Shown here: positions 1 through 64,000 of the stretch, piece by piece
Layout of the letters: every line of letters begins with the position of its first letter
How positions within the stretch are numbered: the stretch's first letter is position 1
Source: a virus
Taxonomy: Duplodnaviria; Heunggongvirae; Uroviricota; Caudoviricetes
Reading direction: 5' to 3' (one strand)
Length of the DNA stretch: 64,000 nt
Virus record (IMG/VR): IMGVR_UViG_2671180139_000002
Span: 39,803 to 103,802 of that record
Made by a program: the position numbers and the translations under genes
Notes under the pieces: generated by a model
The model's input: the letters and a program-made list of their open reading frames with translations, nothing else
The model's database searches: none
What the model was told of the DNA's origin: nothing

Positions 1-324
1 CCCATGCCATTTGGCGCCCTTCTTCGGCAACCGCAATGAGAGGCGACCGGGCGCGTCCATGCAGACTCTCACGGTCGGTCGCGTGGTGCCCGCCGAGTCC
101 GGTCCTGCCGTTCCTGGTCGAGCTTCCGACGCTGGGCTGCCAGCTCCTCCAGCTCCCGCAGGTGGGGCCGCCGGCTTCTTCCGTTTTCGATCACTACGCC
201 GTCGTGCGTCACCGTTTTCATGATCCATCTCCGGTCCAATCAAAATAGACTTCTAAAAGGCGATATAGCGAAATCGCGAAAACGTTGCAGACGGTTCCCC
301 GGAAGAGGAACCGCCCTGCCCTAC

Positions 325-600
325 TCAGCTCGACAGCTTGGTATCCACCACCTTTTCGCCGACGATGTCGGGATCGGCCGCCATCTGCAGCAGAATGTCC
401 ATGACCTGTGGATGCGCCAGGGCGACAGAGAGCGCCATGAGCCGCTTGCCCTGCTCCTGCTGAGCCGTGGTCAGATTGGCGCCATCAATGAGACCCGTCG
501 AGAAGACCTTGAAGGTCCCATCGGGCTTGAGGATGATGCCGGCATCACCCTCCTCGATAGGGGTCGCGGTGACATTTTCGTGATTGAGCAGTGCGGTCAA
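325..600 (-). CDS. hypothetical protein
   Basis: 91-aa ORF with balanced composition; no recognisable motif. The competing plus-frame ORF 220..621 is Arg-rich and antisense-like. Confidence 0.3.
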   Translation of the reverse strand: MTALLNHENVTATPIEEGDAGIILKPDGTFKVFSTGLIDGANLTTAQQEQGKRLMALSVALAHPQVMDILLQMAADPDIVGEKVVDTKLSS

Positions 601-1064
601 ATGCAGGTCCCTCGAGATTGATCTGGATCAATTATTGCGAAATGTTGCTGAAGATCAGGCGGCCGTGTCGAACCCGCTCGTCCCGTCGTAAGTCAGAAGC
701 CCCAGAACGGGCGTTCCGGGGCTTCCTCTGATAAACACGTTTTGACTTCACGACGCGGGGAGCAAACCTTTTGCTCTCCAGCGAATGAGCTGCCGAATTG
801 CGCCTGACGGGCTTTCTGACCTTCATTGCGAGTCCTCTTTACTCTGTCGTGCCTCCAGTAAAACTTCTGCGTCACATAGTAGTCAAAGCTACAGCGCGTG
901 ATCTCGGAACGCAAAAGGGAATAGATTATAGCAAAAGAATCCTATTCGGTGAATCTTATAGCTGCTCTAATGCGTTAGCGAAATAGCGACATCTATAGGA
1001 GTTTGGGCCAATGACAGCGGGCAGCTAGCTCGCGACGTCCCTCCTCTGACTCTCATGAGACGTA

Positions 1065-1472
1065 ATGCCGGAACTTCCTACATCGACCGAGAACCTTGAG
1101 GAGCTCGCAACTGCGCGGGTGCTCTTCAAGCTCCTGAACCTTGCCTCTTCCGCTGAGAATATCGAGCTCGCCTTCATCATCCTGACCATACAGATCGGAA
1201 TTCTCGAAGGGCGTCCGATGGATATCTCCGCGCTGGCGGCGATGACCGGGCTGCCGCGTACCACGGTGCTCCGCAAGTTGCGGGACTTTGAGCAGCGAAC
1301 CGGGCGCTTGCGCTGGCAGTCTAAGGGGTCGAGGCGCATTCCGCTGATCGACCCCGACTTCAGTCTCTGGGGAAAGCATTTGAAGACGGCAGCTCGCCTC
1401 ATGCGTCAGTACGTCGACCTGCTATCCATTTTGGACAAGTCCGCGTTTGACCCGGCGGAAACTGTTTCTTAA
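1065..1472 (+). CDS. winged-helix (MarR-like) HTH transcriptional regulator
   Basis: Segment ISALAAMTGLPRTTVLRKLRDFEQ resembles an HTH recognition helix plus wing; plus-strand gene diverging from the 601-1064 non-coding region. Confidence 0.4.
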   Translation: MPELPTSTENLEELATARVLFKLLNLASSAENIELAFIILTIQIGILEGRPMDISALAAMTGLPRTTVLRKLRDFEQRTGRLRWQSKGSRRIPLIDPDFSLWGKHLKTAARLMRQYVDLLSILDKSAFDPAETVS

Positions 1473-1522
1473 TTGTTCCTCACTCGGCTCGATAGGGAAA
1501 GCCGTGGAACACAGAGGTCCGA

Positions 1523-1774
1523 ATGTCGGTGGAATTTGCGCGTCGGAAAGAAGAACTGGCTCAAAGACTGATTGAAGCAGCGCGCCAATACATGATGGAA
1601 GCGGGACAGCCCGAGTTTAGCCGCTCTGGACTCTCGCAGATGTCTATGGACCTGCAGGAAGTTGCCGGCGAAATGCTTTGCTTTGGCGGCGACATTTGGC
1701 CGGTCGAGGTTGCTCGCGAGGCTCTCATGGAAGAGAGTCCGATCGCTCCCAAGTTGATTCTCGTCGCCGCCTGA
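1523..1774 (+). CDS. hypothetical protein
   Basis: 83-aa ORF co-oriented with and directly downstream of the regulator gene. Confidence 0.3.
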   Translation: MSVEFARRKEELAQRLIEAARQYMMEAGQPEFSRSGLSQMSMDLQEVAGEMLCFGGDIWPVEVAREALMEESPIAPKLILVAA

Positions 1775-1783
1775 GCCGGCGAC

Positions 1784-1978
1784 CTACAGTTTCGAGGTAT
1801 CGAGCCCGATCTTCGGTTCCGGGCTCTTCTCTTCCTCCTCGGAGATGAAGGCGACCCCCTCCCCTTCCGCGTAGTCGCGGGCCACCCTGATCGCGTCAGC
1901 CAGGGCGACGGGGTCGACCTCTTTCCCCTCAGCGTGGTGTATGAGCGTGGCGATCGCGTCGAGGAGGTTCTGATCCAT
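1784..1978 (-). CDS. hypothetical small acidic protein
   Basis: Internal Met (MDQNLL...) begins 1 nt inside the stop of the upstream gene (ATGA-type overlap). Confidence 0.3.
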   Translation of the reverse strand: MDQNLLDAIATLIHHAEGKEVDPVALADAIRVARDYAEGEGVAFISEEEEKSPEPKIGLDTSKL

Positions 1979-2214
1979 CACGGCTGCATCGACTCCATCA
2001 TGCCCTTCATGTCCCACTGATCGATGGGCTCGCAGTGAGCATATACCCGGTCGTACATCTTGTTGATCCCGTTGCCGGCGACAGTGCCCTGCCAGGACTC
2101 CCACATCTTCGCCTTACGTTCGCACTCCTGCTGATCCATGAGCCGAAACTCCTTGTGGAAGACAGGTGCGTTGGCGCCGCTATAGAAGATGGCGACGATC
2201 AGAAAGGCTTTCAT
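1978..2214 (-). CDS. small secreted protein (signal peptide)
   Basis: MKAFLIVAIFYSGANAP is a signal-peptide-like N-terminus; start placed at the internal Met of ORF 1978..2253. Confidence 0.4.
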   Translation of the reverse strand: MKAFLIVAIFYSGANAPVFHKEFRLMDQQECERKAKMWESWQGTVAGNGINKMYDRVYAHCEPIDQWDMKGMMESMQP

Positions 2215-2338
2215 CAGGTTCCCTCGTTCGGTCGTCTCCGCTTCCTTCAACAAAGGCGTGGAGTCAACCGCGGTATCGCGAATTAGCGATGTACCGTCAT
2301 AGCGAGAGAACGAAGGCGCGCTTTCGGGATACCGCGAA

Positions 2339-2632
2339 CTAGCGTTCGCCGTTCACCTCCTGGTCAAAGATGCGGGCCGTCTCCGCGTCGCGGGCGAAAA
2401 CGGTGCCGGCGAGCGCGTAGACATTGCTTTCACGCCCGAGACGTCCGAACAGCTCCTGGCACGTTTCGGCGATCGCGCGTTCCTGGGACGAAGCGGCGCG
2501 GAACCACCAGCGCCGATCGTTCTGCCCCCAACCGGTGCGGCGGAGATCGAGGTTGGTCTTCGGATACAAGAGAGTGTCTGCCACCATAGCGAAAGCGTCC
2601 TTGCGCGAATTAGCGATTAGAAGATGCCCCAC
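2339..2632 (-). CDS. hypothetical protein
   Basis: 97-aa ORF with a GTG start; a TTAGCGA element lies immediately upstream. Confidence 0.3.
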   Translation of the reverse strand: MGHLLIANSRKDAFAMVADTLLYPKTNLDLRRTGWGQNDRRWWFRAASSQERAIAETCQELFGRLGRESNVYALAGTVFARDAETARIFDQEVNGER

Positions 2633-3033
2633 GCCGCTGCGCGGGTGTCTTGAGCAGGCTGGAACGAAGACCCACCCTCCCCGGTTCGGTCCGCGATCTC
2701 GCTATTTCGCGAAATCGGGCCTTCGTCAACTGCCTTCCCACCCTCCGCCATGATGCCGAGGAGTTGCTGGACGTAGTTCGGCAGGATGCGTCGAGCGCGC
2801 GCAAGCTGCCGCGGCGTCATGTGATCCCTGTATCGGGGTAGCGCCTGGGCAACCGATGTCAGGAAGTCGGCGTCGGCCTTGTCCACGAACGTGGCGCCTC
2901 GGGCGCACAGTTGCCCGATGGCGCGAGCCACCGCCTTATCGCTGCGTTGCAGGAGATCGAGGATATCCTGCGCGGTCCAGACCTTGCTCTCGGTCATGTC
3001 AGTCGCTCTCGTGCGTTGCGTTGCATCGAACAT
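2617..3033 (-). CDS. hypothetical protein with C-terminal WGIF tail
   Basis: Ends ...AAAWGIF-COOH, the same C-terminal motif seen in five other small proteins of this window. Confidence 0.45.
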   Translation of the reverse strand: MFDATQRTRATDMTESKVWTAQDILDLLQRSDKAVARAIGQLCARGATFVDKADADFLTSVAQALPRYRDHMTPRQLARARRILPNYVQQLLGIMAEGGKAVDEGPISRNSEIADRTGEGGSSFQPAQDTRAAAWGIF

Positions 3034-3208
3034 CGCAGAATGACCGGTGGGAGTCGGCTGGAAATCGCGTCAAAGCGAATGGGCGTTTTCGCGAAATCGG
3101 GCAGGGCGCGCTCCTCGCTTTTAGAAGCTCGTAGAGCGTCGGGGAGTTCTGTGCGCTGTCGTCTATCGTCTCGCGCTAGAAACGCTGTCAGTGAGCGCGT
3201 GAGCGCGT

Positions 3209-3502
3209 TTAATGATCGCTGGGGAACGAGTTCTTCAAAAGCTCGTCGAGCTTCTTCATTTCGTCTTCGACCGATCGTGGAGGCTCCGTAGGGTTTGACG
3301 AGCGAGGATGGTCGACGTCGTCCTGCTGCAGCTCCAAAAGCGCCGCGGCCTCGCGCTTGTGGCAATTTACCTGCAGCTCGAAGCTATCCGGGAAGCGGTC
3401 AGCGCAACGCAGTTCGATGCGTCGGCGAAGCGATGGATCATTCACGCCCGGCATGGTATCCGCGAGAGCCGGAGTCGCCAGAAGAGCCGCGAAAATGGCC
3501 AT
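3209..3502 (-). CDS. secreted protein (signal peptide)
   Basis: MAIFAALLATPALA is a signal peptide with an AxA cleavage site; start placed at the internal Met. Confidence 0.4.
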   Translation of the reverse strand: MAIFAALLATPALADTMPGVNDPSLRRRIELRCADRFPDSFELQVNCHKREAAALLELQQDDVDHPRSSNPTEPPRSVEDEMKKLDELLKNSFPSDH

Positions 3503-3572
3503 TGTGATCCGTGGTGACATGCCTTGCGCCCGTGTGCTCGCTGGTTCTCTACCACGGAGGCGACTTCTTGGG

Positions 3573-4322
3573 CTATTCCGCGGCCTCGGGTAGCGCAGCA
3601 GGCTTTTTCGCGCGCATCAGAGCGGCCGGAGTGGGCGTCGCGAGCCAGGTTTCCAGTGTCAGCGTGTTGCCGTGGTAGACAACGGCGCTGGATCCGGTGA
3701 GTGCGAGCTGGATGTAGCAGCCGCACATCGCGTCAAAGTCCACGTCGATCGCGTGCCAATAAGCATCGCGACCGATATCCAGGCCCTGTTCGGTGAGAAC
3801 CCGATTGCTGGCAAGGATCATTCCGCCAACCCCGCACGCCGGCTCCTGCAGCAGGAGATGATCGCGGCCTTCTGCTCTCGCCTCTGCAAGGATCACAGGA
3901 ACATTGGACAGGCTCAGTCGGGCGATCAGCTCGGACACGCTGTCTGGGGTGAAGAACTGACCGATCTGCGTGTTCGCCTCGACCTCCATGAAGATCGGGC
4001 CCAGGAAATCATACGGTGCTTCGGCGAGCGCCCTGCCCGCAATCCCTAGCAGTCTCGCGAAATCGCCCATTGTCGCTTTAGCGATCTGACAACGCGCCAC
4101 GATCTTCATGTACTCGGCTTCGTTGTGGCGCCAGGCGTCGCCGTCGGGCTTCAGCACCGAACCGCGGAGGCTGTAGAAAGCCGCGTGAAGCCAGGTCCGG
4201 AAAGCTTCACGTTCGCGCCAGCCTTCGCGATTGGTGACGTCCGCGAGCAGACCAAGGAATGTCTTGGTCGCTTCTTTGTGGCGCGGATCCGCGACCACGC
4301 GCCGAGCAGTCGGCTGCGCCAT
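3573..4322 (-). CDS. N6-adenine-methyltransferase-like protein (HsdM-type motifs X and I; motif IV absent)
   Basis: GQFFTPDSV matches motif X and EPACGVGGMIL matches motif I (FxGxG); a helical region follows, but the protein ends before any NPPY/NPPF catalytic motif. Confidence 0.4.
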   Translation of the reverse strand: MAQPTARRVVADPRHKEATKTFLGLLADVTNREGWREREAFRTWLHAAFYSLRGSVLKPDGDAWRHNEAEYMKIVARCQIAKATMGDFARLLGIAGRALAEAPYDFLGPIFMEVEANTQIGQFFTPDSVSELIARLSLSNVPVILAEARAEGRDHLLLQEPACGVGGMILASNRVLTEQGLDIGRDAYWHAIDVDFDAMCGCYIQLALTGSSAVVYHGNTLTLETWLATPTPAALMRAKKPAALPEAAE

Positions 4323-4529
4323 AAATCGCTCCTTCGTGATTTAGCGAGTTCGTGAAAACCGTGGATTAGCGAACCAGGCCGACGCTGAATTTGCGGCGCC
4401 CGATCCAGCGCCCAAGCGACCAATGCCGTCCGAAGTAGACCCATCCGGCGGAGCGATGACGCTCTAGGCCGCGCAAGGAGTTCGGCGCTCCATGCGCGTT
4501 CAGCAGGAAAGGGCCGAGATTTACCGCAA

Positions 4530-4757
4530 TCACGATTTCGCCTCTTCGCTATTCCGCGAAGAAGCCTTTTCGACAATCACCAGCTCGTCGGGCGGAATGA
4601 TGCAGGCAAGTGACCGCGGAATGTCCCAGTCGATCCAGACCTGCGTGTTCCTTCCCATCGGGCGCAGATCGCGGATCGTGCCGCGGGTGCCAGGCGGAAT
4701 AGGGCAGGGGTCGTCGTCCATCTTCACCAGCTCGATGCGGTCACCACGATTGAACAT
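4530..4757 (-). CDS. DUF4314-domain protein
   Basis: MFNRGDRIELVKMDDDPCPIPPGTRGTI...WIDWDIPRSLACIIPPDE matches the DUF4314 pattern (GDRV.L..M.DDP.PIP.GT.GTV ... W.NGRSL.LI). Confidence 0.55.
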   Translation of the reverse strand: MFNRGDRIELVKMDDDPCPIPPGTRGTIRDLRPMGRNTQVWIDWDIPRSLACIIPPDELVIVEKASSRNSEEAKS

Positions 4758-4966
4758 CAGTGGGTCCTCTGGTGGTGGCGGTGGTCGAAGTTGTCAGAGG
4801 CGCGATCGAGTTCGTGGCTCTCCAGCACCCGGGTGTTCACCAGCAGACCGGCGGCAAGGTCGAGCTTCGACTCCTCGATCCAGCTTTGGTCGTGGAGGTC
4901 ATAGTGCTGGCGCTTGAGCAGCTTTATGTGCCGCTCACCGCCCCAGATATCGACGCGGAGGATCAT
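4757..4966 (-). CDS. hypothetical protein
   Basis: 69-aa ORF, translationally coupled (ATGA overlap) to the DUF4314 gene. Confidence 0.3.
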   Translation of the reverse strand: MILRVDIWGGERHIKLLKRQHYDLHDQSWIEESKLDLAAGLLVNTRVLESHELDRASDNFDHRHHQRTH

Positions 4967-5040
4967 AGCGAGTTCCCTATTCAGCGAAGAAGCGGTTTAG
5001 CGATGCAGCCGGACACGCCGGCTGCACTGGCAAAGCCGCC

Positions 5041-5982
5041 TTACGCCGCCTCCTCCTCGTCTTCCTCGGCGTAGCCCTTGCCGCCGTCGAGCAGGAGCTT
5101 GAGCGCCTGTCCGTACAGGGAGTCCGGATTGAGCTTGAGAACCTTGCCGGCCCGCGTGGCGATCTTGGTCACGTCGAACAGCGCCATGATCTGACCCACC
5201 TGCGAGCGGGCAGTGCCCTCGTTGTAGGTGGTGCCGCGATTGCTGGACATCGTGCGCAGCGCAGCGACCAGGTCAGAGGAGGTGACCTCGCCCTTCGCGT
5301 CCAGAACGCTGTAGCAGCTCATGATGAAGGTCGACGGTTCGCGGTCAGCCGCGAGCGACAGGATCAGGTTGTCGAACTTCTCGGCGACCTTCTTCTGAAG
5401 GGGCCGCTTGGCGAGGACCTCCTTCTTGTTGGCTTCGAGGTCTTCGGGCACGTCGGCGGTCAGGATGAAGGCTTCCGGCGGCAGGCTGTTCAGGTCACGA
5501 GTCGGGCGAGGAGTCTTCGGGGTGCTGGGCGCACGAGCAGCGCGGGCAGGGGGCACGGCGGCGGCGATGCTCGCCTCGGCAGCCTCGACCTCGACGGCAG
5601 CGTCGCTCTGCTGCTCCTCGTAGATCTCCGCTCGGGTAATGCTCGCCTCGAGTTCGCCCAGGGCGTCGTCATCCAGAACTTCGTCGCCGGCAGCAACGGG
5701 GGTGGTCTCCTCGACCGCTTCCTCAGTGGTCGCGGTCAGCTCGGGCTCGCCGAGATCCTCGATCTCCTCGATGATTTCGCCATCGTTCTGGTCTTCGACC
5801 TCAAGGTCGGACAGGATCGCATCGATGCTGTCGAACTCGCTCGGGTCGATTTGCTCATGCGCACCGGTATTCATCGGGTCCATTGTGTCTATTTCCTCTT
5901 GCAGTGTGTCGAACTCAGAAAGCAACGCGCTCTCTATGTCGTCGTCTATACTGCGCAGAGTTTCGGATAGCGGCTGGGACAT
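5041..5982 (-). CDS. highly acidic protein (D/E-rich N-terminal two thirds, folded C-terminal domain)
   Basis: 313 aa; N-terminal 200 residues are dominated by D/E/A/T; the C-terminal ~110 aa look globular. No family recognised. Confidence 0.45.
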   Translation of the reverse strand: MSQPLSETLRSIDDDIESALLSEFDTLQEEIDTMDPMNTGAHEQIDPSEFDSIDAILSDLEVEDQNDGEIIEEIEDLGEPELTATTEEAVEETTPVAAGDEVLDDDALGELEASITRAEIYEEQQSDAAVEVEAAEASIAAAVPPARAARAPSTPKTPRPTRDLNSLPPEAFILTADVPEDLEANKKEVLAKRPLQKKVAEKFDNLILSLAADREPSTFIMSCYSVLDAKGEVTSSDLVAALRTMSSNRGTTYNEGTARSQVGQIMALFDVTKIATRAGKVLKLNPDSLYGQALKLLLDGGKGYAEEDEEEAA

Positions 5983-6029
5983 GCTTTCGATCCTGCGGAA
6001 AAGCGCGAACTAGCGAATAGGCGAAGGCG

Positions 6030-6284
6030 CTAATTCACGACCGAGAGATGGCTCGGTCGCTTCTTCGGAGAGGGGAGGGGAGGCGTCAGACGGCTGTTCA
6101 CGGCCTGCGCGTAAGGATGCGGGACGCCGGCGATCATCTGCCCATATCGCTCGGCCGTGTCGTGTCGGCCCAGAAGCCACTCCTTCGGCTCGCGACCGGT
6201 GGTGATCATCATGAGCACGGGCGGCTTCCGGAAGCGCGGGTAACACCCTGTCACGCCGGCGCCGTTCTCGTTTGCAGCCTTCAT
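6030..6284 (-). CDS. hypothetical protein
   Basis: 84-aa ORF, preferred over the overlapping Arg-rich frame 6010..6480. Confidence 0.25.
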   Translation of the reverse strand: MKAANENGAGVTGCYPRFRKPPVLMMITTGREPKEWLLGRHDTAERYGQMIAGVPHPYAQAVNSRLTPPLPSPKKRPSHLSVVN

Positions 6285-6287
6285 AAG

Positions 6288-6545
6288 TCAATCCTGACTG
6301 TTGTCGGTGAGCGCGACAAAACCCAAGAGCGCGCACACGAGATGGAAGAGGCGGGCGCCGAGCCAGAAGACAGGCGCCAGGGCGAGGGTGACGAGCGCGA
6401 GAAGGAGCGCCAGGACGCACATGGTCACCGCCCTGAGCGGCCAGTAGAGAGCGATTACCAAGCTCTCCGGCGCGCGCCACAGATCCTGCAATGCTAGCTT
6501 GAGGGCATCCAGGCGACGCTCCGGCCGAATGATCCTAAGCCGCAC
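6288..6545 (-). CDS. small membrane protein (2 TM)
   Basis: Two hydrophobic helices (VTMCVLALLLALVTLALAPVFWLGARLFHLVCALLGFVAL). Confidence 0.35.
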   Translation of the reverse strand: MRLRIIRPERRLDALKLALQDLWRAPESLVIALYWPLRAVTMCVLALLLALVTLALAPVFWLGARLFHLVCALLGFVALTDNSQD

Positions 6546-7098
6546 GAGCCAGCTCCTCGATCTCCGGTAGCGTGTAGAAGCCCCAGTCCAGGCCCGCGAA
6601 GAAGCAGTCCATCATGACGCCAACGTCGTAGTCTGCTGCGTGCGCTTTGCTGGCGTCGTAGGGCATGTCGCAGGCGAAGCAGAGTTCACCGAGGTTCGGG
6701 CTTTTGCCAATGGGCGTTGCCCAGCGCCCCTGTAGCATCGTGTCGACGGTGGGCTTCTCGATCGGCGGCAAGCCGACCCGCTTGAACTCGTAGTTCAGGA
6801 ACGGCAGGTCGAAGCCGTCACCGTTGTGGGCCACGATCATATCGGCGCGCGAAAGCACGGCATGAGCCTTCGGCGCGACCATGTCCCAGGTCGGGCAGCC
6901 GACGAGATCGCCCAGACTGATCTTGTGGACACGCTGCGCTTCAATGCCGATGGAGCGCTGGGGATCGATGCGCTGGTTCAGCTCGAACACCCGCTTGCGC
7001 GAGCGGAGGTCCCACAGTCCCGCATAGAACTCGACCAGACGATGGTCGCCGGGCTCAAGGCCGGTGGTTTCAATATCGGTGCCGGCGAGAAGGGTCAT
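6535..7098 (-). CDS. DnaQ-like 3'-5' exonuclease (DEDDh)
   Basis: Exo I-like LAGTDIETTGL near the N-terminus, then HNGDGFDLPFL (Exo II/III-like). Confidence 0.7.
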   Translation of the reverse strand: MTLLAGTDIETTGLEPGDHRLVEFYAGLWDLRSRKRVFELNQRIDPQRSIGIEAQRVHKISLGDLVGCPTWDMVAPKAHAVLSRADMIVAHNGDGFDLPFLNYEFKRVGLPPIEKPTVDTMLQGRWATPIGKSPNLGELCFACDMPYDASKAHAADYDVGVMMDCFFAGLDWGFYTLPEIEELARAA

Positions 7099-7307
7099 TT
7101 GTTAGCCTTTGCTTCACAGGCCCGTCGGGCACTGGAGAGAGTAGGGTGCAGCCCGGTGTAGATGATGATCCCGTTCCGGATGACACTCGCGAGGTACGGA
7201 TCGATGGTGCGATCGACGTGATTGACTGCCAGTGTCACGTTGTCTGATCCGCGCTCCATAGCTTGACCTTTGTTCAAGGTTGGAGACTTCCAACTCACTT
7301 CCATCAT
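7095..7307 (-). CDS. hypothetical protein
   Basis: 70-aa ORF between the exonuclease and HNH genes; weak. Confidence 0.2.
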   Translation of the reverse strand: MMEVSWKSPTLNKGQAMERGSDNVTLAVNHVDRTIDPYLASVIRNGIIIYTGLHPTLSSARRACEAKANK

Positions 7308-7852
7308 ACGTGACGCCAGGTCCTTTCTTCACGAATGTCGCTGATGGTTCCGCGACTGACCCCGTGTTTCATAGCGAGATCGGTCACGGTTGCGTCCGAT
7401 TGGCGGATGGCGATGACGTCATCCGGGGTGAGCTTGGAGTTGCCGTTTGCAGTACCGCGGGTGGCTTTCAAACCGTGGGCGAAGGCGTGCTTCTCCTGGT
7501 CGCTGCGGCTCGCCCATTCCAGGTTACCGACGGAGTTGTCGGTCTTGTCGCCGCTCTTGTGGTTGACCTCGGGCAGGTTGTCCGGGTTCGGGATCAGGGC
7601 CAGACCGATCACCCGGTTCACCAGGACCGACTTGCTGATGCCGTCGAACGTCATGGTGAAGTACAGACGCTCCGTCTTGCGGTGGAGCGACGGCTTCACC
7701 CGGCGATAGACCCACTTCTTGCCTTCCATGAGGACGGTGCGGATCGCGCTCTTCGGTGCCGGCGCTCTGTACCAAACGGAGCCGTCTTCTCGGGCAACGT
7801 AGACCCGGTAGCGAAGCGCCCGGAGGATCCAGGCGTCCTTAGACCAAGTCAT
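7304..7852 (-). CDS. HNH homing endonuclease
   Basis: NHKSGDKTDNSVGNLEWASRSDQEKHAFAHG matches the HNH_3 pattern (NH.dGdKtNN...NLEw.t..eN..H); C-terminal HTH-like tail. Confidence 0.65.
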   Translation of the reverse strand: MTWSKDAWILRALRYRVYVAREDGSVWYRAPAPKSAIRTVLMEGKKWVYRRVKPSLHRKTERLYFTMTFDGISKSVLVNRVIGLALIPNPDNLPEVNHKSGDKTDNSVGNLEWASRSDQEKHAFAHGLKATRGTANGNSKLTPDDVIAIRQSDATVTDLAMKHGVSRGTISDIREERTWRHV

Positions 7853-8415
7853 GCGGCTCTCCCGAATTCACCGAAGGCGCGCTTCGCCGCGTGCTCGTAG
7901 GCGTCGCGCGCCTCAGCCGCTGTCGCGAAGCTGCCAAGAAATTTAGCTGTTCCCTTGATGGTGATTTGGGCGAGCCAACGACCGTTTCGTTCGCGAACTC
8001 CTTTAATGCCGCTGGTGTTGTTCGACGGCGCGTTCTTGTTTGCGGCGCTCTCGCCCCCGTCAGCGAGACGGAGATTCTCAAATCGGTTGTTCCTGGGGTT
8101 TGTGTCGATGTGATCGACAATTCGGTCGGGCCAAGTGCCGGTGACTAGAGCCCAGATGACGCGTTGTCCGAGAAGAGGAGCGCCGTCGACTGTCAGCTTG
8201 AGATATCCATCAGGGCGGAAGCCGCCAGCAAGCGCACCAGCCAAGCAGCCACGACCAGGCCGCGTGACGCGCCAGCGCAGTTCTCCCGTGCTGGGCTCAT
8301 AGCTGAGAACTTCGCGTAGGCGTTCAATCGTAGGCAGCGGACGAACCCTTTTAGGCCCAATCTGAGTGATGCCCTCCAGCAACTCAGATCTCCCGAGTTT
8401 TGGCGGAACCGACAC
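7849..8415 (-). CDS. HNH-AP2 homing endonuclease
   Basis: VDHIDTNPRNNRFENLRLA is the HNH_3 core; GIKGVRERNGRWLAQITIKGTAKFLGSFATAEEAARAYEHAA is AP2-like. Confidence 0.7.
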   Translation of the reverse strand: MSVPPKLGRSELLEGITQIGPKRVRPLPTIERLREVLSYEPSTGELRWRVTRPGRGCLAGALAGGFRPDGYLKLTVDGAPLLGQRVIWALVTGTWPDRIVDHIDTNPRNNRFENLRLADGGESAANKNAPSNNTSGIKGVRERNGRWLAQITIKGTAKFLGSFATAAEARDAYEHAAKRAFGEFGRAA

Positions 8416-8728
8416 GGCCCTTGCCCTCGATCGACACAGAGCGGGCGCGCGCTTGCACTTCGACCCGATGTCCGCTCTTCTGATCGACGTTGCCGAGCCA
8501 ACCGAACCAGCGATTGATCCAATCGACGACCCGCATCATGCGGGCGGCTGCGTTGTAGTCCTCGCGCGTCAGCAGATCGGAACCGCACTCGGGGCAGGGC
8601 GTGCCGATCAGGTGCGGGCCGAACTTCTGGTGCGGAGCGACGTAGCCGCATCCCGAATTGTCACAGACGAGGCGACCAGCGTCATCGGGATCGAAGTGAA
8701 TGAGCTTCTTTGCGGGCTTTGCGCGCAT
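8384..8728 (-). CDS. zinc-ribbon protein
   Basis: CDNSGCGY ... CPECGSD gives paired CxxC motifs; 114 aa. Confidence 0.4.
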   Translation of the reverse strand: MRAKPAKKLIHFDPDDAGRLVCDNSGCGYVAPHQKFGPHLIGTPCPECGSDLLTREDYNAAARMMRVVDWINRWFGWLGNVDQKSGHRVEVQARARSVSIEGKGRVGSAKTREI

Positions 8729-8930
8729 TGAGGAGTTCTTTCCTGACGTTGTAGATGGTGTCGGTGAGGTCCCAGGGAACGAGCCCGGAGACCGTGTCGA
8801 ACAGCGAGTTGACCACCAGGTAGAGCTCGCGATCGGTGATCTTGCCTTGTTCGTGCTGGTGAACCCGCTCGGCGAGGGCTTCCACGACCTTGCGTGAAAG
8901 CTCGCCCTGGATGTCCTCCCAGGAGGGCAT
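8682..8930 (-). CDS. hypothetical protein
   Basis: 82-aa ORF in the gene-strand series; no recognisable motif. Confidence 0.3.
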   Translation of the reverse strand: MPSWEDIQGELSRKVVEALAERVHQHEQGKITDRELYLVVNSLFDTVSGLVPWDLTDTIYNVRKELLNARKARKEAHSLRSR

Positions 8931-8933
8931 GGC

Positions 8934-9563
8934 TCAGGGATTGCCGGGGTTCATGGCGCGCGCCTGGCGCTCCGGGGTCCACAGCTCGTAGAAGCGGGCG
9001 AGGAAGCGCTGCTTGGCTTCGTAGGGCAGCCAGCACTCGATGGTCACCGGGGCGACGACGCTGTCGTCATGGAGCTTCCCGCTTTCCCAGTCTTCGCCGG
9101 CGCGCTTGGGAACGACCTGGTTGACCTCGGCCGCGGCAAGCGCTTCGTCGGCCGCCTTGACCGACGGCGGATAGGGGAACTGCAGACCGAAGCGCCGGGC
9201 GATGGCGTGCTCGTTGGCGTCCTCGACCTTCTTGAAGGGTGCTCGGAACAGCGGGTCGTACTTGAGCGGGCGGATCAGGTCGCCGTTGTAGGCTTCGGAG
9301 CCGTCGTGCAGCAGACGCTCCAGCGCTTCTTCCTCGGGCCCGAGATAGGAGGCGAGAACCGAATGCTCCGCGACCGAATAGAAGATCCGCTCCTTGTGCG
9401 CCGGATGCTGGATCGCGCCGTTGTAGCGGCAGCGGGTGGCTAGGTGATGCGCAAGCGTCTCGATCTCGACCTCCAGCGGGCGCGGGTCGAGCGGCCAGAA
9501 CTTGCTGCCGGCGGCGGTGTGCATGTACTTCCCGATGCGATCGGGCTGAACGATGGCGTTCAT
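8934..9563 (-). CDS. HD-domain phosphohydrolase (YfbR-like 5'-nucleotidase family)
   Basis: HH...D pattern: TLAHHLATRCRYNG ... YSVAEHS ... LLHDGSEAYNGDLIRP. Start placed at the ATG at 9563; the track's TTG start is at 9638. Confidence 0.6.
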   Translation of the reverse strand: MNAIVQPDRIGKYMHTAAGSKFWPLDPRPLEVEIETLAHHLATRCRYNGAIQHPAHKERIFYSVAEHSVLASYLGPEEEALERLLHDGSEAYNGDLIRPLKYDPLFRAPFKKVEDANEHAIARRFGLQFPYPPSVKAADEALAAAEVNQVVPKRAGEDWESGKLHDDSVVAPVTIECWLPYEAKQRFLARFYELWTPERQARAMNPGNP

Positions 9564-9587
9564 CAGTCTGTCCTGTGCGTGTGTGTT

Positions 9588-9621
9588 GCGCTCTGTCAGT
9601 AAGTTATAGCTGACAGAGCGC
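9588..9621 (-). other. perfect 12-bp stem-loop in the leader of the HD gene
   Basis: GCGCTCTGTCAG-taagttatag-CTGACAGAGCGC, between the palindromic motif at 9633..9651 and the ATG at 9563. Confidence 0.5.
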
Positions 9622-9632
9622 GGGTTGCGATA

Positions 9633-9651
9633 GGTCAATATTGACTTATCA
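9633..9651. promoter_or_regulatory. conserved palindromic motif instance (GGTCAATATTGACTTATCA)
   Basis: Member of the GATAAGTCA-N4-TGACTTATC family; overlaps the rIIB stop codon. Confidence 0.5.
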
Positions 9652-10986
9652 AACGGAACGCGAAGATGCCTTCAGGTTCTTCGAGAGGGACTCCCGATCC
9701 ATTTTTAGCGCTTTCGCGATAGTGCGAATGGACTCGCCAGCTTCGTGGCGACGCTTGGCCTCGGCGAACTTCTCCTCGTAGGTAGCGAAGGTCTGCGGGG
9801 CGGCGGGAGCTTCGATGTCGGGCTTACCCTTCGCTTCAACGAAGTCCTGGGCGAGCGCCTTCGGAGCCGACTTCCCGGAATGCACACGCGGGGCCTGCTT
9901 GACCGGCGGTGCCTTCTGCCGCTCGTTCTTGGCAGCCTCGGTGATCGCCGCGCTCATGTCGCCGGACACCGCGGCCGCGACCGCCGCCTTGACGTCCTTG
10001 GGTTCGATGCGGGCAGCAGTCTCGACGAAGCCCCGGCGGAAGTTCGACTTCTTGGGCTTCGAGGCTGTCGCCTTAACGGGCGTAGTCTGGACTTCGATGC
10101 CTTTCTGGGTCGTGCTGCCGCCGACGACAACTTCCTCCAGGACGCCGATGTGATTGCCGGCGAGCACCGCCGCTACGATGGCGCGACCTTCTTCGTCCTC
10201 GATCGCGGAGATCTTACCCGCCACCTTCTGGTAGACGCCCTTCGGCAGCTCGGCCACGAGGTGATAGGCGCAGGCCCGCATCTTGCCGGTCTCGATCGAA
10301 GGAACCGCGATCACGTCTGCCGGGCGAACCTTCGCCAGGAACACGGCTGTGCCGTAGCTGCCGTAGTTCTTGTTGCAAACGTGCAGTCCCGTCGAGCACA
10401 GGGTCCGGCGATTGTCGTCGACCTTCTCGGTGGGCATCGACACGCGAGAGCCGAGACGCTGCTCGACCTTGCCGGTATGCGTGTCCACGAAGACGCCGGG
10501 CTTGTCGCGGTGGGGCGTCAGGAACTTGTAGACGACGATGGAGCCGTCATCGGCGATCGGCAGATCACCGTTGCGCATGAACTGCAGGAGCTCGTCCGCG
10601 CTGTGTTTGTGCGGGATGCGGGCGAAGTCGTCCATGAAGGCGGCGAGAGCCTCGGCGCCGAACCCGTGCGCGGCTTCTTCCACGTACTTCGTCAGCGGAG
10701 CTGCGTCCGGGATGACGGCCGCCGAGGTCTTCAGGGCAACCGTGCCGTTGGGCTGCGCTTCCATCGTAATGGCGCCCTGGGTCATCTCCGCCAGCTTCTG
10801 AGCCAGGGAGAATTCATCAAGGTCGATCTCCGCGCGATGGCGCGTGGCGAGTGGGATTGCGATGCGTTCCATGATTGACTGGGTGCGCCAGTTCTCCTGG
10901 GGCAACACCTCCGACGTTCCGTCTTCCAGGAACAGCGTGATGCCGTTCCGGCTGACGATGACGCCAACTGCTGTGACCATCTTCAT
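9649..10986 (-). CDS. rIIB: rIIB lysis-inhibition protein
   Basis: C-terminal LCSTGLHVCNKNY...AKVRPADVIAVPSIETGKMRACAYHLV aligns with T4 rIIB (TCSRGLHVCSKSY...VKVHPRDVVSIPIDYNDAKMRTCQYEVV); immediately downstream of rIIA as in T4. Confidence 0.8.
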   Translation of the reverse strand: MKMVTAVGVIVSRNGITLFLEDGTSEVLPQENWRTQSIMERIAIPLATRHRAEIDLDEFSLAQKLAEMTQGAITMEAQPNGTVALKTSAAVIPDAAPLTKYVEEAAHGFGAEALAAFMDDFARIPHKHSADELLQFMRNGDLPIADDGSIVVYKFLTPHRDKPGVFVDTHTGKVEQRLGSRVSMPTEKVDDNRRTLCSTGLHVCNKNYGSYGTAVFLAKVRPADVIAVPSIETGKMRACAYHLVAELPKGVYQKVAGKISAIEDEEGRAIVAAVLAGNHIGVLEEVVVGGSTTQKGIEVQTTPVKATASKPKKSNFRRGFVETAARIEPKDVKAAVAAAVSGDMSAAITEAAKNERQKAPPVKQAPRVHSGKSAPKALAQDFVEAKGKPDIEAPAAPQTFATYEEKFAEAKRRHEAGESIRTIAKALKMDRESLSKNLKASSRSV

Positions 10987-13343
10987 TCTGCGTTCGTCTC
11001 CGTCTTGGGCTGGTTTGTGGTCGCTTTGGCCGCTTTCTCGACCAGGGGAAGGATGATCTCGAGGCTCTCGGTCGTGGTCTCGAAGGATGGGGTTTTGAGC
11101 ACTGCCGCCAGCGGTCTGAGGTGAGCCAGACGCACCGTCAGCTTCGCTCGCTCTTTAAGATCGCGAATTCGCGGTTCCGCTTTTTCAAGAACAGCGTCCA
11201 CGAGCTTCTTGAACCGTTCCTGACGCTCGCACTCCTCGTTGTAGTTTCCGGCCATCGAGTAGGAGCCGCCGGGCTTTACCCGGAACAACAAGCTGGCGCA
11301 GAGGATCAAATCCCAGCACGCATCTGCACCTTTGCTGGCGCGATAAGGCTCGGCGAAGGCCGCGTACGCCGCGCGCCGAGAATGCAACATGAGTTCGGAT
11401 GCGAGCACGCTCTCCGGGTCTCGATGCATTATGGCTTCGTGACACTGCGCCGCCATCAGCATGAAGACGTCCTCGGGACGCGGCTTCTTCAGCCGTTTCT
11501 CCAGGCGCTCAAGGATGATGTCCTCGATAGCTCTCGCGCCTGAATCCAGGAGCTTCTTCTGCTCCCGGATCCCGGTAATCAGTGCCGTCGCCGGAACCAG
11601 CTTGTTCAACAGGCGAATGCAGAACTGTGGCTGGCTTGTCGCACCGAACGAGACGGCAGGCACATCGTGGTGCGAGTATTTGGACATTGCCAGGAATGCC
11701 GCTGGCTCGGCGAGCGTCTTTGGCCGGTCCACATAGGCTCGTTTCTCATACGCACTGACCGCCAGGTCCGCGAGCGCGAGGTACTTGGGCTTGTTATCGA
11801 TCACCGTCGCTGGATCAGGCTTCGGCTTCTTCTCCCGCTTGATGCGATCGAGGAGCTCGGTGGTCATACCGTGCTTGGCCGCCCGCTCCCGGATATCCTT
11901 CAGTTCGGCTTCGCCGAGCTTGGGATCGATCAGAAAGTAGCCAACTCCGCCCCTCTTGAGCGCCGTTTCGCGGTTTGGCGCGATAACCAAATGCAGTTGC
12001 GTCATCGCCTGTTGATCAGACGGGGACTGGTGGCCGTAGCTGTCGTCCGACTTGCGAATTGGAAGCAGCCGCCCGGTCTTCTTCTCCCGGTAGAAGAGCC
12101 GCCCCATGTGGTTCGCGCCCGTCACTCGCAGCGTCCGGCGGCGGACCTGTTCGATGGCCTCGTCACGGAAGGTGCCAGGATAGGGCCATTTCTTGTAGCG
12201 GCGCGCGAACTCACGGCGATGATCGGGAAATCGGCTAACCGCGTAGCGCCCAAAATCCGCTGACTTGATCGTTCTCGTCTTAGCTATGGCGATGGCGATC
12301 TCGTCGGCGCCGGCGTGGACCCGCCGATCGATTTTCTCACCGGTAAAGTCGAAGTCCGCCAGAGTCAGTCGAGTGACGTTCTTGAGCCGCGCTTCGATGA
12401 CCCTGTTCGTCTCGCGCTTCCCGATCGCCTGAACCTCATGCACGAGCTTCCGCAGAACTCTCTTGAGAGTAGCGATTGTGAGATCGTCCATCTGCAGGTC
12501 TTCGCGAGAGGGCGTGACCGAGATCGTGTCCGGTTCAGCGCAGACCACCAGACCCATCCAATCGATGCAGAGCGCCTCCGCTTGACGCTGGAGCGTCCTG
12601 AGCTCCGTCGAGTCACGAAGCGGATACAGGACGTTCCCATAAAGGACGTGAATGCCCTGAAGGTTGGGAACCAGGCCGTAGCCTTGCTTCCGCAATTCCG
12701 CGTAATCGTAGTGATTAAGCAGCTCGCCGTTCAGCTCCACCTTGATGCCACTGTTCCTTGCGTCGGCTTTAATGATGCGCTCGAACTCCAAGCGGTGATC
12801 CAGCAGCCGCTCGACTGTCAGCGGGATCGTGACCGTCAGACCACTCTCGTCCGTCGGCGTGGACACCATCGGCCGCACCGCGGGCAAGCCGCCCGTGCTT
12901 TCGTCGCCGATGTGCATGGCGTAGATGGTCTTGACGCCTTCATGGCAGCTCGCGACCGTGAAGTGATCGGTATAGGCAAAGGGTGACTTCGACCCGAGGC
13001 CGAAGCCGCCGGTTTGGGTAGAGTCAGCGGTCTTGGTGGAGCCGAAATAGGTGGCGTAGATCTCCTCGATCCGGTCGTCAGCGATGCCGGGGCCGAAATC
13101 CTGGATCGTAAGCGCGGTTTCCGTCAGCGTGACCTTCACCGGCAGGTCCGGTTGACCCACCATGATGTGCGCATCGATCGCGTTCCGGACGACCTCGCGC
13201 ACGACGGCGAGCTTCTTGTCGCGGTAGAGCGCGTCGGACAGGATCTTGAAGGCATGTGCGGAAGCAGCGATTTGAAAGTTGCGGGCTGCACCGCCTCCGA
13301 CAATCGCGTAGTTGTTGTTCTCCGCAAGCGCATTTACTTGCAT
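10983..13343 (-). CDS. rIIA: rIIA lysis-inhibition protein (GHKL/HATPase-like N-terminus)
   Basis: N-terminal VREVVRNAIDAH...IQDFGPGI...GGFGLGSKS are histidine-kinase-like ATPase motifs typical of rIIA; 786 aa; rIIB adjacent. Confidence 0.8.
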   Translation of the reverse strand: MQVNALAENNNYAIVGGGAARNFQIAASAHAFKILSDALYRDKKLAVVREVVRNAIDAHIMVGQPDLPVKVTLTETALTIQDFGPGIADDRIEEIYATYFGSTKTADSTQTGGFGLGSKSPFAYTDHFTVASCHEGVKTIYAMHIGDESTGGLPAVRPMVSTPTDESGLTVTIPLTVERLLDHRLEFERIIKADARNSGIKVELNGELLNHYDYAELRKQGYGLVPNLQGIHVLYGNVLYPLRDSTELRTLQRQAEALCIDWMGLVVCAEPDTISVTPSREDLQMDDLTIATLKRVLRKLVHEVQAIGKRETNRVIEARLKNVTRLTLADFDFTGEKIDRRVHAGADEIAIAIAKTRTIKSADFGRYAVSRFPDHRREFARRYKKWPYPGTFRDEAIEQVRRRTLRVTGANHMGRLFYREKKTGRLLPIRKSDDSYGHQSPSDQQAMTQLHLVIAPNRETALKRGGVGYFLIDPKLGEAELKDIRERAAKHGMTTELLDRIKREKKPKPDPATVIDNKPKYLALADLAVSAYEKRAYVDRPKTLAEPAAFLAMSKYSHHDVPAVSFGATSQPQFCIRLLNKLVPATALITGIREQKKLLDSGARAIEDIILERLEKRLKKPRPEDVFMLMAAQCHEAIMHRDPESVLASELMLHSRRAAYAAFAEPYRASKGADACWDLILCASLLFRVKPGGSYSMAGNYNEECERQERFKKLVDAVLEKAEPRIRDLKERAKLTVRLAHLRPLAAVLKTPSFETTTESLEIILPLVEKAAKATTNQPKTETNAE

Positions 13344-13408
13344 TGATCTTCCTCGTGTGTGTGATCGCGTCTGAATTACATTAGCAACTCAGACGCGGGA
13401 TGCAGTAG

Positions 13409-13427
13409 GTAAGTATTTACTTACTAG
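13409..13427. promoter_or_regulatory. palindromic motif variant (GTAAGTATTTACTTACTAG)
   Basis: Between the kinase stop (13424) and the rIIA start; shares GTATTTACTTACTAGT with the copy at 19151. Confidence 0.45.
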
Positions 13428-14035
13428 TGAAGCCAAATTTCGGAGTGCTCACGGGCGATCTCCTGCATCCGATCCGTGAGAACCTGCTTGCACGCCTCTG
13501 TCCGCTCGCCGAGGTCCAGAGTGTTGATCAGGCAACTCGTGCCCTCGATATCGCGCCCTACCTGGTCAACTCCGCCTTCGATGAGGAGCTGGATAAGGGT
13601 CTGATAGGCGCGGTTCGCCGGCGGCTTCGTCGGATCTTCCTCGTATGTCGGCAGCGGCCTCAGAAGAACCAGGGTGTCGTAATAGAGCCTGGTCGTTTCG
13701 AGGCAGCGATCGGCATAGGCGGCGTACCGCTTTGCGAGCTCCGAGTCCGCGTTGTGCATGGTCAGCTCGCCCAATGCGTAGGCCAGCATGTCGAGCGGCG
13801 TGCGATCGGTGATGCAGGGCCTGGGCAGCTTCTGCAGATCCTTGATGTGCCGGTCGAGGAGCTTCTCCTGCGCCGTGATGCGTTCAGCCATGGGGAGATC
13901 AGCTACAGCGTCGTAGCCGAGCTCCTTCATCACCTTGGTTGTGGACGTTTCGTGGAAGTGGATGCCGAGATCCTCGGCAACCTTCTTCGCCAAAGTCGTC
14001 TTCCCGGTGCGATGTGCGCCGATCAAGCCGAACAT
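13424..14035 (-). CDS. P-loop NTPase, putative (d)NMP kinase
   Basis: Walker A GAHRTGKTTLAKK at the N-terminus; ~200 aa; lies in the nucleotide-metabolism cluster. Confidence 0.5.
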   Translation of the reverse strand: MFGLIGAHRTGKTTLAKKVAEDLGIHFHETSTTKVMKELGYDAVADLPMAERITAQEKLLDRHIKDLQKLPRPCITDRTPLDMLAYALGELTMHNADSELAKRYAAYADRCLETTRLYYDTLVLLRPLPTYEEDPTKPPANRAYQTLIQLLIEGGVDQVGRDIEGTSCLINTLDLGERTEACKQVLTDRMQEIAREHSEIWLH

Positions 14036-14511
14036 TACCGGGCGCCCGTCGATCCGAAGCCGCCTGCGCCGCGCGCCGTCTCGTCGAGATCCTCGACTTC
14101 GTGCAGAATAGCGCGGGCGACGTAGGTGAACATGATCTGGGCGATGCGATCGCCGGGCTCGACGACGAAGGGCTTGTCGCCGGTGTTCTGGAGAATGATG
14201 CCAACCTCGCCGCGGTAGTCGCTGTCGATGATGCCCGGAGCGTTCACGATGGTGATGCCAGCCTTGAGAGCGAGACCGGAGCGCGGGCAGGCGAGGAGGG
14301 CCAGGTGCGGCGGCAGTGCGAAGGCCAAGCCGGTGCCGATCAGGGAGCGTTCGCCCGGATTGATGGTGATGGGCTCCATGATGTCCGCCTTCACGTCCAT
14401 GCCGGCAGATCCGTCGGTCTGGTAAGCGGGGATGGCGGCTGAGGAGCGCAGGCGCTTCACCTTCACGTCCTCGAGGTAGAACTGGTCCTTGCGGCTATTC
14501 ATGCTTGTCAT
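14035..14511 (-). CDS. dut: dUTP diphosphatase (dUTPase)
   Basis: Trimeric dUTPase motifs AIPAYQTDGSAGMD, RSGLALK, GIIDSDYRGEVGIIL, GDRIAQ and the C-terminal GGFGSTG. Confidence 0.85.
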   Translation of the reverse strand: MTSMNSRKDQFYLEDVKVKRLRSSAAIPAYQTDGSAGMDVKADIMEPITINPGERSLIGTGLAFALPPHLALLACPRSGLALKAGITIVNAPGIIDSDYRGEVGIILQNTGDKPFVVEPGDRIAQIMFTYVARAILHEVEDLDETARGAGGFGSTGAR

Positions 14512-14785
14512 CCTTGATGTGCGTCACGGTGACGTCGTCGTCCGTGATTTCGTGGCCGAACTCGCCGGCCTTCGCGATGAAGGTCTCGACCAGAAAGGCG
14601 CTGGCGGCTTCGATTGCCGCTTCATTGGTGGGGAAGGGACCAACCATCGGCGGGGCAGGATTGCCCTCCAGCAGCTCCTCCTCCGCGAAGGTGTAGTAGA
14701 AGCCCGGCTCGACCGTCGTGGACTGCGTAAAGTCCAGGACGCTGACCGGGAAGCTCATTTCCGCCAAAGCAATGTCTCCAGTCAT
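14495..14785 (-). CDS. hypothetical protein
   Basis: 96-aa acidic ORF between the dut and ThyX-like genes. Confidence 0.35.
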   Translation of the reverse strand: MTGDIALAEMSFPVSVLDFTQSTTVEPGFYYTFAEEELLEGNPAPPMVGPFPTNEAAIEAASAFLVETFIAKAGEFGHEITDDDVTVTHIKDDKHE

Positions 14786-14890
14786 TACTGATTGATGATG
14801 TTGGGCGCGGCTAGACGATGATGCGGATGATCTCGTAGACGCCCCAGAGGATCAGAAGGCCGCAGACCCAGTCGGAGATGAGCAGGCGGC

Positions 14891-15844
14891 TCATCCCGGC
14901 ACGAACTCGTAGGGGAGGGTCTTCCGGTTCTGGATGTAACCGGTGAAGTTGGCGTGCAGAGCTGGCTGCTGCCAGACGATGTCGGAGCCCGGAGTGTCCA
15001 CGATCGCAACATCAGGCGTGGCCTGGTGCTCGGCCGGAGAGGCGTGAACCGGACGCGAGACCACGAGGCCCTCGTAGCGAGCGAGCTCCTTCTCCAGCGA
15101 GCCGTCACCGTCAAACGGCTTGATGGTCAGACGCGCGCAGCGGGCGACAGACAGCTTGCGAAGGGTGCCGCTGGGGTCGCGAAGACCGCCGTACTGCTCG
15201 ATCTCAGCCTGGTCGTCCACGTAGGGCAGGTGCCATTCGCCGGGCTGCAGAAGCGTCTGCTCGGAATGATCGAGAGCCGCCTTCACCGCGCGGGCGAGAT
15301 GCTGCACCTCGGGCTGGGCCGCCTCGTGGTCGCGAAGCGCGAAGAAGTTCTCCCAGTCGGTCGCCGTAATCAGCACGTCGATGTAGCCGAACCACTCCAG
15401 CGGACGATTGGCCCACTGCTTGTGAACGCCAAGCTCCGTGAGCTGGCGCACGGTGTCCTTGGTGGCTTCGGCGAGTTCGATCCAGAGACGCTCGGCAGTG
15501 ACCATCTCCTCCGGCGTGAGCTCCTCGGTTGCCTGCATTCCCCGCTTGTTCTTCATGAAGTGAGGAACGTAGGGTGCCTCTTCCAGGAGCCGGGCGACGG
15601 GCACGGCGCGCGAGGAGCGGCCGTTGCGGGAAAGCTTCTCGTCGGCGAGCAGGCTGATATCCTGCATGACGATTTCCGAGAGCTCGCCCTCAAAGCCGGT
15701 GAGAATGCGATGGGTCTTGGCGTCGGCGTGAACCATGCGCGGATAGCGGGCCTGCACGGTGGGAAGTCGAATGCCCTGGGGCGAAACGCTGTCCTTGACG
15801 ACGCGCGCCTGGGCGGACTCGACGGCGAAAAAGTGGTCGCTCAT
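14891..15844 (-). CDS. hypothetical protein, tentatively ThyX-like (flavin-dependent thymidylate synthase fold)
   Basis: Segment WFGYIDVLITATDWENFFALRDHEAAQPEVQHLARAV parallels the ThyX region ([28 protein letters not shown]); a canonical RHRxxSxxxxSxR motif is not clear. Start placed at an internal Met; lies in the nucleotide-metabolism cluster. Confidence 0.3.
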   Translation of the reverse strand: MSDHFFAVESAQARVVKDSVSPQGIRLPTVQARYPRMVHADAKTHRILTGFEGELSEIVMQDISLLADEKLSRNGRSSRAVPVARLLEEAPYVPHFMKNKRGMQATEELTPEEMVTAERLWIELAEATKDTVRQLTELGVHKQWANRPLEWFGYIDVLITATDWENFFALRDHEAAQPEVQHLARAVKAALDHSEQTLLQPGEWHLPYVDDQAEIEQYGGLRDPSGTLRKLSVARCARLTIKPFDGDGSLEKELARYEGLVVSRPVHASPAEHQATPDVAIVDTPGSDIVWQQPALHANFTGYIQNRKTLPYEFVPG

Positions 15845-15855
15845 GCTGTCACCGA

Positions 15856-16107
15856 TCAATAGAAGCGAATGGTGCCGCCCTTGCCCCAGTACGAGGAGCA
15901 GAAGACGCCTTCGACGTTGATGCCGGCGGGTGATTTCGCGCGAAAGCCGGTGCTGTAGTCGTCGCTGTTGCTGCAGCCGAACCATTCATGACCGGTGATG
16001 ACGATGTCGCTGTAGCCCTGCTGGCGCAGCACGCGCTGAGCCGTCTCCGGATCGGTGCAGGCGCTGAGACCCAGTGCGAGAGCGGCAAGGAGAATGAACT
16101 TGCGCAT
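15856..16107 (-). CDS. small lipoprotein
   Basis: MRKFILLAALALGLSAC carries a lipobox (LSAC); 84 aa from the internal Met. Confidence 0.5.
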   Translation of the reverse strand: MRKFILLAALALGLSACTDPETAQRVLRQQGYSDIVITGHEWFGCSNSDDYSTGFRAKSPAGINVEGVFCSSYWGKGGTIRFY

Positions 16108-16152
16108 ATGTTCCTCGTGTGTGCGAGGAGCCCTAAGGCCCCTCGCGTGTGT

Positions 16153-16171
16153 AGTCAATGCTGACTTATCA
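16153..16171. promoter_or_regulatory. palindromic motif instance (AGTCAATGCTGACTTATCA) followed on the plus strand by TTTATAGC (gene-strand GCTATAAAT)
   Basis: Between the grx stop and the lipoprotein start; the gene-strand TATAAAT is T4-late-like. Confidence 0.5.
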
Positions 16172-16205
16172 TTTATAGCAAGTCAAAGACGGCTTGCGAC
16201 TGGAT

Positions 16206-16487
16206 TCAGGCGGCGATCTGCTCGTCAATCGCGCGCTGGGTGTGCAGGTAGAGCTCCAGGGCGTCAGAGCCGCCGATCAGCACTTCCTGCTCCTTGTCGA
16301 CCAGATAGACCTTGGGGAAGGTCCGATCGCCGTCGACGAAGCCACGCTCATCCATCCAGGCCGTGCGCTCTTCCAGGGTCGGAAGCTTCACGTAGTCGAT
16401 GGTCGCTCCGTCGAGCAGGAGCATGTTCAAGGCCCGCTTGCAGAACGGGCAGGTCTCGAAACCGTAGACGCGAAAGTTTGCCATCAT
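16206..16487 (-). CDS. glutaredoxin / NrdH-like redoxin
   Basis: CPFC active site in a thioredoxin-fold context (VYGFETCPFCKRA); immediately downstream of the nrd genes. Confidence 0.75.
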   Translation of the reverse strand: MMANFRVYGFETCPFCKRALNMLLLDGATIDYVKLPTLEERTAWMDERGFVDGDRTFPKVYLVDKEQEVLIGGSDALELYLHTQRAIDEQIAA

Positions 16488-18235
16488 GCCTCACATGCAG
16501 CGCAGGAGAGAAGCGAGCGGACGAACTCCTGCGCGGGGTTAGTCGACCGCTGATAGTAGAAGCTCTTCACGCCCATGCGCCAACCGGCGATCATGAGCTC
16601 GTTCACGTCCTTGAGGGGCGTGTCAGGATGGATCATCAGGTTGATGGACTGGGCCTGGTCGATGAACTTCTGACGGTGCGCAGCCTGGGCCACGATCTCG
16701 CTCTGGTCGATCTCGCCGAACGTCTTGAAGACGTTGCGCTCGTGATCGGTCAGGAAGTCGAGGTGCTGCACCGAGCCGCCGGCGACCAGAATGGAGCGCC
16801 AGGTCTCCGCGTCGTCGCGGCCATATTCCGCCAGGAGCGTCTGCAGGTAGGGGTTCTTGTAGGTGAACTTGCCCTTCGCCAGATCCTTAGTGAAATAGTT
16901 GGAGTTCAGCGGCTCGATCGACGGCGACACCTGGCCCAGGATGAACGAGGACGAGGTCGTGGGCGCGATCGCCATCCGCGTCGTGTTGCGCAGGCCATAG
17001 CCTTCCAGCAGCGGCGGCTCGCCATATTCGAGTGCCATCTGCTTCGACGCTGCCAGCGAGCGCTCATCGATGGTCTTGTGGATCTCGATGTTGAGCAGCT
17101 TGGCCTCGAAGCTGTCGAAGACGAGCATCTTGGACTGCAGGTAGGAATGCCAGCCGAGCGTGCCAATGCCGATCGCGCGCTGGTCCACGGCGAAGCGGTG
17201 CGCTGCCGCCATCAGCTTCTCGTCGGCCGTCTTTTCGATGTACTCGCTCATGACGGCGTCGAGAAAGTAGGTGACGGTCTCGACCAGATCGCTGTCTTTC
17301 CACTCGTCGTAGTGGAGGAGGTTCAGCGAAAGCAGGCAGCAGACGAAGCTCCAAAGCTCGTTGGAGGCCAGCGCGATCTCGGTGCAGAGATTGGAGGCGT
17401 GGATCCGGATGCCCTTGTCGCGATAGACCTGGGGCGCGTTCTGGTTCACCGTGTCGGTGAAGAAGAGGTACGGATAGCCGGTCTCGAAGCGCTTACGCAG
17501 GACCCGCAGCCAGACGCGCCGCTTCTCCTTGTCGCCGGCGATCATCTCCTCCATCCAGGCGTCCGAAATACAGACGCCCAGGCTGACGTGCTGGATCGGG
17601 TGACCCTCTTCGCGGCATTCCAGATACTCGTCGATGTCGGGGTGATCGATATCGAGGTAGATGGCGCAGTTGCCGCGACGAACGTTCGCCTGACTGATGA
17701 CGCTGGTATGGGTCTGCACCAGCTCCATGAAGTGAACCGGGCCGTTGGAAATGCCGCCGCCGGAGATCGGGGCGCCGCGGCCGCGCAGCGCGCCAAAGTA
17801 GGCGCTGGTGCCGGCGCCGTGCTTCGTCATCATCCCGATCTCGGCCGTCTTGAGCAGGATGCTCTCGGTCGTGTCCTCGAGATAGGAGCCGTTGCAGGAG
17901 ATCGGCAGACCGCGATCGGTGCCGAAGTTGGACCAGACGGGCGAGGCCAGCGAGATCCAGCCGTTGAGCATGTAGCGCTCGAACTTGTCCGCGAACCCTG
18001 GCTTGTCCAGGATGCGCTCCGCCGTTTCCGCGATGACGCGAATACGACCTTCCGCAGTCTGTCCCTCAGCCAGGTAACCCCGGCTCAGGAATGTGCGCGA
18101 GTCTTCATTGAGCCAATAAGCGACCATCAGAACAGCTCTTCTTCCTTGTAGACCTTGTGGTTCTTTGAATATTCGACGGGCTTCTTGAAGAAGAAGTCTG
18201 TCATGTTGTTGCCGAGAGTTTCCTCTTCCATCCAC
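16484..18235 (-). CDS. nrdA: ribonucleotide reductase class I large subunit
   Basis: C-terminal catalytic-region motifs (ASNLCTEI, GIGTLGWH, PTTSSSF); C-terminal CAACEA tail typical of R1. The true start probably lies downstream of 18235 because this ORF overlaps the nrdB end. Confidence 0.8.
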   Translation of the reverse strand: MDGRGNSRQQHDRLLLQEARRIFKEPQGLQGRRAVLMVAYWLNEDSRTFLSRGYLAEGQTAEGRIRVIAETAERILDKPGFADKFERYMLNGWISLASPVWSNFGTDRGLPISCNGSYLEDTTESILLKTAEIGMMTKHGAGTSAYFGALRGRGAPISGGGISNGPVHFMELVQTHTSVISQANVRRGNCAIYLDIDHPDIDEYLECREEGHPIQHVSLGVCISDAWMEEMIAGDKEKRRVWLRVLRKRFETGYPYLFFTDTVNQNAPQVYRDKGIRIHASNLCTEIALASNELWSFVCCLLSLNLLHYDEWKDSDLVETVTYFLDAVMSEYIEKTADEKLMAAAHRFAVDQRAIGIGTLGWHSYLQSKMLVFDSFEAKLLNIEIHKTIDERSLAASKQMALEYGEPPLLEGYGLRNTTRMAIAPTTSSSFILGQVSPSIEPLNSNYFTKDLAKGKFTYKNPYLQTLLAEYGRDDAETWRSILVAGGSVQHLDFLTDHERNVFKTFGEIDQSEIVAQAAHRQKFIDQAQSINLMIHPDTPLKDVNELMIAGWRMGVKSFYYQRSTNPAQEFVRSLLSCAACEA

Positions 18236-19107
18236 AGGGTCTGCGCGAGGGCTTCCTGGTCGATCTCGGCACCGAAGACCGGCGCAAAGCCGATGCTCTT
18301 GAGGGAGTCGTCCAGGCGGCCCTGGATGTACGTCTTGAGGATGTGCGCATTGAGCTTGGGCTGGTCGAAGTTGCCGACGATCCAGTCGATGATCTTGGCT
18401 TCAGCGTTGAAGGCGACCCGCGTTTCTTCCAGGATGCGCGCCTCGAGCTCGGCGTCGAACAGCTCCGGGTATTCCTCGCGCATGGTGTTGATCAGCTTGA
18501 TGCCGATCTGCGCGTGGAGCATCTCCTCGTTGCGGGTGTACTGGACCTGCTGAGCCGTATCCTTCAGCACGTTCCGGAAGCGGTTGAACCAGAGGACGAT
18601 GTAGAACTGGCTGAAAAGGGAGGCGTTCTCCACGAAGAGCGTGAAGAGGGTGATGGCGTAGATGTACTGCTTGCGCCGATCGTCGCCGTAGACGCCCTTC
18701 AGGTACTTCCGCAGATAGTCGACCCGCCCTTTGACCACCGGCTCCTTCAGGTTCTCCTCGAAGACATCGCCCAGGCGCAGCGTGTCGAGCAGCTTCTCGT
18801 AAGCCTGGTTGTGAATGACCTCGGTATTCGCCATCGCGAAGCCCAGGTCGGACATGGAGGGATGCGGCAGGTTCTCACCGAGCTGCGCCCAGAAGCGCTT
18901 CACGGCGATCTCGATCTGGCCGATGGCGGACAACGTGCGAACGACGATCTGGCGCTCGTCGTCGACCATCTCCGTCTTGAACTGGGCGTAGTCCGCCTTG
19001 AAGTCGAACTCGTTGGGCGTCCAGAAGCCGGCCCAAATCTTGTCGATGAATTCCTGGGTCCACGGATAGAGGTTGGGCTTCCGTGCGACCTGTTCCTGAA
19101 ACAGCAT
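18127..19107 (-). CDS. nrdB: ribonucleotide reductase class I small subunit
   Basis: Di-iron/tyrosyl-radical R2 signature (EVIHNQAYEKLL, FSQFYIVLW) and a C-terminal tail; 326 aa. Confidence 0.85.
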   Translation of the reverse strand: MLFQEQVARKPNLYPWTQEFIDKIWAGFWTPNEFDFKADYAQFKTEMVDDERQIVVRTLSAIGQIEIAVKRFWAQLGENLPHPSMSDLGFAMANTEVIHNQAYEKLLDTLRLGDVFEENLKEPVVKGRVDYLRKYLKGVYGDDRRKQYIYAITLFTLFVENASLFSQFYIVLWFNRFRNVLKDTAQQVQYTRNEEMLHAQIGIKLINTMREEYPELFDAELEARILEETRVAFNAEAKIIDWIVGNFDQPKLNAHILKTYIQGRLDDSLKSIGFAPVFGAEIDQEALAQTLWMEEETLGNNMTDFFFKKPVEYSKNHKVYKEEELF

Positions 19108-19150
19108 GATTGCCTGCGGAGAGGAGAGTGAAAGGGTGCCTATCCTAGTT

Positions 19151-19169
19151 AAGTCAGTATTTACTTACT
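19151..19169. promoter_or_regulatory. palindromic motif instance (AAGTCAGTATTTACTTACT)
   Basis: Intergenic between the RuvC-like gene and nrdB. Confidence 0.5.
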
Positions 19170-19192
19170 AGTCTTGACGTCGGAAAAATCGG

Positions 19193-19762
19193 TCAGGCGG
19201 CGGCGCGATAAAGAGCCATCACCGCCTTGAACTCGTCGGTGCGGATGCCGGCGTGAACAACAGCAAGAGCATCGGCCATATGCTCGTTGTCCTCGTGCAG
19301 ATCGCCCTTCGCGTGGTTCTTGGTCGCTTTCGTGTAGCGGAGCCAGGGAAGGTGAGGGTAGGTCTCCTCGGCCCACTCGATCATCTCCTCCTTGGAGGCG
19401 GTCTTGGTGCCGACGGTCGCGAGCTTCGTCTCGAAAGGCTGCACCTGAATGAGCGGGATGGGGCAGGAGGCCAGCAGACCCACGGCGATGCCAAAGCCGT
19501 AGACCGCGCGGGCCGACTGACCGCCGGAGGGAATTTCTGCGAAGGCGTACTTGCAGCCGGTCGTTCCTAGATAGAGCTCGCCGTAGAGCTCACGGGCCCG
19601 ACGCAGATCATCCGAGTTCTGCCGCACGACCTTGTTGGCGCGCTTGTCGGTATGAGCGGACTTGATGCTCTCAGCCGTCAAATTGAAGGTGTCGAGATCG
19701 AGCGACATGCGCGCGATCCCCATATTGGCGAGTGCCGGATCGAATCCGACAACCTTGATCAT
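19193..19762 (-). CDS. RuvC-like Holliday-junction resolvase
   Basis: MIKVVGFDPALANMGIA (RuvC-like N-terminus with catalytic D), internal E, and C-terminal HEDNEHMADALAV (RuvC-like DAADALA region). Confidence 0.6.
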   Translation of the reverse strand: MIKVVGFDPALANMGIARMSLDLDTFNLTAESIKSAHTDKRANKVVRQNSDDLRRARELYGELYLGTTGCKYAFAEIPSGGQSARAVYGFGIAVGLLASCPIPLIQVQPFETKLATVGTKTASKEEMIEWAEETYPHLPWLRYTKATKNHAKGDLHEDNEHMADALAVVHAGIRTDEFKAVMALYRAAA

Positions 19763-19767
19763 GTTCA

Positions 19768-20199
19768 TCAGAAAATTCCCCACAGTGGGTTGGAATGGTT
19801 GCGCCGCTTCAGTTCGGCGGCTTGCTGGGCAGCCTGCTGCGCGCGCTCTTCGGCAATTTCACGGGTGGTAGCGGCGAGCGCCTTGTGACCGTCGATGCCG
19901 ATTTTCCAGACGACGCTGCCGTCGCCAGTGTTGCAGAACTGGAGACCGTGAAAGACGCCGAACTCGTGGGTCACCTTCGGCACCACGGTCATCGGCGGAA
20001 CAAGCGTCAGTCTACCTTCGGCGCCCGGTCTCGCCACCTTGATGCTGTGGCGCTTCCGCTGAACACCGGTGCTACTGACACGGAGCGTGGTGACTAGCTC
20101 GAACGTCTTGCCGTTGACGCAGAAAACGTCATCCCCGATCCCGGCAAGTTCGACTTTTCGAGCGCAGAGCTCCATCAGTTCGCGGCAGATGATCATCAA
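19768..20199 (-). CDS. WGxF-tail family protein (paralog A)
   Basis: Ends NPLWGIF-COOH; VELAGIGDDVFCVNGKTFELV is paralogous to VPLYGVDGMKFRLRDATFELV in 20196..20789. Confidence 0.5.
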   Translation of the reverse strand: MMIICRELMELCARKVELAGIGDDVFCVNGKTFELVTTLRVSSTGVQRKRHSIKVARPGAEGRLTLVPPMTVVPKVTHEFGVFHGLQFCNTGDGSVVWKIGIDGHKALAATTREIAEERAQQAAQQAAELKRRNHSNPLWGIF

Positions 20200-20789
20200 A
20201 AAAGCCCCCAGTCCGGGTTCTCGGCCTGCCTGGCCTTGCGTTCCTTCTCCTCCCGGATCGCGATGCGCTTGCGTTGCACGCGGCCCTTGGCGAGTGCCTG
20301 ATCGAGAACGGATTGAGGAATGACGTCCCAGTGGCTCATGTGCTCGGCCGTGAATTGGACGAGGCCGCCGAGCTCCTCAAAGGTGATGGTGCCGACCTCG
20401 TCGCGCAGGTCGAAGATCGCCGGAACGTCGAGAACTTCGTAGTGGACTTGCGAACTCACCCTACGAGAGAGACGCCCCGTTGGCTTGCTTCGCGACTTGC
20501 CGCCGAACACCGCCCAGGTGTGCGTGGTAAAGACGTCTTCCAGCAGAAGACCCTGAAAGTGCGTTCCGTCAGGCAGCTCAGTTCCGAAGGCGGATGTTGG
20601 ACGAACGATCGCCACCGGCTTCGAGGCAAAACCACCCTTCTGCTCTAAGGCGGGGCGGATAGCACGCGCGTGCTTGCCATCCGGCACCAGCTCGAAGGTG
20701 GCATCTCGCAGACGAAACTTCATGCCGTCGACGCCGTAAAGCGGCACCGTCTTCCCGAGGATTGCGCGAAGCTCGTCGTGGAGCTGCAT
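20196..20789 (-). CDS. WGxF-tail family protein (paralog B)
   Basis: Ends NPDWGLF-COOH; the N-terminal domain is paralogous to 19768..20199. Confidence 0.5.
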   Translation of the reverse strand: MQLHDELRAILGKTVPLYGVDGMKFRLRDATFELVPDGKHARAIRPALEQKGGFASKPVAIVRPTSAFGTELPDGTHFQGLLLEDVFTTHTWAVFGGKSRSKPTGRLSRRVSSQVHYEVLDVPAIFDLRDEVGTITFEELGGLVQFTAEHMSHWDVIPQSVLDQALAKGRVQRKRIAIREEKERKARQAENPDWGLF

Positions 20790-21238
20790 CAGAACATGCC
20801 CCAGGATCGGTTCTGCTCGTACTTGCCGACTTCTTCGACCTGGTGAGCGTCTTCGCGGGCCTGCTTATGCTCCTTGAGGAACTTCGAGCGCGCCTTCGAC
20901 CAGCCGAGCTTCGCATCCTGGCCGAGGATCTCGATCAAGACATCCTCCAGGCCCTTGCAAACCTCGAACGCCTGCTTGTCGCCGAGCTCCATCTGCACAA
21001 AGCCCTGCGCGTCGAAGGGCTCGAACTCGATGATGTACTGGGCGCGCTTACCGGGACGAATACCCTTCAGAAGGAAGTCCTCGCCGCCGACGAACTTCTG
21101 GCTCTTGTAGGTGCCGCCTTCCTTCAGGATCGAGGCCGTGACCGGGCCGCTGAGGCTCGCGCCGAACTTGTCGCTGCGCTTTGCGAGCGCCTGATTGATC
21201 TCCTCGACGATCGGGTCGACGGTGGTGCTTGTCGTCAT
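20789..21238 (-). CDS. WGxF-tail family protein
   Basis: Ends NRSWGMF-COOH; a palindromic motif sits 10 nt upstream of its ATG. Confidence 0.5.
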   Translation of the reverse strand: MTTSTTVDPIVEEINQALAKRSDKFGASLSGPVTASILKEGGTYKSQKFVGGEDFLLKGIRPGKRAQYIIEFEPFDAQGFVQMELGDKQAFEVCKGLEDVLIEILGQDAKLGWSKARSKFLKEHKQAREDAHQVEEVGKYEQNRSWGMF

Positions 21239-21247
21239 TGCGTTTCC

Positions 21248-21263
21248 AGTCAGTATTGACTTA
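21248..21263. promoter_or_regulatory. palindromic motif instance (AGTCAGTATTGACTTA) with gene-strand GCTATAAT 8 nt upstream
   Basis: Gene strand reads cgcTATAATtgattttgTAAGTCAATACTGACTggaaacgcaATG. Confidence 0.55.
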
Positions 21264-21268
21264 CAAAA

Positions 21269-21466
21269 TCAATTATAGCGAAGCGGTGTCGGCTGCGCAT
21301 TCATTCGGCGCAGAAGCGATCGGGTATTCAGCACCGATCGGTGATCCGACGGCGTGCATGAGGCGAAGACCGGTTTGCCACCGCCGGGCGGCACCAGCTT
21401 CCAGTGCTTGCTCGCCCGGCTGACCAACCAACCTTTGCCCCCATACTCGCGGATCAGGTCCTGCAT
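21269..21466 (-). CDS. hypothetical protein, weak HicA-like pattern
   Basis: GKGWLVSRASKHWKL loosely resembles the HicA G[FW]xxxRxxGSHxx[FW] motif; 65 aa; the region has competing frames. Confidence 0.2.
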   Translation of the reverse strand: MQDLIREYGGKGWLVSRASKHWKLVPPGGGKPVFASCTPSDHRSVLNTRSLLRRMNAQPTPLRYN

Positions 21467-21480
21467 CTCGGATTTGTGGG

Positions 21481-21750
21481 TCACCACATCTCCTCCGAGA
21501 AGAGGAGATCTTGGCTGCCGTGCTTCTCGCGGATCTGTCCTGCAGCCTGGGCGATCTTCAGCCCTTCGACGCGATCCACGAACCGGTTGTTGCTGGTGAG
21601 GAAGCCTTGTGGCGAATTCCCACCAACAGGCAGAGTTTCCGGAGCGCGCTCGGCGATCCGTGCGATGATGTGATGGTGCCGGCATGGCCGTGGCAGATGC
21701 CATCGCTTGCCTGCATGAACGATGGCTGCACGGGTGATAGTCTCAGGCAA
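21481..21750 (-). CDS. hypothetical protein
   Basis: 89-aa ORF; no recognisable motif. Confidence 0.25.
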   Translation of the reverse strand: MPETITRAAIVHAGKRWHLPRPCRHHHIIARIAERAPETLPVGGNSPQGFLTSNNRFVDRVEGLKIAQAAGQIREKHGSQDLLFSEEMW

Positions 21751-21756
21751 GAGTGA

Positions 21757-21993
21757 TCAACCCTCCTGCACGGCGCGAAGCAGGCTGCTGACAGCATCTT
21801 CCGGTGTTGAACCTCGCCCTTCAAATTCGGCAGGACTTTCGCCAATCAAGACATGCGGGCAGGTATTCCCGATCAGTGCGAGCCATTCAGACGATCCCGG
21901 TTTGTCACCTGGGAGAAAGAAGAGGCCGAACTCCACGTCGCCGGTCTTCAGCGTGATGACCTGATCGATGAGAGTGGTCAGGCTGACACTCAT
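21757..21993 (-). CDS. hypothetical protein
   Basis: 78-aa ORF in the gene-strand series. Confidence 0.35.
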   Translation of the reverse strand: MSVSLTTLIDQVITLKTGDVEFGLFFLPGDKPGSSEWLALIGNTCPHVLIGESPAEFEGRGSTPEDAVSSLLRAVQEG

Positions 21994-22223
21994 TCCTGCG
22001 CACTCTTTTCGTCTGCGGCGGCCTCAGTCACACGAGAAGCAAACCGCTCTACAAGCCAATAGCGTTTGGGGCCGGGCGTACATTTGTAGCCCGGTTCTGA
22101 TCTACCAATGACTTCGCGCGTTCCAACAATCTCCCAAGCGGAGTGATCAGGCTCGCTCCGAGGATGGATATTCTCCGGGCCGCCTATCGCCTCGAAAAAG
22201 GCTTTGCTGCTTACCTCGATCAT
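21990..22223 (-). CDS. hypothetical protein
   Basis: 77-aa ORF, 4-nt overlap with neighbouring genes. Confidence 0.35.
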   Translation of the reverse strand: MIEVSSKAFFEAIGGPENIHPRSEPDHSAWEIVGTREVIGRSEPGYKCTPGPKRYWLVERFASRVTEAAADEKSAQE

Positions 22224-22843
22224 CGCGGCTGCTCCTTCTCGTCTGCGGCGGCTTCGGGCTTGACGGCGAGCGCATCCCTTGGAAGCCAGCCGATAACGGC
22301 ACCGTCACCGAAAGCTTCCGGAGCATCGGGACCGAACTCTTCGACTTCCTCCTGTCCGATATCGTCACCGAGGACCCAAGTGGCTCCACTGTACTCACGA
22401 GGGGATACCGGGGTTTCTTCCGACCACTCGCCGGGGAAGAACCTCCCTTCGATTACTCCATGCGCTCGGTGGAGAAGTAGCACCTCTGTCCCGTCCCGAG
22501 GTGCATCGCGCATACTGCGCCAGCCGGCCCGCAGCCCTGCGTCTGCAGCGGGTGGAGTGGTGAGCTTAGCGATCCACCCCGCCGCATACCGCTGATCTTC
22601 AGGAGTTGCCTTACCCGACGCCAGCAGTCGCCAGAGTGCATCCTCCGACACAGCAGCGGTGTTGGTTGCCTCGCCAACAAAAAGCGGCTCAGCCTTCGGT
22701 GCATTCTCCGCTGCGGCGGTGATGGCGTTCTCGCGAGCAGCCCAGCCGCAGCGAAAAGCAAACTCGTGACCTTCGCCGATCCCTGGACTGCTTCGGAATT
22801 CCCGCCAGGCATCATCGATCGCAGGGATCATTTTCTCGGTCAT
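22220..22843 (-). CDS. hypothetical protein (DUF551-like WRSMRDAPRDGTEVLLL segment)
   Basis: 207 aa; GWRSMRDAPRDGTEVLLL resembles the DUF551 phage motif; 4-nt overlap with sbcC. Confidence 0.35.
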   Translation of the reverse strand: MTEKMIPAIDDAWREFRSSPGIGEGHEFAFRCGWAARENAITAAAENAPKAEPLFVGEATNTAAVSEDALWRLLASGKATPEDQRYAAGWIAKLTTPPAADAGLRAGWRSMRDAPRDGTEVLLLHRAHGVIEGRFFPGEWSEETPVSPREYSGATWVLGDDIGQEEVEEFGPDAPEAFGDGAVIGWLPRDALAVKPEAAADEKEQPR

Positions 22844-24777
22844 GCCACCGTCTCCTCAATGGTCGACTGACCGCCCGCCTTGCGCACGGTCACGATCTGC
22901 GAGATCCAGTCCTTGAGATCGGCGTGCGAGATCACCATCACGGAGCCGCGCTCACGCGCCTTCTCGTGCAGAATCGTCGTGAGGCGCTCCAGGCCCGCCG
23001 GATCGAGGGCATCATCAATCTCGTCGCCGATGAAGAGGTCGATCGGCTTGGAAGCGCGCCGCGCAACCAGGTCCTGCAGCGCCAGCGCGGCCGCGATACG
23101 CACCTTTCGCTTCTCGCCGCCGGAGATTGACTTGAAGGTCTCCCCGCCGCAGTCGTTCTCGACCTCGATGGAGAACTTCTCCCGCAGCTCGCCCTTGGCG
23201 TTCTTGACCAGCGTCGACCAGGTGGCCCGGATGTTGCCGTCGGACAGGGCGCCCAGATACTTCGCCGTCTGGTCGTTCAGGAACGGCGTCACCTCGTCGA
23301 GAATGTGGGCGCGCACGCCGGCGGGTGAGAACACCTTGGCGACCGACTTCGCGATTTCCAGAGCGGCTTCAGCCTCCTTCACCTTCTTCTCCGCACCTTC
23401 GATGCGGGAGGTGACCTCCTTGGCCTGATCCATGAGCCGATTGATGATGGCAGCGAACGGGTTGTCCTCTGCCCTGACAGCCTTCGCCTGCTTGGCCCGA
23501 TCGCGCGCCTGATTGATCAGGTTCTCGCGCTTACGTTCCAGGGCAGCGATGTTGCTCATCTTCGTGTTCAGAGACGCGCTAAGTGCGCTCGCTTCGCTGA
23601 CATCAGTCAGACTAGCGCGATGCGTCGAAAGCGCGTCACGCGCGCTCTGAGCGCGTTTCTGAGCGCTTTCCACCTGCGAGCGCGTCGTCGCAAACTGCTT
23701 CTTGACGTCAGCGAGCTTGGCGCGGGCGCGCGTCGTCGCTTCTTCCAGGTCGTGCTCGCAATATGCCTTGCCGCACTCGCCGCAGGGCTGACCGACGCGC
23801 TCGCTGATGCCGTCAAGATCGACCTTCGCGCGGTCGAAAGCGACCTTGAGCGAGCGAAGATCCGCAGTGCCGGAAGCAACCTCGCGTTCGATCTTCGCAA
23901 GTTCGTCGGCGAGACGGCGTTCTTCCGCCTGTTCGCCCTTCACGCCGGCGAGCTTGTCCTGCGCTTCCTTAAGGGCAGTCTCGACGCCGCTCTTGCCTGC
24001 GGCCGTGATCTCGGATCCCAGCTCGCCAGCCTGGCGTGCCAGTTCCCGCGCTTCCTCGGCAAGAGAACGCAGACGATCGCGGCGGCGCTTCTCGAAGCCG
24101 GCGTGATCGGTGTTGGCCTGCTCCTGCTGCGCGATGATCGAGGTCTGAGCCACGATCTCAGCCTTGAGGCTCGCCTCCGCGTAGGTCTTGTCGCTCTCCT
24201 TCTGCAGGAGGCGCTTGCGGGCGACCTCGTATGCCTGTTCGAGCACCGTAGTGCCGGAGGCTTCCTCGACCAGGAGCTTGAGTTTCTTGTCGGTCATGCC
24301 GGGCAGGTCGGGCATCTTCTCCTGACCTGCATAGACGGAGCCGCAGAAGACCTCGAAGGACGAGCCGATGACCTTCAGCACCTCTTCCTGGGTCAGCTTG
24401 TCGGTGCCCTTGGTGAGATCGGTCCAGTCGCCGGTGGCGTCCTGCTTGAAGAGGTGCAGGGCATTCTTCCCCTGCTTGTGTTTGCGATGGCGAACGATCT
24501 TGTAGACGTCGTCGCCGTCGACCGCCGTTGTCGCCACGCGGCAGTTCTTACCCGCCTTGCGATTAACGACGGCATCGCCGCTTTCATCACGCGCCGTGGT
24601 CCCGTACAGGCACCAGCACAGCGCGTCGGCAATGGAGGACTTGCCGGCGCCGTTGGAATGGGCCGAGGAATCGTCCTCGTTGATACCTTGGAAGAGAACG
24701 AGGCCGCGATCGGCCAAGCTGAGCTTGGCCTGGCCGATCGTCAGAAAGTTCTCGATTTCGAGCTGGGGGAAATTCAC
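22840..24777 (-). CDS. SbcC/Rad50-like recombination ATPase (T4 gp46-like)
   Basis: N-terminal Walker A (SNGAGKSSIADAL), long coiled coil with a CxxC zinc hook (CGECGKAYC), C-terminal ABC signature SGGEKRKV and Walker B DLFIGDEID. Confidence 0.85.
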   Translation of the reverse strand: MNFPQLEIENFLTIGQAKLSLADRGLVLFQGINEDDSSAHSNGAGKSSIADALCWCLYGTTARDESGDAVVNRKAGKNCRVATTAVDGDDVYKIVRHRKHKQGKNALHLFKQDATGDWTDLTKGTDKLTQEEVLKVIGSSFEVFCGSVYAGQEKMPDLPGMTDKKLKLLVEEASGTTVLEQAYEVARKRLLQKESDKTYAEASLKAEIVAQTSIIAQQEQANTDHAGFEKRRRDRLRSLAEEARELARQAGELGSEITAAGKSGVETALKEAQDKLAGVKGEQAEERRLADELAKIEREVASGTADLRSLKVAFDRAKVDLDGISERVGQPCGECGKAYCEHDLEEATTRARAKLADVKKQFATTRSQVESAQKRAQSARDALSTHRASLTDVSEASALSASLNTKMSNIAALERKRENLINQARDRAKQAKAVRAEDNPFAAIINRLMDQAKEVTSRIEGAEKKVKEAEAALEIAKSVAKVFSPAGVRAHILDEVTPFLNDQTAKYLGALSDGNIRATWSTLVKNAKGELREKFSIEVENDCGGETFKSISGGEKRKVRIAAALALQDLVARRASKPIDLFIGDEIDDALDPAGLERLTTILHEKARERGSVMVISHADLKDWISQIVTVRKAGGQSTIEETVA

Positions 24778-25139
24778 GAAGCTTCCCTGGTCATGGTGTT
24801 GACGAGCTCGGCATAGTCGCCGTGCCGGATAGTGGTGCTCGGCTTACTGGCGGCTGCGTGCTGCGAGGCGGGCTTGCGGGCGTTGCCCGGATATTCGGTG
24901 CGCCGGCGCTCGGTCTTCTCGCTGGCGAGACGAACGCTGCTGCGACGGCTGTCTTCGGCGTACTCGCGGACGATCTGCACGTTGGCGTCCGGAAAGAGTT
25001 CCCGATAGCGTTGTGCCGTGAGCAGCGGCAGCCCGGTGTACTTCTCCTCGATCAGCTCCTCGCGGGTGGTCTTCGTCTTGCCCTGGCAAGAGGTAATGAT
25101 CTTCTTGCGGCTGAGGGTGACAGTATAAAGATCGGACAT
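24774..25139 (-). CDS. hypothetical protein
   Basis: 121 aa from the internal Met MSDLYTV...; lies between sbcD and sbcC. Confidence 0.4.
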   Translation of the reverse strand: MSDLYTVTLSRKKIITSCQGKTKTTREELIEEKYTGLPLLTAQRYRELFPDANVQIVREYAEDSRRSSVRLASEKTERRRTEYPGNARKPASQHAAASKPSTTIRHGDYAELVNTMTREAS

Positions 25140-25157
25140 AGCAAAACCTCTTGCGTC

Positions 25158-25180
25158 TTTACTTTTTAAGTATAGATCGC
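25158..25180. promoter_or_regulatory. TATA-containing motif variant (gene-strand TATACTTAAAAAGTAAAG)
   Basis: Between the sbcD stop and the start of gene 24774..25139. Confidence 0.35.
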
Positions 25181-25203
25181 TGTTGCTCGGATTGATCTTG
25201 GAT

Positions 25204-26268
25204 CTAGACGGTAATGCTCTGCACTTCCGCGAGGATGTCAGCGCACTGCGACTTGATGATCGCCGCTTCATCAGCGCCGAGATCATCGACATACTTGGCG
25301 ACGGAGGCTTCCAGCGAGATCGCGGATGGTGCGGAAGAAGCTGCGCGAGCCGAAACCACCTCGCGAGCGACCTGGATGGATACGCCGCGGGCACCCAGGG
25401 TCTGCAGCTCCTCGCGAAGCTCCTTTACCTCGGAATCCGCGAGCTTCATGCCGCGAACCCGGGCGTAGTTGCCGTCGACGATCAGCGGGATATCATCCGG
25501 ATCGGTGTCGCCGGTGATGTCCACGAAGTTCGGGGCGTGGCTCGCGCGGTAGTCGATGCGATCGGGATGCACGATGAGGAAGCCGGCTTTCGTGCCCACA
25601 TCGCTCCAGGTCTGGTGCGTGGCCGCGCCGATAGAGGTGACCTTCCCGCCGGCCATGACCTTGTGATTGTGGTAGTGTCCGGCGAAGATCCGCTTGAAGC
25701 CGTACTTGGCGAGTTCGTCGGCCGTCAGCCCGTGTTCCGGAACGCCCGTCAGCACACCGTCGATGCCGGCGTGAATGACCACGTCGAGTTCGTCGGCGTC
25801 GGAGACGCTGTCACGGAGCTCAGCCAGATCGACCCGAAGTTGATCGAGGGATGCGCGCCAGGGAACGAGAGCGATCGACACGTCCTGCAGGAGCGTTGTC
25901 TTGGTCGCTACCCCGAAGTTCGGCAGGGCGCCGATCGTTTGGATGGCGTTGCCGAGTTCGGTGGTATCCTTGCTCTTGTTGTCGTGGTTGCCGGGGATCG
26001 CGACGATTTCCACACCCGAAGCCAGGATGCGCTTGAGGCACTGGTGGGTCGGATTGAATACCTCGGGGTTCAGCGACCCGCGTTGGTGGAAGAGATCGCC
26101 GCCGAAGACGAGCAGGTTGCCGCCGGCGGCCTTAACCTCGGCCGCGGCTCGCTCCATCTCGTTCAGGATGATGCGCAGGCGGGAATTGACCCCATCAGCA
26201 TCGACCGTGGAGAACGCGCTCCAGTCGTGGCAGTGCTGATCGGACATGAGACCGTAGGGCTGGTCCAT
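25204..26268 (-). CDS. SbcD/Mre11-like nuclease (T4 gp47-like)
   Basis: Calcineurin-like phosphoesterase motifs LLVFGGDLFH, VAIPGNHD, GHYHNHK; adjacent to sbcC. Confidence 0.85.
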   Translation of the reverse strand: MDQPYGLMSDQHCHDWSAFSTVDADGVNSRLRIILNEMERAAAEVKAAGGNLLVFGGDLFHQRGSLNPEVFNPTHQCLKRILASGVEIVAIPGNHDNKSKDTTELGNAIQTIGALPNFGVATKTTLLQDVSIALVPWRASLDQLRVDLAELRDSVSDADELDVVIHAGIDGVLTGVPEHGLTADELAKYGFKRIFAGHYHNHKVMAGGKVTSIGAATHQTWSDVGTKAGFLIVHPDRIDYRASHAPNFVDITGDTDPDDIPLIVDGNYARVRGMKLADSEVKELREELQTLGARGVSIQVAREVVSARAASSAPSAISLEASVAKYVDDLGADEAAIIKSQCADILAEVQSITV

Positions 26269-26322
26269 CGCTTACCTCGAAGAGAAGGGGCGCGACCCGA
26301 AGGCCGCGCCGTTGTTGTCAGA

Positions 26323-26874
26323 TCAGAGGACGCCGACGTTGATGACCTTGATTTCGCCCGCGTCCGGGAAGCGCTTGATGACCTTTGCGGCCATATCCGC
26401 CGTGACCTCGGCGGGTACGCCGGCTGCTGCGAAGGTTGCTGCCAGTTCCTGGGTCTTGTCGCTCACACTGACCGGCTCGCCGCAGGTGCAGCCTTCGCCG
26501 CAAGTGTCAGCGGTGTCGCTCGACGCCTGGGCCGCATCGACCTTAGGTTCGTCGCCGGCTGCCTGCTCGCCTTCGTCCTGCTCGACACTGGCGTTGTAGA
26601 TGTCGAAAGCACGGGCCTTCAGGATGTCGAACACGAGACGACGATGCTTGGCGGAGTTGGCGATCTTCTCGAGATTGGCGAGGTTCGCACGGGCCTGGTC
26701 GATCAGGACCAATGTGCGGCCAAGCGGCAGCACCACTTCATTGTCCACGTTCTCGAATTTATGGAGCTGGAGATCATCGGCCGCCTGCGCAAAGCTGCCG
26801 AGCACCTCGGCCAGCAATTCGAGCTGCGGCAGCTCGAAGGAAAATTCACCGCTGATTTTGCTCTGTGCGTTCAT
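26323..26874 (-). CDS. hypothetical protein
   Basis: 183 aa from the internal Met; contains a CGEGCTCGE cluster. Confidence 0.4.
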   Translation of the reverse strand: MNAQSKISGEFSFELPQLELLAEVLGSFAQAADDLQLHKFENVDNEVVLPLGRTLVLIDQARANLANLEKIANSAKHRRLVFDILKARAFDIYNASVEQDEGEQAAGDEPKVDAAQASSDTADTCGEGCTCGEPVSVSDKTQELAATFAAAGVPAEVTADMAAKVIKRFPDAGEIKVINVGVL

Positions 26875-26964
26875 TGCGCTTCCCGTTCTGTGTGCGTGTG
26901 TCGTGTCGTCAATCAACACTTACTTATCTATAGCGACGCGCGAGAGGCTTGCGATGGGAAAGTC

Positions 26965-27336
26965 TCAGAGGCGAATGGAGCCTGCGATCATGCGGAAATG
27001 CGAGAGTGGAAGGCATCGGCCCCAGCGATTGACCGTGGCGTGCTCATAGAACCGATCGATGACCGTCAGCCACTTGTCGCCGGTGTCCTTGCAGAGCACG
27101 CCCACGTAGCGGATGCCCTGAGCGCGGATCGTGAGCAGGGTGTCGTCGTCAATGGCCCAGGCCGCGGTGCCTTTGCGAACCGCCGAGGAGATATCCCGCT
27201 CGCCGGCCCGCTGAATGTCGGAGGTTTTGCGATAGGCGAGGAAGCAGCGCTTCCCGTCAGACAACGTATAGATGCCGCCCCGTGACCGTCCTCTTCGGAA
27301 GGGTGTGCAGGGGATTTTCGGCTTGCGCTTCGCCAT
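26965..27336 (-). CDS. hypothetical basic protein
   Basis: Start placed at MAKRKPK...; overlaps the end of the ASCH ORF by ~80 nt, so boundaries are uncertain. Confidence 0.3.
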   Translation of the reverse strand: MAKRKPKIPCTPFRRGRSRGGIYTLSDGKRCFLAYRKTSDIQRAGERDISSAVRKGTAAWAIDDDTLLTIRAQGIRYVGVLCKDTGDKWLTVIDRFYEHATVNRWGRCLPLSHFRMIAGSIRL

Positions 27337-27772
27337 CAGGGTGACTCCAGTCCCAGACGCCCTGCTTGCCCATTGCCGGGATCGGCCGCGCGAAGGGCTT
27401 GGGCTGACGCAGGCGCCAGGCATAGCGCCCGGGCGTGTACCAGCCGAAGGCAAGCTCCTCGTCGGTCAGATCCTCCAGATCCTCGTCCGTTATCGGATCA
27501 GATGAGTGGAGCAGCACGGTGCCGAGAACGCAGCCGTGGGGTAGGCTGTCCAGGTCCGGCATTTCGGTCTCGCGATAGAAACGGGCGAAATCCGGATCGC
27601 TCATGGCAGCGCGCTGCTCGTGCTTGATCTGCTTGGTCGCGGCGATGCCGATCGTCTGTCCGATCAGCGACTTGGGCGCGGGCCATCCGCGTGTTTCGAT
27701 AAATTTGTGGCCCTGGACGATCAGAGACGCCCAGGGCTGCCAGATGGAAATAACCTTCATCGCGCGACCCAA
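27257..27772 (-). CDS. ASCH-domain protein
   Basis: MKVISIWQPWASLIVQGHKFIETRGW is the ASCH N-terminal signature. Confidence 0.6.
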   Translation of the reverse strand: MGRAMKVISIWQPWASLIVQGHKFIETRGWPAPKSLIGQTIGIAATKQIKHEQRAAMSDPDFARFYRETEMPDLDSLPHGCVLGTVLLHSSDPITDEDLEDLTDEELAFGWYTPGRYAWRLRQPKPFARPIPAMGKQGVWDWSHPDGEAQAENPLHTLPKRTVTGRHLYVV

Positions 27773-27831
27773 ATCAGTGACGAATAACGAATAAGGGATA
27801 GCGCGATTTAGCGAAAGGGAGGTTCGGCGGG

Positions 27832-28938
27832 TTATGCTGCTTCCGGCGTTTCCTCAGCTTCCGTCTCGCCGCTGAGCTCGGCAGAGCCAACAATTTCCGG
27901 CTCGTAAGCCTTGGGCAGGAGAGCCTTCAGCTCGTTCATCGCGTTGTTCTTCTCGATCTCGCGAGCGAGCGCCTCACGATGAATGGACTTGCCGCCCCAG
28001 TCGACGCGACCCTGACCGACATCCTTGAGGAGCTTTTCCTTGATCAGGAATTCCACCATCGAGCGCTCGACGTCGAACTTGCCGAAGCCGGACTCGTCAA
28101 ACACGAACCGCCAGCTCGCGGTCAGGAACGGGCGGACGATCTTGTTTTTGGCGACGACGGCCGATACTTCCACGCCGACGATCTCAGCGTTCTCGCCAGT
28201 ACCCTTCTTGATCTTCGACGCCGAGCCCAGCATCAGCTTCTGGCTGTCGTAGAAGTAGGGCGCTTCACCGCCGGGCGTCTTGCGCGGATCGCCATACATC
28301 ACGCCGATCTTCATGCGGATCTGGTTGGTGAAGATGCCGAGGACGCCGAGCTCTTCCAGGTAAAGATTAAAGGCCGGAAGATGCGCCGACGTGGCGCGAG
28401 CGAGCGCCGTGTTGTCGTTCATGTTCCGATCCGTCATCTCCTTATCCTTCTTGGTCTTCACGTCGATCAAGGCCGACATAGGGACCATCGAGGCGAGAGA
28501 GTCGAAGACCCACACGATCGGCGCCTCAGGGTCGATCAGCTTCTTGCCACGGATGAGCTCAGCCGCCTTCACGCAGGTCGACAGGCTTTCCTCGAACGTG
28601 CGCGGCTTCTTGTAGATGAAGCGACCGGGGGTGACGTCCAGGCCCATGCGCTCGGCAAGGAAGCTGGAGAAGGAACGCTCATGGTCACAGAAACCGGCGA
28701 CGCCGCCGAGCTTCTGCGCCGCGATCATCGCACGGGTGGCGATCGCCGTCTTGCCCGAGGTCGAAGGACCCGCGATCTCGACCTGGCGACCGACGGGAAA
28801 GCCGCCGTCCCAGTCATAGGAGAGGGCGTAGTTCAGGGGCGGAAAGCCGGTGTCCAGGAAGTGCTTGACGGTCGCCTCGTCGTCGTTGGCGCCGATCACG
28901 CCGGCAAGGGATTTGGCGATATCTGCTGCTGAAGCCAT
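27832..28938 (-). CDS. RecA/UvsX-like recombinase
   Basis: Walker A GPSTSGKT in a RecA-fold context; 368 aa; lies in the recombination/replication cluster. Confidence 0.8.
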   Translation of the reverse strand: MASAADIAKSLAGVIGANDDEATVKHFLDTGFPPLNYALSYDWDGGFPVGRQVEIAGPSTSGKTAIATRAMIAAQKLGGVAGFCDHERSFSSFLAERMGLDVTPGRFIYKKPRTFEESLSTCVKAAELIRGKKLIDPEAPIVWVFDSLASMVPMSALIDVKTKKDKEMTDRNMNDNTALARATSAHLPAFNLYLEELGVLGIFTNQIRMKIGVMYGDPRKTPGGEAPYFYDSQKLMLGSASKIKKGTGENAEIVGVEVSAVVAKNKIVRPFLTASWRFVFDESGFGKFDVERSMVEFLIKEKLLKDVGQGRVDWGGKSIHREALAREIEKNNAMNELKALLPKAYEPEIVGSAELSGETEAEETPEAA

Positions 28939-28959
28939 GTGTGAATGTCCTAGGCTAAG

Positions 28960-29352
28960 TTATTCGGTATCAATGAAAGCGACCTCGTCATCATCTTCCA
29001 GGACCCGAGGTTTGGGCTTCCCGGTGCCGACGAGACGAGGCTGAGGACCCGCGGTCGCGGCGGGTCGCGCAGGAGAGGGGGCCAGCGAAGGAGGGGTCGC
29101 CGGCAAATCCATATCGAAAGAGAACCGGGTGGCCGCGCCAGGGTGCTTGTCCATCAGCAGCTTGGCGTTGCGCAGAAGGTTGTCGACCTGGGAATGGAGG
29201 TAGGTGCCGATCTTCGTCAGCTTCTCCGCGGTCATGTTCTCCAGATCCGCCTCGATGGCGCTCAAGGCGACATTCATGTGCGTGTTGACGTCCGTCACGG
29301 CGTCTTCGACGCTCGGCCGCCGGCGCGCGGGATCAATACGCCGCTCGTTCAT
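28960..29352 (-). CDS. hypothetical protein
   Basis: 130 aa; preceded by a palindromic motif embedded in the FEN gene's 3' end. Confidence 0.4.
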   Translation of the reverse strand: MNERRIDPARRRPSVEDAVTDVNTHMNVALSAIEADLENMTAEKLTKIGTYLHSQVDNLLRNAKLLMDKHPGAATRFSFDMDLPATPPSLAPSPARPAATAGPQPRLVGTGKPKPRVLEDDDEVAFIDTE

Positions 29353-30407
29353 GCCGCCCTCGCGAAGGGTTCACACCAGCCGTCGATATCAGTCAAAATT
29401 GACTTGAAAGACAGCTCGGAGCAAAAGCTGGCGAAGTCGTCGCGTTCCAGGCTCCCGGCAGTGAGCTTGAGACGGGCGGGCGCGGGAATGTCGGGCGAAT
29501 TTAGATCCATCAGGGTCATGTTGCGGGTGAAGATGAAGTGCTTCTCCTCCTGCTCGGCGAAGTCGCGCAGCTTCTTGGGCAGCTTGGCAGCATCGATCGT
29601 GCGATCGAGGACCTGGTTGCGGAAGGAGACGACCGAACCGTAGGTGCGCAGGAGCTCGATTGCGCCCTTCTCGCCGATACCACCGACGCCGGGAATCTCG
29701 TCGGACGCATCGCCCATCAGAGCCTTAATCTCCAACCAGGCGCGAGGGGAGGGGACGCCCATCCAGCCGTCGATCTCGTCCTTGCCGTTACAGACGACAA
29801 TCCGCTTCTTCGCCGGATCGTAGCCGAGCTTCTTCTCCAGCGTATTCAGGGTGAGGAGCTCGCCGCGCTGCGGATCGAACCAGCTCACATTAGGCTGGAT
29901 AAGCTGGATCCAGTCCTTGTCGCCGGAGAGCATCAGAACCTTCTTGCCCTGCGCTGCATAGCGGCGAGCCAGGATGGCGGCGAGATCGTCGGCCTCGAGG
30001 TTCATGGCCGCGAGCTGGCTGACGCCAAGATGCTTGAGGCCCTTCAGAATGAGCGGCCGCTGCACCTTGTAGCCCTTTCGCAGGGCAAGCTGTGCCTTCG
30101 CGGCTGGCGTGTCGGCCGGAGCGTCTCGCCCAGCCTTGTATTCCTCGTAGAAGTGCTTGCGCCAGGACACGCCGTCCCAGAGCACCACGGGTTTGAGAAG
30201 AGGGTAGCGGGCGACAGCCATGCGGATGGCGCGCATGAAGCCGAAGACCGCCTGGACCTCCATTTCGCCGACGGTCAGCTTCTTGGTCGCTGCTGCAGCG
30301 AAGCCGATGTTGTTGCCGTCGATCAGCAGATAGCCGTTGGTCATGAATTCCTCGAGCGAGACATGAAAACGGCGGCGCCCACGAGATACAGGAGAGCGCC
30401 GCCGCAA
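29349..30407 (-). CDS. 5'-3' exonuclease / flap endonuclease (T4 RNase H-like)
   Basis: N-terminal LLIDGNNIGFAAA (PIN-like 5'-nuclease), an acidic metal-binding cluster, and a central H3TH-like region. Confidence 0.8.
   Translation of the reverse strand: MRRRSPVSRGRRRFHVSLEEFMTNGYLLIDGNNIGFAAAATKKLTVGEMEVQAVFGFMRAIRMAVARYPLLKPVVLWDGVSWRKHFYEEYKAGRDAPADTPAAKAQLALRKGYKVQRPLILKGLKHLGVSQLAAMNLEADDLAAILARRYAAQGKKVLMLSGDKDWIQLIQPNVSWFDPQRGELLTLNTLEKKLGYDPAKKRIVVCNGKDEIDGWMGVPSPRAWLEIKALMGDASDEIPGVGGIGEKGAIELLRTYGSVVSFRNQVLDRTIDAAKLPKKLRDFAEQEEKHFIFTRNMTLMDLNSPDIPAPARLKLTAGSLERDDFASFCSELSFKSILTDIDGWCEPFARAA
29391..29405. promoter_or_regulatory. palindromic motif instance (AGTCAAAATTGACTT) embedded in the FEN C-terminal coding sequence
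   Basis: Lies ~40 nt upstream of the start of 28960..29352. Confidence 0.4.
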
Positions 30408-30455
30408 GATCGAGACCCGCAGAGGCGGGGAGGGGATGCGGGTCTCGAAGCCCGA

Positions 30456-31436
30456 TTAGAGCCCTTCGAGCTCGCTGAGGATGGAGTCCATGTCCTCCTC
30501 GTCGATCACGGCGCCGAAGTCGTCACCCTTGGAGGCGGGCTTGGCTTCCTCGACCGGAGCAGGCTTCGGCTTCGTGACGGTGGCCTTGGCGGTCGCCGGC
30601 GTCGCGACGACTTCCGGGGTCTCCTCGACCTCCTCGGCAACCGAAGCCGCCGCCGACGTGAGCAGGGCAGAGGTCGAGCGGCCGATCGCGGGCACCGAAA
30701 TGCCGGTCATCTGGGTGATCGCGTTCAGGGCCTTCGTCTCGTCACCGCGGAAGAATTCCTTCTCGATGAACTCGTCGAGGTCGACGCACTTCTCCAGGGC
30801 GCTCGCCGGAACCGGATTGGGCTTGAGCGACGGCATGACCGTGTACTCGGTGTCCAGGCCCTTGCCCTTGCGCTCGATGACGAAATCGATGCCGGTCTTG
30901 GCGTCGAAGATGTTGGTTTCGTCGCCGTACTGCTCAGCCATCGAGAGGATGGTGCCGAAGGTCGTCGGCGTCATTTCCAGGACCACCGGATCTTCCGAAG
31001 CGTCGGAGCCGGAACGGATGAGCGCGTTCACGAGGACGCTCTTCTTGGCCTTCCATTCCTTGATGATGGCGAGGGAGTCGTCGTCGGTCGCTGCATGAGC
31101 GGCCTTCTCGATCGCCTGGCAGATGGGGCAGGGCTCGTCGTTGACGACGTCGCGGCAGCCGACGACGGCGACGGGCTTGCCGTTCTTCTCCATCTTGATC
31201 CAGTGGACGCCGAGATCAGCCCAGAACTTCTCGTCGGGCTTGGGCTGAAGGATGCGGACGGTGGTCTTGCCTTCCTTCAGCTTCACGGAACGGCTGTTGT
31301 TCCGGGAATACTTGTTCTTCGCGCCTTTGACGAGCGCGGCGAGAGCGGGAGAGAGAGCCATAAAATGCCTTTCGTACTTCGTGCTTTGATGCTGCGAGAC
31401 TTGCCTATCGCCCTTTAGCGATTTAGCGAATTGCAT
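30456..31436 (-). CDS. gp32-like single-stranded DNA-binding protein
   Basis: Zn-binding H...C...CPIC cluster in a gp32-like core (HWIKMEKNGKPVAVVGCRDVVNDEPCPIC) and an acidic C-terminal tail. Confidence 0.7.
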   Translation of the reverse strand: MQFAKSLKGDRQVSQHQSTKYERHFMALSPALAALVKGAKNKYSRNNSRSVKLKEGKTTVRILQPKPDEKFWADLGVHWIKMEKNGKPVAVVGCRDVVNDEPCPICQAIEKAAHAATDDDSLAIIKEWKAKKSVLVNALIRSGSDASEDPVVLEMTPTTFGTILSMAEQYGDETNIFDAKTGIDFVIERKGKGLDTEYTVMPSLKPNPVPASALEKCVDLDEFIEKEFFRGDETKALNAITQMTGISVPAIGRSTSALLTSAAASVAEEVEETPEVVATPATAKATVTKPKPAPVEEAKPASKGDDFGAVIDEEDMDSILSELEGL

Positions 31437-31510
31437 AGCTGTTTATAGCGTTTTCGCTGAGGCTATGCAGTGGAAAGTCGCGCGGATGTCGATCTTTCGT
31501 TGGTGCCGGC

Positions 31511-32359
31511 TTACTTCCCGATGCTGATCATCGGGGTGGAGCCTCCGGGAACCATCGTGGAGGGGAGCTTGCCGTCCCAGCGTTCCGCCTGGGTCAGAGC
31601 TACGAGGTTGGGGTTGTCGCGCAGGGCATCGCCGCGAGCCTTGATGGCGGCCGCTTCGGCTTCGCCGCGCTTCTGCGTGGCATAGGCGTCAGCGTCGGCC
31701 GCGGCGCGCACCGAGTCTGCCTTGGCCTGGGCCTGCGTGACGGTGATCTGGGCCTGGACCTTCTCGCGCTGGGCGTTCTGCTGGAGCTTCTCGACTTCGA
31801 TCTGCGCCTGCATCCGCTGCTCGATCGAGGCGACGTACTGCGGGCTGAACGTGATCTCCTCGATCTGCACGCCCTCGACCACGACCGGGCCGTCGACCGA
31901 CTTCGCGATCGCGTCGAACACCTGCTGGTTCAGCTTGGCCCGGTCCTGGATGGCCTGCTGCGCGGTGAAGCGGCCGAACACGTTCTTGAACTGCTGCTGG
32001 ATGCGCGGCTGAATGAGACGGCTCTCGACGTTCTCAGCGTTGCGGAACTCCGCGTAGATCGCCTGCACCTTGCCGGGATCCAGGTGGTAGTTCACCGACA
32101 CGCGGATGTTCGCCGGCTGCTGATCGGAACTGTAGGCTTCCATCTGATCGATGGTCACGACCTGCATCTGCACCGGAAGCCGGGCGATGCTCTCGATGAT
32201 CGGCACGTTGAAATGAAGGCCGGGCTGCGCTTCACCGACGATGGCACCGTTGCGCAGGATCACGCCGCGTTCGCCGGCGTCGATTGAGCTGGCGCTGGAG
32301 AAGGCCAAAATACCGACGAAGAGAGCGGCGCCGGCGAGCAGAATTGCCTTGGGTTTCAT
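31511..32359 (-). CDS. SPFH/band-7 (prohibitin/HflC-like) membrane protein
   Basis: N-terminal TM anchor followed by an SPFH core (VVTIDQMEAYSSDQ..., coiled-coil tail). Confidence 0.75.
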   Translation of the reverse strand: MKPKAILLAGAALFVGILAFSSASSIDAGERGVILRNGAIVGEAQPGLHFNVPIIESIARLPVQMQVVTIDQMEAYSSDQQPANIRVSVNYHLDPGKVQAIYAEFRNAENVESRLIQPRIQQQFKNVFGRFTAQQAIQDRAKLNQQVFDAIAKSVDGPVVVEGVQIEEITFSPQYVASIEQRMQAQIEVEKLQQNAQREKVQAQITVTQAQAKADSVRAAADADAYATQKRGEAEAAAIKARGDALRDNPNLVALTQAERWDGKLPSTMVPGGSTPMISIGK

Positions 32360-32417
32360 ACAGGTCCTCTGGGTGTTGAAGAAAAGCCTCGTGCGGGTTG
32401 ATCCGCACGAGTGAAGA

Positions 32418-32747
32418 TCAGGCGGCGCTGGAAGCCGTCGCCGGCGCGCTGTCGTTGTCGGCCGCGGGCGTCTCGACCGGAACCGCGATCAGCTTCTGGA
32501 TGTTCTGGGCCGCTGCCTGGGCCTGCGCCGCCTCGGTCGTTGCTTCCCGAGCCGCTACCTTGTGAGCGACGGAGCGTTCCTGGTGGAAGTCGGCGAGGCT
32601 CAGCTTGTCCTCGGCGTGCTCCTTCAGCTCCTCGATGATGTTGCCGAGCGGAGCGACAATGTGAGCGACGGAGCGCTCCACGAACTCCTCAGCTTCCTCG
32701 GCCGCGCCGAAGATCTTCGCAAAAATGCTCTTGATACCCATGCCCAT
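32418..32747 (-). CDS. hypothetical protein
   Basis: 109-aa Ala/Glu-rich ORF. Confidence 0.35.
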   Translation of the reverse strand: MGMGIKSIFAKIFGAAEEAEEFVERSVAHIVAPLGNIIEELKEHAEDKLSLADFHQERSVAHKVAAREATTEAAQAQAAAQNIQKLIAVPVETPAADNDSAPATASSAA

Positions 32748-32787
32748 GTCCTTCGGGGTTTGCGCCGGCTTGTTGAGCAGCCGGAAT

Positions 32788-33318
32788 TCAGTGCGTGGCG
32801 TTCTCGCCGGTGATCCGCTTGAGGGTGCGTTCCTTCACGGCTTCGAGGGCGTTCTCCGCCTCGTTACGCCGGCTGATGGAGATCTCGCCCTTCATCTCCT
32901 CGCGGGAGATCAGGCCCTGCTGGATCAGCATGTCGCGGCGATGCCGAAAGCCTTCGACTGCGATCTTGGCAATCGCCTCGATCTGCTTGGCTTCGTTCAG
33001 GCAGCGCTTGAGCGAGACGACCTGGGAATGAACCGCGACCTTCTTCTCCAGCGCGGCTTCCGTGATCTTCTCACCGGTCTTGAGCGCGGCGTCGCGGAGC
33101 GCGCGGTAAACCTGCGCCTCGGCGTTCTCCAAGAGCATCTTGAGGGAGTCGACCTGGCGCGAAGCCTTCGACGCGAGGATCCCGTAGTGAACCAGGAGCG
33201 CGCCCTGGTTCATCATGGCGCTGGAGAGATCCGCGAGCGAATAGCTCATGTCCGCCTTGAGCTGCCCGGCGTCGATGTAGTTGCGCACCTTGAACTTGGT
33301 GGGCTCACTTTCCGACAT
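32788..33318 (-). CDS. hypothetical coiled-coil protein, tentatively UvsY-like recombination mediator
   Basis: 176 aa; weak pattern similarity to T4 UvsY (C-terminal AIAKIAVEGFRHRRDMLIQ vs AIKSRGFAIKHIQDMR); a UvsX-like gene is nearby. Confidence 0.3.
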   Translation of the reverse strand: MSESEPTKFKVRNYIDAGQLKADMSYSLADLSSAMMNQGALLVHYGILASKASRQVDSLKMLLENAEAQVYRALRDAALKTGEKITEAALEKKVAVHSQVVSLKRCLNEAKQIEAIAKIAVEGFRHRRDMLIQQGLISREEMKGEISISRRNEAENALEAVKERTLKRITGENATH

Positions 33319-33342
33319 GCGTTCCTCGTTCCGTCCGGTGTT

Positions 33343-33362
33343 AAATCAGTATTTATTGATCA
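33343..33362. promoter_or_regulatory. motif variant (AAATCAGTATTTATTGATCA) followed by TAGCGA
   Basis: Between the dnaE stop and the start of gene 32788..33318. Confidence 0.4.
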
Positions 33363-33398
33363 TAGCGAATGCGACACGGGTCGCAGCAGATTCTTCGC

Positions 33399-36300
33399 TT
33401 AGGCGATGAGATCCGCGACCTTGGCGAAGACCTCGTTCAGGGCGAGCTGTTTGTCGCGATCGTGGTAGATTTCGCCAGGGTTGAAGCCGATGACGACGTT
33501 GGCGTCGAACTGCTCGCTGTAGACGATCTTGCCCGCCGCATCCGACGCCTTGCCCTTGAAGTCAGGGAAGAACTGGCGAACGACGGTGGAGCCGAGCAGG
33601 ACGATCACCGGAGGCTTCAGGAGATCCAGCTCGCGCTGCAGATAGGGCGCGTAGGTCGCGATCTCCTCGGGCGAGACCTGCTTGCCTTCCTTCGGCCGCT
33701 TGATCAGCGCGGTCCAATAGCCATCGGCACGGGCGAGACCCGCCTCCGACAGGGCTTCCGCCGTGTAGCCGAAGCTTTCTGCGAACGCCATGACGCCAAG
33801 ACGCTCCTCGCCGTTGGTGGGCGCGTCGGTGATCGCCACGAACTTCGCCTGTTTGCCGAAAGTGATCTTCACCGGCATCCCGTCGGTTTCCCCGGGCGAC
33901 GGCGCTGCTGGTCCATGCGCGCTCCGGTATTCTGCCATGAGCTCCGCGATCTTCACCTTGGTGGGTCTGTCCGTGTGCATGTCGCGGTGGACAGGCACGA
34001 CGGCGTCGATCAGCCCTGGAATGAACTCGATCTGATCCTTGATGCGGCTCGGGTCGCGAGCGGACAGAGAGCCTGGCACAATGCGCGCGAAGACGCCCAC
34101 CTTGTCCATCACCTCCATCTTGCCCTTATGGACCAGGCGCTTGTTCACGGCCGCGGTGAACTCCTCCAGCGACGCGAACTTGCCGCCGACGCTCTTGCGC
34201 GCCTCCACGATCGCCTTTGCTGCGTTTTCCGAGAGACCCTTGATGCGCGTGAAGGGGATGCAGAGCTTGGTGTCGGTCAGGATCTCGAACTGCTCGGTCG
34301 ACAAGTTGAGGTCCGGGAGCACGATTTCGATGCCGAGCCGCTCCGCGTCCTTCAGGAGACCGGGGAGCTTCTCCTCGTTCATCAGAGACAGCGCCGCAGC
34401 GAAGAACTCGACGGGGTAGTTCGTCTTCAGCCACATCGACTGATAGGAGATCAGCGTGTACTCGACCGAGTGGCTCTTGTTGAAGCCGTAGCCCGCGAAA
34501 GCGGAAATCTTCTCGAAAATGTCGCCCGCCTGGCTCTCTCCCAGCCCGTGCGTCGCCTTGCAGCCTTCGACGAACTTGTCCTTCTGCTTCGCCATCTCCT
34601 CGGGCAGCTTCTTGCCCATGATCTTGCGCAGCTTGTCGGCTTCAGCCATCGAGTAGCCGGCGAGATCGCGAGCCACCTGCATGACCTCTTCCTGGTAGAC
34701 CATGACGCCGTAGGTGTCCTTCAGCGCGTCGGTTATACTGGGATGGTCGAATTCGACCGTCTCCAGGCCCTGCTTGCGCAGGTAGTAGGAGTCCATCATC
34801 CCGGAATCCATCGGGCCCGGACGATAGAGTGCGGTCGCGGCCGTGATGTCGTCGAAGGTGATGGTGCCGTCCTTGCCGAGCTCACGCAGCAGGCGCCGCA
34901 TTCCGCCGGACTCGAACTGGAAAATGCCGGTCGTGATGCCCTTCGCGAAGTTGTCCAGCACCGCTTCGTCATCAAGCGGGATGCGCATGAGGTCGACCCG
35001 CTTGCCGTGACGCTCGCGGATGTATTTCAGGGTCAGATTGATGAGGTCCAGGGTGCTGAGACCCAGGATGTCCATCTTGACCAAGCCCTGATCCTCCACG
35101 ACGCGCTTGTCCCAGCAGACCACGCTTTCACCCTTGCGCCGCTCGATGACGGCGCGCTCCACCAGATCGCAGCCACCCACGACGATGCCGGCGGCGTGCT
35201 GACCAAGAGTGCGCGTGACACCCTCGACGCTGAGGCAGATGTCCCAGATCTCCGGGTTTCGATCCCGGAACTGGCCGATCTCGGCGACCTGATCGGCGGA
35301 ATCCTTCAGCTTCACGGACTGCCCGTGTTCCTTGGGTGCCAACTTGGAGCAGCGATAATCGTTCTCGCTGAGCCCGCAGACGCGCGAGACGTCGCGGATG
35401 GCCGCTGCCGGCCCAAGCGCGATGAAGTTGGCGACGCCGGCGACGCGCTTGCTGCCGTACTTCTCGACCAGGTATTCCACGACCTCATGCCGGCGCTCGG
35501 ACATGAAGTCGAGGTCGGCGTCGGGAAGGTCGATACGATCAGGGTTGATGAAGCGCTCGAACAGCAGACCGAAGCGGATCGGGTCGCAGTCGGTGATCCC
35601 CATCAGATAAGCCACGAGCGAGCCGCCGACGGAGCCGCGCCCTGGACCAACCAGAATGCCGTTGGATTTGGCGAACTGCACCACGTCCTGCACCAGCAGG
35701 AAGTAGCCGGAGAAGGAGAGCTTCTTGAGAACCTCCAGCTCGTAGGCGAGGCGGGGCCGATAGACGTCCCTCAGCTCCTCAGCCGTGGGTTTGTGGCCGA
35801 AGACCGACGAACCGAACCGCTTGGCCCAGCCCCCCTTGCACTCATTCACCACCGCCAGGAACTCGTTCGGCGCCATCGTGGGCAGTGAGACCGGCGCCTT
35901 GGCCCAGGAATAGGTCACCATGTCGGCAAGCCGGGCCGTGTTCTTGAGACCCTGGGTGAAGCAGGCGCCTGGGTCGGTCACGCCGCGGGCTTTCAGCCGG
36001 GTGATCGCGCCCTTGCACTCACCGGCGAGTTCCGACATCGAGAGCGGATGAAGATCGCGGGAGAAGGGTGAATTGTGCCAGCCGTCCGTGATCTTCACGT
36101 TGCGGGTGACCGCGTTCATGATCTCGGCCGCGTCGGCGCCCTCCTTCAGATAGGAGGCGGGGCGCGTGGTCAGAAACTCGCAGCCGAGCGCCTCCGCCGC
36201 GGCGATCGCGCGCTTGTTCAGCGTGTCCCAATACGGCGCGTTGATCGGCGTCAGCGTCAAGAACACGTTGCGAGCGCTCAGAGCGTCAACGCACTTGCGC

Positions 36301-36776
36301 AGTATGTCGAGCGCGTCAGCATGATGGAGCACGCTGTAAGCGTCGCTAGACGCGATTGCGACGTCATCCGACGTGACGTCTTCAAGCGCTGCGAACAAGT
36401 CAGCGAAGCTCAGCTTCGGGTTGTTGTAGAAGCGCTCCTCGGAGTTGGCGAGGGTGAGCAGCCGGAAGAGAGCGTGAAGCCCCTTCTCCGACAGCACGTA
36501 CCAGGTCAGATAGAACTCCGGCGGGGCCTTCTTGTCCTCCTTGGTCTTGCGCCAGGAGGGATCGTTGACCAGGCGCAGGCGGCAACCGATGATCGGCTTG
36601 ATTTCCGCCGCCTTGGCCTTGTTGGTGAAGTCGATCAGCCCGGTCACGGACATGGTGTCGGTGATCGCAACGGCCTTGGCACCCAGGGCCTTGGCACCGT
36701 CGACCAGCTTCTCGACCGTCAGAATGGATTCGCCGATCGAGAAATTCGTCCGCGCCGCCAGAATGGAATGCATCAT
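33399..36776 (-). CDS. dnaE: DnaE-type DNA polymerase III alpha subunit with C-terminal UDG-family-4-like domain
   Basis: N-terminal PHP domain; polymerase-core motifs (FERFINPDR, GYGFNKSHS); the C-terminal ~190 aa match family-4 uracil-DNA-glycosylase architecture. Confidence 0.85.
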   Translation of the reverse strand: MMHSILAARTNFSIGESILTVEKLVDGAKALGAKAVAITDTMSVTGLIDFTNKAKAAEIKPIIGCRLRLVNDPSWRKTKEDKKAPPEFYLTWYVLSEKGLHALFRLLTLANSEERFYNNPKLSFADLFAALEDVTSDDVAIASSDAYSVLHHADALDILRKCVDALSARNVFLTLTPINAPYWDTLNKRAIAAAEALGCEFLTTRPASYLKEGADAAEIMNAVTRNVKITDGWHNSPFSRDLHPLSMSELAGECKGAITRLKARGVTDPGACFTQGLKNTARLADMVTYSWAKAPVSLPTMAPNEFLAVVNECKGGWAKRFGSSVFGHKPTAEELRDVYRPRLAYELEVLKKLSFSGYFLLVQDVVQFAKSNGILVGPGRGSVGGSLVAYLMGITDCDPIRFGLLFERFINPDRIDLPDADLDFMSERRHEVVEYLVEKYGSKRVAGVANFIALGPAAAIRDVSRVCGLSENDYRCSKLAPKEHGQSVKLKDSADQVAEIGQFRDRNPEIWDICLSVEGVTRTLGQHAAGIVVGGCDLVERAVIERRKGESVVCWDKRVVEDQGLVKMDILGLSTLDLINLTLKYIRERHGKRVDLMRIPLDDEAVLDNFAKGITTGIFQFESGGMRRLLRELGKDGTITFDDITAATALYRPGPMDSGMMDSYYLRKQGLETVEFDHPSITDALKDTYGVMVYQEEVMQVARDLAGYSMAEADKLRKIMGKKLPEEMAKQKDKFVEGCKATHGLGESQAGDIFEKISAFAGYGFNKSHSVEYTLISYQSMWLKTNYPVEFFAAALSLMNEEKLPGLLKDAERLGIEIVLPDLNLSTEQFEILTDTKLCIPFTRIKGLSENAAKAIVEARKSVGGKFASLEEFTAAVNKRLVHKGKMEVMDKVGVFARIVPGSLSARDPSRIKDQIEFIPGLIDAVVPVHRDMHTDRPTKVKIAELMAEYRSAHGPAAPSPGETDGMPVKITFGKQAKFVAITDAPTNGEERLGVMAFAESFGYTAEALSEAGLARADGYWTALIKRPKEGKQVSPEEIATYAPYLQRELDLLKPPVIVLLGSTVVRQFFPDFKGKASDAAGKIVYSEQFDANVVIGFNPGEIYHDRDKQLALNEVFAKVADLIA

Positions 36777-37321
36777 CCCCTCTTGAGTGTCAGGCGCCCG
36801 TTCATCTCCTCCGCCGCGCCTAGCGCGACGAGAGCCTGACAGGCTTGAATTGCGTGAGAGGCCGCGGTCGCGGAGCTCCAGCCGAGCTTGGACTGGAGAG
36901 CCTGGCGCAGCATGTTGCGGTCAAAGCCCGAGGGCAGACGGAGCAGCAGGTGACAGGCGACCCGCATGAAGACGGGGGTCTTCTCAAACGGGTTCTCGCC
37001 GGCCGACAGACGTTCCGTCACCTTGATGCCGGCGCGCTCGAAGCGAGCGAGCAGCTCCTCTACCTTCTTCGGCAGGTTGCTCGTCAGTTGGATCGCCGGC
37101 GCGGGGTCGAGCTTCTTGGGCCGTTCCGCGCGCATTGCGGTCTTGGTCTTGCGCTCCACGATGCCGAGCTTGGCGCGGACATAGGCCATGTTGGCGGCGC
37201 TCAGCGGCCCGCAATTGGCCGCGAAGACGCACGTTTTGCATTCCGCCGCTTCAGCCTTGAAGGTCAGGGCCGAGCCGTAGCAGCCCGGCGCGCCCAGCGG
37301 CCTTTCCTTGCCACAAGTCAT
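36773..37321 (-). CDS. Cys-rich hypothetical protein
   Basis: 182 aa; N-terminal C...C...C..C cluster; ATGA overlap with dnaE. Confidence 0.4.
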   Translation of the reverse strand: MTCGKERPLGAPGCYGSALTFKAEAAECKTCVFAANCGPLSAANMAYVRAKLGIVERKTKTAMRAERPKKLDPAPAIQLTSNLPKKVEELLARFERAGIKVTERLSAGENPFEKTPVFMRVACHLLLRLPSGFDRNMLRQALQSKLGWSSATAASHAIQACQALVALGAAEEMNGRLTLKRG

Positions 37322-37950
37322 TATTGACTGACGACTCCCGTGATGGATCGGACCTCGTGATAGATTGCTTGGCGCTCCACGCGGTTGGCGCCCATGAGGT
37401 CGAAGATCAGCCCCGCCGTGAGTTGGTTGGGGGCATAGGTGTTGATGCCGCGCGAACGGGCATATTCGGACTTGGCCTTGATCGCCTGGATCTCAGCGAA
37501 GAGCTCCGGTGGCGGGTTTTCCAGGAGCTCGACGAATTGGCGAGCCCGTGGCGAAAGCCGCCTGAGGACCCGAGCCAGGCTATCTCGCTCGATGGCGCTT
37601 TGCTCCGGCAACGGCGCTGCATCCGGGAAGACGGAATGCAGACTGGCTCCTTCGCCATCCTCGCCCAGGTTCTTGTCGAGGGAGATCGCGGTCATGTGAG
37701 AGTCACCGATCGCGTCAGCGAGGAAGCGATTGATGTGGTTCTTCATGCCGCGCGTGAGGAAGGCGCCAAAGGGGACGTTGTACTCCGCCTTCCAAGCATC
37801 GCGCGCGAGGCACCAGGCGATCGAGAGCTCCTGAACGATGTCCTCGAACTCCACTCCGCGGGCTCCTGCAGCATGAACACGCTGCAGGACCTTGCGGGCG
37901 AAGCCGCGGATCAGCGGCTGACTGCTCTCATAGGTGATCTCCGGCTGCAT
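37321..37950 (-). CDS. RNA polymerase sigma factor (sigma-70 family region-2-like; possibly gp55-type late sigma)
   Basis: DIVQELSIAWCLARDAWKAEYNVPFGAFLTRGMKNHINRFL resembles sigma region 2; LSPRARQFVELL resembles region 4. Confidence 0.5.
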   Translation of the reverse strand: MQPEITYESSQPLIRGFARKVLQRVHAAGARGVEFEDIVQELSIAWCLARDAWKAEYNVPFGAFLTRGMKNHINRFLADAIGDSHMTAISLDKNLGEDGEGASLHSVFPDAAPLPEQSAIERDSLARVLRRLSPRARQFVELLENPPPELFAEIQAIKAKSEYARSRGINTYAPNQLTAGLIFDLMGANRVERQAIYHEVRSITGVVSQ

Positions 37951-39143
37951 CAGCCGAAGATCCGCTGCGCGAACTGCTCCACGACTTCCTTGTCGGTGCG
38001 CGAGAGACGGTTCGTGTAGCCAAGCCGGAGACCGCCGCGCCAGTCAGAGCCGCGCACGAGACCCAGGCGGGCCGCCGCGATCAGCTCGCGGGGCGAGACG
38101 GTGGAGCCGATACGGTTTGCGCGGAAGGCGTCGCGGATCTCCTTCGCGAAGTCCACGATCTTCTCGGCGTCGCGCTTGTCGATGCCGGTCTTGCCGACGA
38201 TCACCGCGACCTCGACCTTCTTCTCCATGTAGAGGACTTCCTCCACGATCGCAAAGCGGCTGTAGTTTGCGGCGTTCTGGATCTGGACGCCCTGATAGAG
38301 GCCCGTCTCGTCGCCGCCGCCGTTGGTATTGCCGGTCGCGACAAAGCGGAAGTCGGGATGCGGGCGGATAACGCGGAACTCCGGCGGAGCTTCCTTGATG
38401 ACCAGCGGCTTGCCCTCAAGCACCGGCTGGTAGACGGACAGCACGGAGGGCATGGCGAAGTCGTACTCGTCAGCGGCGTAGACGTGCCCGTTGAGCATCG
38501 CGAGCGTCAGCGGGCCGGGCTGGAACTCGGTCGCGCCATTCTTCACGACGTACTGGCCGACGATGTGCGCCTCTTCCGTATTGACGGTGTGTTGGACACG
38601 CATGAAAGGCCGCCCGGTGCGGGCGCAGACCTGCTCGAACACAGTGGTCTTGCCGCTGCCGTGCATTCCCCAGAGATACGTCGGGAGATTGAGCTCCAGG
38701 CCGATGATCACCGTCTTCGTGAGGTCGATGTTGAACACGTAGGACTTGTCGATATCCGGCACGATCGCCGCGGCCTCCGGATCGAGACCGCTGAAAATTG
38801 AGATCGGGATCGGCTCGCCGCGGGCGTTCAGAGCAGCGGCTGCCTTGCCGAGCTCGAAAATTTCGTGAAGAGGCTTTTTCGCGATAGAGCGATCTCGCGA
38901 AGCCGCAGCACCGGTCTCCAGCTTCTGCGAGACGGGGATCTTTTCGCCTTCGCGTTCCTTGGTGCGCTTCTCGATCTGCGCCTTCGCCATGTCGGAGAGG
39001 AGCGGCGCGTGCGGAAACTCCTGCTTGTATCGCTCCAGCGTCCATTCCGGATGCTGCGCCTTGATGTGAAGCTGCACGGAATGGACCCGGGCGCCGTCGA
39101 TCTGGCAGGTGATCTTGCCGTCGTCGATCGTTTCCGTCGTCAT
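37950..39143 (-). CDS. CobS-like AAA+ ATPase (MoxR/CbbQ class)
   Basis: Walker A GMHGSGKTT and an AAA_5-like core; N-terminal region typical of phage CobS; paired with the downstream CobT-like gene. Confidence 0.7.
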   Translation of the reverse strand: MTTETIDDGKITCQIDGARVHSVQLHIKAQHPEWTLERYKQEFPHAPLLSDMAKAQIEKRTKEREGEKIPVSQKLETGAAASRDRSIAKKPLHEIFELGKAAAALNARGEPIPISIFSGLDPEAAAIVPDIDKSYVFNIDLTKTVIIGLELNLPTYLWGMHGSGKTTVFEQVCARTGRPFMRVQHTVNTEEAHIVGQYVVKNGATEFQPGPLTLAMLNGHVYAADEYDFAMPSVLSVYQPVLEGKPLVIKEAPPEFRVIRPHPDFRFVATGNTNGGGDETGLYQGVQIQNAANYSRFAIVEEVLYMEKKVEVAVIVGKTGIDKRDAEKIVDFAKEIRDAFRANRIGSTVSPRELIAAARLGLVRGSDWRGGLRLGYTNRLSRTDKEVVEQFAQRIFG

Positions 39144-39206
39144 GAATTCTCACCTCGTGTGTGTGCTGTGATGCTTTGACTTTATCGATTTCGACGCGGA
39201 AGACAA

Positions 39207-39222
39207 GTAAGTAATGACTTAC
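39207..39222. promoter_or_regulatory. palindromic motif variant (GTAAGTAATGACTTAC)
   Basis: Between the cobT-like stop and the cobS-like start. Confidence 0.4.
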
Positions 39223-39284
39223 CATTTAAGTCCCGCGTCGACGTTTTTCGCCTGCTTTCGCGCTCTTGCGCGGAAAGTGGCAGC

Positions 39285-41516
39285 TCATGCCGTGAGGATA
39301 CGCTTGAGCTCACCCATGACGGTCCCCGGCAGGCTCTCCAGGTCGTGAAGCACCATGTGCTTGGGGTAGAAGGTCTTCACCGCGTCGTTCATGATGCCGA
39401 TACCGATGACCTCGATTCCGGCTTTGGTTGCGCCCGCCACACTGGCGTGCAGGTGTGAGTACAGAGCTTTCCGATCGCCATCAGCCGCGGGGTAGCCGTC
39501 GCTCAGCACCAACAGCACCTTGCGATGTTCACGCCTGGGCATGAGCCGCAGCGACGCCGTCTCTACAGCTTCGCCGTCGACGTTATTGGCGAGGAAGCGC
39601 TGGTTCATAGCCGCGTCCGCAAAGCGTCTCTTGACCGCCGGGGTAAGACGCTCCTCGAAGCCCTTGTAGATCGGCATCAGGATCGGCTCGGTTCGTGCGA
39701 ATTTCGTGCCGATCCGACGCGCCTCATTCCGAATAACTTCCGCAGACCAACCTGCCGGCTTGGTCGCCCACATCGTTGTGAAGCCGATGCACTCGTGAGC
39801 GATACCGACGCGCTCCAATGTCTGCGACAAGGCATAGCCCGCAGACATCGCGACACGCATCGGAGCTCCGCCCATCGAGCCCGAATTGTCGATCAGCAGG
39901 GAGACGGCGGTGTCTTTGGAGTTGTTCTCCTGGGTGCGGCGAAACACCCGGTCGTCGCCGGCGCTGATGCGGTGAAGGCTGGCGGAATGAAGACGACCGG
40001 AGCGGAAGCCCGGCACTCTGAGGACCTGACTGCGCGACGCCATCATCCGCTCGATGTCCTTCTGCATGACCCCGATCATGTGCCGGGTTTCGTCATCCAG
40101 CTTGGTGAGCTGCTCGTCCTTGAAGGACGCGGACACCTCGTGGCGCTCGATCCGATCGAAGTCCTTCGTGAACAGGACGTACTCGGCGTTGCGCGTTTCG
40201 CGGGTGGTGGCGTCGGTGATGCGCTTCTCCAGGGCGCCATCAAAGTCCGCATCAGTGAGATCCGGCGAGTTATCCATGAAGGGCGAGCCACGCGGGGAGG
40301 CTTCCGCTTCCGTATCGCGTCCACGCTCGGCCTTTCCGCCCTCGTCGGCATCGCCATCACCCTCGGCGCCAACCTCTCCGTCGTCGCCGTCTTCGTCGTC
40401 ACCCGAGGAGTCACCCTTGCCGCCGCTGTTCTCGTCGCCGTCTTCCTGCTCACCGTCGCCGGTGCGCAGATCACCTTCCTCGTCCTCTTCGTTTTCGTCA
40501 GCGCCGTCGCCGTCCTTCTCGTCGGAGCCGGCACCATCGTCCTCGTCGCCTTCGTCGGCGTCCGTGGACTCGTCTTCCTCGGACTTGTCACCCCTGCCTG
40601 ACTTTTCGTCGTCGGCGCCGCTCTTCTCCTTGGTTTCGTCATCCTCGGCCGCGGGTTTCGGCTTCTTGGGGGCAGGGGCCTTGCTCTTACCCTCTTCCTC
40701 ACCGCCGGCGTCATCATCGGACGGCTTGCTCTTGCTGGAGGACGGCTTGCCCTTCTGCTCGCCCGAACCCTTCTTCTTGCCCGAGCCCTTGCCGCCGGAC
40801 GACATGCTCTCGGAAGGATCACCCTCGTCTTCCCCTTCGTCTTCAGCACCCGAGGGCTTCGGCGGGTAGAGAACAGCGTGGAGCGTTTCCGCGATATCCA
40901 GTGCCTCGGCCGAGTTCTTGATCTTGGGGAAGCGCTTGATCACCTCCTCGGGCACGTTCTCCACGAACGCCTTGACCAGCGAATGATCCCAGTGACCTTC
41001 GCTCTTGAGGAAGTGCTGGAACTTCTCCTGCCCGGACCAGGCTCGGCAGATCGGCACGAGCAGCACCTGGAACTCGCGCATTGGGTCGCCCTTGACCTTC
41101 GGGTCCTTGAGAGCGGTTTTCGTGATGTTGGCGATGAAAAAGTCGTGAAGGCGCTTCACGTTGAAGACGGAGCCGGGGAACTTGCCGCCGATCGCGCGTT
41201 CGATGAAGGTGTCCTCCACGATGTTGTGGAGCTGATCCATCTGCTTGCCGTGCTTTGCAGCCTTCTTCACGACAGACCAGTCGGTGAAGAGGACGTGCGC
41301 GACTTCGTGGTCGATGAAGCCCTGGATCGCGAGAATCAAATCCTCGGTCGCGGTGTCCGGAATAAAGGGAATGTTGACGCGAACGGGCTTCAAGGTCACC
41401 GGATCGCTCTCGACGTAAGCCTGCGCGCCCTGCTGAGTGACGCGCAGCCCCTTGCCCGTGAGCATCTGCGTGAGCTTGACGATGGCGTCGCGCAGCGTCG
41501 CAATGTCTCTGTTCAT
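39285..41516 (-). CDS. CobT-like protein with C-terminal vWA domain and a long acidic low-complexity linker
   Basis: vWA MIDAS motif VLLIDNSGSMGG; ~170-aa D/E/G/K/S-rich linker; N-terminal CobT-like region. Confidence 0.7.
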   Translation of the reverse strand: MNRDIATLRDAIVKLTQMLTGKGLRVTQQGAQAYVESDPVTLKPVRVNIPFIPDTATEDLILAIQGFIDHEVAHVLFTDWSVVKKAAKHGKQMDQLHNIVEDTFIERAIGGKFPGSVFNVKRLHDFFIANITKTALKDPKVKGDPMREFQVLLVPICRAWSGQEKFQHFLKSEGHWDHSLVKAFVENVPEEVIKRFPKIKNSAEALDIAETLHAVLYPPKPSGAEDEGEDEGDPSESMSSGGKGSGKKKGSGEQKGKPSSSKSKPSDDDAGGEEEGKSKAPAPKKPKPAAEDDETKEKSGADDEKSGRGDKSEEDESTDADEGDEDDGAGSDEKDGDGADENEEDEEGDLRTGDGEQEDGDENSGGKGDSSGDDEDGDDGEVGAEGDGDADEGGKAERGRDTEAEASPRGSPFMDNSPDLTDADFDGALEKRITDATTRETRNAEYVLFTKDFDRIERHEVSASFKDEQLTKLDDETRHMIGVMQKDIERMMASRSQVLRVPGFRSGRLHSASLHRISAGDDRVFRRTQENNSKDTAVSLLIDNSGSMGGAPMRVAMSAGYALSQTLERVGIAHECIGFTTMWATKPAGWSAEVIRNEARRIGTKFARTEPILMPIYKGFEERLTPAVKRRFADAAMNQRFLANNVDGEAVETASLRLMPRREHRKVLLVLSDGYPAADGDRKALYSHLHASVAGATKAGIEVIGIGIMNDAVKTFYPKHMVLHDLESLPGTVMGELKRILTA

Positions 41517-41567
41517 GTGGTGTGATGTCCTCTCGTAAGTCGCTGCTGACTCACAAGCAAAAAGTTA

Positions 41568-41777
41568 CTACTGAGCGTTGAGGACTGCGAGCGGCTTCAT
41601 AAGGAGACTTTCACCCAGAGGTGGAATGACAATAATCACGTTTCCATACTCAGGATGATTTCCGCGAAAAACCGTTGACGCGGTCTTGTCTTCGCGGGTC
41701 TGATCTTCGAGGCGCGCTGCTTCTTCGTAAGCCTCCTCATGAGTGAGGTCGATGATCTGGATACGAGAGCAGGGCAT
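41568..41777 (-). CDS. hypothetical protein
   Basis: 69-aa ORF downstream of a motif and terminator. Confidence 0.3.
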   Translation of the reverse strand: MPCSRIQIIDLTHEEAYEEAARLEDQTREDKTASTVFRGNHPEYGNVIIVIPPLGESLLMKPLAVLNAQ

Positions 41778-41894
41778 AGGTACGGGTACTCCGAGTCTGC
41801 GCGTTAAGGCGTTCTATACGGACACTGTGTCCCAAGAACAAGATGAGAACAAGACGGGAACGAAAGAGAACATTACCGGTCTGTGAATCGAATG

Positions 41895-41917
41895 GATAAG
41901 TCAGTATTTACTGAACA
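41895..41917. promoter_or_regulatory. motif instance (GATAAGTCAGTATTTACTGAACA)
   Basis: Just downstream (gene strand) of the XRE-gene terminator; near-identical to the copy at 47997..48017. Confidence 0.45.
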
Positions 41918-41925
41918 CAACTGGC

Positions 41926-41953
41926 ACAAGAAAAGCGCCCTCGCAAGGGCGCT
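41926..41953 (-). terminator. intrinsic terminator downstream of the XRE regulator gene
   Basis: Minus strand reads GCGCCCttgcgaGGGCGC followed by TTTTCTTGTG. Confidence 0.55.
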
Positions 41954-41994
41954 CAGTTACGAAGGCTGTTGAAACAGCCTCCGCAGTTCAAAGG

Positions 41995-42399
41995 TCAGGT
42001 CGTGGGCGAGCCGAAGACCGTTTCGAGCTTCTGCTCTAGGTCCGGCGTGAGCGACGGGTCCTGGTTATCCGTCAGCTCGCGGATCTTGGCGAGAACCTTG
42101 GACTCGTTCTTGGAGCAGATGGTGCCGAAGACGGTCCCGATCACATCGATGGACCAGCCATGCTGTTCCATTGCGAGACGGAAGAGAAAGGCGGGGTCGA
42201 CGTTCAGAGACTTCGCCAGCAGCGGAATCTTGTCCATCGGAACTCGAGCTTCGCCGCGCTTGATCATGGAGATCATGTTCGGCTTGTCATAGCCGACTTC
42301 GTCGGCGATCTGACGCTGGGTCTTCATACCCTGGATCGCGTCGATCTGCTTGCTCAGGTAGCTTGCAAGCCTAGTATGCTCGAACGGCCGTGCCGGCAT
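41995..42399 (-). CDS. XRE-family (Cro/CI-like) HTH transcriptional regulator
   Basis: MKTQRQIADEVGYDKPNMISMIKRGEARVP is a typical HTH_XRE; it diverges from the plus-strand membrane-protein island. Confidence 0.7.
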   Translation of the reverse strand: MPARPFEHTRLASYLSKQIDAIQGMKTQRQIADEVGYDKPNMISMIKRGEARVPMDKIPLLAKSLNVDPAFLFRLAMEQHGWSIDVIGTVFGTICSKNESKVLAKIRELTDNQDPSLTPDLEQKLETVFGSPTT

Positions 42400-42595
42400 T
42401 TAACTTCTCCAAATCGTCGTTTCCACTGTTTCTAGCCCTCTGTGATGTTGTCGTCCGTTTTTGATTTATTGTTGATCGACTACATAGCAGGACAGGTAGT
42501 GGCAAGTCAGTCAGTAGATGTGTTTTCTTGTGGGGCCGTTAATCGTCCTTGTTGATTTCGGTTCCCGGATTTCGTCAATTAGACGAGACGAAGGC

Positions 42596-42618
42596 GATAA
42601 GTCAAAACATATTGATCA
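42596..42618. promoter_or_regulatory. motif variant (GATAAGTCAAAACATATTGATCA) in the divergent intergenic region
   Basis: Lies in the 42400..42876 non-coding region. Confidence 0.35.
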
Positions 42619-42686
42619 TCCGGCGTAACGAAACGGTGAGTTCGGGTGCTCGGCTGATCAATAGGTCAGGACGCGCCGTTCGGTTC

Positions 42687-42702
42687 CATAATGCATATTA
42701 TG
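42687..42702. promoter_or_regulatory. perfect palindrome CATAATGCATATTATG (candidate operator)
   Basis: 6-4-6 inverted repeat in the divergent region between the XRE regulator and the DUF805 gene. Confidence 0.45.
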
Positions 42703-42876
42703 CGAATGGAGCTGGAGCACCCCCAAGGCGCTGGGAGGCCCGTCAGCGGCAAGATTCAGAAAGCTTGGGCAGATTAGTCACAAGCGGCGGAATGTTCAAC
42801 CACGAGCTCCTGAGAGGCTTGTAGCTCCGTTGCGTCTAAGTAGTGTCTCCAGCGACAAACAAGACGGCGGGTAAGA

Positions 42877-43467
42877 ATGAACTGGTATTTGAAGGCGATG
42901 CGCCGCTACTTCGAGTGGCGTGGTCGATCGGCGCGGGCCGAGTTTTGGTACTTCACGCTCTTTTATCTGATAATCTCCTTCCTCAGCGGTGTGGTCGATT
43001 ACCTCCTTGGCTACACCGATGTCGATCAGCTTACCCCGGTAAACACCCTGGTGATCCTGGTCCACATCATCCCGACGATCACCGTCTCCATCCGCCGCTT
43101 TCATGATAGAGATCAGAGCGGCTGGCGGACACTCGGTCTCATCGTTCCGATCGCCAATCTGGTGCTGCTCGCTGACCTCGCCCGAAGGGGAACAGACGGG
43201 CCCAATCGATTTGGCGACGATCCGCTCGACCCCATTGCCGATCCTCACGTCCATTCTCGTCTTCTTCAAGCTGGCGCCCCTAGAAGCGTACCTGTTGTCA
43301 ACCCGAGAAGACCCACATTCACTTCTCACAACGCCGCCGTACCCAGCTCCAGCAACAGCTTGATTGAAGAGATCGAGCGTTTGGATCAGCTTCGGCGAAA
43401 CGGCGTCATCTCCGAGCAGGAGTTCGATCGTCTGAAAGCCAACACCATGAAGCGAGCTGACGCATAA
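42877..43467 (+). CDS. DUF805-family inner-membrane protein with C-terminal SHOCT domain
   Basis: MNWYLKAMRRYFEWRGRSARAEFWYF...IRRFHDRDQSGW is the DUF805 signature; C-terminal LIEEIERLDQLRRNGVISEQEFDRLKAN is SHOCT-like. Confidence 0.7.
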   Translation: MNWYLKAMRRYFEWRGRSARAEFWYFTLFYLIISFLSGVVDYLLGYTDVDQLTPVNTLVILVHIIPTITVSIRRFHDRDQSGWRTLGLIVPIANLVLLADLARRGTDGPNRFGDDPLDPIADPHVHSRLLQAGAPRSVPVVNPRRPTFTSHNAAVPSSSNSLIEEIERLDQLRRNGVISEQEFDRLKANTMKRADA

Positions 43468-43898
43468 TGAACCCCGACGTTTCTACGGGCCTTCTGCTCA
43501 TCGTCATCCTGATTGCGCTCTATCTGTTGCCCGCGATCATCGCCTTCTCACGAGGGCACCATAACCGGGTCGCCATCCTCGTTCTCAACTTGCTGCTGGG
43601 ATGGTCAGTTCTCGGTTGGATCGCCGCGCTGGTTTGGTCGTTCACGGCGGTCGAGCGTGCGCCAGGCGTCATTTATACCGATCAGCGAGCCCGTGAGCCA
43701 CGAACCGTTCGTATTGAGCCCGTTTCGCCCGTTCGGCAGATCGAACCTGTGGTGTCGGCCGAACCGCCGGCGAGCTTAGACGGGGCCGATATCGAAGAGC
43801 ATTTGCGCCATCTTGAGGCGTTAAGAGGTCGCGGCGTGATCACCGAGGAAGAACTGCGCGAACTCAGGCTGAAGGCGATCAGCCACTCCGTCCGATAG
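43467..43898 (+). CDS. superinfection immunity (Imm-family) membrane protein with C-terminal SHOCT domain
   Basis: LYLLPAIIAFSRGHHNRVAILVLNLLLGWSVLGWIAALVWSF matches the Imm_superinfect signature; C-terminal LRHLEALRGRGVITEEELRELRLKA is SHOCT-like. Confidence 0.65.
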   Translation: MNPDVSTGLLLIVILIALYLLPAIIAFSRGHHNRVAILVLNLLLGWSVLGWIAALVWSFTAVERAPGVIYTDQRAREPRTVRIEPVSPVRQIEPVVSAEPPASLDGADIEEHLRHLEALRGRGVITEEELRELRLKAISHSVR

Positions 43899-43993
43899 GC
43901 GATCTCGACACCACCGGAAGTAGCATGGTGGGACGCACCCGGACCATGCTCCTCTCAACTCGTTCTTCGTTCTCGAAGAGCGGGAGAGAGATA

Positions 43994-44434
43994 ATGAGAA
44001 GCATCATTCAGGTGGCAGAGGTGTTGTCGGTGATCAGCTTCGTCGCGTTCTGTTTGATGGGCGCGGTGACCCTCTGGATCCAACAAAAGGCAGCAGCGGC
44101 CGCCGGCGCAGCCACAACCAGTGCGGCTGGTGCCGCCGCGAGCGCCGCGGCACAGCCTACAGCCGATCAGCACGGCTTCGCAGCCGATGCGTTGCAGACT
44201 GCAGTCGACCTGGTGAAAGCAATTCCTGCAGCAATGGAGGCCGTCGTAAAGGCAGGACCCGCCATGGCGGCACTTCTTGCTTCCATACTCTTTCTGGCGA
44301 TCGCGGCCACGGTCGCGATCGAGCGCCAGCCGAAACTCTCATGCTCGATCCCCGCGCAGACGGGCCTGACCCTTGACCAAAACAAGTTGAAAGATGCGGT
44401 GACGGTGATCTGCGTGGGCGTCAAGAAGAGCTAG
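43994..44434 (+). CDS. membrane protein (Ala-rich, 2-3 TM)
   Basis: Hydrophobic helices at both ends and a poly-Ala central segment; third gene of the plus-strand island. Confidence 0.4.
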   Translation: MRSIIQVAEVLSVISFVAFCLMGAVTLWIQQKAAAAAGAATTSAAGAAASAAAQPTADQHGFAADALQTAVDLVKAIPAAMEAVVKAGPAMAALLASILFLAIAATVAIERQPKLSCSIPAQTGLTLDQNKLKDAVTVICVGVKKS

Positions 44435-44534
44435 CTTCTCCGCCATCGACGATTTCACCGGCCCGCCGGCGTCAATCCCCTACCCTGCTCCTGTCCTGTG
44501 AATAACGGGACTCGCCACCTCATCCCGAATCGCG

Positions 44535-44548
44535 CATCACTTGTGATG
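44535..44548. promoter_or_regulatory. perfect inverted repeat CATCACttGTGATG upstream of the RHH gene
   Basis: ~25 nt upstream of the 44573 start; operator-like. Confidence 0.4.
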
Positions 44549-44572
44549 CTTCCGTGGTGAACGAGGCGTTTT

Positions 44573-44791
44573 ATGGATCGAGCAGTGGATCAGAGCAGCC
44601 ACCGGCGCCGCATGGCGCAGCACAGAGAGCAGCGCAAGGCCGAAGGGTTTCGCGAGGCTAATGTGTGGTTGCGCCAGGATACGCTCGCCGAAATCGACGA
44701 GCTGGTCGCGTCTGGACAGTTCCGCAATCGATCCGAAGCCATCGCTGCCGCCGCGCAAGCCTTCTTCAAGGAGAAGACTTTGAACACGTAA
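44573..44791 (+). CDS. ribbon-helix-helix (CopG/ParD-like) DNA-binding protein
   Basis: WLRQDTLAEIDELVASGQFRNRSEAIAAAAQAFF has the RHH beta-alpha-alpha pattern. Confidence 0.55.
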   Translation: MDRAVDQSSHRRRMAQHREQRKAEGFREANVWLRQDTLAEIDELVASGQFRNRSEAIAAAAQAFFKEKTLNT

Positions 44792-44929
44792 CCGCAAAAG
44801 CAAAAGGGCCTACGAGGTTGGCGCCTCGTAAGCCCTTGATGTTGATCACCGCCTGGTAAGGCAGACAACCGCGCTTCAGCAACGCGAATCTGCCCCTCCA
44901 GTCCGAAGAAGTCAAGTGACACCTTCGCG

Positions 44930-46102
44930 GTGAACGGCATCGCTTTGCCTGAAAACGGGGAATTGATGCAGACCGTCCCATCGGGCGGCCGACGGCTCAC
45001 GCCTGCCGTTTTGGCCGGGAGAGAACTCGCGTTCGAGAAAGAGCGCACCGTCTCTCGTAAGGAATTGGCGCAAACCGCTCGTGAAGCTGAGAAAGCTCTC
45101 TCGCTGCGGCCCGGGCTGCGTCTGGTCCTCCATGAGCTTGTTGGCTCTTGGGGCGAACAGGACTTCGAGGGCAAGCTTCTGGTCTGGCCGTCGAATGATT
45201 ACCTGGTCGCGCGCACCGGCTTGTCGGAACGCACCGTGCGGTATGCGGTCAGCCAGCTTGTGGAGCTGCAGCTCGTCTCCTCGAAGGACTCCGCGAATGG
45301 GAAGCGCTTCGCTATTCGCGATCGCGCCGGCGAGATCGTGGACGCCTTCGGCTTCGACCTGACGCCTCTCTATGCGCGCCGGGGAGAGTTCACTGCCGAG
45401 ATCGAGCGCCAGAAGCTCGCGCGTGACGCCCAGGGGCGCTTGTTCGACCAGATTACGATCTGTCGCCGGGCGACGGAGGAAGCGCTCAGCGCGCTCGCGG
45501 AGCATTTCCCGGGTGTCGTCACTGCTGATCTGATCGAAGCGCTGGATGAGCTTCGCGAGCGTACTCCGCGACGTGGTTCCATGCGGCCAATCGAACGGCT
45601 TGTCGGTGAGTGGTTAGAGATCCGAAGGCTTGCCGAGAAGCGCTATTATGAGTCCGCCAATGGCGGCAATTCTTGCCGCCACAAAGAAACAAACAACGAC
45701 TCCCCTAGTGAGTCTTGTACAAAGGTCGATGAGGGAGTTGGTTCAGCGGAACGGCCCGTTTCCCTCACACTCGGCCTCGTATTGGATGCCTGCCCTGCCC
45801 TTTCGATGTATCCGCGGCCGATCCGCAGCGAAAATGACCTGATCGACGCTGGAAAGCATCTTCGATCCATGCTGAGCGCACATCCGAGCGCCTGGCGAGA
45901 GGCCGTTGAGGCGATCGGACCCGTGCGAGCTGCCGGCGCCGTTGCTCTCGTGCTCCAGCTCTATGAAGACGATCAGGCCGCGGGCACGAACCGGATCCGA
46001 AATCCTGGCGGCTACTTCCGAGCCATGGTGCGCATGGTCGCCGAGGGCCGGGTCGACCTGCAGACGGAGATCATCGCGCTTCGGAAACGTCGGCTCTGCT
46101 GA
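44930..46102 (+). CDS. repC: RepC-like plasmid replication initiator (repABC family)
   Basis: LLVWPSNDYLVARTGLSERTVRYAVSQLVELQLVSSKDSANGKRFAIRDRAGEIVDAFGFDLTPLYARRGEF...ICRR aligns closely with RepC proteins; an internal AT-rich stretch lies at ~45640-45730. The true start may be the second Met at 44966. Confidence 0.7.
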   Translation: MNGIALPENGELMQTVPSGGRRLTPAVLAGRELAFEKERTVSRKELAQTAREAEKALSLRPGLRLVLHELVGSWGEQDFEGKLLVWPSNDYLVARTGLSERTVRYAVSQLVELQLVSSKDSANGKRFAIRDRAGEIVDAFGFDLTPLYARRGEFTAEIERQKLARDAQGRLFDQITICRRATEEALSALAEHFPGVVTADLIEALDELRERTPRRGSMRPIERLVGEWLEIRRLAEKRYYESANGGNSCRHKETNNDSPSESCTKVDEGVGSAERPVSLTLGLVLDACPALSMYPRPIRSENDLIDAGKHLRSMLSAHPSAWREAVEAIGPVRAAGAVALVLQLYEDDQAAGTNRIRNPGGYFRAMVRMVAEGRVDLQTEIIALRKRRLC

Positions 46103-47509
46103 TCAGAAGAGCTTAAAGTGGGTCACCGGCTTGAAGATATCTCCTACGGCCTTCTCAACCTTGTAGATATCGTTTCCGGGACCTGGACCGTGTTGAAGAT
46201 CGTGAAGACCATTGTTGAGAGCCTCTACGGTTTTCCCTCGAAGCCCGAAAGGATCCTCTATCGTCTTCAGAGCCTGATAAGCTACGCTATTCTCCCCGAG
46301 AGCGTGTTTAATCATGTCATCCCGTTGGTGCAGTAGTTTGACAAAGTCATTATTTGGACCAAAGCACCCGTCGTCTGTGCCAATACCATGTTCGAGACAC
46401 TTTCCAAGCTCGCGCTCAAGAAGCTTACCGCCTGTGCAGACGACATACGCATGGGGCTCCATCTTGGTGTCGATCGCGCAACCTAGAGCGATCTGTTGCT
46501 CCGGAGTAGCATTACGGGCAATCGCGCAGACCATAGCAGCCGAGAGACTATCTTTGTTTTGGGTGAGACATGCGAGGTAGTACCGCTGATCCTCGTTCAT
46601 AAATGGGTCAGCCACGCAAACTGCCCGGTCGGTGTTGCTATGCGCCTTGTCCACGCACTTTTTGAGATTGGTCACCTTGTCGTATATTTCGGTGAATCGC
46701 TTCCCACCGGTGGAACAAGCTAGAGCTCTGACGCGATCCTCGTCGTTATCCTCAAGGCACTTTTCCGTGGTTCGGTATGAGCGCGGAAGCGCGCGCTCGA
46801 CAACACAGGACTGAAACTCATCCTCGGTATTTGAACCTTCCTGACATTCCCGCAGACCATCCAAGCTGGGTATCGGAGGCGCTGCCAGCATCGTCTCGGA
46901 CTGAGCCGTCCCCGAGTTGGTGATCAGCCCCTCGCCATTCATGCCTTCGGTCGGCACAGAGACGGATAATCCCGCGGGAGTTATGCTGCCGAAGCCATTC
47001 GGGTTGATGAAAATCGGGCCAGGATCGGAAGGCGGAGGCGGTGCGCAGATTAGCGCTCCAGGAAGCCCACAAGGCAATGCTGACAGGCAGGTAGGAAAAG
47101 GTGGAGTCCCGCAAGCTGGTGCGACCGGGAATGGTGGAAACGGGAATCCGGGCGGTGGAGGGCACGCGATCGTGCCCGGTAAGCCACACGCGCGCGGCAT
47201 CGGGCAAGGAGACAGGCCCATTGCACCGCAGAACGGCTCACCTGATGAACCTACAATCGGCTGGACCACCGACCCAGTGGGAGAGCCGAAACAGGGACCG
47301 TTGTTGATGCAAGACTCGAAAGTCGGAGTATCGACAAAGAGCCCGCTACAAGCTTGCATCAACTGCGTGTTGACCGCTCCAACGTGCCAGCAGTCGATTA
47401 TCTTAGATCTCGGAGAGGCTTGTGAGTGGACAGCGTTCGTGACGCTGACGATAAGTATGACGCTTATGCAAAACCGCAGTAAAGCCGAACGTGAAAGTGT
47501 TGCGCCCAT
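46103..47509 (-). CDS. secreted Cys- and Pro-rich protein (signal peptide)
   Basis: N-terminal signal peptide (LLRFCISVILIVSVTNAVHSQA); about 40 Cys; repeated CGxPG...PPPP segments; the DNA is lower in GC than its surroundings. Confidence 0.55.
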   Translation of the reverse strand: MGATLSRSALLRFCISVILIVSVTNAVHSQASPRSKIIDCWHVGAVNTQLMQACSGLFVDTPTFESCINNGPCFGSPTGSVVQPIVGSSGEPFCGAMGLSPCPMPRACGLPGTIACPPPPGFPFPPFPVAPACGTPPFPTCLSALPCGLPGALICAPPPPSDPGPIFINPNGFGSITPAGLSVSVPTEGMNGEGLITNSGTAQSETMLAAPPIPSLDGLRECQEGSNTEDEFQSCVVERALPRSYRTTEKCLEDNDEDRVRALACSTGGKRFTEIYDKVTNLKKCVDKAHSNTDRAVCVADPFMNEDQRYYLACLTQNKDSLSAAMVCAIARNATPEQQIALGCAIDTKMEPHAYVVCTGGKLLERELGKCLEHGIGTDDGCFGPNNDFVKLLHQRDDMIKHALGENSVAYQALKTIEDPFGLRGKTVEALNNGLHDLQHGPGPGNDIYKVEKAVGDIFKPVTHFKLF

Positions 47510-47540
47510 GGAAGTATAGCCTCATGTTGAGACAAGGACG

Positions 47541-47789
47541 TCAATGATAGTTAGCTTTGCATACGTCGTAGCAGTTACTCCATTTCTGCCGGCATATTGT
47601 CTGCTCTTGAAAGCCGGTACACGCTCTGTACTCGATCTCGCACTGCTGACTACACACCTCGAAACCAGAGATAACCAAGATCAGAGGTTCTGACCGCTTG
47701 GGCTCCGGTTCGTTGAGTGATTCAGTCGCATAGGTGAGCGATGTGGAGCTTAGAGTGATTGTTATGAGAGCGACGACAACACGAAACAT
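47541..47789 (-). CDS. small secreted Cys-rich protein
   Basis: Signal peptide MFRVVVALITITLSSTSLTYA followed by 8 Cys in a ~50-aa mature peptide; lower-GC DNA. Confidence 0.45.
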   Translation of the reverse strand: MFRVVVALITITLSSTSLTYATESLNEPEPKRSEPLILVISGFEVCSQQCEIEYRACTGFQEQTICRQKWSNCYDVCKANYH

Positions 47790-47900
47790 GGCGACCTCCA
47801 GAAAGGATACTAGCTCCCATTTTTTGGAGACAGGGGGCTCTACCTGAAGCCGCGATCGTAGTTGCCCTTGAAATGCCGGATCAACACAGCCGAAAGACTT

Positions 47901-47936
47901 AAAAAAAAAAGGAGCGGCGCCTTTCGGGACCGCTCC
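47901..47936 (-). terminator. intrinsic terminator (hairpin plus T10) on the minus strand
   Basis: Minus strand reads GGAGCGGtcccgaaaggcgCCGCTCC followed by TTTTTTTTTT. Confidence 0.65.
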
Positions 47937-47956
47937 TCACACCACACAAGAGGAAA

Positions 47957-47975
47957 CACGACTTTTGAAGTCGTG
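47957..47975 (-). other. second perfect hairpin CACGACTTttgaAGTCGTG
   Basis: Lies between the motif at 47997..48017 and the terminator. Confidence 0.4.
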
Positions 47976-47996
47976 CCTATTCTACGAAGCGCCAGA

Positions 47997-48017
47997 TGAT
48001 AAGTAAATACTGAACAC
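47997..48017. promoter_or_regulatory. motif instance (GATAAGTAAATACTGAACAC) directly downstream of the ligase stop
   Basis: Near-identical to the copy at 41895. Confidence 0.45.
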
Positions 48018-48041
48018 TCCGCGAATTCACGAAATCGCGAT

Positions 48042-49391
48042 TTATGCCGCCTCTTTCAGCCTATCGTCCTTGTCATCGCGGAAGCGAACGAACCGCGGAT
48101 GACGGAGCGACCCGTCGGGCGTCACTTCATGGTACTCGACCTCGATCAGGCGCCCGATCAGCTCATTCTCCACGCCGCGATTATAGGCGTCCCAGAACTC
48201 GATGCGCTGCTGATCGGAGAAGCCGCCGCCGACACGGACCTGAACCCCTTCCCGATCGACGATGATGCCGCCGAGCTGGCCCTCGTACTTGCCCGAGCCC
48301 TCGAAAGCACCGACGATCCGAAGGTCCTCCGTTTCCTCGCCCTTGATCTTGAGCCACTGGTGCGAGCGCTTCTTGTGATAGGCGCCGGCGAGCGGCTTCA
48401 CCATCGCACCCTCGAGACCTGCAGCCTGGAAGTTCTCGTAAAACTGCATGATCTCGGAATGCGAATTGGCGAAATAGCGATTTGACGTCCGGATAGGGGC
48501 GCCCTTCGGAGCCTGCTTCACCACCCAGTCGAGGAATGCGCGCCGCGCCGCGTAGTTGATGGGGATCTCGTTCAGATCGTTGTTGAGGAACGCCTCGTAA
48601 GGCAGGGCCTCGAACACCATCAGTTCCGCATCCGTTGCCGATTCGGACTTGCGGCGCACGTCGCCGACGGTCTTGTTGAAGGAGCCGGAGACCACCTCGC
48701 TATCAAGCGCCAGGCGTGCCTCGTCACCGCCGAGCCACTCGCGGTAGAGCGCCCGCTTCTCCTCGTCCTCGATCGTGCCGAGAGCCGCGCGAGCATTGTC
48801 GAGCATCGCCACCACATGCGGGCCGAGGTGCTCGACCGCGGGAAACGGCTTACCAGTCCTGGAGAAGAACTGCGCCGCGCCGTCGCGGGCCAGGGCGATA
48901 TTGCGAACGCCGTCGTACTTGGGCTCGACCGCAACGGGCCATGCCTTGATGCGCTTCTCCTCGAACTTGTGCGCGAGCATCACGTCGAAGGTGGGAATGG
49001 TGCCGGGAAGAACCTTGTTCACGGTCTTGGCAGTGATGCCGCAGCGCAGGTCCTTGGAGAGGATGCGCCAGAGGAGCTCGGCCGCGTCGGGCGCCAGGCC
49101 CAAAAGCGTGTCCAGAACGTGCTGCTGAGCCGAGCCGCCGGTGATCGCGCGATCCTTCAGCGCGTCGAGAAGGCCCCAGACGACGCGATTGTCGGCATCG
49201 AATTGAAGCGTACCCTCGGTCTCGACCTTCGGCGGCGTAAGGCCAAAGGTGACAAAGGGATCGTAGGCATACTTCACAACCTGCTTCATCATCGGATCAC
49301 CGATGACACGTTCCAGGATCTCCTCCTTTTCCGTCCGCGAGTTGGTGTCAGCGATCTGATTGAGGACCGCGAGGGCGTCATAGGAATTCAT
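48042..49391 (-). CDS. ATP-dependent DNA ligase
   Basis: Adenylation motif I KYDGVR (EPKYDGVRNIA), further nucleotidyltransferase motifs and an OB domain; 449 aa. Confidence 0.85.
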   Translation of the reverse strand: MNSYDALAVLNQIADTNSRTEKEEILERVIGDPMMKQVVKYAYDPFVTFGLTPPKVETEGTLQFDADNRVVWGLLDALKDRAITGGSAQQHVLDTLLGLAPDAAELLWRILSKDLRCGITAKTVNKVLPGTIPTFDVMLAHKFEEKRIKAWPVAVEPKYDGVRNIALARDGAAQFFSRTGKPFPAVEHLGPHVVAMLDNARAALGTIEDEEKRALYREWLGGDEARLALDSEVVSGSFNKTVGDVRRKSESATDAELMVFEALPYEAFLNNDLNEIPINYAARRAFLDWVVKQAPKGAPIRTSNRYFANSHSEIMQFYENFQAAGLEGAMVKPLAGAYHKKRSHQWLKIKGEETEDLRIVGAFEGSGKYEGQLGGIIVDREGVQVRVGGGFSDQQRIEFWDAYNRGVENELIGRLIEVEYHEVTPDGSLRHPRFVRFRDDKDDRLKEAA

Positions 49392-49594
49392 GCGTGGTGA
49401 TCCTTCTCTCCCATGTAGGATTTGACCGTCATTTCCGGTGTCGTCTTGCCGGGGACTGCGCGCAGCCGGACGCCGTTGAAGCTGACGACGGTATGCAGCC
49501 CGGTGAGGTTGGCGATCCGGTGCATCTCCTCGGCGACATCTCCAAGCTCGGAGCCTGGGAACGGACGAAGCTCAAGTTCGAGCACGGGCCTCAT
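49388..49594 (-). CDS. hypothetical protein
   Basis: 68-aa ORF coupled to the ligase gene (4-nt overlap). Confidence 0.3.
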   Translation of the reverse strand: MRPVLELELRPFPGSELGDVAEEMHRIANLTGLHTVVSFNGVRLRAVPGKTTPEMTVKSYMGEKDHHA

Positions 49595-50289
49595 GCGGCT
49601 CTCCCGGCGGCCGCTCGGGCCCGCTCCAGGAGCGACATGCGCGCCTTGGGCTTCGGGGTCGACGTCGCCGCCGATGCAGCGGGCTCTGCGGACGTCGTCA
49701 TCGCCATGTTGATGGCGGCGGACATATCCCCGCTCTCGGCGGCAAGAACGGCGTCAGCGGGCTCCGGAGCGCGTTCCTTGACGCTCTCGGCCGGAGGCTT
49801 GCGACTGCGACGAGAAACGGGTGCCGTCTCCCGCTGCACATCCTCCAGTTCGACTGACGTTTTGCGGGTCGAGCGCTTGGACTGCTTGCCGCTCACCCAG
49901 GCGCCGGCGGCTTCGTTCGCTGCCAGGATCAGCTCGCGCTCCTTGGGTGTGACGGCATATTCGTCGAGGAGCTTGGGCGAGACCAGGACCGGCATGATCC
50001 GCTCGATGTGACGATCCTTCAGAGAGCCGACGCGCTTCTCGTCAGCATGATACGGATCGTCGGGCAGACGGCCAAAGTCCTGGATGATGTTGTTGATCGG
50101 GCATTTGCTGGCGCTCATGCACGCCTGGCAGCCCTTTCGCTGCTCGGGGCGCCGGCCCTTCCAGACCAGATCGCGCAAGGAGACGCAGGTGGCGAACCGG
50201 GTCTCCACGTTGAAGATCGGACAGACGAAGTGAAAGAGGTTCGCCGGCGACAGCGACTTGCGCCGCATGAGAGCGTATTGAATTCCCAT
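49591..50289 (-). CDS. Cys-rich hypothetical protein
   Basis: CPIF...C...C..C..C cluster in the N-terminal third; acidic/Ala-rich C-terminus. Confidence 0.4.
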   Translation of the reverse strand: MGIQYALMRRKSLSPANLFHFVCPIFNVETRFATCVSLRDLVWKGRRPEQRKGCQACMSASKCPINNIIQDFGRLPDDPYHADEKRVGSLKDRHIERIMPVLVSPKLLDEYAVTPKERELILAANEAAGAWVSGKQSKRSTRKTSVELEDVQRETAPVSRRSRKPPAESVKERAPEPADAVLAAESGDMSAAINMAMTTSAEPAASAATSTPKPKARMSLLERARAAAGRAA

Positions 50290-50585
50290 CAGAACATTCC
50301 CCAGGCTGAAGAGGTGACGACCTCAAGGGCGTCGGCGATCGCATCGAGCTCCGCGGCACTGGCGGCCGCGGCCTCAAGCTTCTCCACGCGGCGTTGGATC
50401 AGGTTGGCGATCTGCTGACCTGGCGCCTTCAGCGCGGTCACGATCTCGGTTTCGGCGGCGAGTTCGGCCATCCGCAGGCCGAAGGCGATCACGTCGCTTG
50501 TTGTCGGAATGAACTCGCCCGGAATGACCGAGCAGAAATCACTCAGCTCCAGTGTCGACGGCGCTATTCCCGCAATACCACCCAT
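50289..50585 (-). CDS. WGxF-tail family protein
   Basis: 98 aa ending SSAWGMF-COOH. Confidence 0.45.
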   Translation of the reverse strand: MGGIAGIAPSTLELSDFCSVIPGEFIPTTSDVIAFGLRMAELAAETEIVTALKAPGQQIANLIQRRVEKLEAAAASAAELDAIADALEVVTSSAWGMF

Positions 50586-51022
50586 CAGAACAGACCCCAG
50601 TCAGGGTTCGCAGCCACGCGATCGGCAACCGTGACTTCGGGCTCGGGCTCTGCTGCGAATGCGTCGTCACTGACCTTGCTGATGCCGCCCCCGAGCATGT
50701 CGACCAGGGTCTTGCCCATCACGGTCCACCAAGCGCCGAGCGCCCCCTTGAGCGCATCGAGATCGACAACCGTCGTATTGAGCTTCGTGAGCTCCCGCTC
50801 GTAGCCGCCGTTCTCCTTCTGCCGGAGCTTGCTGTTGTAGTTGCGCTCGGCGTCCAGGCTGTTCGCGTAACGATCAACCTTGGTCTGGCCCCATGCCTCG
50901 GCCTTGCCCCAGCGGTTCACGACCACCGAGGTGCCGTCGGCCGCGGTCAGTCTGAGCAGGTGATAGTCCTTCGTGCCCTGACGGTGTCTCAACGACACCC
51001 GGCTGACGATTACCGGAAACAT
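50585..51022 (-). CDS. WGxF-tail family protein
   Basis: Ends NPDWGLF-COOH (same heptapeptide as 20196..20789). Start placed at the internal ATG (MFPVIV...), which sits ~22 nt downstream of the motif copy; the track start is 51085. Confidence 0.45.
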   Translation of the reverse strand: MFPVIVSRVSLRHRQGTKDYHLLRLTAADGTSVVVNRWGKAEAWGQTKVDRYANSLDAERNYNSKLRQKENGGYERELTKLNTTVVDLDALKGALGAWWTVMGKTLVDMLGGGISKVSDDAFAAEPEPEVTVADRVAANPDWGLF

Positions 51023-51040
51023 CGCTTGCGTCTCTTGTGT

Positions 51041-51067
51041 GTCAGTGTGTGCTGACTTTCTTATAGC
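51041..51067. promoter_or_regulatory. motif instance GTCAGTGTGTGCTGACTTTCTTATAGC (gene-strand GCTATAAGAAAGTCAGC...)
   Basis: Upstream of the WGLF gene and downstream of the primase stop. Confidence 0.45.
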
Positions 51068-51081
51068 AGCGTGAACACGGA

Positions 51082-52197
51082 TCAACAGTCAAAACTGACT
51101 GATTGTTTTTGATCCGCGTAGTGATTGCGAAGACGCCACTTCACGTCGAGCGTGGCGCTGTAGACTGTCGCCTTGTAGAAGGCGTCCTGGACCACCTCGG
51201 GCAGGACCTCGTTCGGATCGCAGTTCGAGGGCAGCAGCGCGATACGCACCCGCAGTCCGATGCGGCGAAGCTGCTTGGCCGCGTCCAGGGCGGAGACGAG
51301 CGCACGCCATTCGCCGTCCCACATGATCGTGACCTCTTCCAGACCCGCACGCTTGAGCTGCAGGAAGCAGCCGAGCTGATCCTTGCCGTCGACCGAACCG
51401 AAGGATAGGTGCTTGCCGAAGGAACCGATCGGCACGACGTCGCGAAGGTCGATCTTCTCGTCGAAGGCTTTCTTGATCGCCATGACGTCAAAGGCGCCCT
51501 CACCCATCACGACGCGCTTTGCCCGCAAGGCATTCTGCCCGTTGAAGAGGAAGCGCCCGGTGCCAGGAAGCCCCTTGGGAAACAGGTACTTCTCGCTCTG
51601 ATCTCCGATCACATCACGGCCCTGAAACGTCACCAGCTTGCCGTCGAGATCGAACACCGGGATGATCAGGCGATTGACGAACTTCTGACCGCCTTGGGAG
51701 CCATCCTCCTTCAGGAAGTTCCACCATCCGTCCGTGCAAAAGCGGAGATGGAAGAATTTCGCCAGATCGCCGCTGATGCCGCGTTTCTCCAGATAAAGCA
51801 GGTTCTGCCCCTCACCCGTGGGTAGCGGGAACGAAACCGGCAGCTTCACCTCGCCAAACTCGACCGCAGCGGTCGTCGTTCGTTTGGGCTTCCAGCCCTG
51901 CTCCTTCAGAACCTCCCGGACGTGATTGAAGGTCTCCGCCCAGCTCAGGCCCAGGTTCGCGTTCACGAATTTGAGCTTGTTGAAGCCGGCGTTGCAGACG
52001 AAGCAATTGCCGAGCCCGGTCTCCGCGTTGAGATAGACCCGGTAACGACGATCGCCGCACTCCGGGCACTCGCGCATGTTGAGCTGCATACCGGAGGAGC
52101 CGCGCCCCTTTCGGTACGCCAGCCCCTCTCGCTCGCACCAATATTCCAGGTCGAGTTCGTCGGAGAGTTCCTGAGCGTCGCCGCCCCGCTCCGACAT
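51082..52197 (-). CDS. DNA primase (zinc-binding CHC2 plus TOPRIM)
   Basis: CPECGDRRYRVYLNAETGLGNCFVCNAGF is a CHC2 zinc ribbon; a TOPRIM-like acidic core follows. Confidence 0.8.
   Translation of the reverse strand: MSERGGDAQELSDELDLEYWCEREGLAYRKGRGSSGMQLNMRECPECGDRRYRVYLNAETGLGNCFVCNAGFNKLKFVNANLGLSWAETFNHVREVLKEQGWKPKRTTTAAVEFGEVKLPVSFPLPTGEGQNLLYLEKRGISGDLAKFFHLRFCTDGWWNFLKEDGSQGGQKFVNRLIIPVFDLDGKLVTFQGRDVIGDQSEKYLFPKGLPGTGRFLFNGQNALRAKRVVMGEGAFDVMAIKKAFDEKIDLRDVVPIGSFGKHLSFGSVDGKDQLGCFLQLKRAGLEEVTIMWDGEWRALVSALDAAKQLRRIGLRVRIALLPSNCDPNEVLPEVVQDAFYKATVYSATLDVKWRLRNHYADQKQSVSFDC
51086..51101. promoter_or_regulatory. palindrome CAGTCAAAACTGACTG embedded in the primase 3' coding end
   Basis: Encodes QSVSFDC; nested in the larger inverted repeat GGATCAACA...TGTTTTTGATCC. 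Confidence 0.4.
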
Positions 52198-52340
52198 CAG
52201 TTAACGCCCCAGTCGTCCGGGTTGCGGAGGAAATAGTCACCGCGGCGCCGGCGCAGATAGGCCCAGAGCAGAGTGCCGATCGCGCTGCCGCCGATGATGG
52301 CGGCGAGCAACGTTGCCATGAGAGCGTCGAGCATCGTCAT
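52197..52340 (-). CDS. micro-ORF: 47-aa single-TM peptide ending NPDDWGVN
   Basis: Not in the supplied track (under 60 aa). ATG overlaps the helicase stop (ATGA) and its TGA overlaps the primase ATG (TGATG); translation is MTMLDALMATLLAAIIGGSAIGTLLWAYLRRRRGDYFLRNPDDWGVN. Confidence 0.35.
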   Translation of the reverse strand: MTMLDALMATLLAAIIGGSAIGTLLWAYLRRRRGDYFLRNPDDWGVN

Positions 52341-53713
52341 TCCTTTCCGAGAACCTTGGTGAGGAACTTCATCTTCTCCCGGTCCTGCTTGATGCGGAGG
52401 GTGAAGTTGGATTCGCCGTTACGGTGCGCTGCGAAGTAGAGCCTGGCCTCGCCGGACTTGCGCTCCTCCTCCACCGCGTTGATGGAGATGACGATGTCGG
52501 CCGTCCGGATCTTGTTGAAGTCCTCGGCCACGTCCGTCATCTTCGCGACCGTTGCCTTGGCGCCTTCGCGATTGGTCTGGGTCGCGGTCAGAACGGCTGC
52601 GTTGTAGGTAAAGGCAATTGCGCGGAGATCGATGTAGATCTGGCGCATGTCGTCCTTCAGATCGCCCGTGAAGCGCTCCGCGGCCATGATGTCCGCGTAA
52701 TCCACGATGATCAGATCGAAGCTGATGCCCTTGCGACGGAACTGCTCCAGCCGCCGGCGCAGCGCTGAAACCTTGAGAGTGCCGGAAGGGAAGTCCTCGA
52801 TGAAGAACTTGCCGGCCTTCTTACCCGCAGCGTCGATCTTGCCTTTGACGGTATGCGGTGAGTCCTTGAGCAGGCGGATCGCGGTGTCGGCGACGTTCGC
52901 ATCGACGCGATCGGCGATGATCTTCCGGCTGACTTCGAGACTGGCGTAATAGACGTTGTAGCCGAGCAGCGATGCGTTCTTGCCGAACTCGCCCAGCGAC
53001 ATGGACTTGCCCGCTTTCGCGGCGCCCATGAGCACCGAGAGCTCCTTGCGGCCCCAGCCCTGGTGATAGAGGTACTTGTCGAGGTCGGCGATGCCGGTGG
53101 AGATGCCATCGGGCTTGATCAGGCCGGCGGCGAGATCGACGCGCTCAGTGGTGCGGTTCTCAATCTCCGCCCAATAATCGTATGCCTCGCCCTCCTCCGA
53201 AATCCCGACATCCTGGGCCTTCTGGACGATCTTCTCGATCTTGTCGTAGTCGCCCTTGATCAGGAGCTCGGCAGCTTCGAGGATCGCCGTCTCATAAGCC
53301 CGATGACGAGCGAAGCGAGCGACATTGTCGGCCACGAACTCGCGATCGCTGATGTCGGCTGCGAGAACGGTCTTGATGCGCTCCCTGACGTCGTCGACCA
53401 GGTCCTTGCGAATGCGACGATCGAGAACGGCGGATTTCAGGAGCGTGCCGATCGACTTGCGATCCGGCGTGCGCTTGTAGGTGTCGTAATAGTCCAGGGC
53501 GACCTTCGTGATCGCCGCATCAGCCTCGTTTTCAAAATATTCGGGACGGATCAGGCCGTCGGTGCGCTGCGCAAAACCCGCGTCGCGCAGCGCCAGGGCC
53601 ACGATCTTGATCTGGAAGTCCTCGTCGAAGTCGTAGCCGGTGACGGACGCAGAGGTCTCGTCGTCGGCTACGCTCTCCTCGAGCTCCTCATCTTTCACGA
53701 GAGCGAGTGCCAT
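52337..53713 (-). CDS. DnaB-like replicative helicase (T4 gp41-like)
   Basis: N-terminal DnaB-like domain; C-terminal RecA-fold with Walker A GAAKAGKS and arginine finger; 458 aa; adjacent to the primase. Confidence 0.8.
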   Translation of the reverse strand: MALALVKDEELEESVADDETSASVTGYDFDEDFQIKIVALALRDAGFAQRTDGLIRPEYFENEADAAITKVALDYYDTYKRTPDRKSIGTLLKSAVLDRRIRKDLVDDVRERIKTVLAADISDREFVADNVARFARHRAYETAILEAAELLIKGDYDKIEKIVQKAQDVGISEEGEAYDYWAEIENRTTERVDLAAGLIKPDGISTGIADLDKYLYHQGWGRKELSVLMGAAKAGKSMSLGEFGKNASLLGYNVYYASLEVSRKIIADRVDANVADTAIRLLKDSPHTVKGKIDAAGKKAGKFFIEDFPSGTLKVSALRRRLEQFRRKGISFDLIIVDYADIMAAERFTGDLKDDMRQIYIDLRAIAFTYNAAVLTATQTNREGAKATVAKMTDVAEDFNKIRTADIVISINAVEEERKSGEARLYFAAHRNGESNFTLRIKQDREKMKFLTKVLGKE

Positions 53714-53716
53714 CGT

Positions 53717-53983
53717 TTACTCCGCCGGGCGGTAGCCCTGGATGTCGTGCTTAAAGAGAGTCAAAGTCAATACTGACTTATCTTCCCGAATGCGAAGAAG
53801 CAAGGCGTACTGATCGGCTTCGAGGAGCTCGCCTGTCACCTGGGTGCCGTCGCGGAAGAGAACGACGATCTTGCGACCGCGAAGCTCCCGGAGCTGCTGC
53901 TGGTGCGACCAGAGCTTCGGCTTGAACGGCTGACGCTCACCCTTGCGAGCGATCTCGATCGGGCGACGAGTTTCGTTTCTCAT
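53717..53983 (-). CDS. Sm-fold, Hfq-like small protein
   Basis: KIVVLFRDGTQVTGELLEADQYALLLR...VLTLTLFKHDIQ parallels Hfq Sm1/Sm2 ([27 protein letters not shown]...QMVYKHAIS). Confidence 0.4.
   Translation of the reverse strand: MRNETRRPIEIARKGERQPFKPKLWSHQQQLRELRGRKIVVLFRDGTQVTGELLEADQYALLLRIREDKSVLTLTLFKHDIQGYRPAE
53764..53779. promoter_or_regulatory. palindromic motif instance (AAGTCAATACTGACTT) embedded in the 3' end of the Hfq-like gene
   Basis: Encodes EDKSVLTL; ~45 nt upstream of the helicase start. Confidence 0.45.
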
Positions 53984-54039
53984 GTTGCTGTCCTGTGTCG
54001 TGCTAACTTTGATTATAGACGCTACATCAATGGCTTGCG

Positions 54040-54738
54040 TCAGGCGTATGACTGGATCCGCTCGAACATGTCAGAGTCGACGCGAGCCCGGAGCTTGCTC
54101 TCCGGAAGGATGCGTTCCCCGTAAGTGAAGCGAGCATAGAAGGGCGCCGGGTTGTCGCGCAGTTCGGCCTGGCGGAAGAGCCACTCGTGGTGATCGTTCT
54201 GCGGCTGCGTCTCGCGATACAGGTCGATCTGATATTCCTCGTGCTGGCCGAGATAGAGGATCGACGCCTGTCGCTTCTCCCATTCCTCCACGACCTGCTC
54301 CAGGACACGCTCCGAATAGAGCTGCTGCGGCTGCGGCAGGTAGCGCTGGCGCCAATAGCGAAGGGTGTAGCGGTAGGCGAGCGTCAGGTAGACGCCGTAG
54401 GGCATTCCGATCGCGTCAGCGGCCCAGCGACCGCGCCAGCAGCCAATGAGCTTGTTGCGCTTGTCCTTGCCGCCCTCGAAGAAGTCCCGCACGGAGACCA
54501 CGCGAACGTGCTCGGCGGCGTCGCGGTCACGGGTCTCCGCGAAGACATCGCGATAGACCCTCCCCAGTTCCCTGACATACTCGAAGGTGGCTTCGAGCGG
54601 ATGCATGTAGCGGTAGTCGAACCACTTCGATGCATAGAGGGACCGCTCGAACTCCATCCACTCGGGCTTGATCAGCCGGAACGCCATCAGATCCAGTTCG
54701 GATCGACTAAGTTCCGGCTGCTCCCATTCCTCATCCAT
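54040..54738 (-). CDS. hypothetical protein
   Basis: 232 aa, aromatic-rich; 8-nt overlap with phoH. Confidence 0.45.
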   Translation of the reverse strand: MDEEWEQPELSRSELDLMAFRLIKPEWMEFERSLYASKWFDYRYMHPLEATFEYVRELGRVYRDVFAETRDRDAAEHVRVVSVRDFFEGGKDKRNKLIGCWRGRWAADAIGMPYGVYLTLAYRYTLRYWRQRYLPQPQQLYSERVLEQVVEEWEKRQASILYLGQHEEYQIDLYRETQPQNDHHEWLFRQAELRDNPAPFYARFTYGERILPESKLRARVDSDMFERIQSYA

Positions 54739-55555
54739 GAAATCTCAAGACCCTGTGCAGACCGTCTGTGTCGTCAGAGACATAGCGATCAGACTCAGGG
54801 TCAGCAGCGTTTCCCGAATAGGCGTTGACGATGTCCTGGACGATGCCGTGCCGAACGATGTCCTGCACGCCAAAGCGCACGGTCTTGATGCTGCCGACAT
54901 GGCCGAGCCGGAGCACCGCATCCTCCAGACCGGACTTGCTGCGATCCGGAAGATCGCACTGGGAAGGATCGCCGTTGATGATGAACTTGGAGTTCTCGCC
55001 AATACGGGTCAGCAGCAGCTTCATCTGGGTGATGGATGCGTTCTGCATTTCGTCGGCAATCAGCCAGGCATTCTTGATCGTGGCACCGCGCAGGAAGGCC
55101 AGAGGCCACGCCTCGATCGTGCCGGCCTTCAGATGGTACTCCAGAGCTCCGGAACCGAGAGTTTCCTCCAGGGCGTCGCGCACGGGCCGGAAATAGGGCT
55201 CGTATTTCTCGTCCAGTTCGCCGGGCAGAAAGCCAAGAGACTCGCCGGCCTCGACTGCCGGGCGAGTGACGATGATGCGCTCGATCTTGCGGGCCTTCAG
55301 AGCTTCCGCGGCACGCGAGGCGGCCCACCAGGTCTTGCCGGTTCCTGCAGGCCCGATGCCGAAGGTAATGGTGCCGGTCTGGATCGCGGTGTCGTAGGCG
55401 ACCTGGGAAGCGTTGAGCGGCTTCAGTTCGCGATTGCTCGGGCGAACGTGACGAGTGGGGGCCTCATCCTGGACGAGGCGCAACAGCGGCTCGTTGTTGC
55501 GCGTCTTACCCTGGCGCCGGTCCTGACGATTTGCGGCGCGATTCTTGGAGGCCAT
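54731..55555 (-). CDS. phoH: PhoH-like ATPase
   Basis: Walker A GPAGTGKT followed by the conserved VTRPAVEAGESLGFLPG...KYEPYFRPVRD block of PhoH. Confidence 0.85.
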   Translation of the reverse strand: MASKNRAANRQDRRQGKTRNNEPLLRLVQDEAPTRHVRPSNRELKPLNASQVAYDTAIQTGTITFGIGPAGTGKTWWAASRAAEALKARKIERIIVTRPAVEAGESLGFLPGELDEKYEPYFRPVRDALEETLGSGALEYHLKAGTIEAWPLAFLRGATIKNAWLIADEMQNASITQMKLLLTRIGENSKFIINGDPSQCDLPDRSKSGLEDAVLRLGHVGSIKTVRFGVQDIVRHGIVQDIVNAYSGNAADPESDRYVSDDTDGLHRVLRFHG

Positions 55556-55597
55556 TTGGGGTCATACTCCGATCCGAAATATGACCCGTAGCTTAGA

Positions 55598-55621
55598 TGA
55601 TAAGTCAGTATTGATCTATCA
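55598..55621. promoter_or_regulatory. palindromic motif instance (TGATAAGTCAGTATTGATCTATCA)
   Basis: ~45 nt upstream of the phoH start. Confidence 0.5.
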
Positions 55622-55668
55622 AAGATGATGCCGATCAGCCTGCGATCGACATTTTTGGCGCTTGTCGA

Positions 55669-56337
55669 TCACGGCCATCCCGTCGTCACGTCGATCGTGG
55701 CAAGCTTCTCCTGGGTTTCTGCCGCCGCAAGTTCGTCCTTCAGATTGCGGGCATACTGCCGAAGCAGCGCATACTGATTGCCGACAAAGGCGGCGAGCTG
55801 CAGGCCAGATTCCGGAGTCTCCAAAGGGATGCGGATGTTCTCCGTGGAGATCCACCCCTGGGCGTAACTGTCAGGCCACGGGAGTCCGCCGCCCGACGCG
55901 GCGAGCGCGGTGGTTCCCATGGCGGTCAGATCGGCTCGGCTGCTATCGTCAAGCGCAACGTGAAGACCGCCAGTAACCTGCACCCCTGCGCGAAGATACT
56001 GATCCAGAATTGATATGACCTGCGCTATCTTAGCGTTTCGCGCGTTCGCTACCAGGTCAACAACTCGTGGCACGGCTTCCCCACCATCCCATTCGTAGTT
56101 GCTCGCGTCAAAAACGATATTCTCCCAGTCCTCTTCGGTTACCTCGAACGCTTCCGCCGGGATCTTGGGGTTGCGGTGAAGTGAAGTGTCCTGCTTCGGT
56201 TCGCCGTTTTCATCCAGAACGGGTTTCCCATCCTCGTCGAGAACCGGCGTGGTCACCGCGACGAGCGGAAACGAGCTCTCCGGGTAGAACGCCGGATCGC
56301 CATCTTCATCGTTGATCGCCCAGATCTTCATGATCAA
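55669..56337 (-). CDS. hypothetical protein, possibly a tail-fibre assembly/chaperone protein
   Basis: Call rests on position only: directly downstream of, and overlapping, the tail-fibre gene; 222 aa, acidic. Confidence 0.3.
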   Translation of the reverse strand: MIMKIWAINDEDGDPAFYPESSFPLVAVTTPVLDEDGKPVLDENGEPKQDTSLHRNPKIPAEAFEVTEEDWENIVFDASNYEWDGGEAVPRVVDLVANARNAKIAQVISILDQYLRAGVQVTGGLHVALDDSSRADLTAMGTTALAASGGGLPWPDSYAQGWISTENIRIPLETPESGLQLAAFVGNQYALLRQYARNLKDELAAAETQEKLATIDVTTGWP

Positions 56338-59102
56338 TACCCAATGACAAGATAATTGACGCCAACTGAACTATTCTGAACGGGCGTATAGGAATTGGAG
56401 TTGTAGAAGGTCACCACCATCTTGGACGTGCTATACGAGGTGATGCTGTACGACCAGATGTAGCTGTTGTTCATCGCGACGATGGGGATGCACTGCGAGA
56501 AGGTGCGCGGGAATGTGAAGGTGACATTGCCGTTGCTGTCCGTCGTTCCGCCGACATGTACGAAGTAGGCGGTCAGACTTCCAATCGTAAAATAATACTG
56601 GTTGGAGCTGTGAGACGCAGACGGCATATCCGCGTCTGCAGCCGCACCCAAGGTCGACCTCGCTGTGGCGGCCGTCGTGTCATCCAGCAGCGTTTTTATA
56701 AATGACGAAATGCCGAGATTGCTTAGCGCTGAGGCGGCGCTGGTCAGCTCGCTGAGGTTGTTCGACCCCTTCATGAACCCGGATGTGCTCGGGATGTCGC
56801 TTGTGGCAGCCGCACCGATCGCGCTGCGAGCCGCCGCCTGGCTGGCTGCCCCGAACAACGCTTTACCGATGCTGGACGCGCCCAGGTTCGTGAGAGCTGT
56901 CGCAACATCGGTGAGATCAGCGAGGTTCTGATCCTTTGCGAGCTTCTGCCCGACAGTGGTGATCAGCGCGGCGAGTGCGGAATCTTCATCCTGCACCTTC
57001 GCTGCGAGCTCGTTAATCGTGTCCAACGTCTCGGGCGCGATGCCACCCATGATGCCGGCTACGGCCGAAGCGAGCGCCAGCGCGACAAACTCGGTTGTGG
57101 CGAACTGACGGGAGCTGGTGCCAGGTACGGGCGTGTCGCCTTTAGCTACGCCACTGAAATCCGGATCCTGAAGCGGTGCCTTTGCGGCGAGTACGTCGGG
57201 CAGATCCCCGATATCCTCGGCCACCAGGATGATGTCGCCGGTTCTTCCCGCCACTTTCGTGACAGGAGCCACCGGAAGCTGCGCCGCCGGAACCTTTCCA
57301 TCGGCATCCAGACCTGCATAGCCGTTGGCGACGTTCTTCACGGCAGCCAGCTCTCGAGGGCGAATATAGCCGGTGCCCGTGCCGCCGATGATAGCCGAAG
57401 TTCCGGAAAAGGCGTTGCTGTTCAGCTTCCCGGCGAGTGCCTGGTCCACATCATCGCGCGGATAATAGAACTCGTCGTAATCACCCTGCTCAGGTACGAC
57501 ATGCCCGGCGCGATTTGCGAAGGTGAGCACGCCGCCGTCGGCGATCGTCTCAGCCTCCTTGGCGGCCGCCTCTGCGCGATCGGCAAATCCCGACGCGTTC
57601 TGCTCGGACTGTGCGGCGGCTTCGGCCGAAGCGTTAGCGGCATCCTGCGAATTCTTGGCCGCGGCTGCATATCCAGCCCCGCTCTCCTCACTGGCTTTAG
57701 CTTCCGCCGCGGAAGTCGCAGCGGCAGACGCAGAGCCGGAGGCCGCAGTCGCACTAGCGGCCGCAGCTTTCTCGCTGTCATGGGCAGCGCCAGCCGATCC
57801 TGCTGCAGCCTGGGCGCTGTCGTTGGCGGCTGTGGCAGACCCCGATGCCGCGTCGGCGCTGTCATGCGCTGCCGCAGCGGATCCCGATGCGGCTTCCTCG
57901 CTGCCATGCGCCGCGTCAGCGGAGTCGGAGGCCGCTCCCGCACTTACACCGGCGGCATCGGCCGAAGCCCTAGCAGCATCCCGCGCGTTCTCGGCAGCCG
58001 CATCGTGGGCCGCGCTATTTTCCTCACTGGTCTGAGCGGCTGCGGCGGAAGCGGCCGAAGCGTTCTCACTGCCCTTTGCCGCTGCGGCCGAAGACGCGGC
58101 TCCCTTCTCGCTGCTGGCTGCAGCCGAAGCGGAGGCGGCTGAAGCGTCTTCGCTCCCCTTGGAATTAGCCGCAGAGTTCGCGGAAGCATCCGCACTGCCC
58201 TGCGCTGCCGTTGCCGAAGTGGAAGCAGCAGTTTCGCTGTTCTTGGCCGCGACCGCAGACTTCGCGGCTGCGTCTTCGCTGCCATGGGCGGCCGACGCGG
58301 ACGCGGCCGAGGCGTTCTCGCTATCCTTGGCCGCACCCGCCGACGACGCCGAAGCCTCCGCGCTGCCGCGAGCGGAATCTGCAGATGCTGCTGCAGCCTC
58401 TTCGCTGTCGTGCGCCGCCTTCGCCGACGCAGCCACGGCCTCTTCACTGCCGTGCGCAGCATCTGCAGATTCCGCTGAGGCATCCGCGCTCTTCTGCGCG
58501 TCGGTAGCCGATGTCGCTGCGGCAGCGGCACGTTCATCCGCCGCTGCGGCGGAGTCGGCAGCAGCTTCTTTGCTGCCACGAGCCGCGTCGGCTGACGCTG
58601 CCGAAGCAACCTTGTTGTCATTCGCCGCGGACGCGGATTTCGCGGCTGCGTCGCTTGAACTCGCCGCGGCTGTTTCGGACGCCGCGGCGTGCTGTTCGGA
58701 AAGAAGCGCGGCAGAAGCGGCTTTGGTCGAACTATCCGCCAGACCCTGCAATTCAGGCGTGATGTCGCCCGTGTCGCCCTTGTCCCCCTTAGACGCCATC
58801 AGCGTCCATTTGGAAGCGTCAAAGGCAGTACCGGACTTGTGCGCAGTCGCGCACACATAAAGCGACCCGCCGAACGTAACCAGGCTTGCGGGCGGGCCGA
58901 TCACGTAGCTCGTGCTCGCCGCCCACGCCTTCGCTGCAGACCAGGGAACCGGGCCGGTGTTACCGGTGTCACCCTTCTCACCGCGAGGCCCGCCGTCTTC
59001 CATGATGATCTGGAAGCCCGGTTCCTCACTCTGCAGGATCGTGTCGCCGTTGCCCGAGAGCTCGACGTCGTAAAAGGACTCAAGAACAGCAACGCCGCTC
59101 AT
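56334..59102 (-). CDS. tail fibre protein with ~25 tandem 14-aa Ala/Ser-rich repeats
   Basis: N-terminal collagen-like GDKGDTGNTGP; central repeats of the form A.AA.(G/D/N)SE.A(S/A)A(A/S)S; C-terminal beta-rich tip (NVTFTFPRTF...VGVNYLVIGY). Confidence 0.7.
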   Translation of the reverse strand: MSGVAVLESFYDVELSGNGDTILQSEEPGFQIIMEDGGPRGEKGDTGNTGPVPWSAAKAWAASTSYVIGPPASLVTFGGSLYVCATAHKSGTAFDASKWTLMASKGDKGDTGDITPELQGLADSSTKAASAALLSEQHAAASETAAASSSDAAAKSASAANDNKVASAASADAARGSKEAAADSAAAADERAAAAATSATDAQKSADASAESADAAHGSEEAVAASAKAAHDSEEAAAASADSARGSAEASASSAGAAKDSENASAASASAAHGSEDAAAKSAVAAKNSETAASTSATAAQGSADASANSAANSKGSEDASAASASAAASSEKGAASSAAAAKGSENASAASAAAAQTSEENSAAHDAAAENARDAARASADAAGVSAGAASDSADAAHGSEEAASGSAAAAHDSADAASGSATAANDSAQAAAGSAGAAHDSEKAAAASATAASGSASAAATSAAEAKASEESGAGYAAAAKNSQDAANASAEAAAQSEQNASGFADRAEAAAKEAETIADGGVLTFANRAGHVVPEQGDYDEFYYPRDDVDQALAGKLNSNAFSGTSAIIGGTGTGYIRPRELAAVKNVANGYAGLDADGKVPAAQLPVAPVTKVAGRTGDIILVAEDIGDLPDVLAAKAPLQDPDFSGVAKGDTPVPGTSSRQFATTEFVALALASAVAGIMGGIAPETLDTINELAAKVQDEDSALAALITTVGQKLAKDQNLADLTDVATALTNLGASSIGKALFGAASQAAARSAIGAAATSDIPSTSGFMKGSNNLSELTSAASALSNLGISSFIKTLLDDTTAATARSTLGAAADADMPSASHSSNQYYFTIGSLTAYFVHVGGTTDSNGNVTFTFPRTFSQCIPIVAMNNSYIWSYSITSYSTSKMVVTFYNSNSYTPVQNSSVGVNYLVIGY

Positions 59103-59431
59103 CGCGTAACTCCCTGGGCAACATCAACGATGACTTCGGCGACGGCACTCGTGGATCCGTTCACGGTGCGCAGGAGGTCACCCACGTACTTTCCGGCCGT
59201 CAGCTTCCCCTTGCCGATCGCGAGCACGAACTGGTTCGTGCCCTTGGCGATGGTGATGCCCCCGTTTGAGCTTGTCAGATCGAGTGCCACCTCTTTATCG
59301 GAGGCGTTCTTGCGAAGCTGCATCTCCATGGTGGAACCATCGAGCAGCGTCGCATCGCCGTCAGCATTCGTGAGCCGGAAGCTCCGGCTCCAATCAGCAT
59401 TCGTGCGGGTCTTGATCTTTAGTCGAAACAC
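59099..59431 (-). CDS. hypothetical protein (tail-associated by position)
   Basis: 110 aa with a GTG start; overlaps the tail-fibre start (ATGA). Confidence 0.4.
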   Translation of the reverse strand: MFRLKIKTRTNADWSRSFRLTNADGDATLLDGSTMEMQLRKNASDKEVALDLTSSNGGITIAKGTNQFVLAIGKGKLTAGKYVGDLLRTVNGSTSAVAEVIVDVAQGVTR

Positions 59432-59455
59432 CGATCGGCCTCGCTGAGTGTCGTT

Positions 59456-59471
59456 AAGTCAATATTGACTT
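59456..59471. promoter_or_regulatory. perfect 16-bp palindrome AAGTCAATATTGACTT (best instance of the family)
   Basis: Gene strand reads gtgTTATCATAAGTCAATATTGACTTaacgacactcagcGAGGccgatcggGTG. Confidence 0.55.
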
Positions 59472-59505
59472 ATGATAACACTCGGCAGGAGCGATGAAAA
59501 CCGGA

Positions 59506-60633
59506 TTAGGCGTAGCCCATCTGCTTACGCAGCATGTCCAGCACCTGAATTCCCCGGTACATATCCTCGAAGAACATGGTCTCGCCGGTCTCCGGAACGT
59601 GGATCGTCATCGGCGTCAGGAACGGCTGGTTGGCGCGGAAAGCTTCGCGCTTGGCATAGCCATCAATCGTCTTGTAGGCGCCGAGCTGGATGCCATGAAC
59701 GATGCGGCTGCGACCCATCCACTGCTTCTCGATCGAGGTGTGTCCGGCGACGTGGATGTGCCCGCCCCAGACGACATCCTCGCCCTGCCAGTTCTCCAGG
59801 ATCCACACGGTGATCGCGTGAACGGAGTTGAAGCGGGAGTTGCCGCGATACTTGTGCCGAGCGATGTGAGTGAAGGATTCCCCGTTCGGAGAGTTCATGC
59901 GCACGCGGACCTGGTCCGTGTCGTAGATCGGGCCGAGACCGTAATCGTCGAACATCTTCTTGAGGACGTCGACGCCGCCGGCGCTCGTGGTCCAATCCAT
60001 GTGATTGCCGGAGATCGCGGCGATCATCTTCGGAGCCAGGACGGAGATGTAGTGCTCAGCCAGGCGCCAGGCGTCGGAGTGGCTCATGATGTCCTTGCGA
60101 CGCTCGCGCTCCAGGAAGCCGACGATGAAGTTGTCGAGCCAATCGCCGATACCGACAGCGAAGAGATGCGGGTGCTGGTTGATCACATAGGCGTCGTCAA
60201 AGGCGCGACGCACCAGCGTGCCGATGTTGTTGAGGTGATGATCCGGAAGCCCCACGACGCCATACGGCCCGGGGAACTGCACGTTCAGGTCGATGCAGGA
60301 CTTCTGGTGATGGTGGGTGGCGAAGCGTTCGTTGCCGTCGATTACGCGCTTCAGGAGATCCTCAACCGGTTCCTCGTAAGGCTCCGGGAGTGTCTCGATC
60401 GTGCGGAACTTCTCGCCGATCGGCGCGACCGTGGCGGCCTTTGCCTTGCGGGAGATGAGAGCAGGAACCGCTTCGCCGCTTTCATGCAGCCGGCGGACCA
60501 TGACAGCATGGTTCCGGACCGTGCGCGGGGAGATGTCGAGAGCCGCGGCAACATCGCCGATGGTGGGATAGCGCGTCACGTCATTGTAGATCCGGGCGAA
60601 GTTCTCCCAGCGGGTCTCTTCCATAACTGTCAT
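59506..60633 (-). CDS. N-terminal HTH fused to a calcineurin-like metallophosphoesterase
   Basis: HTH TIGDVAAALDISPRTVRNHA; phosphoesterase motifs GDWLDN, GNHMDW, GGHIHVAGH. Confidence 0.55.
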   Translation of the reverse strand: MTVMEETRWENFARIYNDVTRYPTIGDVAAALDISPRTVRNHAVMVRRLHESGEAVPALISRKAKAATVAPIGEKFRTIETLPEPYEEPVEDLLKRVIDGNERFATHHHQKSCIDLNVQFPGPYGVVGLPDHHLNNIGTLVRRAFDDAYVINQHPHLFAVGIGDWLDNFIVGFLERERRKDIMSHSDAWRLAEHYISVLAPKMIAAISGNHMDWTTSAGGVDVLKKMFDDYGLGPIYDTDQVRVRMNSPNGESFTHIARHKYRGNSRFNSVHAITVWILENWQGEDVVWGGHIHVAGHTSIEKQWMGRSRIVHGIQLGAYKTIDGYAKREAFRANQPFLTPMTIHVPETGETMFFEDMYRGIQVLDMLRKQMGYA

Positions 60634-60650
60634 GTGTTTCTCTTCAGGGT

Positions 60651-60671
60651 AAGTCAGTGTTGACTTATAAG
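60651..60671. promoter_or_regulatory. palindromic motif instance (AAGTCAGTGTTGACTTATAAG)
   Basis: 18 nt upstream of the 60633 start codon. Confidence 0.5.
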
Positions 60672-60731
60672 ACTTGGCGAGCAGATGCCCAAAGCCGCGT
60701 CTTCTAAGTATATTATATACGTACTACGTAT

Positions 60732-61052
60732 TTACTTCTTTGCAGGCAGAGGCTCCGGGTCTGCAGTCTGCTTCTCGTAGTAGGTGACGAGACCGTTCAT
60801 CTTGGTCATCCACCGGCCCACGGCGATCTTGTTCTCGACGGACTTCCGGGCGTCGTCCGGCGTCACGCAGACCATCTTGCCGCTTTCGCAGCCCTGCCAC
60901 TTCTCGTCGTAGAGCTTCACCGGGCCGGGGCGCGCCGGATGGACGATCTTCAGGCGCTCAGTCCTGACCGTCACCGTTGTTTCCGGCGCTGGCATCTTCG
61001 AGCATCCGGTTAAGCCGAGCAGAAAGAGCGTTGAGGCGATCAGCCGTTTCAT
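60732..61052 (-). CDS. o-spanin (outer-membrane lipoprotein)
   Basis: Lipobox LLGLTGC; 106 aa; its start overlaps the 3' end of the i-spanin gene. Confidence 0.55.
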   Translation of the reverse strand: MKRLIASTLFLLGLTGCSKMPAPETTVTVRTERLKIVHPARPGPVKLYDEKWQGCESGKMVCVTPDDARKSVENKIAVGRWMTKMNGLVTYYEKQTADPEPLPAKK

Positions 61053-61371
61053 GGGTGTCCGTTCCCGTGTCGATGGTCTGGGTGTCGACGACGACGGACT
61101 GCCATTCGGCTTCAGCCGCCTCGTTGTGCTTGGAGAGGTCTTCCAGGTTCTTCACCTGGGCGTCGTTGTCGGCCTTGAGATCGGTGAGCGACTTCTCAGC
61201 GATCGCGCGCTGGTCCTTCTCCGTCGCCAGAGCGCTCTGGGACGTCACCAGGGCGTTCTGCAGGTGCGAGACGTACAGATAGACTCCGACGATGCTCCCG
61301 ACCGCCAGCAGCGCTGCAAACGCGATTGCGCACGCTTTCAGGGGGAGTTTCGCAAGGATCGCGCTCAGCAT
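60958..61371 (-). CDS. i-spanin (N-terminal TM plus periplasmic coiled coil)
   Basis: TM segment AIAFAALLAVGSIVGVYLYV followed by a charged coiled coil; overlapped gene architecture with the o-spanin. Confidence 0.55.
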   Translation of the reverse strand: MLSAILAKLPLKACAIAFAALLAVGSIVGVYLYVSHLQNALVTSQSALATEKDQRAIAEKSLTDLKADNDAQVKNLEDLSKHNEAAEAEWQSVVVDTQTIDTGTDTHETADRLNALSARLNRMLEDASAGNNGDGQD

Positions 61372-61637
61372 GGGCCAGGTCCGTTCGGAGGAGAGGGAGG
61401 CAGGCTGGCGCGCTTGTTATTGTCGTCCCAAACCGCGCCGAAGATGTAGGCGAAGAGCAGTGCGATGCCGGCGCCCAGCAGCGTCATGAACGCCTGCGCC
61501 TGGAGCGGGCCGGCACCGAGGATCAGAAGATACTCGGCGTTGCCGGCGATCCAGGCGAGCGCCAGGTACAGGAGCCGGCGACGCCTGGGCCAGTTGTCGA
61601 GGTAGAGCGTCTCGACCAGCTCCTGCGGGGATCTCAC
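61365..61637 (-). CDS. small 2-TM membrane protein (holin/antiholin candidate)
   Basis: Two hydrophobic helices; lies between the endolysin and spanin genes. Confidence 0.35.
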   Translation of the reverse strand: MRSPQELVETLYLDNWPRRRRLLYLALAWIAGNAEYLLILGAGPLQAQAFMTLLGAGIALLFAYIFGAVWDDNNKRASLPPSPPNGPGPC

Positions 61638-62182
61638 TGCAGGAAGCTCTTGGCGCGGTTGGTCCAGCCCTTCAGGAACTTCGACTGGGATGCGTCGTGC
61701 GCCACGATGCTCTGATAGAATTCGATACGCTCCGCGACGATCTGGTTGACGACGGTCTTCGCGCCCAGACGGGCAACCGCATTCGCCGCGGCCGCTTCAG
61801 TCTTCGGCCCGGAATAGCCATCGACCTTGAGCCCGGCCTTGGCGCAGGCGTTCAGCGCTTCCTGCAGGCACTTGATCGAGCGGCCGCCGCCGGCATTCAC
61901 CGAGATGTCGAAGAGCTGCGGCTGAAGCACGTCGGGAAAACCGTCGATGCCCGGAGCCTGAAAGAAATCGCGCTTGTAGAGGCGGTGGGCGATCTCCGGC
62001 GTGACCAGCATGATGTCGTGCTTGTCGATGTCGCCGTCGTGATCGAGGTCCATCTCCGGCTTGCCCTTGGCATAGCGCAGCGACACACCAAGGTTGGTGG
62101 CGCCGCCGGCGTCACCACGGACCTCGTTGTAGCCCCCTTCCCGCTTGATGATGTCGTCGATCATCTGGTCAACGGTCTGCAT
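61634..62182 (-). CDS. endolysin: GH108 N-acetylmuramidase with C-terminal peptidoglycan-binding domain
   Basis: N-terminal IIKREGGYNEVRGDAGGATNLGVS is the GH108 signature; C-terminal VDGYSGPKTEAA is PG_binding_3-like. Confidence 0.75.
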   Translation of the reverse strand: MQTVDQMIDDIIKREGGYNEVRGDAGGATNLGVSLRYAKGKPEMDLDHDGDIDKHDIMLVTPEIAHRLYKRDFFQAPGIDGFPDVLQPQLFDISVNAGGGRSIKCLQEALNACAKAGLKVDGYSGPKTEAAAANAVARLGAKTVVNQIVAERIEFYQSIVAHDASQSKFLKGWTNRAKSFLQ

Positions 62183-62202
62183 GGTAAATCAATCCTGACT
62201 GA

Positions 62203-62520
62203 TCAATGAGTGTACGGAAATGCCTTGAAGACCTTGTCGAGGATCCCGAGACCCCAGGTGAGCAAACCGCCGACCGCGATGATCACGAACCAGCCGCCGC
62301 GCGCCTTGTTGACGAGGGTGTTGACGGCACCGATGCCACTGCCAATCGACTGAATCTCCTCGCGGAGCCCCTCGATCTCCTTCATGGACTCCTTACGGTG
62401 CTGGCTCATCTCCTGCTTGGTCTCGCGCCGGTGTTCGGCAAAATCGTCGGACAGGCGAGACAGGCGCTCGATTACGACGGCAAGCGTCGGATCTTTGGTC
62501 TCGAGAGAACTCGGCATCAC
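62203..62520 (-). CDS. membrane protein with C-terminal TM (holin candidate)
   Basis: Charged coiled-coil N-terminus and a C-terminal TM (GGWFVIIAVGGLLTWGLGIL); first gene of the lysis cassette. Confidence 0.35.
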   Translation of the reverse strand: MMPSSLETKDPTLAVVIERLSRLSDDFAEHRRETKQEMSQHRKESMKEIEGLREEIQSIGSGIGAVNTLVNKARGGWFVIIAVGGLLTWGLGILDKVFKAFPYTH

Positions 62521-62568
62521 TCACTCCAGGTCAGAGAAGGACGCCGCGGTCACTCGGGCATCAGAGAT

Positions 62569-62586
62569 AAATAAATACTGATTTAT
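62569..62586. promoter_or_regulatory. palindrome AATAAATACTGATTTATT with gene-strand TATAATAAAT (T4-late-like)
   Basis: ~50 nt upstream of the lysis cassette start (62520). Confidence 0.45.
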
Positions 62587-62619
62587 TATAGAGCCCGTGG
62601 AACCACACGGCAATATAGT

Positions 62620-63033
62620 TCACGCGCCGAGCCCGGCGGAAATTGCCGCCCAGTCCACCTGTACCGCCTCGTCGACCTCTGCTCTCTTCTTGGCAGCATC
62701 GATGGCGACCTTGAGCGTGTAGCGCAGATTCTCCAGCTTGGAGTTTACCAGAGTCCACTGATCGGCCGTATTCTTGGTCACCTGAGCCGTAGCGGCGATC
62801 GTCTGTCTCTTGGCTTCAGCCTCTGCCCTAATTAGCGGGTAGCTGTCGGCGTGAGCTTCGACGTTTGGATCGGCGAGCGCGGTCGTCGCTTCCTGCAACT
62901 TGGTGAGATACGTCAGTTCCTGGCCCGGAATCACGGTCAGATAAACCGAACGAATCTTGCCGATCTGAGTGTTCACCTCAGTGACCTTCTCGGCCTTATA
63001 GGCCGCCAGATCGAACGTCATGGCGAGCTTCAT
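62620..63033 (-). CDS. hypothetical protein (structural region)
   Basis: 137-aa ORF, coupled to the upstream gene. Confidence 0.35.
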   Translation of the reverse strand: MKLAMTFDLAAYKAEKVTEVNTQIGKIRSVYLTVIPGQELTYLTKLQEATTALADPNVEAHADSYPLIRAEAEAKRQTIAATAQVTKNTADQWTLVNSKLENLRYTLKVAIDAAKKRAEVDEAVQVDWAAISAGLGA

Positions 63034-63521
63034 TCCGCAGTCACCTCGAACCTGAAAACCTTATTGAGCTCGGGATAGGCGACCGTGATCGCATATGTGC
63101 AAGGTTCTTCAGCCACAAGCTCAACATCAGTGCCGTCGGACAGATATTCCGCATCGTTGATGGCGATAGAAGCGCCCTGGAGAACTCCCTGAAGAAGGGC
63201 ATAATCCACGCCGTCAGCCGCGACTGTCGCTTTCGACAAAGTCGGCTGAGGAAAGGGAATGGCTTGCAATGAAGCCAGATCGATGATGCTGGCATCGAAG
63301 GGCGTGACCAGTAAATTCACCAGACCAAACCCCTCCGGCGGTGTCGGGAGATGAACGCGCTGAATGCGACCAGCGGAACGAATGATCCCGGTCGTCAGAG
63401 AATAGATGACGAAGGGAACGATATCGAATGGATTAGGCTCGCTGCTAGGCGCGCTAGCGTAATCATCCGAAACGGCTTCCGAGGACGACTGATCTTCTGA
63501 GAAATCCTCTACTTCGCTCAA
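63030..63521 (-). CDS. hypothetical protein (structural region)
   Basis: 163 aa with an acidic N-terminus. Confidence 0.35.
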   Translation of the reverse strand: MSEVEDFSEDQSSSEAVSDDYASAPSSEPNPFDIVPFVIYSLTTGIIRSAGRIQRVHLPTPPEGFGLVNLLVTPFDASIIDLASLQAIPFPQPTLSKATVAADGVDYALLQGVLQGASIAINDAEYLSDGTDVELVAEEPCTYAITVAYPELNKVFRFEVTAE

Positions 63522-63904
63522 CGTTTCATCTCCATCAAAACAATTGAGATTGTATTCTGAACGTTGTCGTTAACACTCGTAGAAAGAGTTGCCACAACGG
63601 TGACGGTCTGGTGTGGGTTGTACATATTTCGATTCAGAACAATGTAGCCGCTGTAAGTAATCGTGCCCTCGATCGAGCCGGTTCCTGCTTTTCCGCCGAC
63701 GGAGCCACTGGCGAACCAGTTGCCATTCACGGTCACAGTTAGCTGCGCGGAATTGTCACCGCTCGTGCCGTTCTTGAAGGTGGAGACCTCGGCCGTTACC
63801 TGAAGCAGAGCGTCACCCTGGCCGCTATCATCAAAGGTATGCTGCAGTGTCTGCTGCCCGGTGCCGTTGACGCCGGCAACGCTGGTGACAGAGTTGTACT
63901 GCAT
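63518..63904 (-). CDS. hypothetical beta-rich protein (possibly tail/baseplate)
   Basis: Ser/Thr/Gly/Asn/Val-rich beta-type composition; the start may lie beyond 63904. Confidence 0.3.
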   Translation of the reverse strand: MQYNSVTSVAGVNGTGQQTLQHTFDDSGQGDALLQVTAEVSTFKNGTSGDNSAQLTVTVNGNWFASGSVGGKAGTGSIEGTITYSGYIVLNRNMYNPHQTVTVVATLSTSVNDNVQNTISIVLMEMKR

Positions 63905-64000
63905 GTTCTTGGTCTGAAGAGTATTGGAGACGATATGGTTTGCCGTAATCGTGTCGGCCTTGATCTTGTCGGACGTGACTGCATTTGCCGAAATACTGTT

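Follow-up and report, generated by a model that had tools for sequence, protein, structure and literature searches.

A probable repC-family replicon cassette in a fixed slot of a phage-plasmid from Faunimonas pinastri

In the 64-kb stretch of viral DNA analysed here (hereafter the window), a gene for a plasmid-type replication initiator, RepC, lies among phage replication genes, which raises the question of what such a gene does in a virus. An earlier note, made from the letters of the window, took the genome for that of a lytic-looking T4-like phage and considered that the gene might serve a plasmid-like carrier state, interfere with host replicons or be a recent moron. ORF 44930-46102(+) is present in the window. 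The likelier start of repC is the ATG at 44966, because alignments with homologues begin at residue 13 and one NCBI annotation of an identical protein uses this codon:

44966..46102, plus strand: repC, replication initiator, 378 aa from the ATG at 44966 (390 aa from the alternative GTG at 44930)

The assignment to RepC, originally based on the central 150 residues, held over the full length of the protein. In a profile search, the NCBIfam equivalog NF040974 (RepABC_RepC) scored 226.3 bits against a cut-off of 150, with residues 13-384 matching profile positions 5-392 of 393. The N-terminal RP-C domain with its HTH (PF03428, residues 21-188, 1.9e-45) and RP-C_C (PF11800, residues 281-386, 1.1e-20) both exceeded their Pfam gathering scores, and PHROG 22671, a 'replication protein', matched at 9.9e-55. 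Under the older domain model PRK13824 the protein scored 194, below the cut-off of 390, and no sequence relative of RepC was found in the PDB. The protein is 53% identical to the RepC of a true repA-repB-repC operon in Microvirga terrae; it is only about 40-50% identical to the published members of its phage group and nearer to the RepCs of Bosea and Microvirga plasmids. The repC of pRlX6, a related plasmid, appears in its annotation as two ORFs; RepC is dispensable in this plasmid unless the record contains an error.

The window is part of a circular element of about 109.4 kb from the cultured bacterium Faunimonas pinastri (Hyphomicrobiales; Afifellaceae), in agreement with the Rhizobiales host that had been proposed. 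Its RepC is 100% identical to SER29121.1 / WP_238858388.1 of F. pinastri, encoded on a 109,453-bp contig. An independent Logan assembly of 109,388 bp breaks inside the gene for PolIII-alpha, its ends overlapping by 30 nt, and the window sequence reads across this join. The two isolate assemblies are circular permutations of each other and have no chromosomal flanks; no integrase was seen among the genes of the element that were scanned. By this assembly evidence, the element is extrachromosomal and non-integrated in its bacterial host. Circularly permuted or terminally redundant phage DNA that replicates in the culture might also yield a circular assembly graph; the genome of the related phage B1VFA has fixed direct terminal repeats (PMC12509600). 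Tail-fibre genes lie within the window, and the contig that encodes RepC also has a terminase gene, a ParA gene and two ParB_N genes. As in a phage-plasmid, one replicon combines the packaging and structural genes of a phage with the replication and partition genes of a plasmid.

The window is collinear with a 117-kb Methylobacterium plasmid bearing HK97-type capsid, tape-measure and lambda-like tail genes. Its polymerase is of the DnaE/PolIII-alpha type (PHROG 405), 59-64% identical to the dnaE of related plasmids, and the virions of relatives are siphophages by electron microscopy (PMC12509600). The description as a lytic-looking T4-like phage did not survive these comparisons. A T4-type family-B polymerase and a contractile-tail myovirus module, the marks of such a phage, were not found, and what looks T4-like is confined to rIIA/rIIB, a UvsX/RecA-like protein, a gp32-like SSB and gp46/47-like SbcCD. 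In a lytic T4-like phage, a plasmid initiator would stand out; here it is an ordinary part of a recognised lineage, members of which have already been termed plasmid-like prophages or phage-plasmids with a RepC replicon (PMC4447125, PMC12509600, PMC7969092). Among them, pLM21S1 is a plasmid-like prophage with a RepC replicon and is related to RHEph10 (PMC4447125, PMC5537653), which has itself been described as homologous to this known phage-plasmid (PMC7969092); B1VFA and V1VFA-S carry parA, parB and repC (PMC12509600). RHEph10 and B1VFA are isolated phages. The RHEph10-type phages were obtained as plaque formers, stable lysogeny was not demonstrated for them, and mitomycin C failed to induce pLM21S1 (PMC4447125).

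The same slot holds the RepC cassette in 10 Rhizobium phages and on a 114-kb metagenomic contig, and likewise in circular plasmids of 115-119 kb from Methylobacterium (two), Shinella, Sinorhizobium, Rhizobium beringeri and Pararhizobium. At least six relatives are complete circular plasmids of cultured strains and, with the circular contig of F. pinastri and the literature on the lineage, they support the plasmid-like carrier state that had been one of the options. An alignment-based scan of IMG/VR returned RepC relatives on 51 contigs, where a single protein query had given no match, and many contigs of 106-119 kb carry the element's ParA. Nucleotide searches of the island around repC against phage and plasmid collections gave no match either, and protein-level searches were needed; no tRNA genes were found within the window. 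On gene content and order, the element is a siphovirus-like phage-plasmid of the RHEph10/pLM21S1 type. With that group (RHEph10, pLM21S1, B1VFA-V1VFA-S and RHph_X66; about 115-122 kb) it shares a collinear gene order, a similar size, a PolIII-alpha at the identity given above, the same XRE / RHH-RepC / ligase slot and ParA and ParB genes that adjoin the terminase. It differs in its RepC allele, in five extra accessory genes that flank the cassette and in its host, Afifellaceae being a new host family for the group, which the 51 contigs show to be large.

The plus-strand island that had been reported is present and spans 42877-46102. Its surroundings are:

41995..42399, minus strand: XRE-family HTH regulator (Pfam HTH_3), divergent from the island, in the same place in all relatives
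42877..44434, plus strand: three accessory genes co-oriented with RHH-repC, by Pfam DUF805+SHOCT, superinfection-immunity (Imm_superinfect)+SHOCT and membrane protein
46103..47789, minus strand: two accessory genes for secreted Cys/Pro-rich proteins (468 aa and 82 aa), convergent with repC, of lower GC and element-specific

Neither the M. oryzae phage-plasmid nor the 114-kb relative has counterparts of the three plus-strand accessory genes, which are likewise element-specific. For the RHH-RepC pair, the option of a recent moron is refuted, as the pair is far from absent in closely related phages: in every relative examined it sits between an XRE/CobT/CobS/sigma/PolIII block and a ligase/primase/DnaB block, and the small gene precedes repC at 40 of the 51 IMG/VR RepC loci. 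The reported lack of repA and repB partition genes is true of the window, within which no ParA or ParB homologue was found, but not of the element: some 48 kb from RepC, its contig has genes for a short ParA (214 aa) and two ParB_N proteins. The 16-bp palindrome of repABC-type parS, GGTNNGNGCNCNNACC, had a single match, inside cobS (38616-38631), against 2.85 expected by chance, and a repABC-type parS near the operon was rejected as no more frequent than chance.

Directly upstream of repC are a small gene and its presumed control region:

44573..44791, plus strand: small probable ribbon-helix-helix (RHH) regulator, 72 aa, in the place of repA/repB in repABC operons
44512..44549, plus strand: putative promoter/operator region of the RHH-repC operon, with the palindrome GCATCACttGTGATGC (44534-44549) in a 23-nt conserved block (44526-44548)
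44512-44517 (-35, TCGCCA) and 44535-44540 (-10, CATCAC), plus strand: tentative promoter with weak hexamers, placed by analogy with relatives

ORF 44573-44791(+) exists as described, and the RHH fold ascribed to its product is probable. The score with Pfam RHH_1 was borderline (20.0 bits against a cut-off of 20.5), and RHH Pfam models were matched at E<0.01 by only 3 of the 15 members of the small-protein family; a family profile searched against the PDB gave ParD and NikR as leading matches (E 0.007-0.05). In a single-sequence AlphaFold model (pLDDT 80) two helices are seen and the strand is modelled as helix. Homologues in X66, pRlX1 and pRlX6 are annotated RHH/CopG, and the small protein is encoded upstream of repC in all 15 compared elements but one, a true repABC operon. 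The perfect inverted repeat that had been placed at 44535..44548 is present and slightly longer. The 23-nt block containing it, CGAATCGCGCATCACTTGTGATG, is identical in the nearest relative, the 114-kb metagenomic contig, where the flanking spacer is unrelated. In other lineages this position, which follows a conserved GAATCG motif, is taken by a different inverted repeat; the repeat is conserved in position, 15-45 nt upstream of the start codon, and lineage-specific in sequence. This comparative evidence points to a palindromic operator at the cassette's own promoter. The idea of multiple genomic operator sites was dropped: the palindrome ATCACNNGTGAT is not enriched in the window, and its count is not unusual, 41 of 100 shuffles giving at least two matches at one mismatch.

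The spacer between the RHH gene and repC contains a predicted antisense RNA gene and its presumed target:

44794..44880, minus strand: predicted antisense ctRNA of about 87 nt, with stem-loop 1 followed by an intrinsic terminator, complementary to the 5' part of the repC leader
44804-44837 (stem), U-run down to 44794, minus strand: predicted intrinsic terminator of the ctRNA
44887..44915, minus strand: predicted ctRNA promoter, -35 TTGACT (44915-44910), 17-nt spacer, -10 CAGATT (44892-44887)
44792..44965, plus strand: structured repC leader, predicted target of the ctRNA, with the SD GGGGA at 44957-44961

The 5' end of the ctRNA is deduced from the promoter, and its length is likewise a guess. 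All 15 aligned elements had one TTGAC at the analogous position, followed after 16-18 nt by a -10-like hexamer; the TTGAC was invariant. The Rfam model ctRNA_p42d (RF00489) matched the window end to end at 21.6 bits (E 0.14), under its gathering score of 50. When 13 related loci were scanned with Rfam, none gave ctRNA_p42d at E<=10, and we therefore built a covariance model, R1, from 12 relatives, excluding the window. Weak Rfam matches to BjrC80, ar14 and FsrA at related loci were discarded, as they covered the terminator hairpin only. R1 gave one significant match in the 64 kb, at 44792-44840(-) (28.4 bits, E 3.5e-4), and a match to it was present at 42 of 51 independent viral RepC loci, in every case antisense and immediately before repC. 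In the hairpin 96% of cells are paired, with compensatory changes in 11 of 14 pairs, a level reached in none of 500 shuffles; the MAFFT alignment A1 of the promoter-to-terminator segment was out of register in the hairpin and was left out of this covariation analysis. The ctRNA folds at -41.1 kcal/mol (z -4.2) and the repC leader at -78.5 kcal/mol (z -5.25). Taken together, these data argue for an antisense ctRNA gene in the spacer before repC. The leader blocks GGTGAACG...GCTTTGCC are kept among relatives, and base-pairing is possible between the conserved GCTTTGCC (44942-44949) and the 5' end of the leader. A long-range leader helix of GGCAAAGC with GCUUUGCC forms in the MFE fold; it was considered as a regulatory switch and is left unexplained, since the octamers barely vary and covariation is uninformative for them.

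A compositional dip marks a candidate origin within repC itself:

45611..45730, unstranded: GC minimum, candidate oriV unwinding region, repC nt 646-765

In this segment GC is 0.50, against 0.62 for the whole gene, and GC3 is 0.40-0.50, against 0.70; 10 of 12 homologues have their minimum at the equivalent relative position. The stretch reported earlier at about 45640-45730 therefore corresponds to a real but relative dip and is not truly AT-rich. In p42d, the essential A+T-rich region occupies repC nt 450-850, with a mutated core at 658-822 (PMC3155836), and the composition of the window's repC suggests an oriV at the matching location.

From these observations, we consider it likely that the region at 44.5-46.1 kb is a complete 'repC-family' theta-replicon cassette in a fixed slot of a phage-plasmid that is circular and extrachromosomal in F. 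pinastri. Its most likely role is to maintain the plasmid-prophage state, in which it would be the element's plasmid replicon. In p42d, RepC is sufficient for replication and cis-acting, oriV is located inside repC and the ctRNA is a negative regulator (PMC3155836). By analogy, RepC in this element would be in limiting supply and able to drive autonomous replication; it would act, probably in cis, on an origin in its own coding sequence (45611-45730) and recruit the replisome. Two negative loops would limit copy number: the small RHH protein may repress the RHH-repC promoter through the palindrome at 44534-44549, and a constitutive ctRNA (from 44880 to 44794) may pair with the repC leader and lower repC expression. 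Segregation would fall to the separate ParA and two ParB_N proteins, and the co-oriented superinfection-immunity and DUF805 genes would be cargo, likely expressed in the prophage. The replicon would then comprise the full repC-family control circuit (operator, RHH protein, ctRNA and internal origin) and not a lone gene, and its parts may be of use for vectors and copy-number studies in poorly tractable Hyphomicrobiales. RepC in this lineage has been in the literature since 2015; the detail of ctRNA and operator appears to be new.

The closest known counterparts are the repC-family replicons (pRmeGR4a type; the repC2 module of pSmeLPU88b), which have repC and a ctRNA with no repA/repB operon. 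Their antisense ctRNA is a negative regulator and incompatibility determinant (PMC10194956). Its gene lies just upstream of repC, in the opposite orientation, between a TTGAC-type promoter and an intrinsic terminator, an arrangement that the ctRNA gene predicted here shares, and their RepC has about 380-400 aa with RP-C and RP-C_C domains, as here; the present cassette differs in lying on a phage genome and in the predicted length of its ctRNA, published ones having 55-59 nt. An upstream RHH gene with an operator was not found discussed in the repC-family literature examined. With repABC operons such as that of Rhizobium etli p42d, the cassette shares a homologous RepC, a homologous antisense hairpin in the pre-repC spacer and the intragenic low-GC region; unlike them, it has the 72-aa RHH-like protein in place of upstream repA/repB, no significant parS and distant partition genes. 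The logic of the proposed circuit, and nothing of its ancestry beyond the RHH fold, recalls pMV158, an unrelated rolling-circle replicon of Gram-positive bacteria. There, the RHH repressor CopG is co-transcribed just upstream of the initiator gene repB and binds a promoter palindrome, and the antisense RNAII targets the initiator's leader. As to lifestyle, P1 and N15 are tailed phages kept as low-copy extrachromosomal prophages by their own plasmid-type initiators and ParA/ParB partition. Their initiators are unrelated to RepC, being RepA/RepL in P1 and a primase-helicase, also called RepA, in N15; N15 is moreover a linear element with telomeres, and neither phage is known to have repC-type ctRNA controls; phage-plasmids of the P1/N15 type are also treated in PMC7969092.

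A different role for the same parts is that RepC and its internal origin mainly, or also, initiate vegetative (lytic) replication for the PolIII-alpha/DnaB/primase replisome, the plasmid state being secondary or incidental. The replication gene cluster does surround the cassette, with PolIII-alpha on one side and ligase/primase/DnaB on the other, no other initiator-like or origin-recognition protein was recognised among the annotated genes of the window, all plaque-forming isolates have kept RepC, and a precedent exists in the cis-acting phage-plasmid initiator RepA of N15 (cited in PMC3155836). Against this, the cassette is transcribed in the direction opposite to the replication genes and in that of the superinfection-immunity gene; copy-number limits by a ctRNA and an RHH protein suit low-copy maintenance and not runaway lytic replication; an identical cassette type drives or accompanies megaplasmids that have no phage genes; and the cassette allele follows the host's plasmids, not the phage backbone. 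We therefore regard a mainly lytic initiator as unlikely.

Much less probable still is that the module is an incompatibility device or accessory moron, in which RepC and/or the ctRNA would displace or silence resident repABC/repC replicons. Trans-acting incompatibility is known both for RepC, through its C-terminal 39 aa, and for the ctRNA (PMC3155836, PMC10194956). The RepCs of phage-plasmids closely resemble those of plasmids from the same host genus, and in M. oryzae H33R-06 the phage-plasmid and a co-resident 457-kb plasmid have RepCs that are 81% identical. This last pair, however, co-exists, with no mutual exclusion, and an anti-plasmid role would also leave aside that the module occupies one syntenic slot lineage-wide with a full replicon regulatory architecture, and that its carriers include stable circular plasmids, which need a replicon; any incompatibility would be a side-effect of being one. 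That the cassette is a decaying, non-functional leftover of past plasmid-phage recombination, as the split repC of one relative (pRlX6) might suggest, is scarcely credible, since the window's repC ORF is intact, full-length and above the equivalog cut-off, the RNA hairpin keeps its pairs via compensatory changes, the operator is footprinted by comparative conservation and the GC3 dip is conserved, all of which argues for purifying selection on the cassette.

The history of the cassette is also informative. RepC trees indicate that it has been exchanged with host megaplasmids, the phage RepCs being non-monophyletic, which makes this a clear-cut case of phage-plasmids and megaplasmids exchanging a module. 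We suggest tentatively that RHH-ctRNA-repC is an exchangeable 'replicon cartridge', fixed in its slot, whose allele is repeatedly swapped, in either direction, with megaplasmids of the current host; the cartridge would set the hosts in which the element persists and the resident replicons with which it is compatible, and RepC might further be the only origin-recognition protein of a virus with its own PolIII-type replisome. If swaps do run in either direction, plasmids could also acquire repC-family modules from the phage. The layout of small protein plus repC is found on non-phage megaplasmids of Bosea, Microvirga, Methylobacterium and R. beringeri as well.

The open reading frame at 44930-46102 encodes 390 residues that match Pfam RP-C (1.9e-45, residues 21-188) and RP-C_C (1.1e-20, residues 281-386), PHROG 22671 ('replication protein') and nearly the entire NCBIfam RepABC_RepC equivalog profile (226.3 bits; curated cut-off, 150 bits). 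On these profile matches its identity as a full-length RepC is solid. An earlier note had reported this frame and that of a small ribbon-helix-helix (RHH) protein preceding it, and both exist in the window; its assignment to the RepC family is confirmed, but the 'central 150 residues' to which it confined the match were too narrow. Since alignments with homologues begin at residue 13 of the 390-aa form, ATG 44966 is the start in one NCBI annotation of the identical protein, and GGGGA precedes that ATG, we consider 44966-46102 (378 aa) the likelier gene. The 'AT-rich stretch' also claimed inside repC is a local dip and relative only, with a GC of 0.50 (45611-45730) against 0.62 for the gene. 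This minimum, at nt 646-765 of repC, is seen at third codon positions as well and has an equivalent relative position in 10 of 12 homologues. Replication of the Rhizobium etli repABC plasmid p42d requires an A+T-rich region at nt 450-850, with a mutated core at 658-822, and the dip agrees in place with that essential region (PMC3155836). The features of the cassette are as follows.

44573-44791, plus strand: small RHH-like gene
44915-44910 (-35) and 44892-44887 (-10), minus strand: predicted promoter boxes of the putative antisense RNA (ctRNA)
44966-46102, plus strand: repC, likelier start
45611-45730, inside repC: candidate origin region (GC minimum, position match to p42d)

SER29121.1 / WP_238858388.1, a protein of Faunimonas pinastri (Hyphomicrobiales, Afifellaceae; apparently a new host family for the lineage described below), matches the window RepC at 100% identity and is encoded on a 109,453-bp contig. 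An independent Logan assembly (run SRR4236216) gives a 109,388-bp contig whose first position is window 33,948 and whose last base is window 33,919; its two ends share 30 nt within the PolIII-alpha gene, and across this join the window is continuous. Therefore, the element is circular or circularly permuted, about 109.36 kb long and without chromosomal flanks in cultured-isolate DNA. Genes for ParA (61% identical to ParA of a 117-kb Methylobacterium oryzae phage-plasmid), two ParB_N proteins, a DEAD-box helicase and a terminase are also present on the Faunimonas contig; they lie beyond the window, some 48 kb away from repC. Thus, the reported lack of partition genes holds within the window but is an artefact of its boundary. 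Two genes downstream of parA (L018, 11146-11481) lies a gene whose 111-aa product weakly matches Pfam CRISPR_Cas2.

Most of what the earlier note observed holds, but its context does not: given its DnaE/PolIII-alpha polymerase and phage-plasmid gene order, the element is not a T4-like phage; the impression arose because rII, UvsX-like, gp32-like and gp46/47-like genes are present. The large minus-strand genes of the window encode DnaE/PolIII-alpha, a sigma factor, CobS- and CobT-like proteins, DNA ligase, primase and DnaB, and further ones rIIA/rIIB, SbcCD-like nucleases, a RecA/UvsX-like protein and tail-fibre proteins. Using tblastn, we found full-length RepC homologues (39-42% identity) in the Rhizobium phages RHEph10, RHph_N1_10, N1_15, N2_6, Y2_11, Y2_17_1, X66, V1VFA-S and B1VFA. 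In each of the phages fetched, one strand carries PolIII-alpha, sigma, CobS, CobT, a small ORF and XRE in the same order, and the other a small protein and RepC, beyond which lie ligase, WGR, primase and DnaB. Cultured bacteria supply six further members of the lineage, all of them complete circular plasmids of 115-119 kb (two from Methylobacterium, one each from Shinella and Pararhizobium, Sinorhizobium pLM21S1 and R. beringeri pRlX6), with PolIII-alpha proteins 59-64% identical; the cassette slot is the same in all five whose repC region was fetched. Relative to the M. oryzae plasmid the window is inverted but collinear, from about 30.5 kb of the plasmid through the origin to about 88 kb, and that plasmid carries terminase, major capsid, tape-measure and lambda-like tail genes. 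The nearest RepC (61% identity) comes from a metagenomic contig of 114 kb whose synteny is the same. The carrier state, one of three interpretations in the earlier note, is correct and already published for this lineage: pLM21S1 was described as a 'plasmid-like prophage' that has a replication system of RepC-like type and is related to RHEph10 (PMC4447125, PMC5537653), RHEph10 is homologous to this known phage-plasmid (PMC7969092), and the siphophages B1VFA and V1VFA-S carry parA, parB and repC (PMC12509600).

Three observations concern other RepC elements. In pRlX6 (119 kb; L023, 1507-2653), repC is annotated as two overlapping ORFs, with several indels relative to X66 in the low-GC linker region; this is either a sequencing error or a plasmid persisting with a broken RepC. 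Four IMG/VR contigs of 29-125 kb classed as viral (L071-L074) carry complete repA-repB-repC operons (RepA 55-65% and RepB 41-46% identical to those of Microvirga terrae), and either form a separate kind of phage-plasmid that has a true repABC replicon or are plasmids wrongly classed as viruses. Distant RepC relatives (26-30% identity) occur on 'Bacteriophage sp.' contigs of 5.8-13.7 kb from human faeces (MT837988 and others), which may be small plasmids, not phages.

The 72-aa protein upstream of repC is a borderline RHH-like protein. It scores 20.0 bits with Pfam RHH_1 (cut-off, 20.5); a profile of its 15-member family ranks ParD and NikR top in the PDB (E 0.007-0.05), and only 3 of the 15 members match RHH Pfam models at E<0.01. 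An AlphaFold model of the single sequence (pLDDT 80) has the two helices of the fold but renders its strand as a helix. The small protein is kept upstream of repC in 40 of 51 IMG/VR loci, and the layout is found on non-phage megaplasmids too. The inverted repeat claimed upstream is present (GCATCACttGTGATGC, 44534-44549), and the 23-nt block containing it (44526-44548) is identical in the 114-kb relative, although the spacer around it shows no relationship. At the equivalent position, downstream of a conserved GAATCG motif, other lineages carry inverted repeats that differ from it: CTCGTA..TACGAG in Methylobacterium and Microvirga, GTCACGTGTG..CACACGTGAC in Bosea, and ATCAC..GTGAT in X66 and V1VFA-S. 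Such lineage-specific repeats at a fixed position are the pattern expected if an operator co-evolved with its repressor. A 21-nt direct repeat, GTGAnnCnTTCnGnGGTGAACG, stands in front of both the RHH and repC start codons (44543-44563 and 44916-44936).

The spacer from the RHH stop to the repC ATG is 174 nt long, and its minus strand holds a G+C-rich 14-bp hairpin followed by UUUUGCUUUUGC. The Rfam ctRNA_p42d model aligns end to end with this hairpin at a sub-threshold 21.6 bits (E 0.14; gathering score, 50). We compared 15 elements: phages, phage-plasmids, a true repA-repB-repC operon from Microvirga terrae, and the repC genes found in Bosea, M. ossetica and M. nodulans without adjacent repA/repB. 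On the minus strand, every one has one TTGAC(A/T/G) box and, 16-18 nt downstream of it, a hexamer resembling a -10 box; there is a single internal stem-loop, and a terminator adjoins the stop codon of the upstream gene. A covariance model trained on 12 relatives, with the window left out, gave a sole significant match in the 64 kb, at 44792-44840 on the minus strand (28.4 bits, E 3.5e-4; runner-up, 13.4 bits). It matched 42 of 51 independent IMG/VR RepC loci; each match is antisense and precedes repC by 115-260 nt, with none elsewhere in the 343 kb. In the hairpin alignment from these loci 96% of cells are paired and 11 of 14 pairs show compensatory changes; none of 500 shuffles reached the observed values, and the signal collapsed when partners were shifted. 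From its predicted promoter, the antisense RNA (ctRNA) would run from about 44880 to 44794 (~87 nt), folding into two hairpins (-41.1 kcal/mol, z -4.2); the sense repC leader is also strongly structured (z -5.25). The octamer GCTTTGCC (44942-44949) lies immediately 5' of the repC SD; its reverse complement, GGCAAAGC, is found at the leader start, that is, the ctRNA tail (region 44794-44808). The pair is kept in most relatives, and the two base-pair in the leader's MFE fold.

By homology with p42d and the 'repC family' of replicons without repA/repB (PMC3155836, PMC10194956), the cassette would be the replicon of the plasmid state. RepC would initiate replication at an origin within its own gene, the ctRNA would reduce repC expression, the RHH protein would repress its own transcription via the palindrome, and ParA and ParB, encoded elsewhere on the element, would carry out segregation. 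The RHH gene holds the position occupied by the RepA/RepB genes in repABC operons. Copy control in pMV158 involves CopG, RNAII and RepB, and the proposed circuit is similar to it in design. Recognition of the module as a complete repC-family circuit, with ctRNA and footprinted operator, is apparently new. RepC may fire in lytic growth as well, a possibility we keep because no other initiator was recognised among the annotated window genes.

In a neighbour-joining tree of 26 RepCs, those of phages and phage-plasmids are non-monophyletic. The M. oryzae 117-kb phage-plasmid is sister to the same strain's 457-kb plasmid (100% bootstrap), and X66 and V1VFA-S cluster with a 318-kb R. beringeri plasmid (88%). 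The window and the 114-kb contig fall together in a clade that includes a Bosea megaplasmid RepC, and Microvirga-type plasmids form the neighbouring clade. On this topology we infer that the slot is ancestral and the allele exchanged with host plasmids; this evidence for cassette exchange is apparently new. In M. oryzae H33R-06, the RepCs of the 117-kb (L005, 8001-9131) and co-resident 457-kb (L021, 2516-3646) replicons are 81% identical, with 37 of 39 residues identical in the C-terminal segment that sets p42d incompatibility; the RHH proteins are 36% identical and the ctRNA stem-loops have diverged. This pairing suggests that repC was exchanged recently and that compatibility depends on something other than the C-terminus of RepC.

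Genes on either side of the cassette, and others elsewhere in the window, are listed here.

42877-44434, plus strand: DUF805+SHOCT (84.5 bits), Imm_superinfect+SHOCT (72 bits) and Ala-rich membrane protein, co-oriented with RHH-repC
46103-47509, minus strand: 468-aa protein, signal-peptide-like N-terminus, Cys/Pro/Gly-rich
47541-47789, minus strand: 82-aa secreted Cys-rich protein
3573-4322, minus strand: N6-adenine methyltransferase-like gene
7304-8415, minus strand: two adjacent HNH endonucleases, one with an AP2 domain
9649-13343, minus strand: rIIA/rIIB homologues
31511-32359, minus strand: SPFH/Band_7 protein

The genes at 42877-44434 have no counterpart in the M. oryzae phage-plasmid or the 114-kb relative, and are probably prophage-expressed superinfection-exclusion cargo inserted beside the replicon. 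On the other side, the stop codon of the 468-aa gene directly abuts that of repC, GC is lower (~0.48-0.55 over 46103-47789), and neither the 468-aa nor the 82-aa gene has a family match or a counterpart in relatives. These flanking genes (42877-44434 and 46103-47789), absent from relatives, are the true 'morons' of the element. The stretch that separates the divergent XRE gene from the plus-strand island (42400-42876) has the region's lowest GC (0.445-0.55) and a 16-nt inverted repeat (42607-42622 / 42651-42666, 88% complementary), and is a candidate lysis-lysogeny switch region.

What the first reader, a model, noticed from the sequence alone, without database searches (positions are those of the whole stretch)
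46103..47880. Lower-GC pocket encoding two Sec-signal, cysteine-rich secreted proteins, one of them Pro/Cys-repeat rich and 468 aa
Between repC and the ligase the GC content visibly drops. Two leftward genes there encode proteins with clear signal peptides and many cysteines. The 468-aa protein has repeated CG.PG…IC.PPPP / PFPPFP segments and about 40 Cys; the 82-aa protein has 8 Cys in a knottin-like spacing. Secreted, disulfide-rich proteins are odd cargo for a virulent phage. They may be morons affecting host surface or behaviour, bacteriocin or effector-like peptides, or horizontally acquired foreign genes. The pocket ends in an intrinsic terminator.
Basis: seen in the sequence. Interest (0 to 1): 0.65.

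Follow-up and report, generated by a model that had tools for sequence, protein, structure and literature searches.

The report
Acquired secreted cysteine-rich phage cargo genes
A large rhizobial-type phage (probably one that can persist as a plasmid) has picked up two foreign genes for exported, disulfide-rich helical proteins; the larger one belongs to a widespread bacterial family that nobody has described, and its function is still unknown.

Summary
Both leftward ORFs are real: 46103-47509 (468 aa) and 47541-47789 (82 aa). Both have Sec-type N-termini. Third-position GC is 0.58 and 0.57, against a mean of 0.78 for 60 other window genes (z about -3). The cysteine counts were overstated: 25 rather than about 40, and 6 rather than 8.

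The 82-aa protein is not knottin-like. AlphaFold predicts a helix-turn-helix hairpin, and the symmetric Cys spacing (4-7-9-7-4) fits three staples. It has no homologue anywhere searched.

The 468-aa protein has a signal peptide, a 4-Cys helical cap, a duplicated (CG-x6-C) proline-rich stalk, and a 12-Cys all-alpha repeat domain. It belongs to a family of 613 clusters in Alpha-, Beta- and Gammaproteobacteria. The family has no Pfam, NCBIfam, PHROG, PADLOC, PDB or BFVD match.

Close homologues are solitary genes in defence islands, next to a prophage integrase, or beside Tn7-like or IS elements. They are usually GC-poor relative to their flanks.

Relatives (RHEph10, B1VFA) keep ligase and RepC but hold only small unrelated ORFs in this slot. 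That lineage is phage-plasmid-like, not clearly virulent. The terminator lies upstream of the two genes and ends the ligase operon.

Verdict: horizontally acquired cargo cassette encoding periplasmic proteins, function unproven.

The parts
46103..47509 (-). Gene for the 468-aa exported cysteine-rich protein (GenBank SER29168.1, UniProt A0A1H9MZT3). RefSeq calls only the last 284 aa.
   Evidence: ORF. A 100% identical record comes from Faunimonas pinastri. Full-length homologues at 37-49% identity conserve the N-terminus, which supports the 468-aa start. GC3 is 0.58.
47423..47509 (-). Codons 1-29: Sec-type signal peptide (MGATLSRSALLRFCISVILIVSVTNAVHS | Q). The cleavage site is placed by homology with A-x-A sites in relatives.
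   Evidence: Positive n-region and a 10-residue hydrophobic core (Kyte-Doolittle mean 3.08). All 28 of 28 full-length homologues show the same layout. There is no lipobox. SignalP was not run.
47276..47422 (-). Residues 30-78: small helical cap with four conserved Cys (C40, C54, C67, C73).
   Evidence: AlphaFold 10-residue block pLDDT 66-92 over residues 21-80, with helices 33-42, 48-55 and 61-68. The consensus motif is R-x2-I-x2-C-W-x2-GA-x-N ... CSGL ... SCM-x-GG-x-CF.
46886..47275 (-). Residues 79-208: Pro/Gly/Cys-rich stalk with four CG-x6-C units (C94/102, C108/116, C133/141, C147/155), then a Cys-free linker.
   Evidence: Cys spacing 8-6-8-17-8-6-8. Internal duplication has hhalign E = 1.1e-5. 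pLDDT is below 50, so the region is extended or disordered in the model.
46106..46885 (-). Residues 209-468: all-alpha repeat domain with 12 invariant Cys (C222 to C382), about one per helix. Motifs PEQQIA-x2-C and GCFGPNN, followed by a GPNN-type helical tail.
47541..47789 (-). Gene for the 82-aa exported ORFan peptide (SAMN05216548_114122). Residues 1-21 form a signal-like segment ending TYA|T. Residues 42-80 form a helix-turn-helix with 6 Cys.
   Evidence: ORF. The only hit among 5.8 billion proteins is itself. No tblastn hit in phages or plasmids at E up to 1. AlphaFold from the single sequence gives H42-58 and H63-80 with pLDDT 92-96. Cys at 46, 50, 57, 66, 73, 77.
47795..47799 (-). Shine-Dalgarno GGAGG, 5 nt upstream of the ATG of the 82-aa gene.
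   Evidence: Read directly from the sequence.
47901..47938 (-). Intrinsic terminator (GAGGAGCGGUCCCGAAAGGCGCCGCUCC plus U10) after the ligase gene and upstream of the cassette.
   Evidence: Sequence. RNA fold of 47895-47985 gives -35.8 kcal/mol, z = -5.18, and 0 of 200 shuffles fold as well.
47954..48007 (-). Promoter-like site TTTACT-17-TAGAAT (48007-47979) followed by an 11-bp hairpin (47978-47954). Role unresolved: part of a tandem terminator, or a short RNA or leader.
   Evidence: The only Rfam match is sub-threshold (24 bits vs a gathering score of 80).
48042..49391 (-). ATP-dependent DNA ligase. This is the conserved right flank of the variable slot.
   Evidence: Pfam DNA_ligase_A_M 2.5e-19. 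It is 35-37% identical to the ligases of RHEph10-, B1VFA- and Y2_11-type Rhizobium phages.
44930..46102 (+). RepC replication initiator. This is the conserved left flank, convergent with the 468-aa gene, and the two stop codons abut.
   Evidence: Pfam RP-C 1.9e-45 and RP-C_C 1.1e-20. RepC holds the same position in B1VFA, RHEph10 and RHph_Y2_11. Junction sequence.

Best explanation
This is a horizontally acquired two-gene cargo (moron-like) cassette. It sits in the variable slot between the ligase-operon terminator and the 3' end of repC, in a RHEph10/B1VFA-type phage that probably persists as a phage-plasmid in Faunimonas pinastri.

The two genes are 31 nt apart and are probably co-transcribed. 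Both products are exported by Sec to the periplasm and folded there with disulfide bonds. The 82-aa product would be an alpha-hairpin with three staples. By antiparallel geometry the pairs would be C46-C77, C50-C73 and C57-C66. The 468-aa product would carry up to 12 disulfides across three parts: a helical cap, a rigid Pro/Cys stalk and a 12-Cys alpha-repeat domain.

Shown: acquisition, gene reality, export-type N-termini, domain architecture, and membership of a large undescribed proteobacterial family.

Inferred: the proteins act as stable periplasmic or envelope binding modules that change the envelope of the carrier cell. The most plausible role is protection, either exclusion of competing phages or blocking of incoming periplasm-acting enzymes. 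They are not virion, lysis or replication parts. I put about 0.8 on 'acquired cassette for exported proteins' and only about 0.25 on the protective or exclusion role.
For: Composition:
- GC3 is 0.58 and 0.57 against 0.78 +/- 0.065.

Slot variability:
- The order ligase, slot, reversed RepC is conserved in B1VFA, RHEph10 and RHph_Y2_11.
- Their slots hold one to four small ORFs, which tblastn did not match to either window protein.
- A strong terminator separates the cassette from the ligase operon.

Gene reality and export:
- GGAGG lies 5 nt before the 82-aa ATG.
- The whole 468-aa architecture is conserved, including the signal peptide, in homologues at 37-49% identity.
- 28 of 28 full-length homologues have signal-like N-termini.

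Disulfide and helical fold:
- The 12 C-domain Cys are invariant.
- AlphaFold gives block pLDDT 81-94 for residues 211-380, all alpha, with roughly one Cys per helix.
- The 82-aa hairpin has pLDDT 92-96.

Not a phage part:
- No PHROG, phage tblastn or BFVD match.

Family:
- 613 cluster representatives at E up to 1e-3.
- 38 genomic loci in Alpha-, Beta- and Gammaproteobacteria.
- The C-domain is fused to TPR repeats in several members, which fits a binding-scaffold role.

Mobile or protective context of close homologues:
- Septu-like PtuA plus HNH, and a Bil-type ubiquitin-like system.
- PLD nuclease, a PtuA-like ATPase and a methylase.
- A 1651-aa helicase-nuclease.
- Tn7-like TnsA/TnsB and a patatin.
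- Next to the integrase of a P2-like prophage.
- IS-flanked on pHRC017.
- The gene is GC-poorer than its flanks in 8 of 9 loci.
- The same phage also carries an Imm_superinfect gene on the other side of repC.

Lifestyle:
- Phage-plasmid-like relatives.
- A 109.4-kb separate contig in an isolate assembly.
Against: - The defence-island association is anecdotal. It rests on about 8 loci with no background statistics.
- No promoter for the cassette could be identified.
- No terminator follows the cassette.
- The 82-aa gene has no homologue, so its reality rests on the RBS, the fold prediction and the annotation only.
- Signal peptides and disulfides are predicted, not measured.
- ParA and ParB were not found in the ten window ORFs I scanned, so the plasmid lifestyle is inferred from relatives.
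- Many homologues sit in ordinary chromosomal neighbourhoods, for example in Pseudomonas tructae.
Confidence: 0.55

Rival explanations
1. Hitchhiking cargo with no role for the phage. The 468-aa gene is a frequently transferred accessory bacterial envelope gene that happened to land in a permissive slot. It serves some host-cell function unrelated to phage biology, or none at all here.
For: Homologues are mostly chromosomal single genes in varied neighbourhoods. No conserved neighbour exists in the close subfamily. The gene's GC stays at 0.51-0.60 whatever the host GC. The slot lies at a convergent junction where insertions are harmless.
Against: All 24 mature Cys and all family-invariant residues are intact in the phage copy, so it is not decaying. 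The cassette has a strong RBS and an insulating terminator. Repeated association with mobile elements and defence loci suggests a selectable trait.
Confidence: 0.2
2. A secreted toxin, bacteriocin or effector (468 aa) with the 82-aa peptide as partner or immunity.
For: Both proteins are exported and disulfide-rich. The 82-aa hairpin resembles the CX3C...CX3C layout of antimicrobial alpha-hairpinins. In a distant subfamily, a conserved secreted Cys/His protein or a C70/C39-like peptidase lies next door.
Against: There is no toxin, pore-forming or enzymatic domain. No immunity-like partner is conserved beside close homologues, and the 82-aa gene is unique to this phage. Sec alone delivers only to the periplasm in a diderm. 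The mature 82-aa peptide is not clearly cationic as read from its sequence.
Confidence: 0.1
3. A periplasmic metal- or redox-buffering protein. The many cysteines would be free thiols that bind copper or other metals, or act in thiol exchange, rather than forming structural disulfides.
For: There are 24 conserved Cys in the mature protein. Family members come mostly from soil and rhizosphere Proteobacteria.
Against: The Cys are spaced one per helix at 13-16 residues in a repeat, the pattern of inter-helix staples. They do not form CxxC or CxC metal or redox motifs. No metal-binding family was hit. The periplasm is oxidising, which is general knowledge of the Dsb system.
Confidence: 0.07
4. Ordinary phage structural or lysis proteins, such as a tail accessory protein or a spanin-like lysis factor.
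For: The window is a phage genome with tail-fibre and rIIA genes. Spanins and some lysis proteins are exported.
Against: There is no PHROG, phage-record or viral-structure match. The genes are absent from syntenic relatives. They lie among replication genes. There is no lipobox. Most homologues are in bacterial chromosomes.
Confidence: 0.03

Closest known systems
Phage morons and lysogenic-conversion cassettes (for example lambda bor and lom; from my own knowledge of the Hendrix/Juhala concept)
   Same: These are extra genes absent from syntenic relatives, wedged between conserved genes. They have deviant composition, are insulated by a terminator, and encode envelope-targeted products.
   Different: No promoter or downstream terminator of the cassette's own could be shown. 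The element is phage-plasmid-like rather than an integrated lambdoid prophage. The products belong to no known conversion-factor family.
T4 Spackle (gp61.3), a periplasmic superinfection-exclusion protein (PMC7677548)
   Same: Spackle is a small phage-encoded protein with a cleaved export signal. Its mature form of about 60-75 aa is all-helical and disulfide-stabilised and acts in the periplasm. This phage also has rIIA and an Imm_superinfect gene.
   Different: There is no sequence or fold similarity. Spackle is a five-helix bundle with one disulfide, whereas the 82-aa protein is a two-helix hairpin with six Cys. A lysozyme-inhibiting function has not been tested.
Alpha-hairpinins and twin-CX3C helical hairpins (plant defence peptides, small Tim proteins; PMC11591084)
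   Different: Here the gap between the CX3C pairs is 22 residues and contains two extra Cys, outside the published X4-20 motif. The origin is bacterial or phage, and there is no sequence homology.
Disulfide-bridged helical repeat proteins: Helicobacter cysteine-rich proteins and Sel1-like repeats; periplasmic Sel1/TPR regulators such as ExoR and EnhC (from my own knowledge)
   Same: These are exported, all-alpha tandem repeats with a pair of Cys per repeat, and copy number varies across the family. TPR fusions occur in this family.
   Different: No member matches Sel1 or TPR Pfam models in this domain, even at E up to 1. The repeat is about 29-30 aa with Cys 13-16 apart, not the 36-aa Sel1 unit. 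There is no structural match in PDB.

Membership tests
   AlphaFold predicts two helices (42-58 and 63-80, pLDDT 92-96) and no strands. The Cys spacing is mirror-symmetric at 4-7-9-7-4, as expected for an antiparallel helical hairpin.
Alpha-hairpinin | Motif C-X3-C-X(4-20)-C-X3-C with a helix-loop-helix fold (PMC11591084) | tested here: inconclusive
   The fold and the outer CX3C pairs are present. The gap is 22 residues and holds two further Cys, outside the published 4C and 6C motifs. There is no sequence homologue. The family is known from plants.
T4 Spackle family | Sequence or structural similarity to Spackle (PDB 6X6O) | tested here: not met
Sel1-like repeat / Helicobacter cysteine-rich proteins | Match to the Sel1 repeat model (PF08238) with a 36-aa alpha/alpha unit | tested here: not met
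   No Sel1 hit in any of 23 family members at E up to 1. The repeat period is about 29-30 aa.
Sec (type I) signal peptide | Positive n-region, hydrophobic h-region, small residues at -3 and -1, and no lipobox Cys | tested here: met
   A heuristic hydropathy and cleavage-site test is positive for both proteins and for 28 of 28 full-length homologues. SignalP was not available, so this is not a calibrated prediction.
Phage moron | Gene absent from syntenic relatives and compositionally deviant | tested here: met
   The slot holds only small ORFs, unmatched by tblastn, in B1VFA, RHEph10 and RHph_Y2_11. GC3 z is about -3.
Phage moron | Own promoter and own downstream terminator | tested here: inconclusive
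   A terminator insulates the cassette on its upstream side. No convincing sigma-70 promoter lies in 47790-47900, and no terminator follows the 468-aa gene.
Known anti-phage defence proteins (PADLOC) | Match to a PADLOC model | tested here: not met
   No hit for either protein or for the Pseudomonas tructae homologue at E up to 0.1.
Known phage protein families (PHROGs) / viral folds (BFVD) | Profile or structural match | tested here: not met
   No PHROG hit. No BFVD hit at E up to 0.001. No tblastn hit in 50,697 phage records.
Phage-plasmid (for the whole element) | Phage genome with plasmid replication and partition genes, maintained extrachromosomally | tested here: inconclusive
   RepC is present. 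The element is a separate 109.4-kb contig in an isolate assembly. Relatives are reported with parA, parB and repC. ParA and ParB were not found among the ten window ORFs scanned, and the rest of the contig lies outside the window.

The most novel reading that the evidence does not exclude
The 468-aa protein is the first phage-borne example of a large, undescribed family of Sec-exported alpha-solenoid proteins stapled by disulfides (613 clusters; no Pfam entry and no fold match among solved PDB or predicted viral structures). In this reading the family works as a single-gene, envelope-level protection factor. It would exclude superinfecting phages or neutralise incoming periplasm-acting enzymes. 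That would explain why it travels on phage-plasmids, prophage ends, transposons and defence islands. The ORFan three-disulfide hairpin would be a second, independent periplasmic inhibitor.
Probability: 0.15. Interest if true: 0.75.

Novelty: new variant of a known kind. Interest (0 to 1): 0.42.

Why it matters
If the inference holds, this is a lysogenic-conversion-type cassette in a poorly studied lineage of rhizobial phage-plasmids. It would also give a name and a testable role to a protein family of several hundred clusters that no database describes and whose predicted fold has no match among the solved PDB chains or predicted viral structures searched.

Periplasmic, single-gene exclusion or protection factors are under-sampled, because defence-system discovery has focused on cytoplasmic nucleic-acid sensors. 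The small hairpin with three staples is also a compact, probably very stable scaffold.

If the proteins turn out to be neutral cargo, the finding still has two uses. It marks a hypervariable insertion slot beside repC. It also corrects a RefSeq mis-annotation, where 284 aa are called instead of 468.

Full report
**The element**

The window is part of a large tailed-phage genome. It encodes a DnaE-type polymerase, rIIA, SbcC, DnaB, a primase and a tail fibre (PHROGs). It also encodes an RNR small subunit, a gp32-like protein and a RecA-like protein.

- The polymerase is 59-61% identical to those of Rhizobium phages B1VFA, V1VFA-S, RHph_X66 and RHEph10.
- No phage record matches at the DNA level.
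- Both proteins of the finding are 100% identical to records from Faunimonas pinastri. They lie on a contig of 109,453 bp, or 109,388 bp in an independent assembly of SRR4236216.
- B1VFA and V1VFA-S are published as siphophages with parA, parB and repC and as "possible prophage-plasmids" (PMC12509600).
- RHEph10 is said to be homologous to the known phage-plasmid pLM21S1 (PMC7969092).

The 'virulent phage' premise is therefore doubtful. A phage-plasmid resident in the sequenced isolate is the more likely setting. I could not find ParA or ParB among the ten window ORFs I scanned.

**Checking the observation**

The ORFs exist as described: 46103-47509 (468 aa) and 47541-47789 (82 aa), both on the minus strand.

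Composition:
- GC falls to 0.50-0.52 at both ends of the pocket, against 0.61 +/- 0.033 for the window.
- The Pro/Gly-rich middle is 0.61 for amino-acid reasons.
- GC3 is 0.584 and 0.566, against 0.776 +/- 0.065 for 60 other genes (z = -2.95 and -3.23).
- A CAI-like index is 0.46 and 0.44, against 0.59-0.79 for nine core genes.

- Cysteines number 25 and 6, not about 40 and 8.
- The CG-x-PG-x3-C-PPPP repeats are real. Cys spacing is 8-6-8-17-8-6-8, and the duplication has hhalign E = 1e-5.

**Boundaries**

Reading leftward from the ligase stop (48042), the order is:
1. a promoter-like site (48007-47979);
2. an 11-bp hairpin (47978-47954);
3. a canonical terminator at 47938-47901, a GC-rich stem followed by T10 (fold z = -5.2);
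4. about 100 nt with no convincing sigma-70 promoter;
5. GGAGG, 5 nt of spacer and the ATG of the 82-aa gene;
6. a 31-nt gap;
7. the 468-aa gene.

The stop codon of the 468-aa gene abuts the repC stop in the palindrome TGATCA. So the terminator is upstream of the pocket and ends the ligase operon. No terminator follows the pocket, and no flanking repeats mark an insertion.

**Comparative anatomy**

B1VFA, RHEph10 and RHph_Y2_11 share a conserved gene order:

ligase, slot, reversed RepC, small RHH-type gene, then HTH, CobT, CobS, sigma factor and DnaE.

- In RHEph10 and Y2_11 the slot holds one ORF of 57-71 aa.
- In B1VFA it holds four small ORFs.
- Here it is 1.94 kb.

Neither window protein has any tblastn hit in 50,697 phage records. 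The cassette is therefore a lineage-specific acquisition in a variable slot. This phage also has extra membrane-protein genes (DUF805/SHOCT, Imm_superinfect and a 169-aa protein) upstream of the RHH-repC unit. RHEph10 and Y2_11 lack these.

**The 468-aa protein**

A search of 5.8 billion proteins returned 51 relatives. About 30 of them are full-length at 36-49% identity, for example from Pseudomonas tructae and Methylobacterium. A profile search of 1.84 billion cluster representatives found 613 hits at E up to 1e-3 and 239 at E up to 1e-30.

What the alignment shows:
- The signal peptide, the N-terminal Cys cap, the Pro/Cys stalk and the C-terminal domain are all conserved.
- The 12 C-domain Cys are invariant.
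- The motifs PEQQIA-x2-C and GCFGPNN are conserved.

This supports the 468-aa start rather than the 284-aa RefSeq call.

AlphaFold (23-sequence alignment) gives:

| Residues | Prediction | pLDDT |
|---|---|---|
| about 31-78 | helical cap | 66-92 (10-residue blocks) |
| 79-208 | no confident structure | below 50 |
| 211-380 (helices continue to about 458 at lower confidence) | all-alpha, roughly one Cys per helix | 81-94 |

The 60-residue four-Cys unit is duplicated (E = 5e-10). More distant relatives carry many more ~29-aa two-Cys repeats.

No described family or structure matches:
- Pfam, NCBIfam, PHROGs and PADLOC;
- PDB sequences;
- BFVD.

Several members fuse the C-domain to TPR repeats.

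**Distribution and context**

One genome per species yielded 38 loci in Alpha-, Beta- and Gammaproteobacteria, mostly from soil and rhizosphere genera. IMG/VR yielded 5 loci.

Close homologues are solitary genes with no conserved neighbour. Their surroundings are often mobile or defence-related:

| Locus | Neighbouring genes |
|---|---|
| L002 | Septu-like PtuA plus HNH, a Bil-type ubiquitin-like system, HTH/M78 |
| L014 | PLD nuclease, PtuA-like ATPase, DNA methylase |
| L011 | 1651-aa helicase-nuclease |
| L005 | Tn7-like TnsA/TnsB, patatin |
| L012 | transposase |
| L049 | integrase of a P2-like prophage |
| L010 (pHRC017; a more distant C-domain-only relative, ~31% identity over 51% of the query) | IS elements |

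In Methylobacterium and Paracoccus the homologue has GC3 of 0.57 and 0.62, where neighbours have 0.80-0.92. The gene is GC-poorer than its flanks in 8 of 9 loci. The family behaves as frequently transferred accessory cargo.

**The 82-aa protein**

- It has no homologue in any collection searched.
- It has a strong RBS and a signal-like N-terminus ending TYA|T.
- The mature part is predicted from the single sequence, with pLDDT 92-96, as helix 42-58, a turn, and helix 63-80.
- The mirror-symmetric Cys pattern puts CX3C on each helix and one Cys on each side of the turn.
- This implies a hairpin with three staples, like alpha-hairpinins or twin-CX3C proteins, not a knottin. It does not fit the published hairpinin motifs exactly.

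**Mechanism**

Shown: acquired cassette, export-type N-termini, conserved cysteine scaffolds, alpha-helical repeat architecture, and mobility of the family.

Inferred from general knowledge of Sec and Dsb: both products fold oxidatively in the periplasm.

My best functional guess is a stable periplasmic binding or inhibitor module that protects the carrier cell. The analogy is with T4 Spackle, a small exported helical disulfide protein that blocks the tail lysozyme of superinfecting phage, and with periplasmic helical-repeat binders. This is supported only by context: defence and mobile-element neighbourhoods, the nearby Imm_superinfect gene, and the TPR fusions. I give it about 0.25.

Rivals are neutral hitchhiking cargo, a toxin or bacteriocin, a metal or redox protein, and a structural or lysis protein.

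**Verdict**

The setting is a probable phage-plasmid, which makes such cargo less surprising.

The real novelty is the undescribed protein family and the ORFan hairpin. Function is unknown, so interest is moderate.

Noticed in passing
window 47901-48007 (minus strand): A promoter-like site (TTTACT-17-TAGAAT) is followed directly by an 11-bp hairpin and then a strong GC-rich hairpin plus T10. The fold z-score is -5.2. This could be a tandem terminator of the ligase operon, or a ~75-nt small RNA or leader that gates the cassette. The only Rfam hit (STnc400) is sub-threshold.
   Followed up: partly
window 42877-44434 (plus strand): This is a second cargo pocket upstream of the RHH-repC unit. It holds a DUF805/SHOCT membrane protein, an Imm_superinfect (PF14373) protein and a 169-aa Ala-rich membrane protein, with GC3 of 0.66-0.71. 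The genes are absent from the equivalent region of RHEph10 and RHph_Y2_11.
   Followed up: partly
window 46100-46105: The stop codons of repC and the 468-aa gene abut in the palindrome TGATCA, with no terminator between the convergent genes. Read-through from the cassette would be antisense to repC, so transcriptional interference with the replication initiator is possible.
   Followed up: no
window 46103-47509; also Methylobacterium sp. Leaf85 homologue (P0037): RefSeq/PGAP truncates this family. It aa (WP_143062029.1) instead of 468 aa, and 301 aa instead of 470 aa. This drops the signal peptide and the Cys/Pro-rich half that homologues conserve.
   Followed up: yes
loci L011, L012, L001, L002, L049 and others: Homologues of the 468-aa gene keep a GC of 0.51-0.60 whatever the host GC (0.54-0.67). 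They are GC-poorer than their flanks in 8 of 9 loci. This indicates either frequent transfer or a compositional constraint on the gene.
   Followed up: partly
loci L018, L031, L033, L035, L038, L042, L043 (downstream gene); L052:8758-9450: A distant subfamily has N-terminal GPICAGPLGPGPC repeats and the C-terminus IGGKRICLPWC. It is followed in 7 loci by a conserved ~200-aa secreted protein with invariant Cys, His and an NDC motif, which looks like a permuted papain-type hydrolase but has no Pfam or PDB hit. In L052 the neighbour is a Peptidase_C70/C39-like protease.
   Followed up: partly
alignment A1, C-termini of family members: Many family members end in G-x-x-hydrophobic-G-F, K-F or S-W. 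This aromatic C-terminus with alternating hydrophobic residues recalls outer-membrane beta-signals. The phage copy ends in HFKLF and fits less well. Significance is unknown.
   Followed up: no
window 63030-63904, 7849-8415, and about 500-1100: These are other low-GC or low-GC3 genes or pockets in the window (GC3 0.57, 0.65 and 0.62). They may be further acquired cargo.
   Followed up: no
whole window / source contig: The element is a stand-alone contig of about 109.4 kb in the Faunimonas pinastri isolate assembly. It carries RepC in the same conserved position as in RHEph10 and B1VFA, so it may be an unreported phage-plasmid of a non-rhizobial member of the Hyphomicrobiales.
   Followed up: partly

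Follow-up and report, generated by a model that had tools for sequence, protein, structure and literature searches.

A putative membrane-peptide micro-gene between the helicase and primase genes of a phage-like element from Faunimonas pinastri

In Escherichia coli, the gene pairs trpE-trpD and trpB-trpA are translationally coupled and overlap at AUGA/UGAUG junctions. The locus described here, a small open reading frame (the micro-ORF) between the replicative helicase and primase genes of a phage-like element, resembles these pairs in its stop/start overlap and in a downstream cistron which lacks its own Shine-Dalgarno sequence and would depend on ribosomes arriving from the upstream frame. It differs from them in that the micro-ORF is a 45-codon insert that took the initiation site of the downstream gene, and in that coupling is here deduced from the sequence. 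A second comparison is offered by Bacillus phage phi29, in which p16.7 and p1 are membrane-anchored organisers of phage DNA replication. The p16.7 protein (about 130 aa) is conserved in phi29-like phages and has a folded C-terminal domain that binds DNA and the terminal protein. The micro-ORF product would likewise be a small phage protein with an N-terminal transmembrane helix (predicted in this case) encoded among replication genes, but it has only ~19 residues after the helix, no folded C-terminal domain for DNA binding or dimerisation, and no homology to p16.7. C-terminal tails that dock onto a hub protein are known from the T4 gp45-binding tails and the C-terminal tip of SSB; several proteins of the present element end in what look like shared docking peptides, of which the micro-ORF carries a partial copy. 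With morons and free-standing homing endonucleases the likeness is one of location, as the slot between helicase and primase is variable and is occupied by cargo in 9/24 relatives. Unlike those elements, however, the micro-ORF insert is only 137 nt long, brings neither promoter nor terminator, and is woven into a chain of translational coupling.

The stretch of DNA analysed (64,000 nucleotides, hereafter the window) has a GC content of 61%, and most of its transcription is from the minus strand. The replication module around the micro-ORF begins with PhoH, a phrog_2500 protein, an Sm/Hfq-like protein and the DnaB-like helicase, which is followed by the micro-ORF and the primase and then by a WGR-domain protein, a 98-aa protein, a DUF8312 protein and an ATP-dependent ligase. 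Farther on lie a DnaE-type polymerase fused to a UDG-like domain, a gp32-like SSB, a 5'-3' exonuclease and a RecA-like protein, as well as SbcC-like and RuvC-like proteins, ribonucleotide reductase and rIIA/rIIB-like proteins. This module is collinear with that of the Rhizobium phages RHEph10, RHph_N1_10, V1VFA-S and B1VFA at ~69% nucleotide identity, and more distantly with that of Pseudomonas phage nickie. The primase belongs to a large family (1,286 matches at E <= 1e-60), its nearest relative being 71% identical. The features discussed below are collected in Table 1.

Table 1. Positions in the window of the micro-ORF, its parts and neighbours, and the C-terminal tails encoded elsewhere.
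Feature	Position	Strand	Remarks
DnaB-like replicative helicase	52337..53713	minus	PF03796; full length compared with relatives
Shine-Dalgarno AGGA	52341..52344	minus	6 nt upstream of ATG2; equals the primase ribosome-binding site in L018
Micro-ORF	52197..52340	minus	47 codons from ATG1, 45 from ATG2 (52334), plus stop codon
Window-specific 137-nt insertion	52198..52334	minus	between ancestral primase ATG (now ATG2) and present primase ATG; flanks GATG...GATG
Predicted transmembrane helix	52257..52334	minus	residues about 3-28; contains GGSAIG
RRRR stretch	52242..52253	minus	directly after the helix
Micro-ORF tail NPDDWGVN	52200..52223	minus	out-of-register copy of the tail motif; ends in Asn, not an aromatic
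TGATG stop/start overlap, micro-ORF to primase	52195..52199	minus	A at 52197 common to both codons
Primase	51082..52197	minus	N-terminus MSE... native, as in relatives
NPDWGLF-stop, WGR-domain protein	50585..50608	minus	
SSAWGMF-stop, 98-aa protein	50289..50312	minus	
NRSWGMF-stop, 149-aa protein	20789..20812	minus	
NPDWGLF-stop, 197-aa protein	20196..20219	minus	
NPLWGIF-stop, 143-aa protein	19768..19791	minus	
AAAWGIF-stop, 138-aa protein	2617..2640	minus	

The initial annotation described a 47-codon frame that fills the gap between helicase and primase exactly and overlaps both genes, and all of this is present in the sequence of the minus strand. The frame (MTMLDALMATLLAAIIGGSAIGTLLWAYLRRRRGDYFLRNPDDWGVN) starts at 52340 and stops at 52199-52197; its first ATG (ATG1, 52340-52338) lies on the TGA of the helicase gene (52339-52337) in an ATGA overlap, and its stop codon is joined to the primase start in the same manner as in the trp pairs. 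A good translation signal is also present, although it belongs to the second in-frame start (ATG2, 52334) and not to ATG1: only ATG2 is preceded by a Shine-Dalgarno sequence (AGGA). The description of the frame as unannotated holds for the gene track that was first read and no further, since NCBI gene calls include the 45-aa version starting at 52334 as a hypothetical protein on a ~109.4 kb contig of Faunimonas pinastri, and an independent Logan gene call gives the same 45-aa version.

Comparison with relatives points to an insertion as the origin of the frame. The helicase 3' end of the relative L018 is nearly identical to that of the window, and its junction reads ...GAGGAATGACCGATGTCA, the ATG of which is the primase start; the same junction in the window reads ...AAGGAATGACGATG[137 nt]TCGGAG. 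ATG2 and its AGGA thus stand where L018 has the ribosome-binding site and start codon of its primase. The insertion appears as an alignment gap in 5/5 aligned relatives, around which the helicase 3' end and primase 5' end are otherwise collinear. The primase of the window has kept its native N-terminus (MSE...) but has been moved 137 nt away from the ancestral ribosome-binding site, and its present ATG has no Shine-Dalgarno sequence within -20 to -4, in contrast to ATG2 with AGGA at 6 nt. A stop/start overlap combined with a downstream start lacking its own Shine-Dalgarno sequence is the arrangement that defines a relay ORF. According to the mechanism proposed here, a 137-nt insertion would have hit exactly at the primase start codon of the ~109-kb phage-like element, so that ribosomes which once started the primase would now translate the 45-codon ORF, and the primase would require termination followed by restart at UGAUG. 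With such a dependence on termination and reinitiation, the micro-ORF would serve in cis to relay translation between the helicase and primase genes, and probably to attenuate it. The locus would in this respect be a clean case of an insertion capturing the ribosome-binding site of its neighbour to give a relay ORF, and capture of this kind is a plausible route both to the birth of phage micro-genes and to resetting the ratio of primase to helicase. The tightness of the coupling was part of the initial case for a role at the replisome; overlaps of 1 or 4 nt, however, occur at 19/68 same-strand junctions of the genome, so start/stop overlap is a genome-wide style and there is nothing specific to the replisome in it.

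Codon usage separates the micro-ORF from chance open frames. GC at its codon positions 1/2/3 is 0.60/0.50/0.83, and the neighbouring genes are alike. In a codon-usage model trained on 18 confident genes, the micro-ORF has a log-likelihood of +0.487 bits/codon in its own frame, the other five frames all giving negative values, while real 47-codon windows have a mean of 0.52 bits/codon; the score exceeds those of 202/202 spurious open frames (40-90 codons) and is surpassed by 0.27% of off-frame windows. The probability that chance alone would produce an open frame with its start on the stop codon of the helicase gene and its end on the start codon of the primase gene is, by our estimate, roughly 0.003. 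It could be argued that the frame is not a gene but a chance opening across an intergenic insert with no product, given that it is a singleton without homologue and that a 46-codon open stretch in 61% GC DNA has a probability which we estimate at about 0.24. We regard this as highly improbable in view of a codon usage better than that of every spurious frame, a start at an initiation site (ribosome-binding site and ATG) which in a relative serves the primase, the exact fit from stop to start, and the agreement of two independent gene callers. An RNA element in place of a gene was rejected, as the region has no Rfam match and an ordinary fold (z-score -0.53), and no promoter was found in the insert, in which terminator-like matches are at background level. 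Read-through of the helicase was likewise rejected because the helicase frame has a non-coding score downstream of its TGA, and so was fusion to the primase, as a TAA in frame with the primase precedes its ATG by two codons and the MSE... N-terminus matches that of relatives. Since the micro-ORF is seated on an initiation site that functions in relatives, it is probably translated and a genuine gene, whose product would be a small bitopic peptide of the membrane.

No homologue of this gene was found in the databases searched, and the micro-ORF is a lineage-specific singleton. A word-indexed search of 5.8 billion clustered proteins returned only the micro-ORF itself, phmmer against 1.84 billion representatives returned itself and two repeat proteins judged spurious, and tblastn/blastn against phages and plasmids gave only chance matches in GC-rich stretches. 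Pfam, PHROGs, NCBIfam and PADLOC hold no family for it, with two non-significant NCBIfam matches (E >= 0.26). Related phages, in which a check of conservation had initially been proposed, carry no homologue either. Inspection of the junction in 24 distinct relatives showed that it is empty, with helicase and primase genes overlapping or abutting, in 15/24 (RHEph10, N1_10, V1VFA-S, B1VFA, L004, L005, L007, L010, L011, L018, L019, L025, L027, L030 and L032), and that the remaining nine carry unrelated cargo. This cargo comprises HNH/NUMOD4 homing endonucleases (L006 and L024), a 120-aa Cys-rich ORF (L022), a 93-aa ORF (L028), a 67-aa two-helix membrane peptide with a 64-aa ORF (L026), a 72-aa lipoprotein-like peptide with a 124-aa ORF (L029), a 75-aa ORF with a 51-aa membrane peptide (L031), a 44-aa signal-peptide-like ORF with two tiny hydrophobic ORFs and a 43-aa ORF (L023), and six small genes of which the first has a transmembrane helix (nickie, L014). 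None of the cargo peptides is similar to the micro-ORF.

Because the cargo is unrelated from one relative to the next and is often absent, the junction is best described as a permissive variable slot and the micro-ORF as a passenger in it. The reading we prefer, and hold to be somewhat probable, is that the micro-ORF is a young, lineage-specific cargo gene which arose from the 137-nt insertion at the primase start of the Faunimonas pinastri element. The peptide would then be an accessory passenger, one of many unrelated genes to occupy the slot, and not a component of the replisome. The replisome-associated role first proposed for it is not supported: the gene is absent from all 24 relatives, the slot varies, the coupling follows the style of the genome and the tail has no anchor residue. 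Of the three observations named at the outset as speaking against that role, two were made, namely a lack of conservation and a freely varying spacer, while the third, a missing translation signal, was not. Some observations count against the preferred reading as well. A good codon usage argues for some coding history and is ill-suited to a very recent neutral insert; no donor of the insert was found by blastn/tblastn against phages and plasmids, nor an internal one by blastn against the window; and membrane peptides recur in the slot, hinting that the slot may favour them. As it stands the finding is an ordinary one, an accessory micro-gene that is a singleton and lies in the replication operon of a phage, where the slot it occupies is variable.

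The initial annotation also described one transmembrane helix followed by a basic stretch, and the sequence and the predictions agree with it. Hydropathy (Kyte-Doolittle, 19-residue window) reaches a maximum of 2.01 at residues 7-25 of the micro-ORF, the RRRR stretch is in place, and AlphaFold2 predicts one helix over residues 3-39 with a mean pLDDT of 81. The peptide is accordingly laid out as a hydrophobic helix, RRRR and a 14-residue tail ending in NPDDWGVN. Since RRRR follows the helix, the positive-inside rule assigns the C-terminal ~19 residues to the cytoplasm, and the product would be a single-pass inner-membrane peptide with an N-out/C-in orientation. A peptide of this form could act in trans as an independent envelope effector of the moron type, for example in superinfection exclusion or in the modulation of a host membrane protein, with no relation to replication or to the tails. 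The codon usage, which equals that of real genes, fits such an effector, as do the GxxxG-like helix-packing motif GGSAIG within the helix and the frequency of small membrane cargo both in the slot and elsewhere, such as the Imm_superinfect and DUF805 genes near repC. We nevertheless think it unlikely, as the peptide has neither a family match nor a homologue and the resemblance of its C-terminus to the tails would be left unexplained.

These tails form a family of their own. A survey of the window and 25 related sequences (299 kb) yielded 46 tails with the consensus [N/H]-P-x-[W/F/Y]-G-x-[F/W]-COOH, and 0 on opposite strands. They terminate in an aromatic residue in 46/46 cases (F in 37, W in 9), followed by at most one Gly; N stands at -7 in 33/46 and P at -6 in 25/46, neither position having been part of the search pattern. 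At least 6 proteins in the window and at least 7 in RHEph10 carry such tails, and the six window proteins other than the micro-ORF all end in W-G-[L/M/I]-F. Within one phage the tails share a flavour, and this changes from phage to phage (FGRF in RHEph10, WG[LMI]F in the window, WG[SA]W in L004), a pattern suggestive of a receptor that co-evolves with them and is probably phage-encoded. No sliding clamp that could be this receptor was found among the proteins of the window. The bacterial beta-clamp-binding motif has been defined as Q-phi-x-[L/M]-[F/L] (PMC11139829), a definition which the tails do not satisfy: in contrast to it, they have no Gln, an aromatic at position 2, often Arg or Ser at position 4, and Trp at the end. 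True tails (DWGLF, NFGRF) fail positions 1 and 2 and often 4, and DWGVN of the micro-ORF fails positions 1, 2, 4 and 5, so beta-clamp binding was discarded as an explanation. A literature search for either the tail sequences or a phage docking motif already known returned nothing relevant. The survey thus draws notice to a C-terminal tail common to many early proteins in a large group of ~110-kb phage-like elements of Hyphomicrobiales, a tail that seems not to have been described before.

The micro-ORF had been said to echo the NPDWGLF tails, and this is true in part. The match is non-random: NPD(D)WG occurs 3 times in the six-frame translation, always at the C-terminus of a gene, and the expectation of a tail match to NPDDWG is about 1.6e-4 over ~80 genes. 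W44-G45 of the micro-ORF stand at -4/-3, as in the tail family. The echo fails, however, in its register, as an extra Asp (NPDDWG vs NPDWG) places N-P at -8/-7 and not at the -7/-6 of the family, and it fails at the terminus: in a search that allows any last residue, the micro-ORF is the sole N-P...W-G tail that does not end in an aromatic. The carrier differs as well, since 13/13 true-tail proteins checked have a maximum hydropathy (19-residue window) of <= 1.15 and are classed as soluble, against 2.01 for the micro-ORF. As the invariant terminal aromatic is missing, the micro-ORF tail probably does not dock as true tails do; it may nonetheless have a function, because the NPDDWG match is too unlikely by chance. 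In the preferred reading the ending would be a decayed or borrowed copy of the family docking tail. At the DNA level the identity of the micro-ORF end to true tails is limited to AACCCGGAC...TGGGG...TGATG, for which descent and convergence are indistinguishable. Retention of TGGGG (the W-G codons) merely as the ribosome-binding site of the next gene was rejected, as relatives have F or Y in place of W. The primase 3' end was rejected as a source of the tail as well (LRNP vs the conserved WRLRNPY), there being no DNA similarity. As a natural F-to-N, out-of-register variant, the tail would be a ready negative or weak control peptide in a search for the tail receptor.

If the echo were functional, the peptide might be a membrane tether or decoy, its cytoplasmic NPDDWG tail binding the receptor of the NP-x-W-G-x-F tails at the inner membrane. 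It would there hold the receptor together with replication or recombination proteins, or compete with the soluble proteins that bear tails. The non-random match argues for this possibility, as do the predicted topology, which puts the tail in the cytoplasm alongside the soluble tail proteins, the location of the gene within the replication operon, and the recurrence of small membrane peptides in the slot of L023, L026, L029, L031 and nickie. We consider it quite unlikely all the same, given that 46/46 tails keep the terminal aromatic and the N-P of the micro-ORF is shifted by one position, that the recurring peptides of the other lineages, unlike the micro-ORF, have no tail-like motif, and that 15/24 relatives replicate with an empty slot.

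The recurrence itself concerns small membrane or secreted peptides, non-homologous to one another, in the slot of these five other lineages. It amounts to a weak enrichment (roughly p = 0.03-0.07, the base rate being ~17%), noticed post hoc. A broader conjecture, which we rate as very unlikely, is that membrane peptides behind the replicative helicase are a convergent class of unrelated sequences, covering the window, L023, L026, L029, L031 and nickie, to which the window's member adds an aromatic-less docking tail as a membrane tether or decoy. Were this so, replication or recombination proteins would be linked to the inner membrane via the tail receptor. A minor resemblance was also seen within the peptide, where YFLR and the AFLR of the FtsZ C-terminal peptide are alike in three residues only.

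In the phages compared here, the junction between the helicase and primase genes is a variable cargo slot, occupied by inserts unrelated to one another in 9 of the 24 relatives inspected (the related loci L006, L022, L023, L024, L026, L028, L029 and L031, and L014, which is Pseudomonas phage nickie). The inserts include two HNH/NUMOD4 homing endonucleases. Among the occupied slots without an endonuclease, six of eight (the window counted) hold a small ORF of membrane, lipoprotein-like or signal-peptide type, and no sequence similarity was found among these small ORFs.

Several proteins share a C-terminal tail with the consensus [N/H]-P-x-[W/F/Y]-G-x-[F/W]-COOH, which is carried by at least six soluble early proteins in the window and by at least seven in Rhizobium phage RHEph10. 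Scanning of 26 sequences gave a total of 46 tails, with none found on opposite strands in this set; the loci tabulated for the window and for the related sequences L015 and L016 are examples, and many further loci exist. Each phage carries a single flavour of tail, and this flavour differs among phages (FGRF, WG[LMI]F, WG[SA]W), suggesting a putative receptor that co-evolves with the tails. No published description of the tail family was found in the literature searched.

A beta-clamp motif was also considered for the tails and ruled out, as the motif is not matched. The Pol III alpha of the window has a QIEFI pentapeptide after its HhH domain, in a position matching the internal clamp-binding motif of E. 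coli alpha, and no sliding clamp gene was recognised within the window.

The C-terminal region of the primase keeps the motif W-R-L-[RK]-[ND]-P-[YF] in relatives and reads WRLRNHY in the window, where the Pro is lost. The small ORF between helicase and primase in the window contains FLRNP, and this resemblance is probably a coincidence because the two sequences are not similar at the DNA level. The final two sense codons of this ORF form a GTTAAC palindrome (HpaI site), which abuts the TGATG junction directly before it.

Phage RHEph10, like the window, carries repC, and primase homologues occur on 107-120 kb contigs in many Hyphomicrobiales genome assemblies; one of these is CP006993.1, a complete replicon from Methylobacterium sp. 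AMS5. Together, these findings suggest that the group is maintained as phage-plasmids. The repC gene of the window lies on the opposite strand, inside a lower-GC patch, and is adjoined by Imm_superinfect and DUF805 membrane proteins.

Coordinates of features in the window and in related sequences (L004-L006, L011, L015, L016)
Feature	Sequence	Position	Strand	Remark
Primase C-terminus	Window	51082-51140	-	
GTTAAC palindrome	Window	52200-52205		
Sm/Hfq-like protein	Window	53717-53983	-	88 aa; weak Hfq and LSM matches
RepC initiator region	Window	44930-46102, with 42877-43898	+	repABC-type
DUF8312 protein	Window	49591-50289	-	Downstream of WGR gene
DUF8312 relative	L004	5795-6310		
DUF8312 relative	L005	5892-6446		
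DUF8312 relative	L006	5719-6240		
DUF8312 relative	L011	5686-6246		
Membrane-associated proteins	Window	31511-32359, 9649-13343	-	
Pol III alpha	Window	33399-36776	-	DnaE-type; fused C-terminal UDG-like domain
Tails	Window	50585-50608, 50289-50312, 20789-20812, 20196-20219, 19768-19791, 2617-2640	-	
Tails	L015	30629, 30895		
Tails	L016	6793, 28966, 31115, 33767, 34087		

The replication/nucleotide module also codes for membrane-associated proteins, namely rIIA/rIIB-like proteins and an SPFH/Band-7 protein that has a hydrophobic helix at its N-terminus. The Sm/Hfq-like gene lies directly upstream of the helicase, a position at which nickie and several of the inspected related loci likewise have small ORFs. 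The DUF8312 relatives terminate in a conserved GD[LM]xAAIN motif, and in the window protein an additional Ala/Ser-rich extension of about 40 residues follows this motif.
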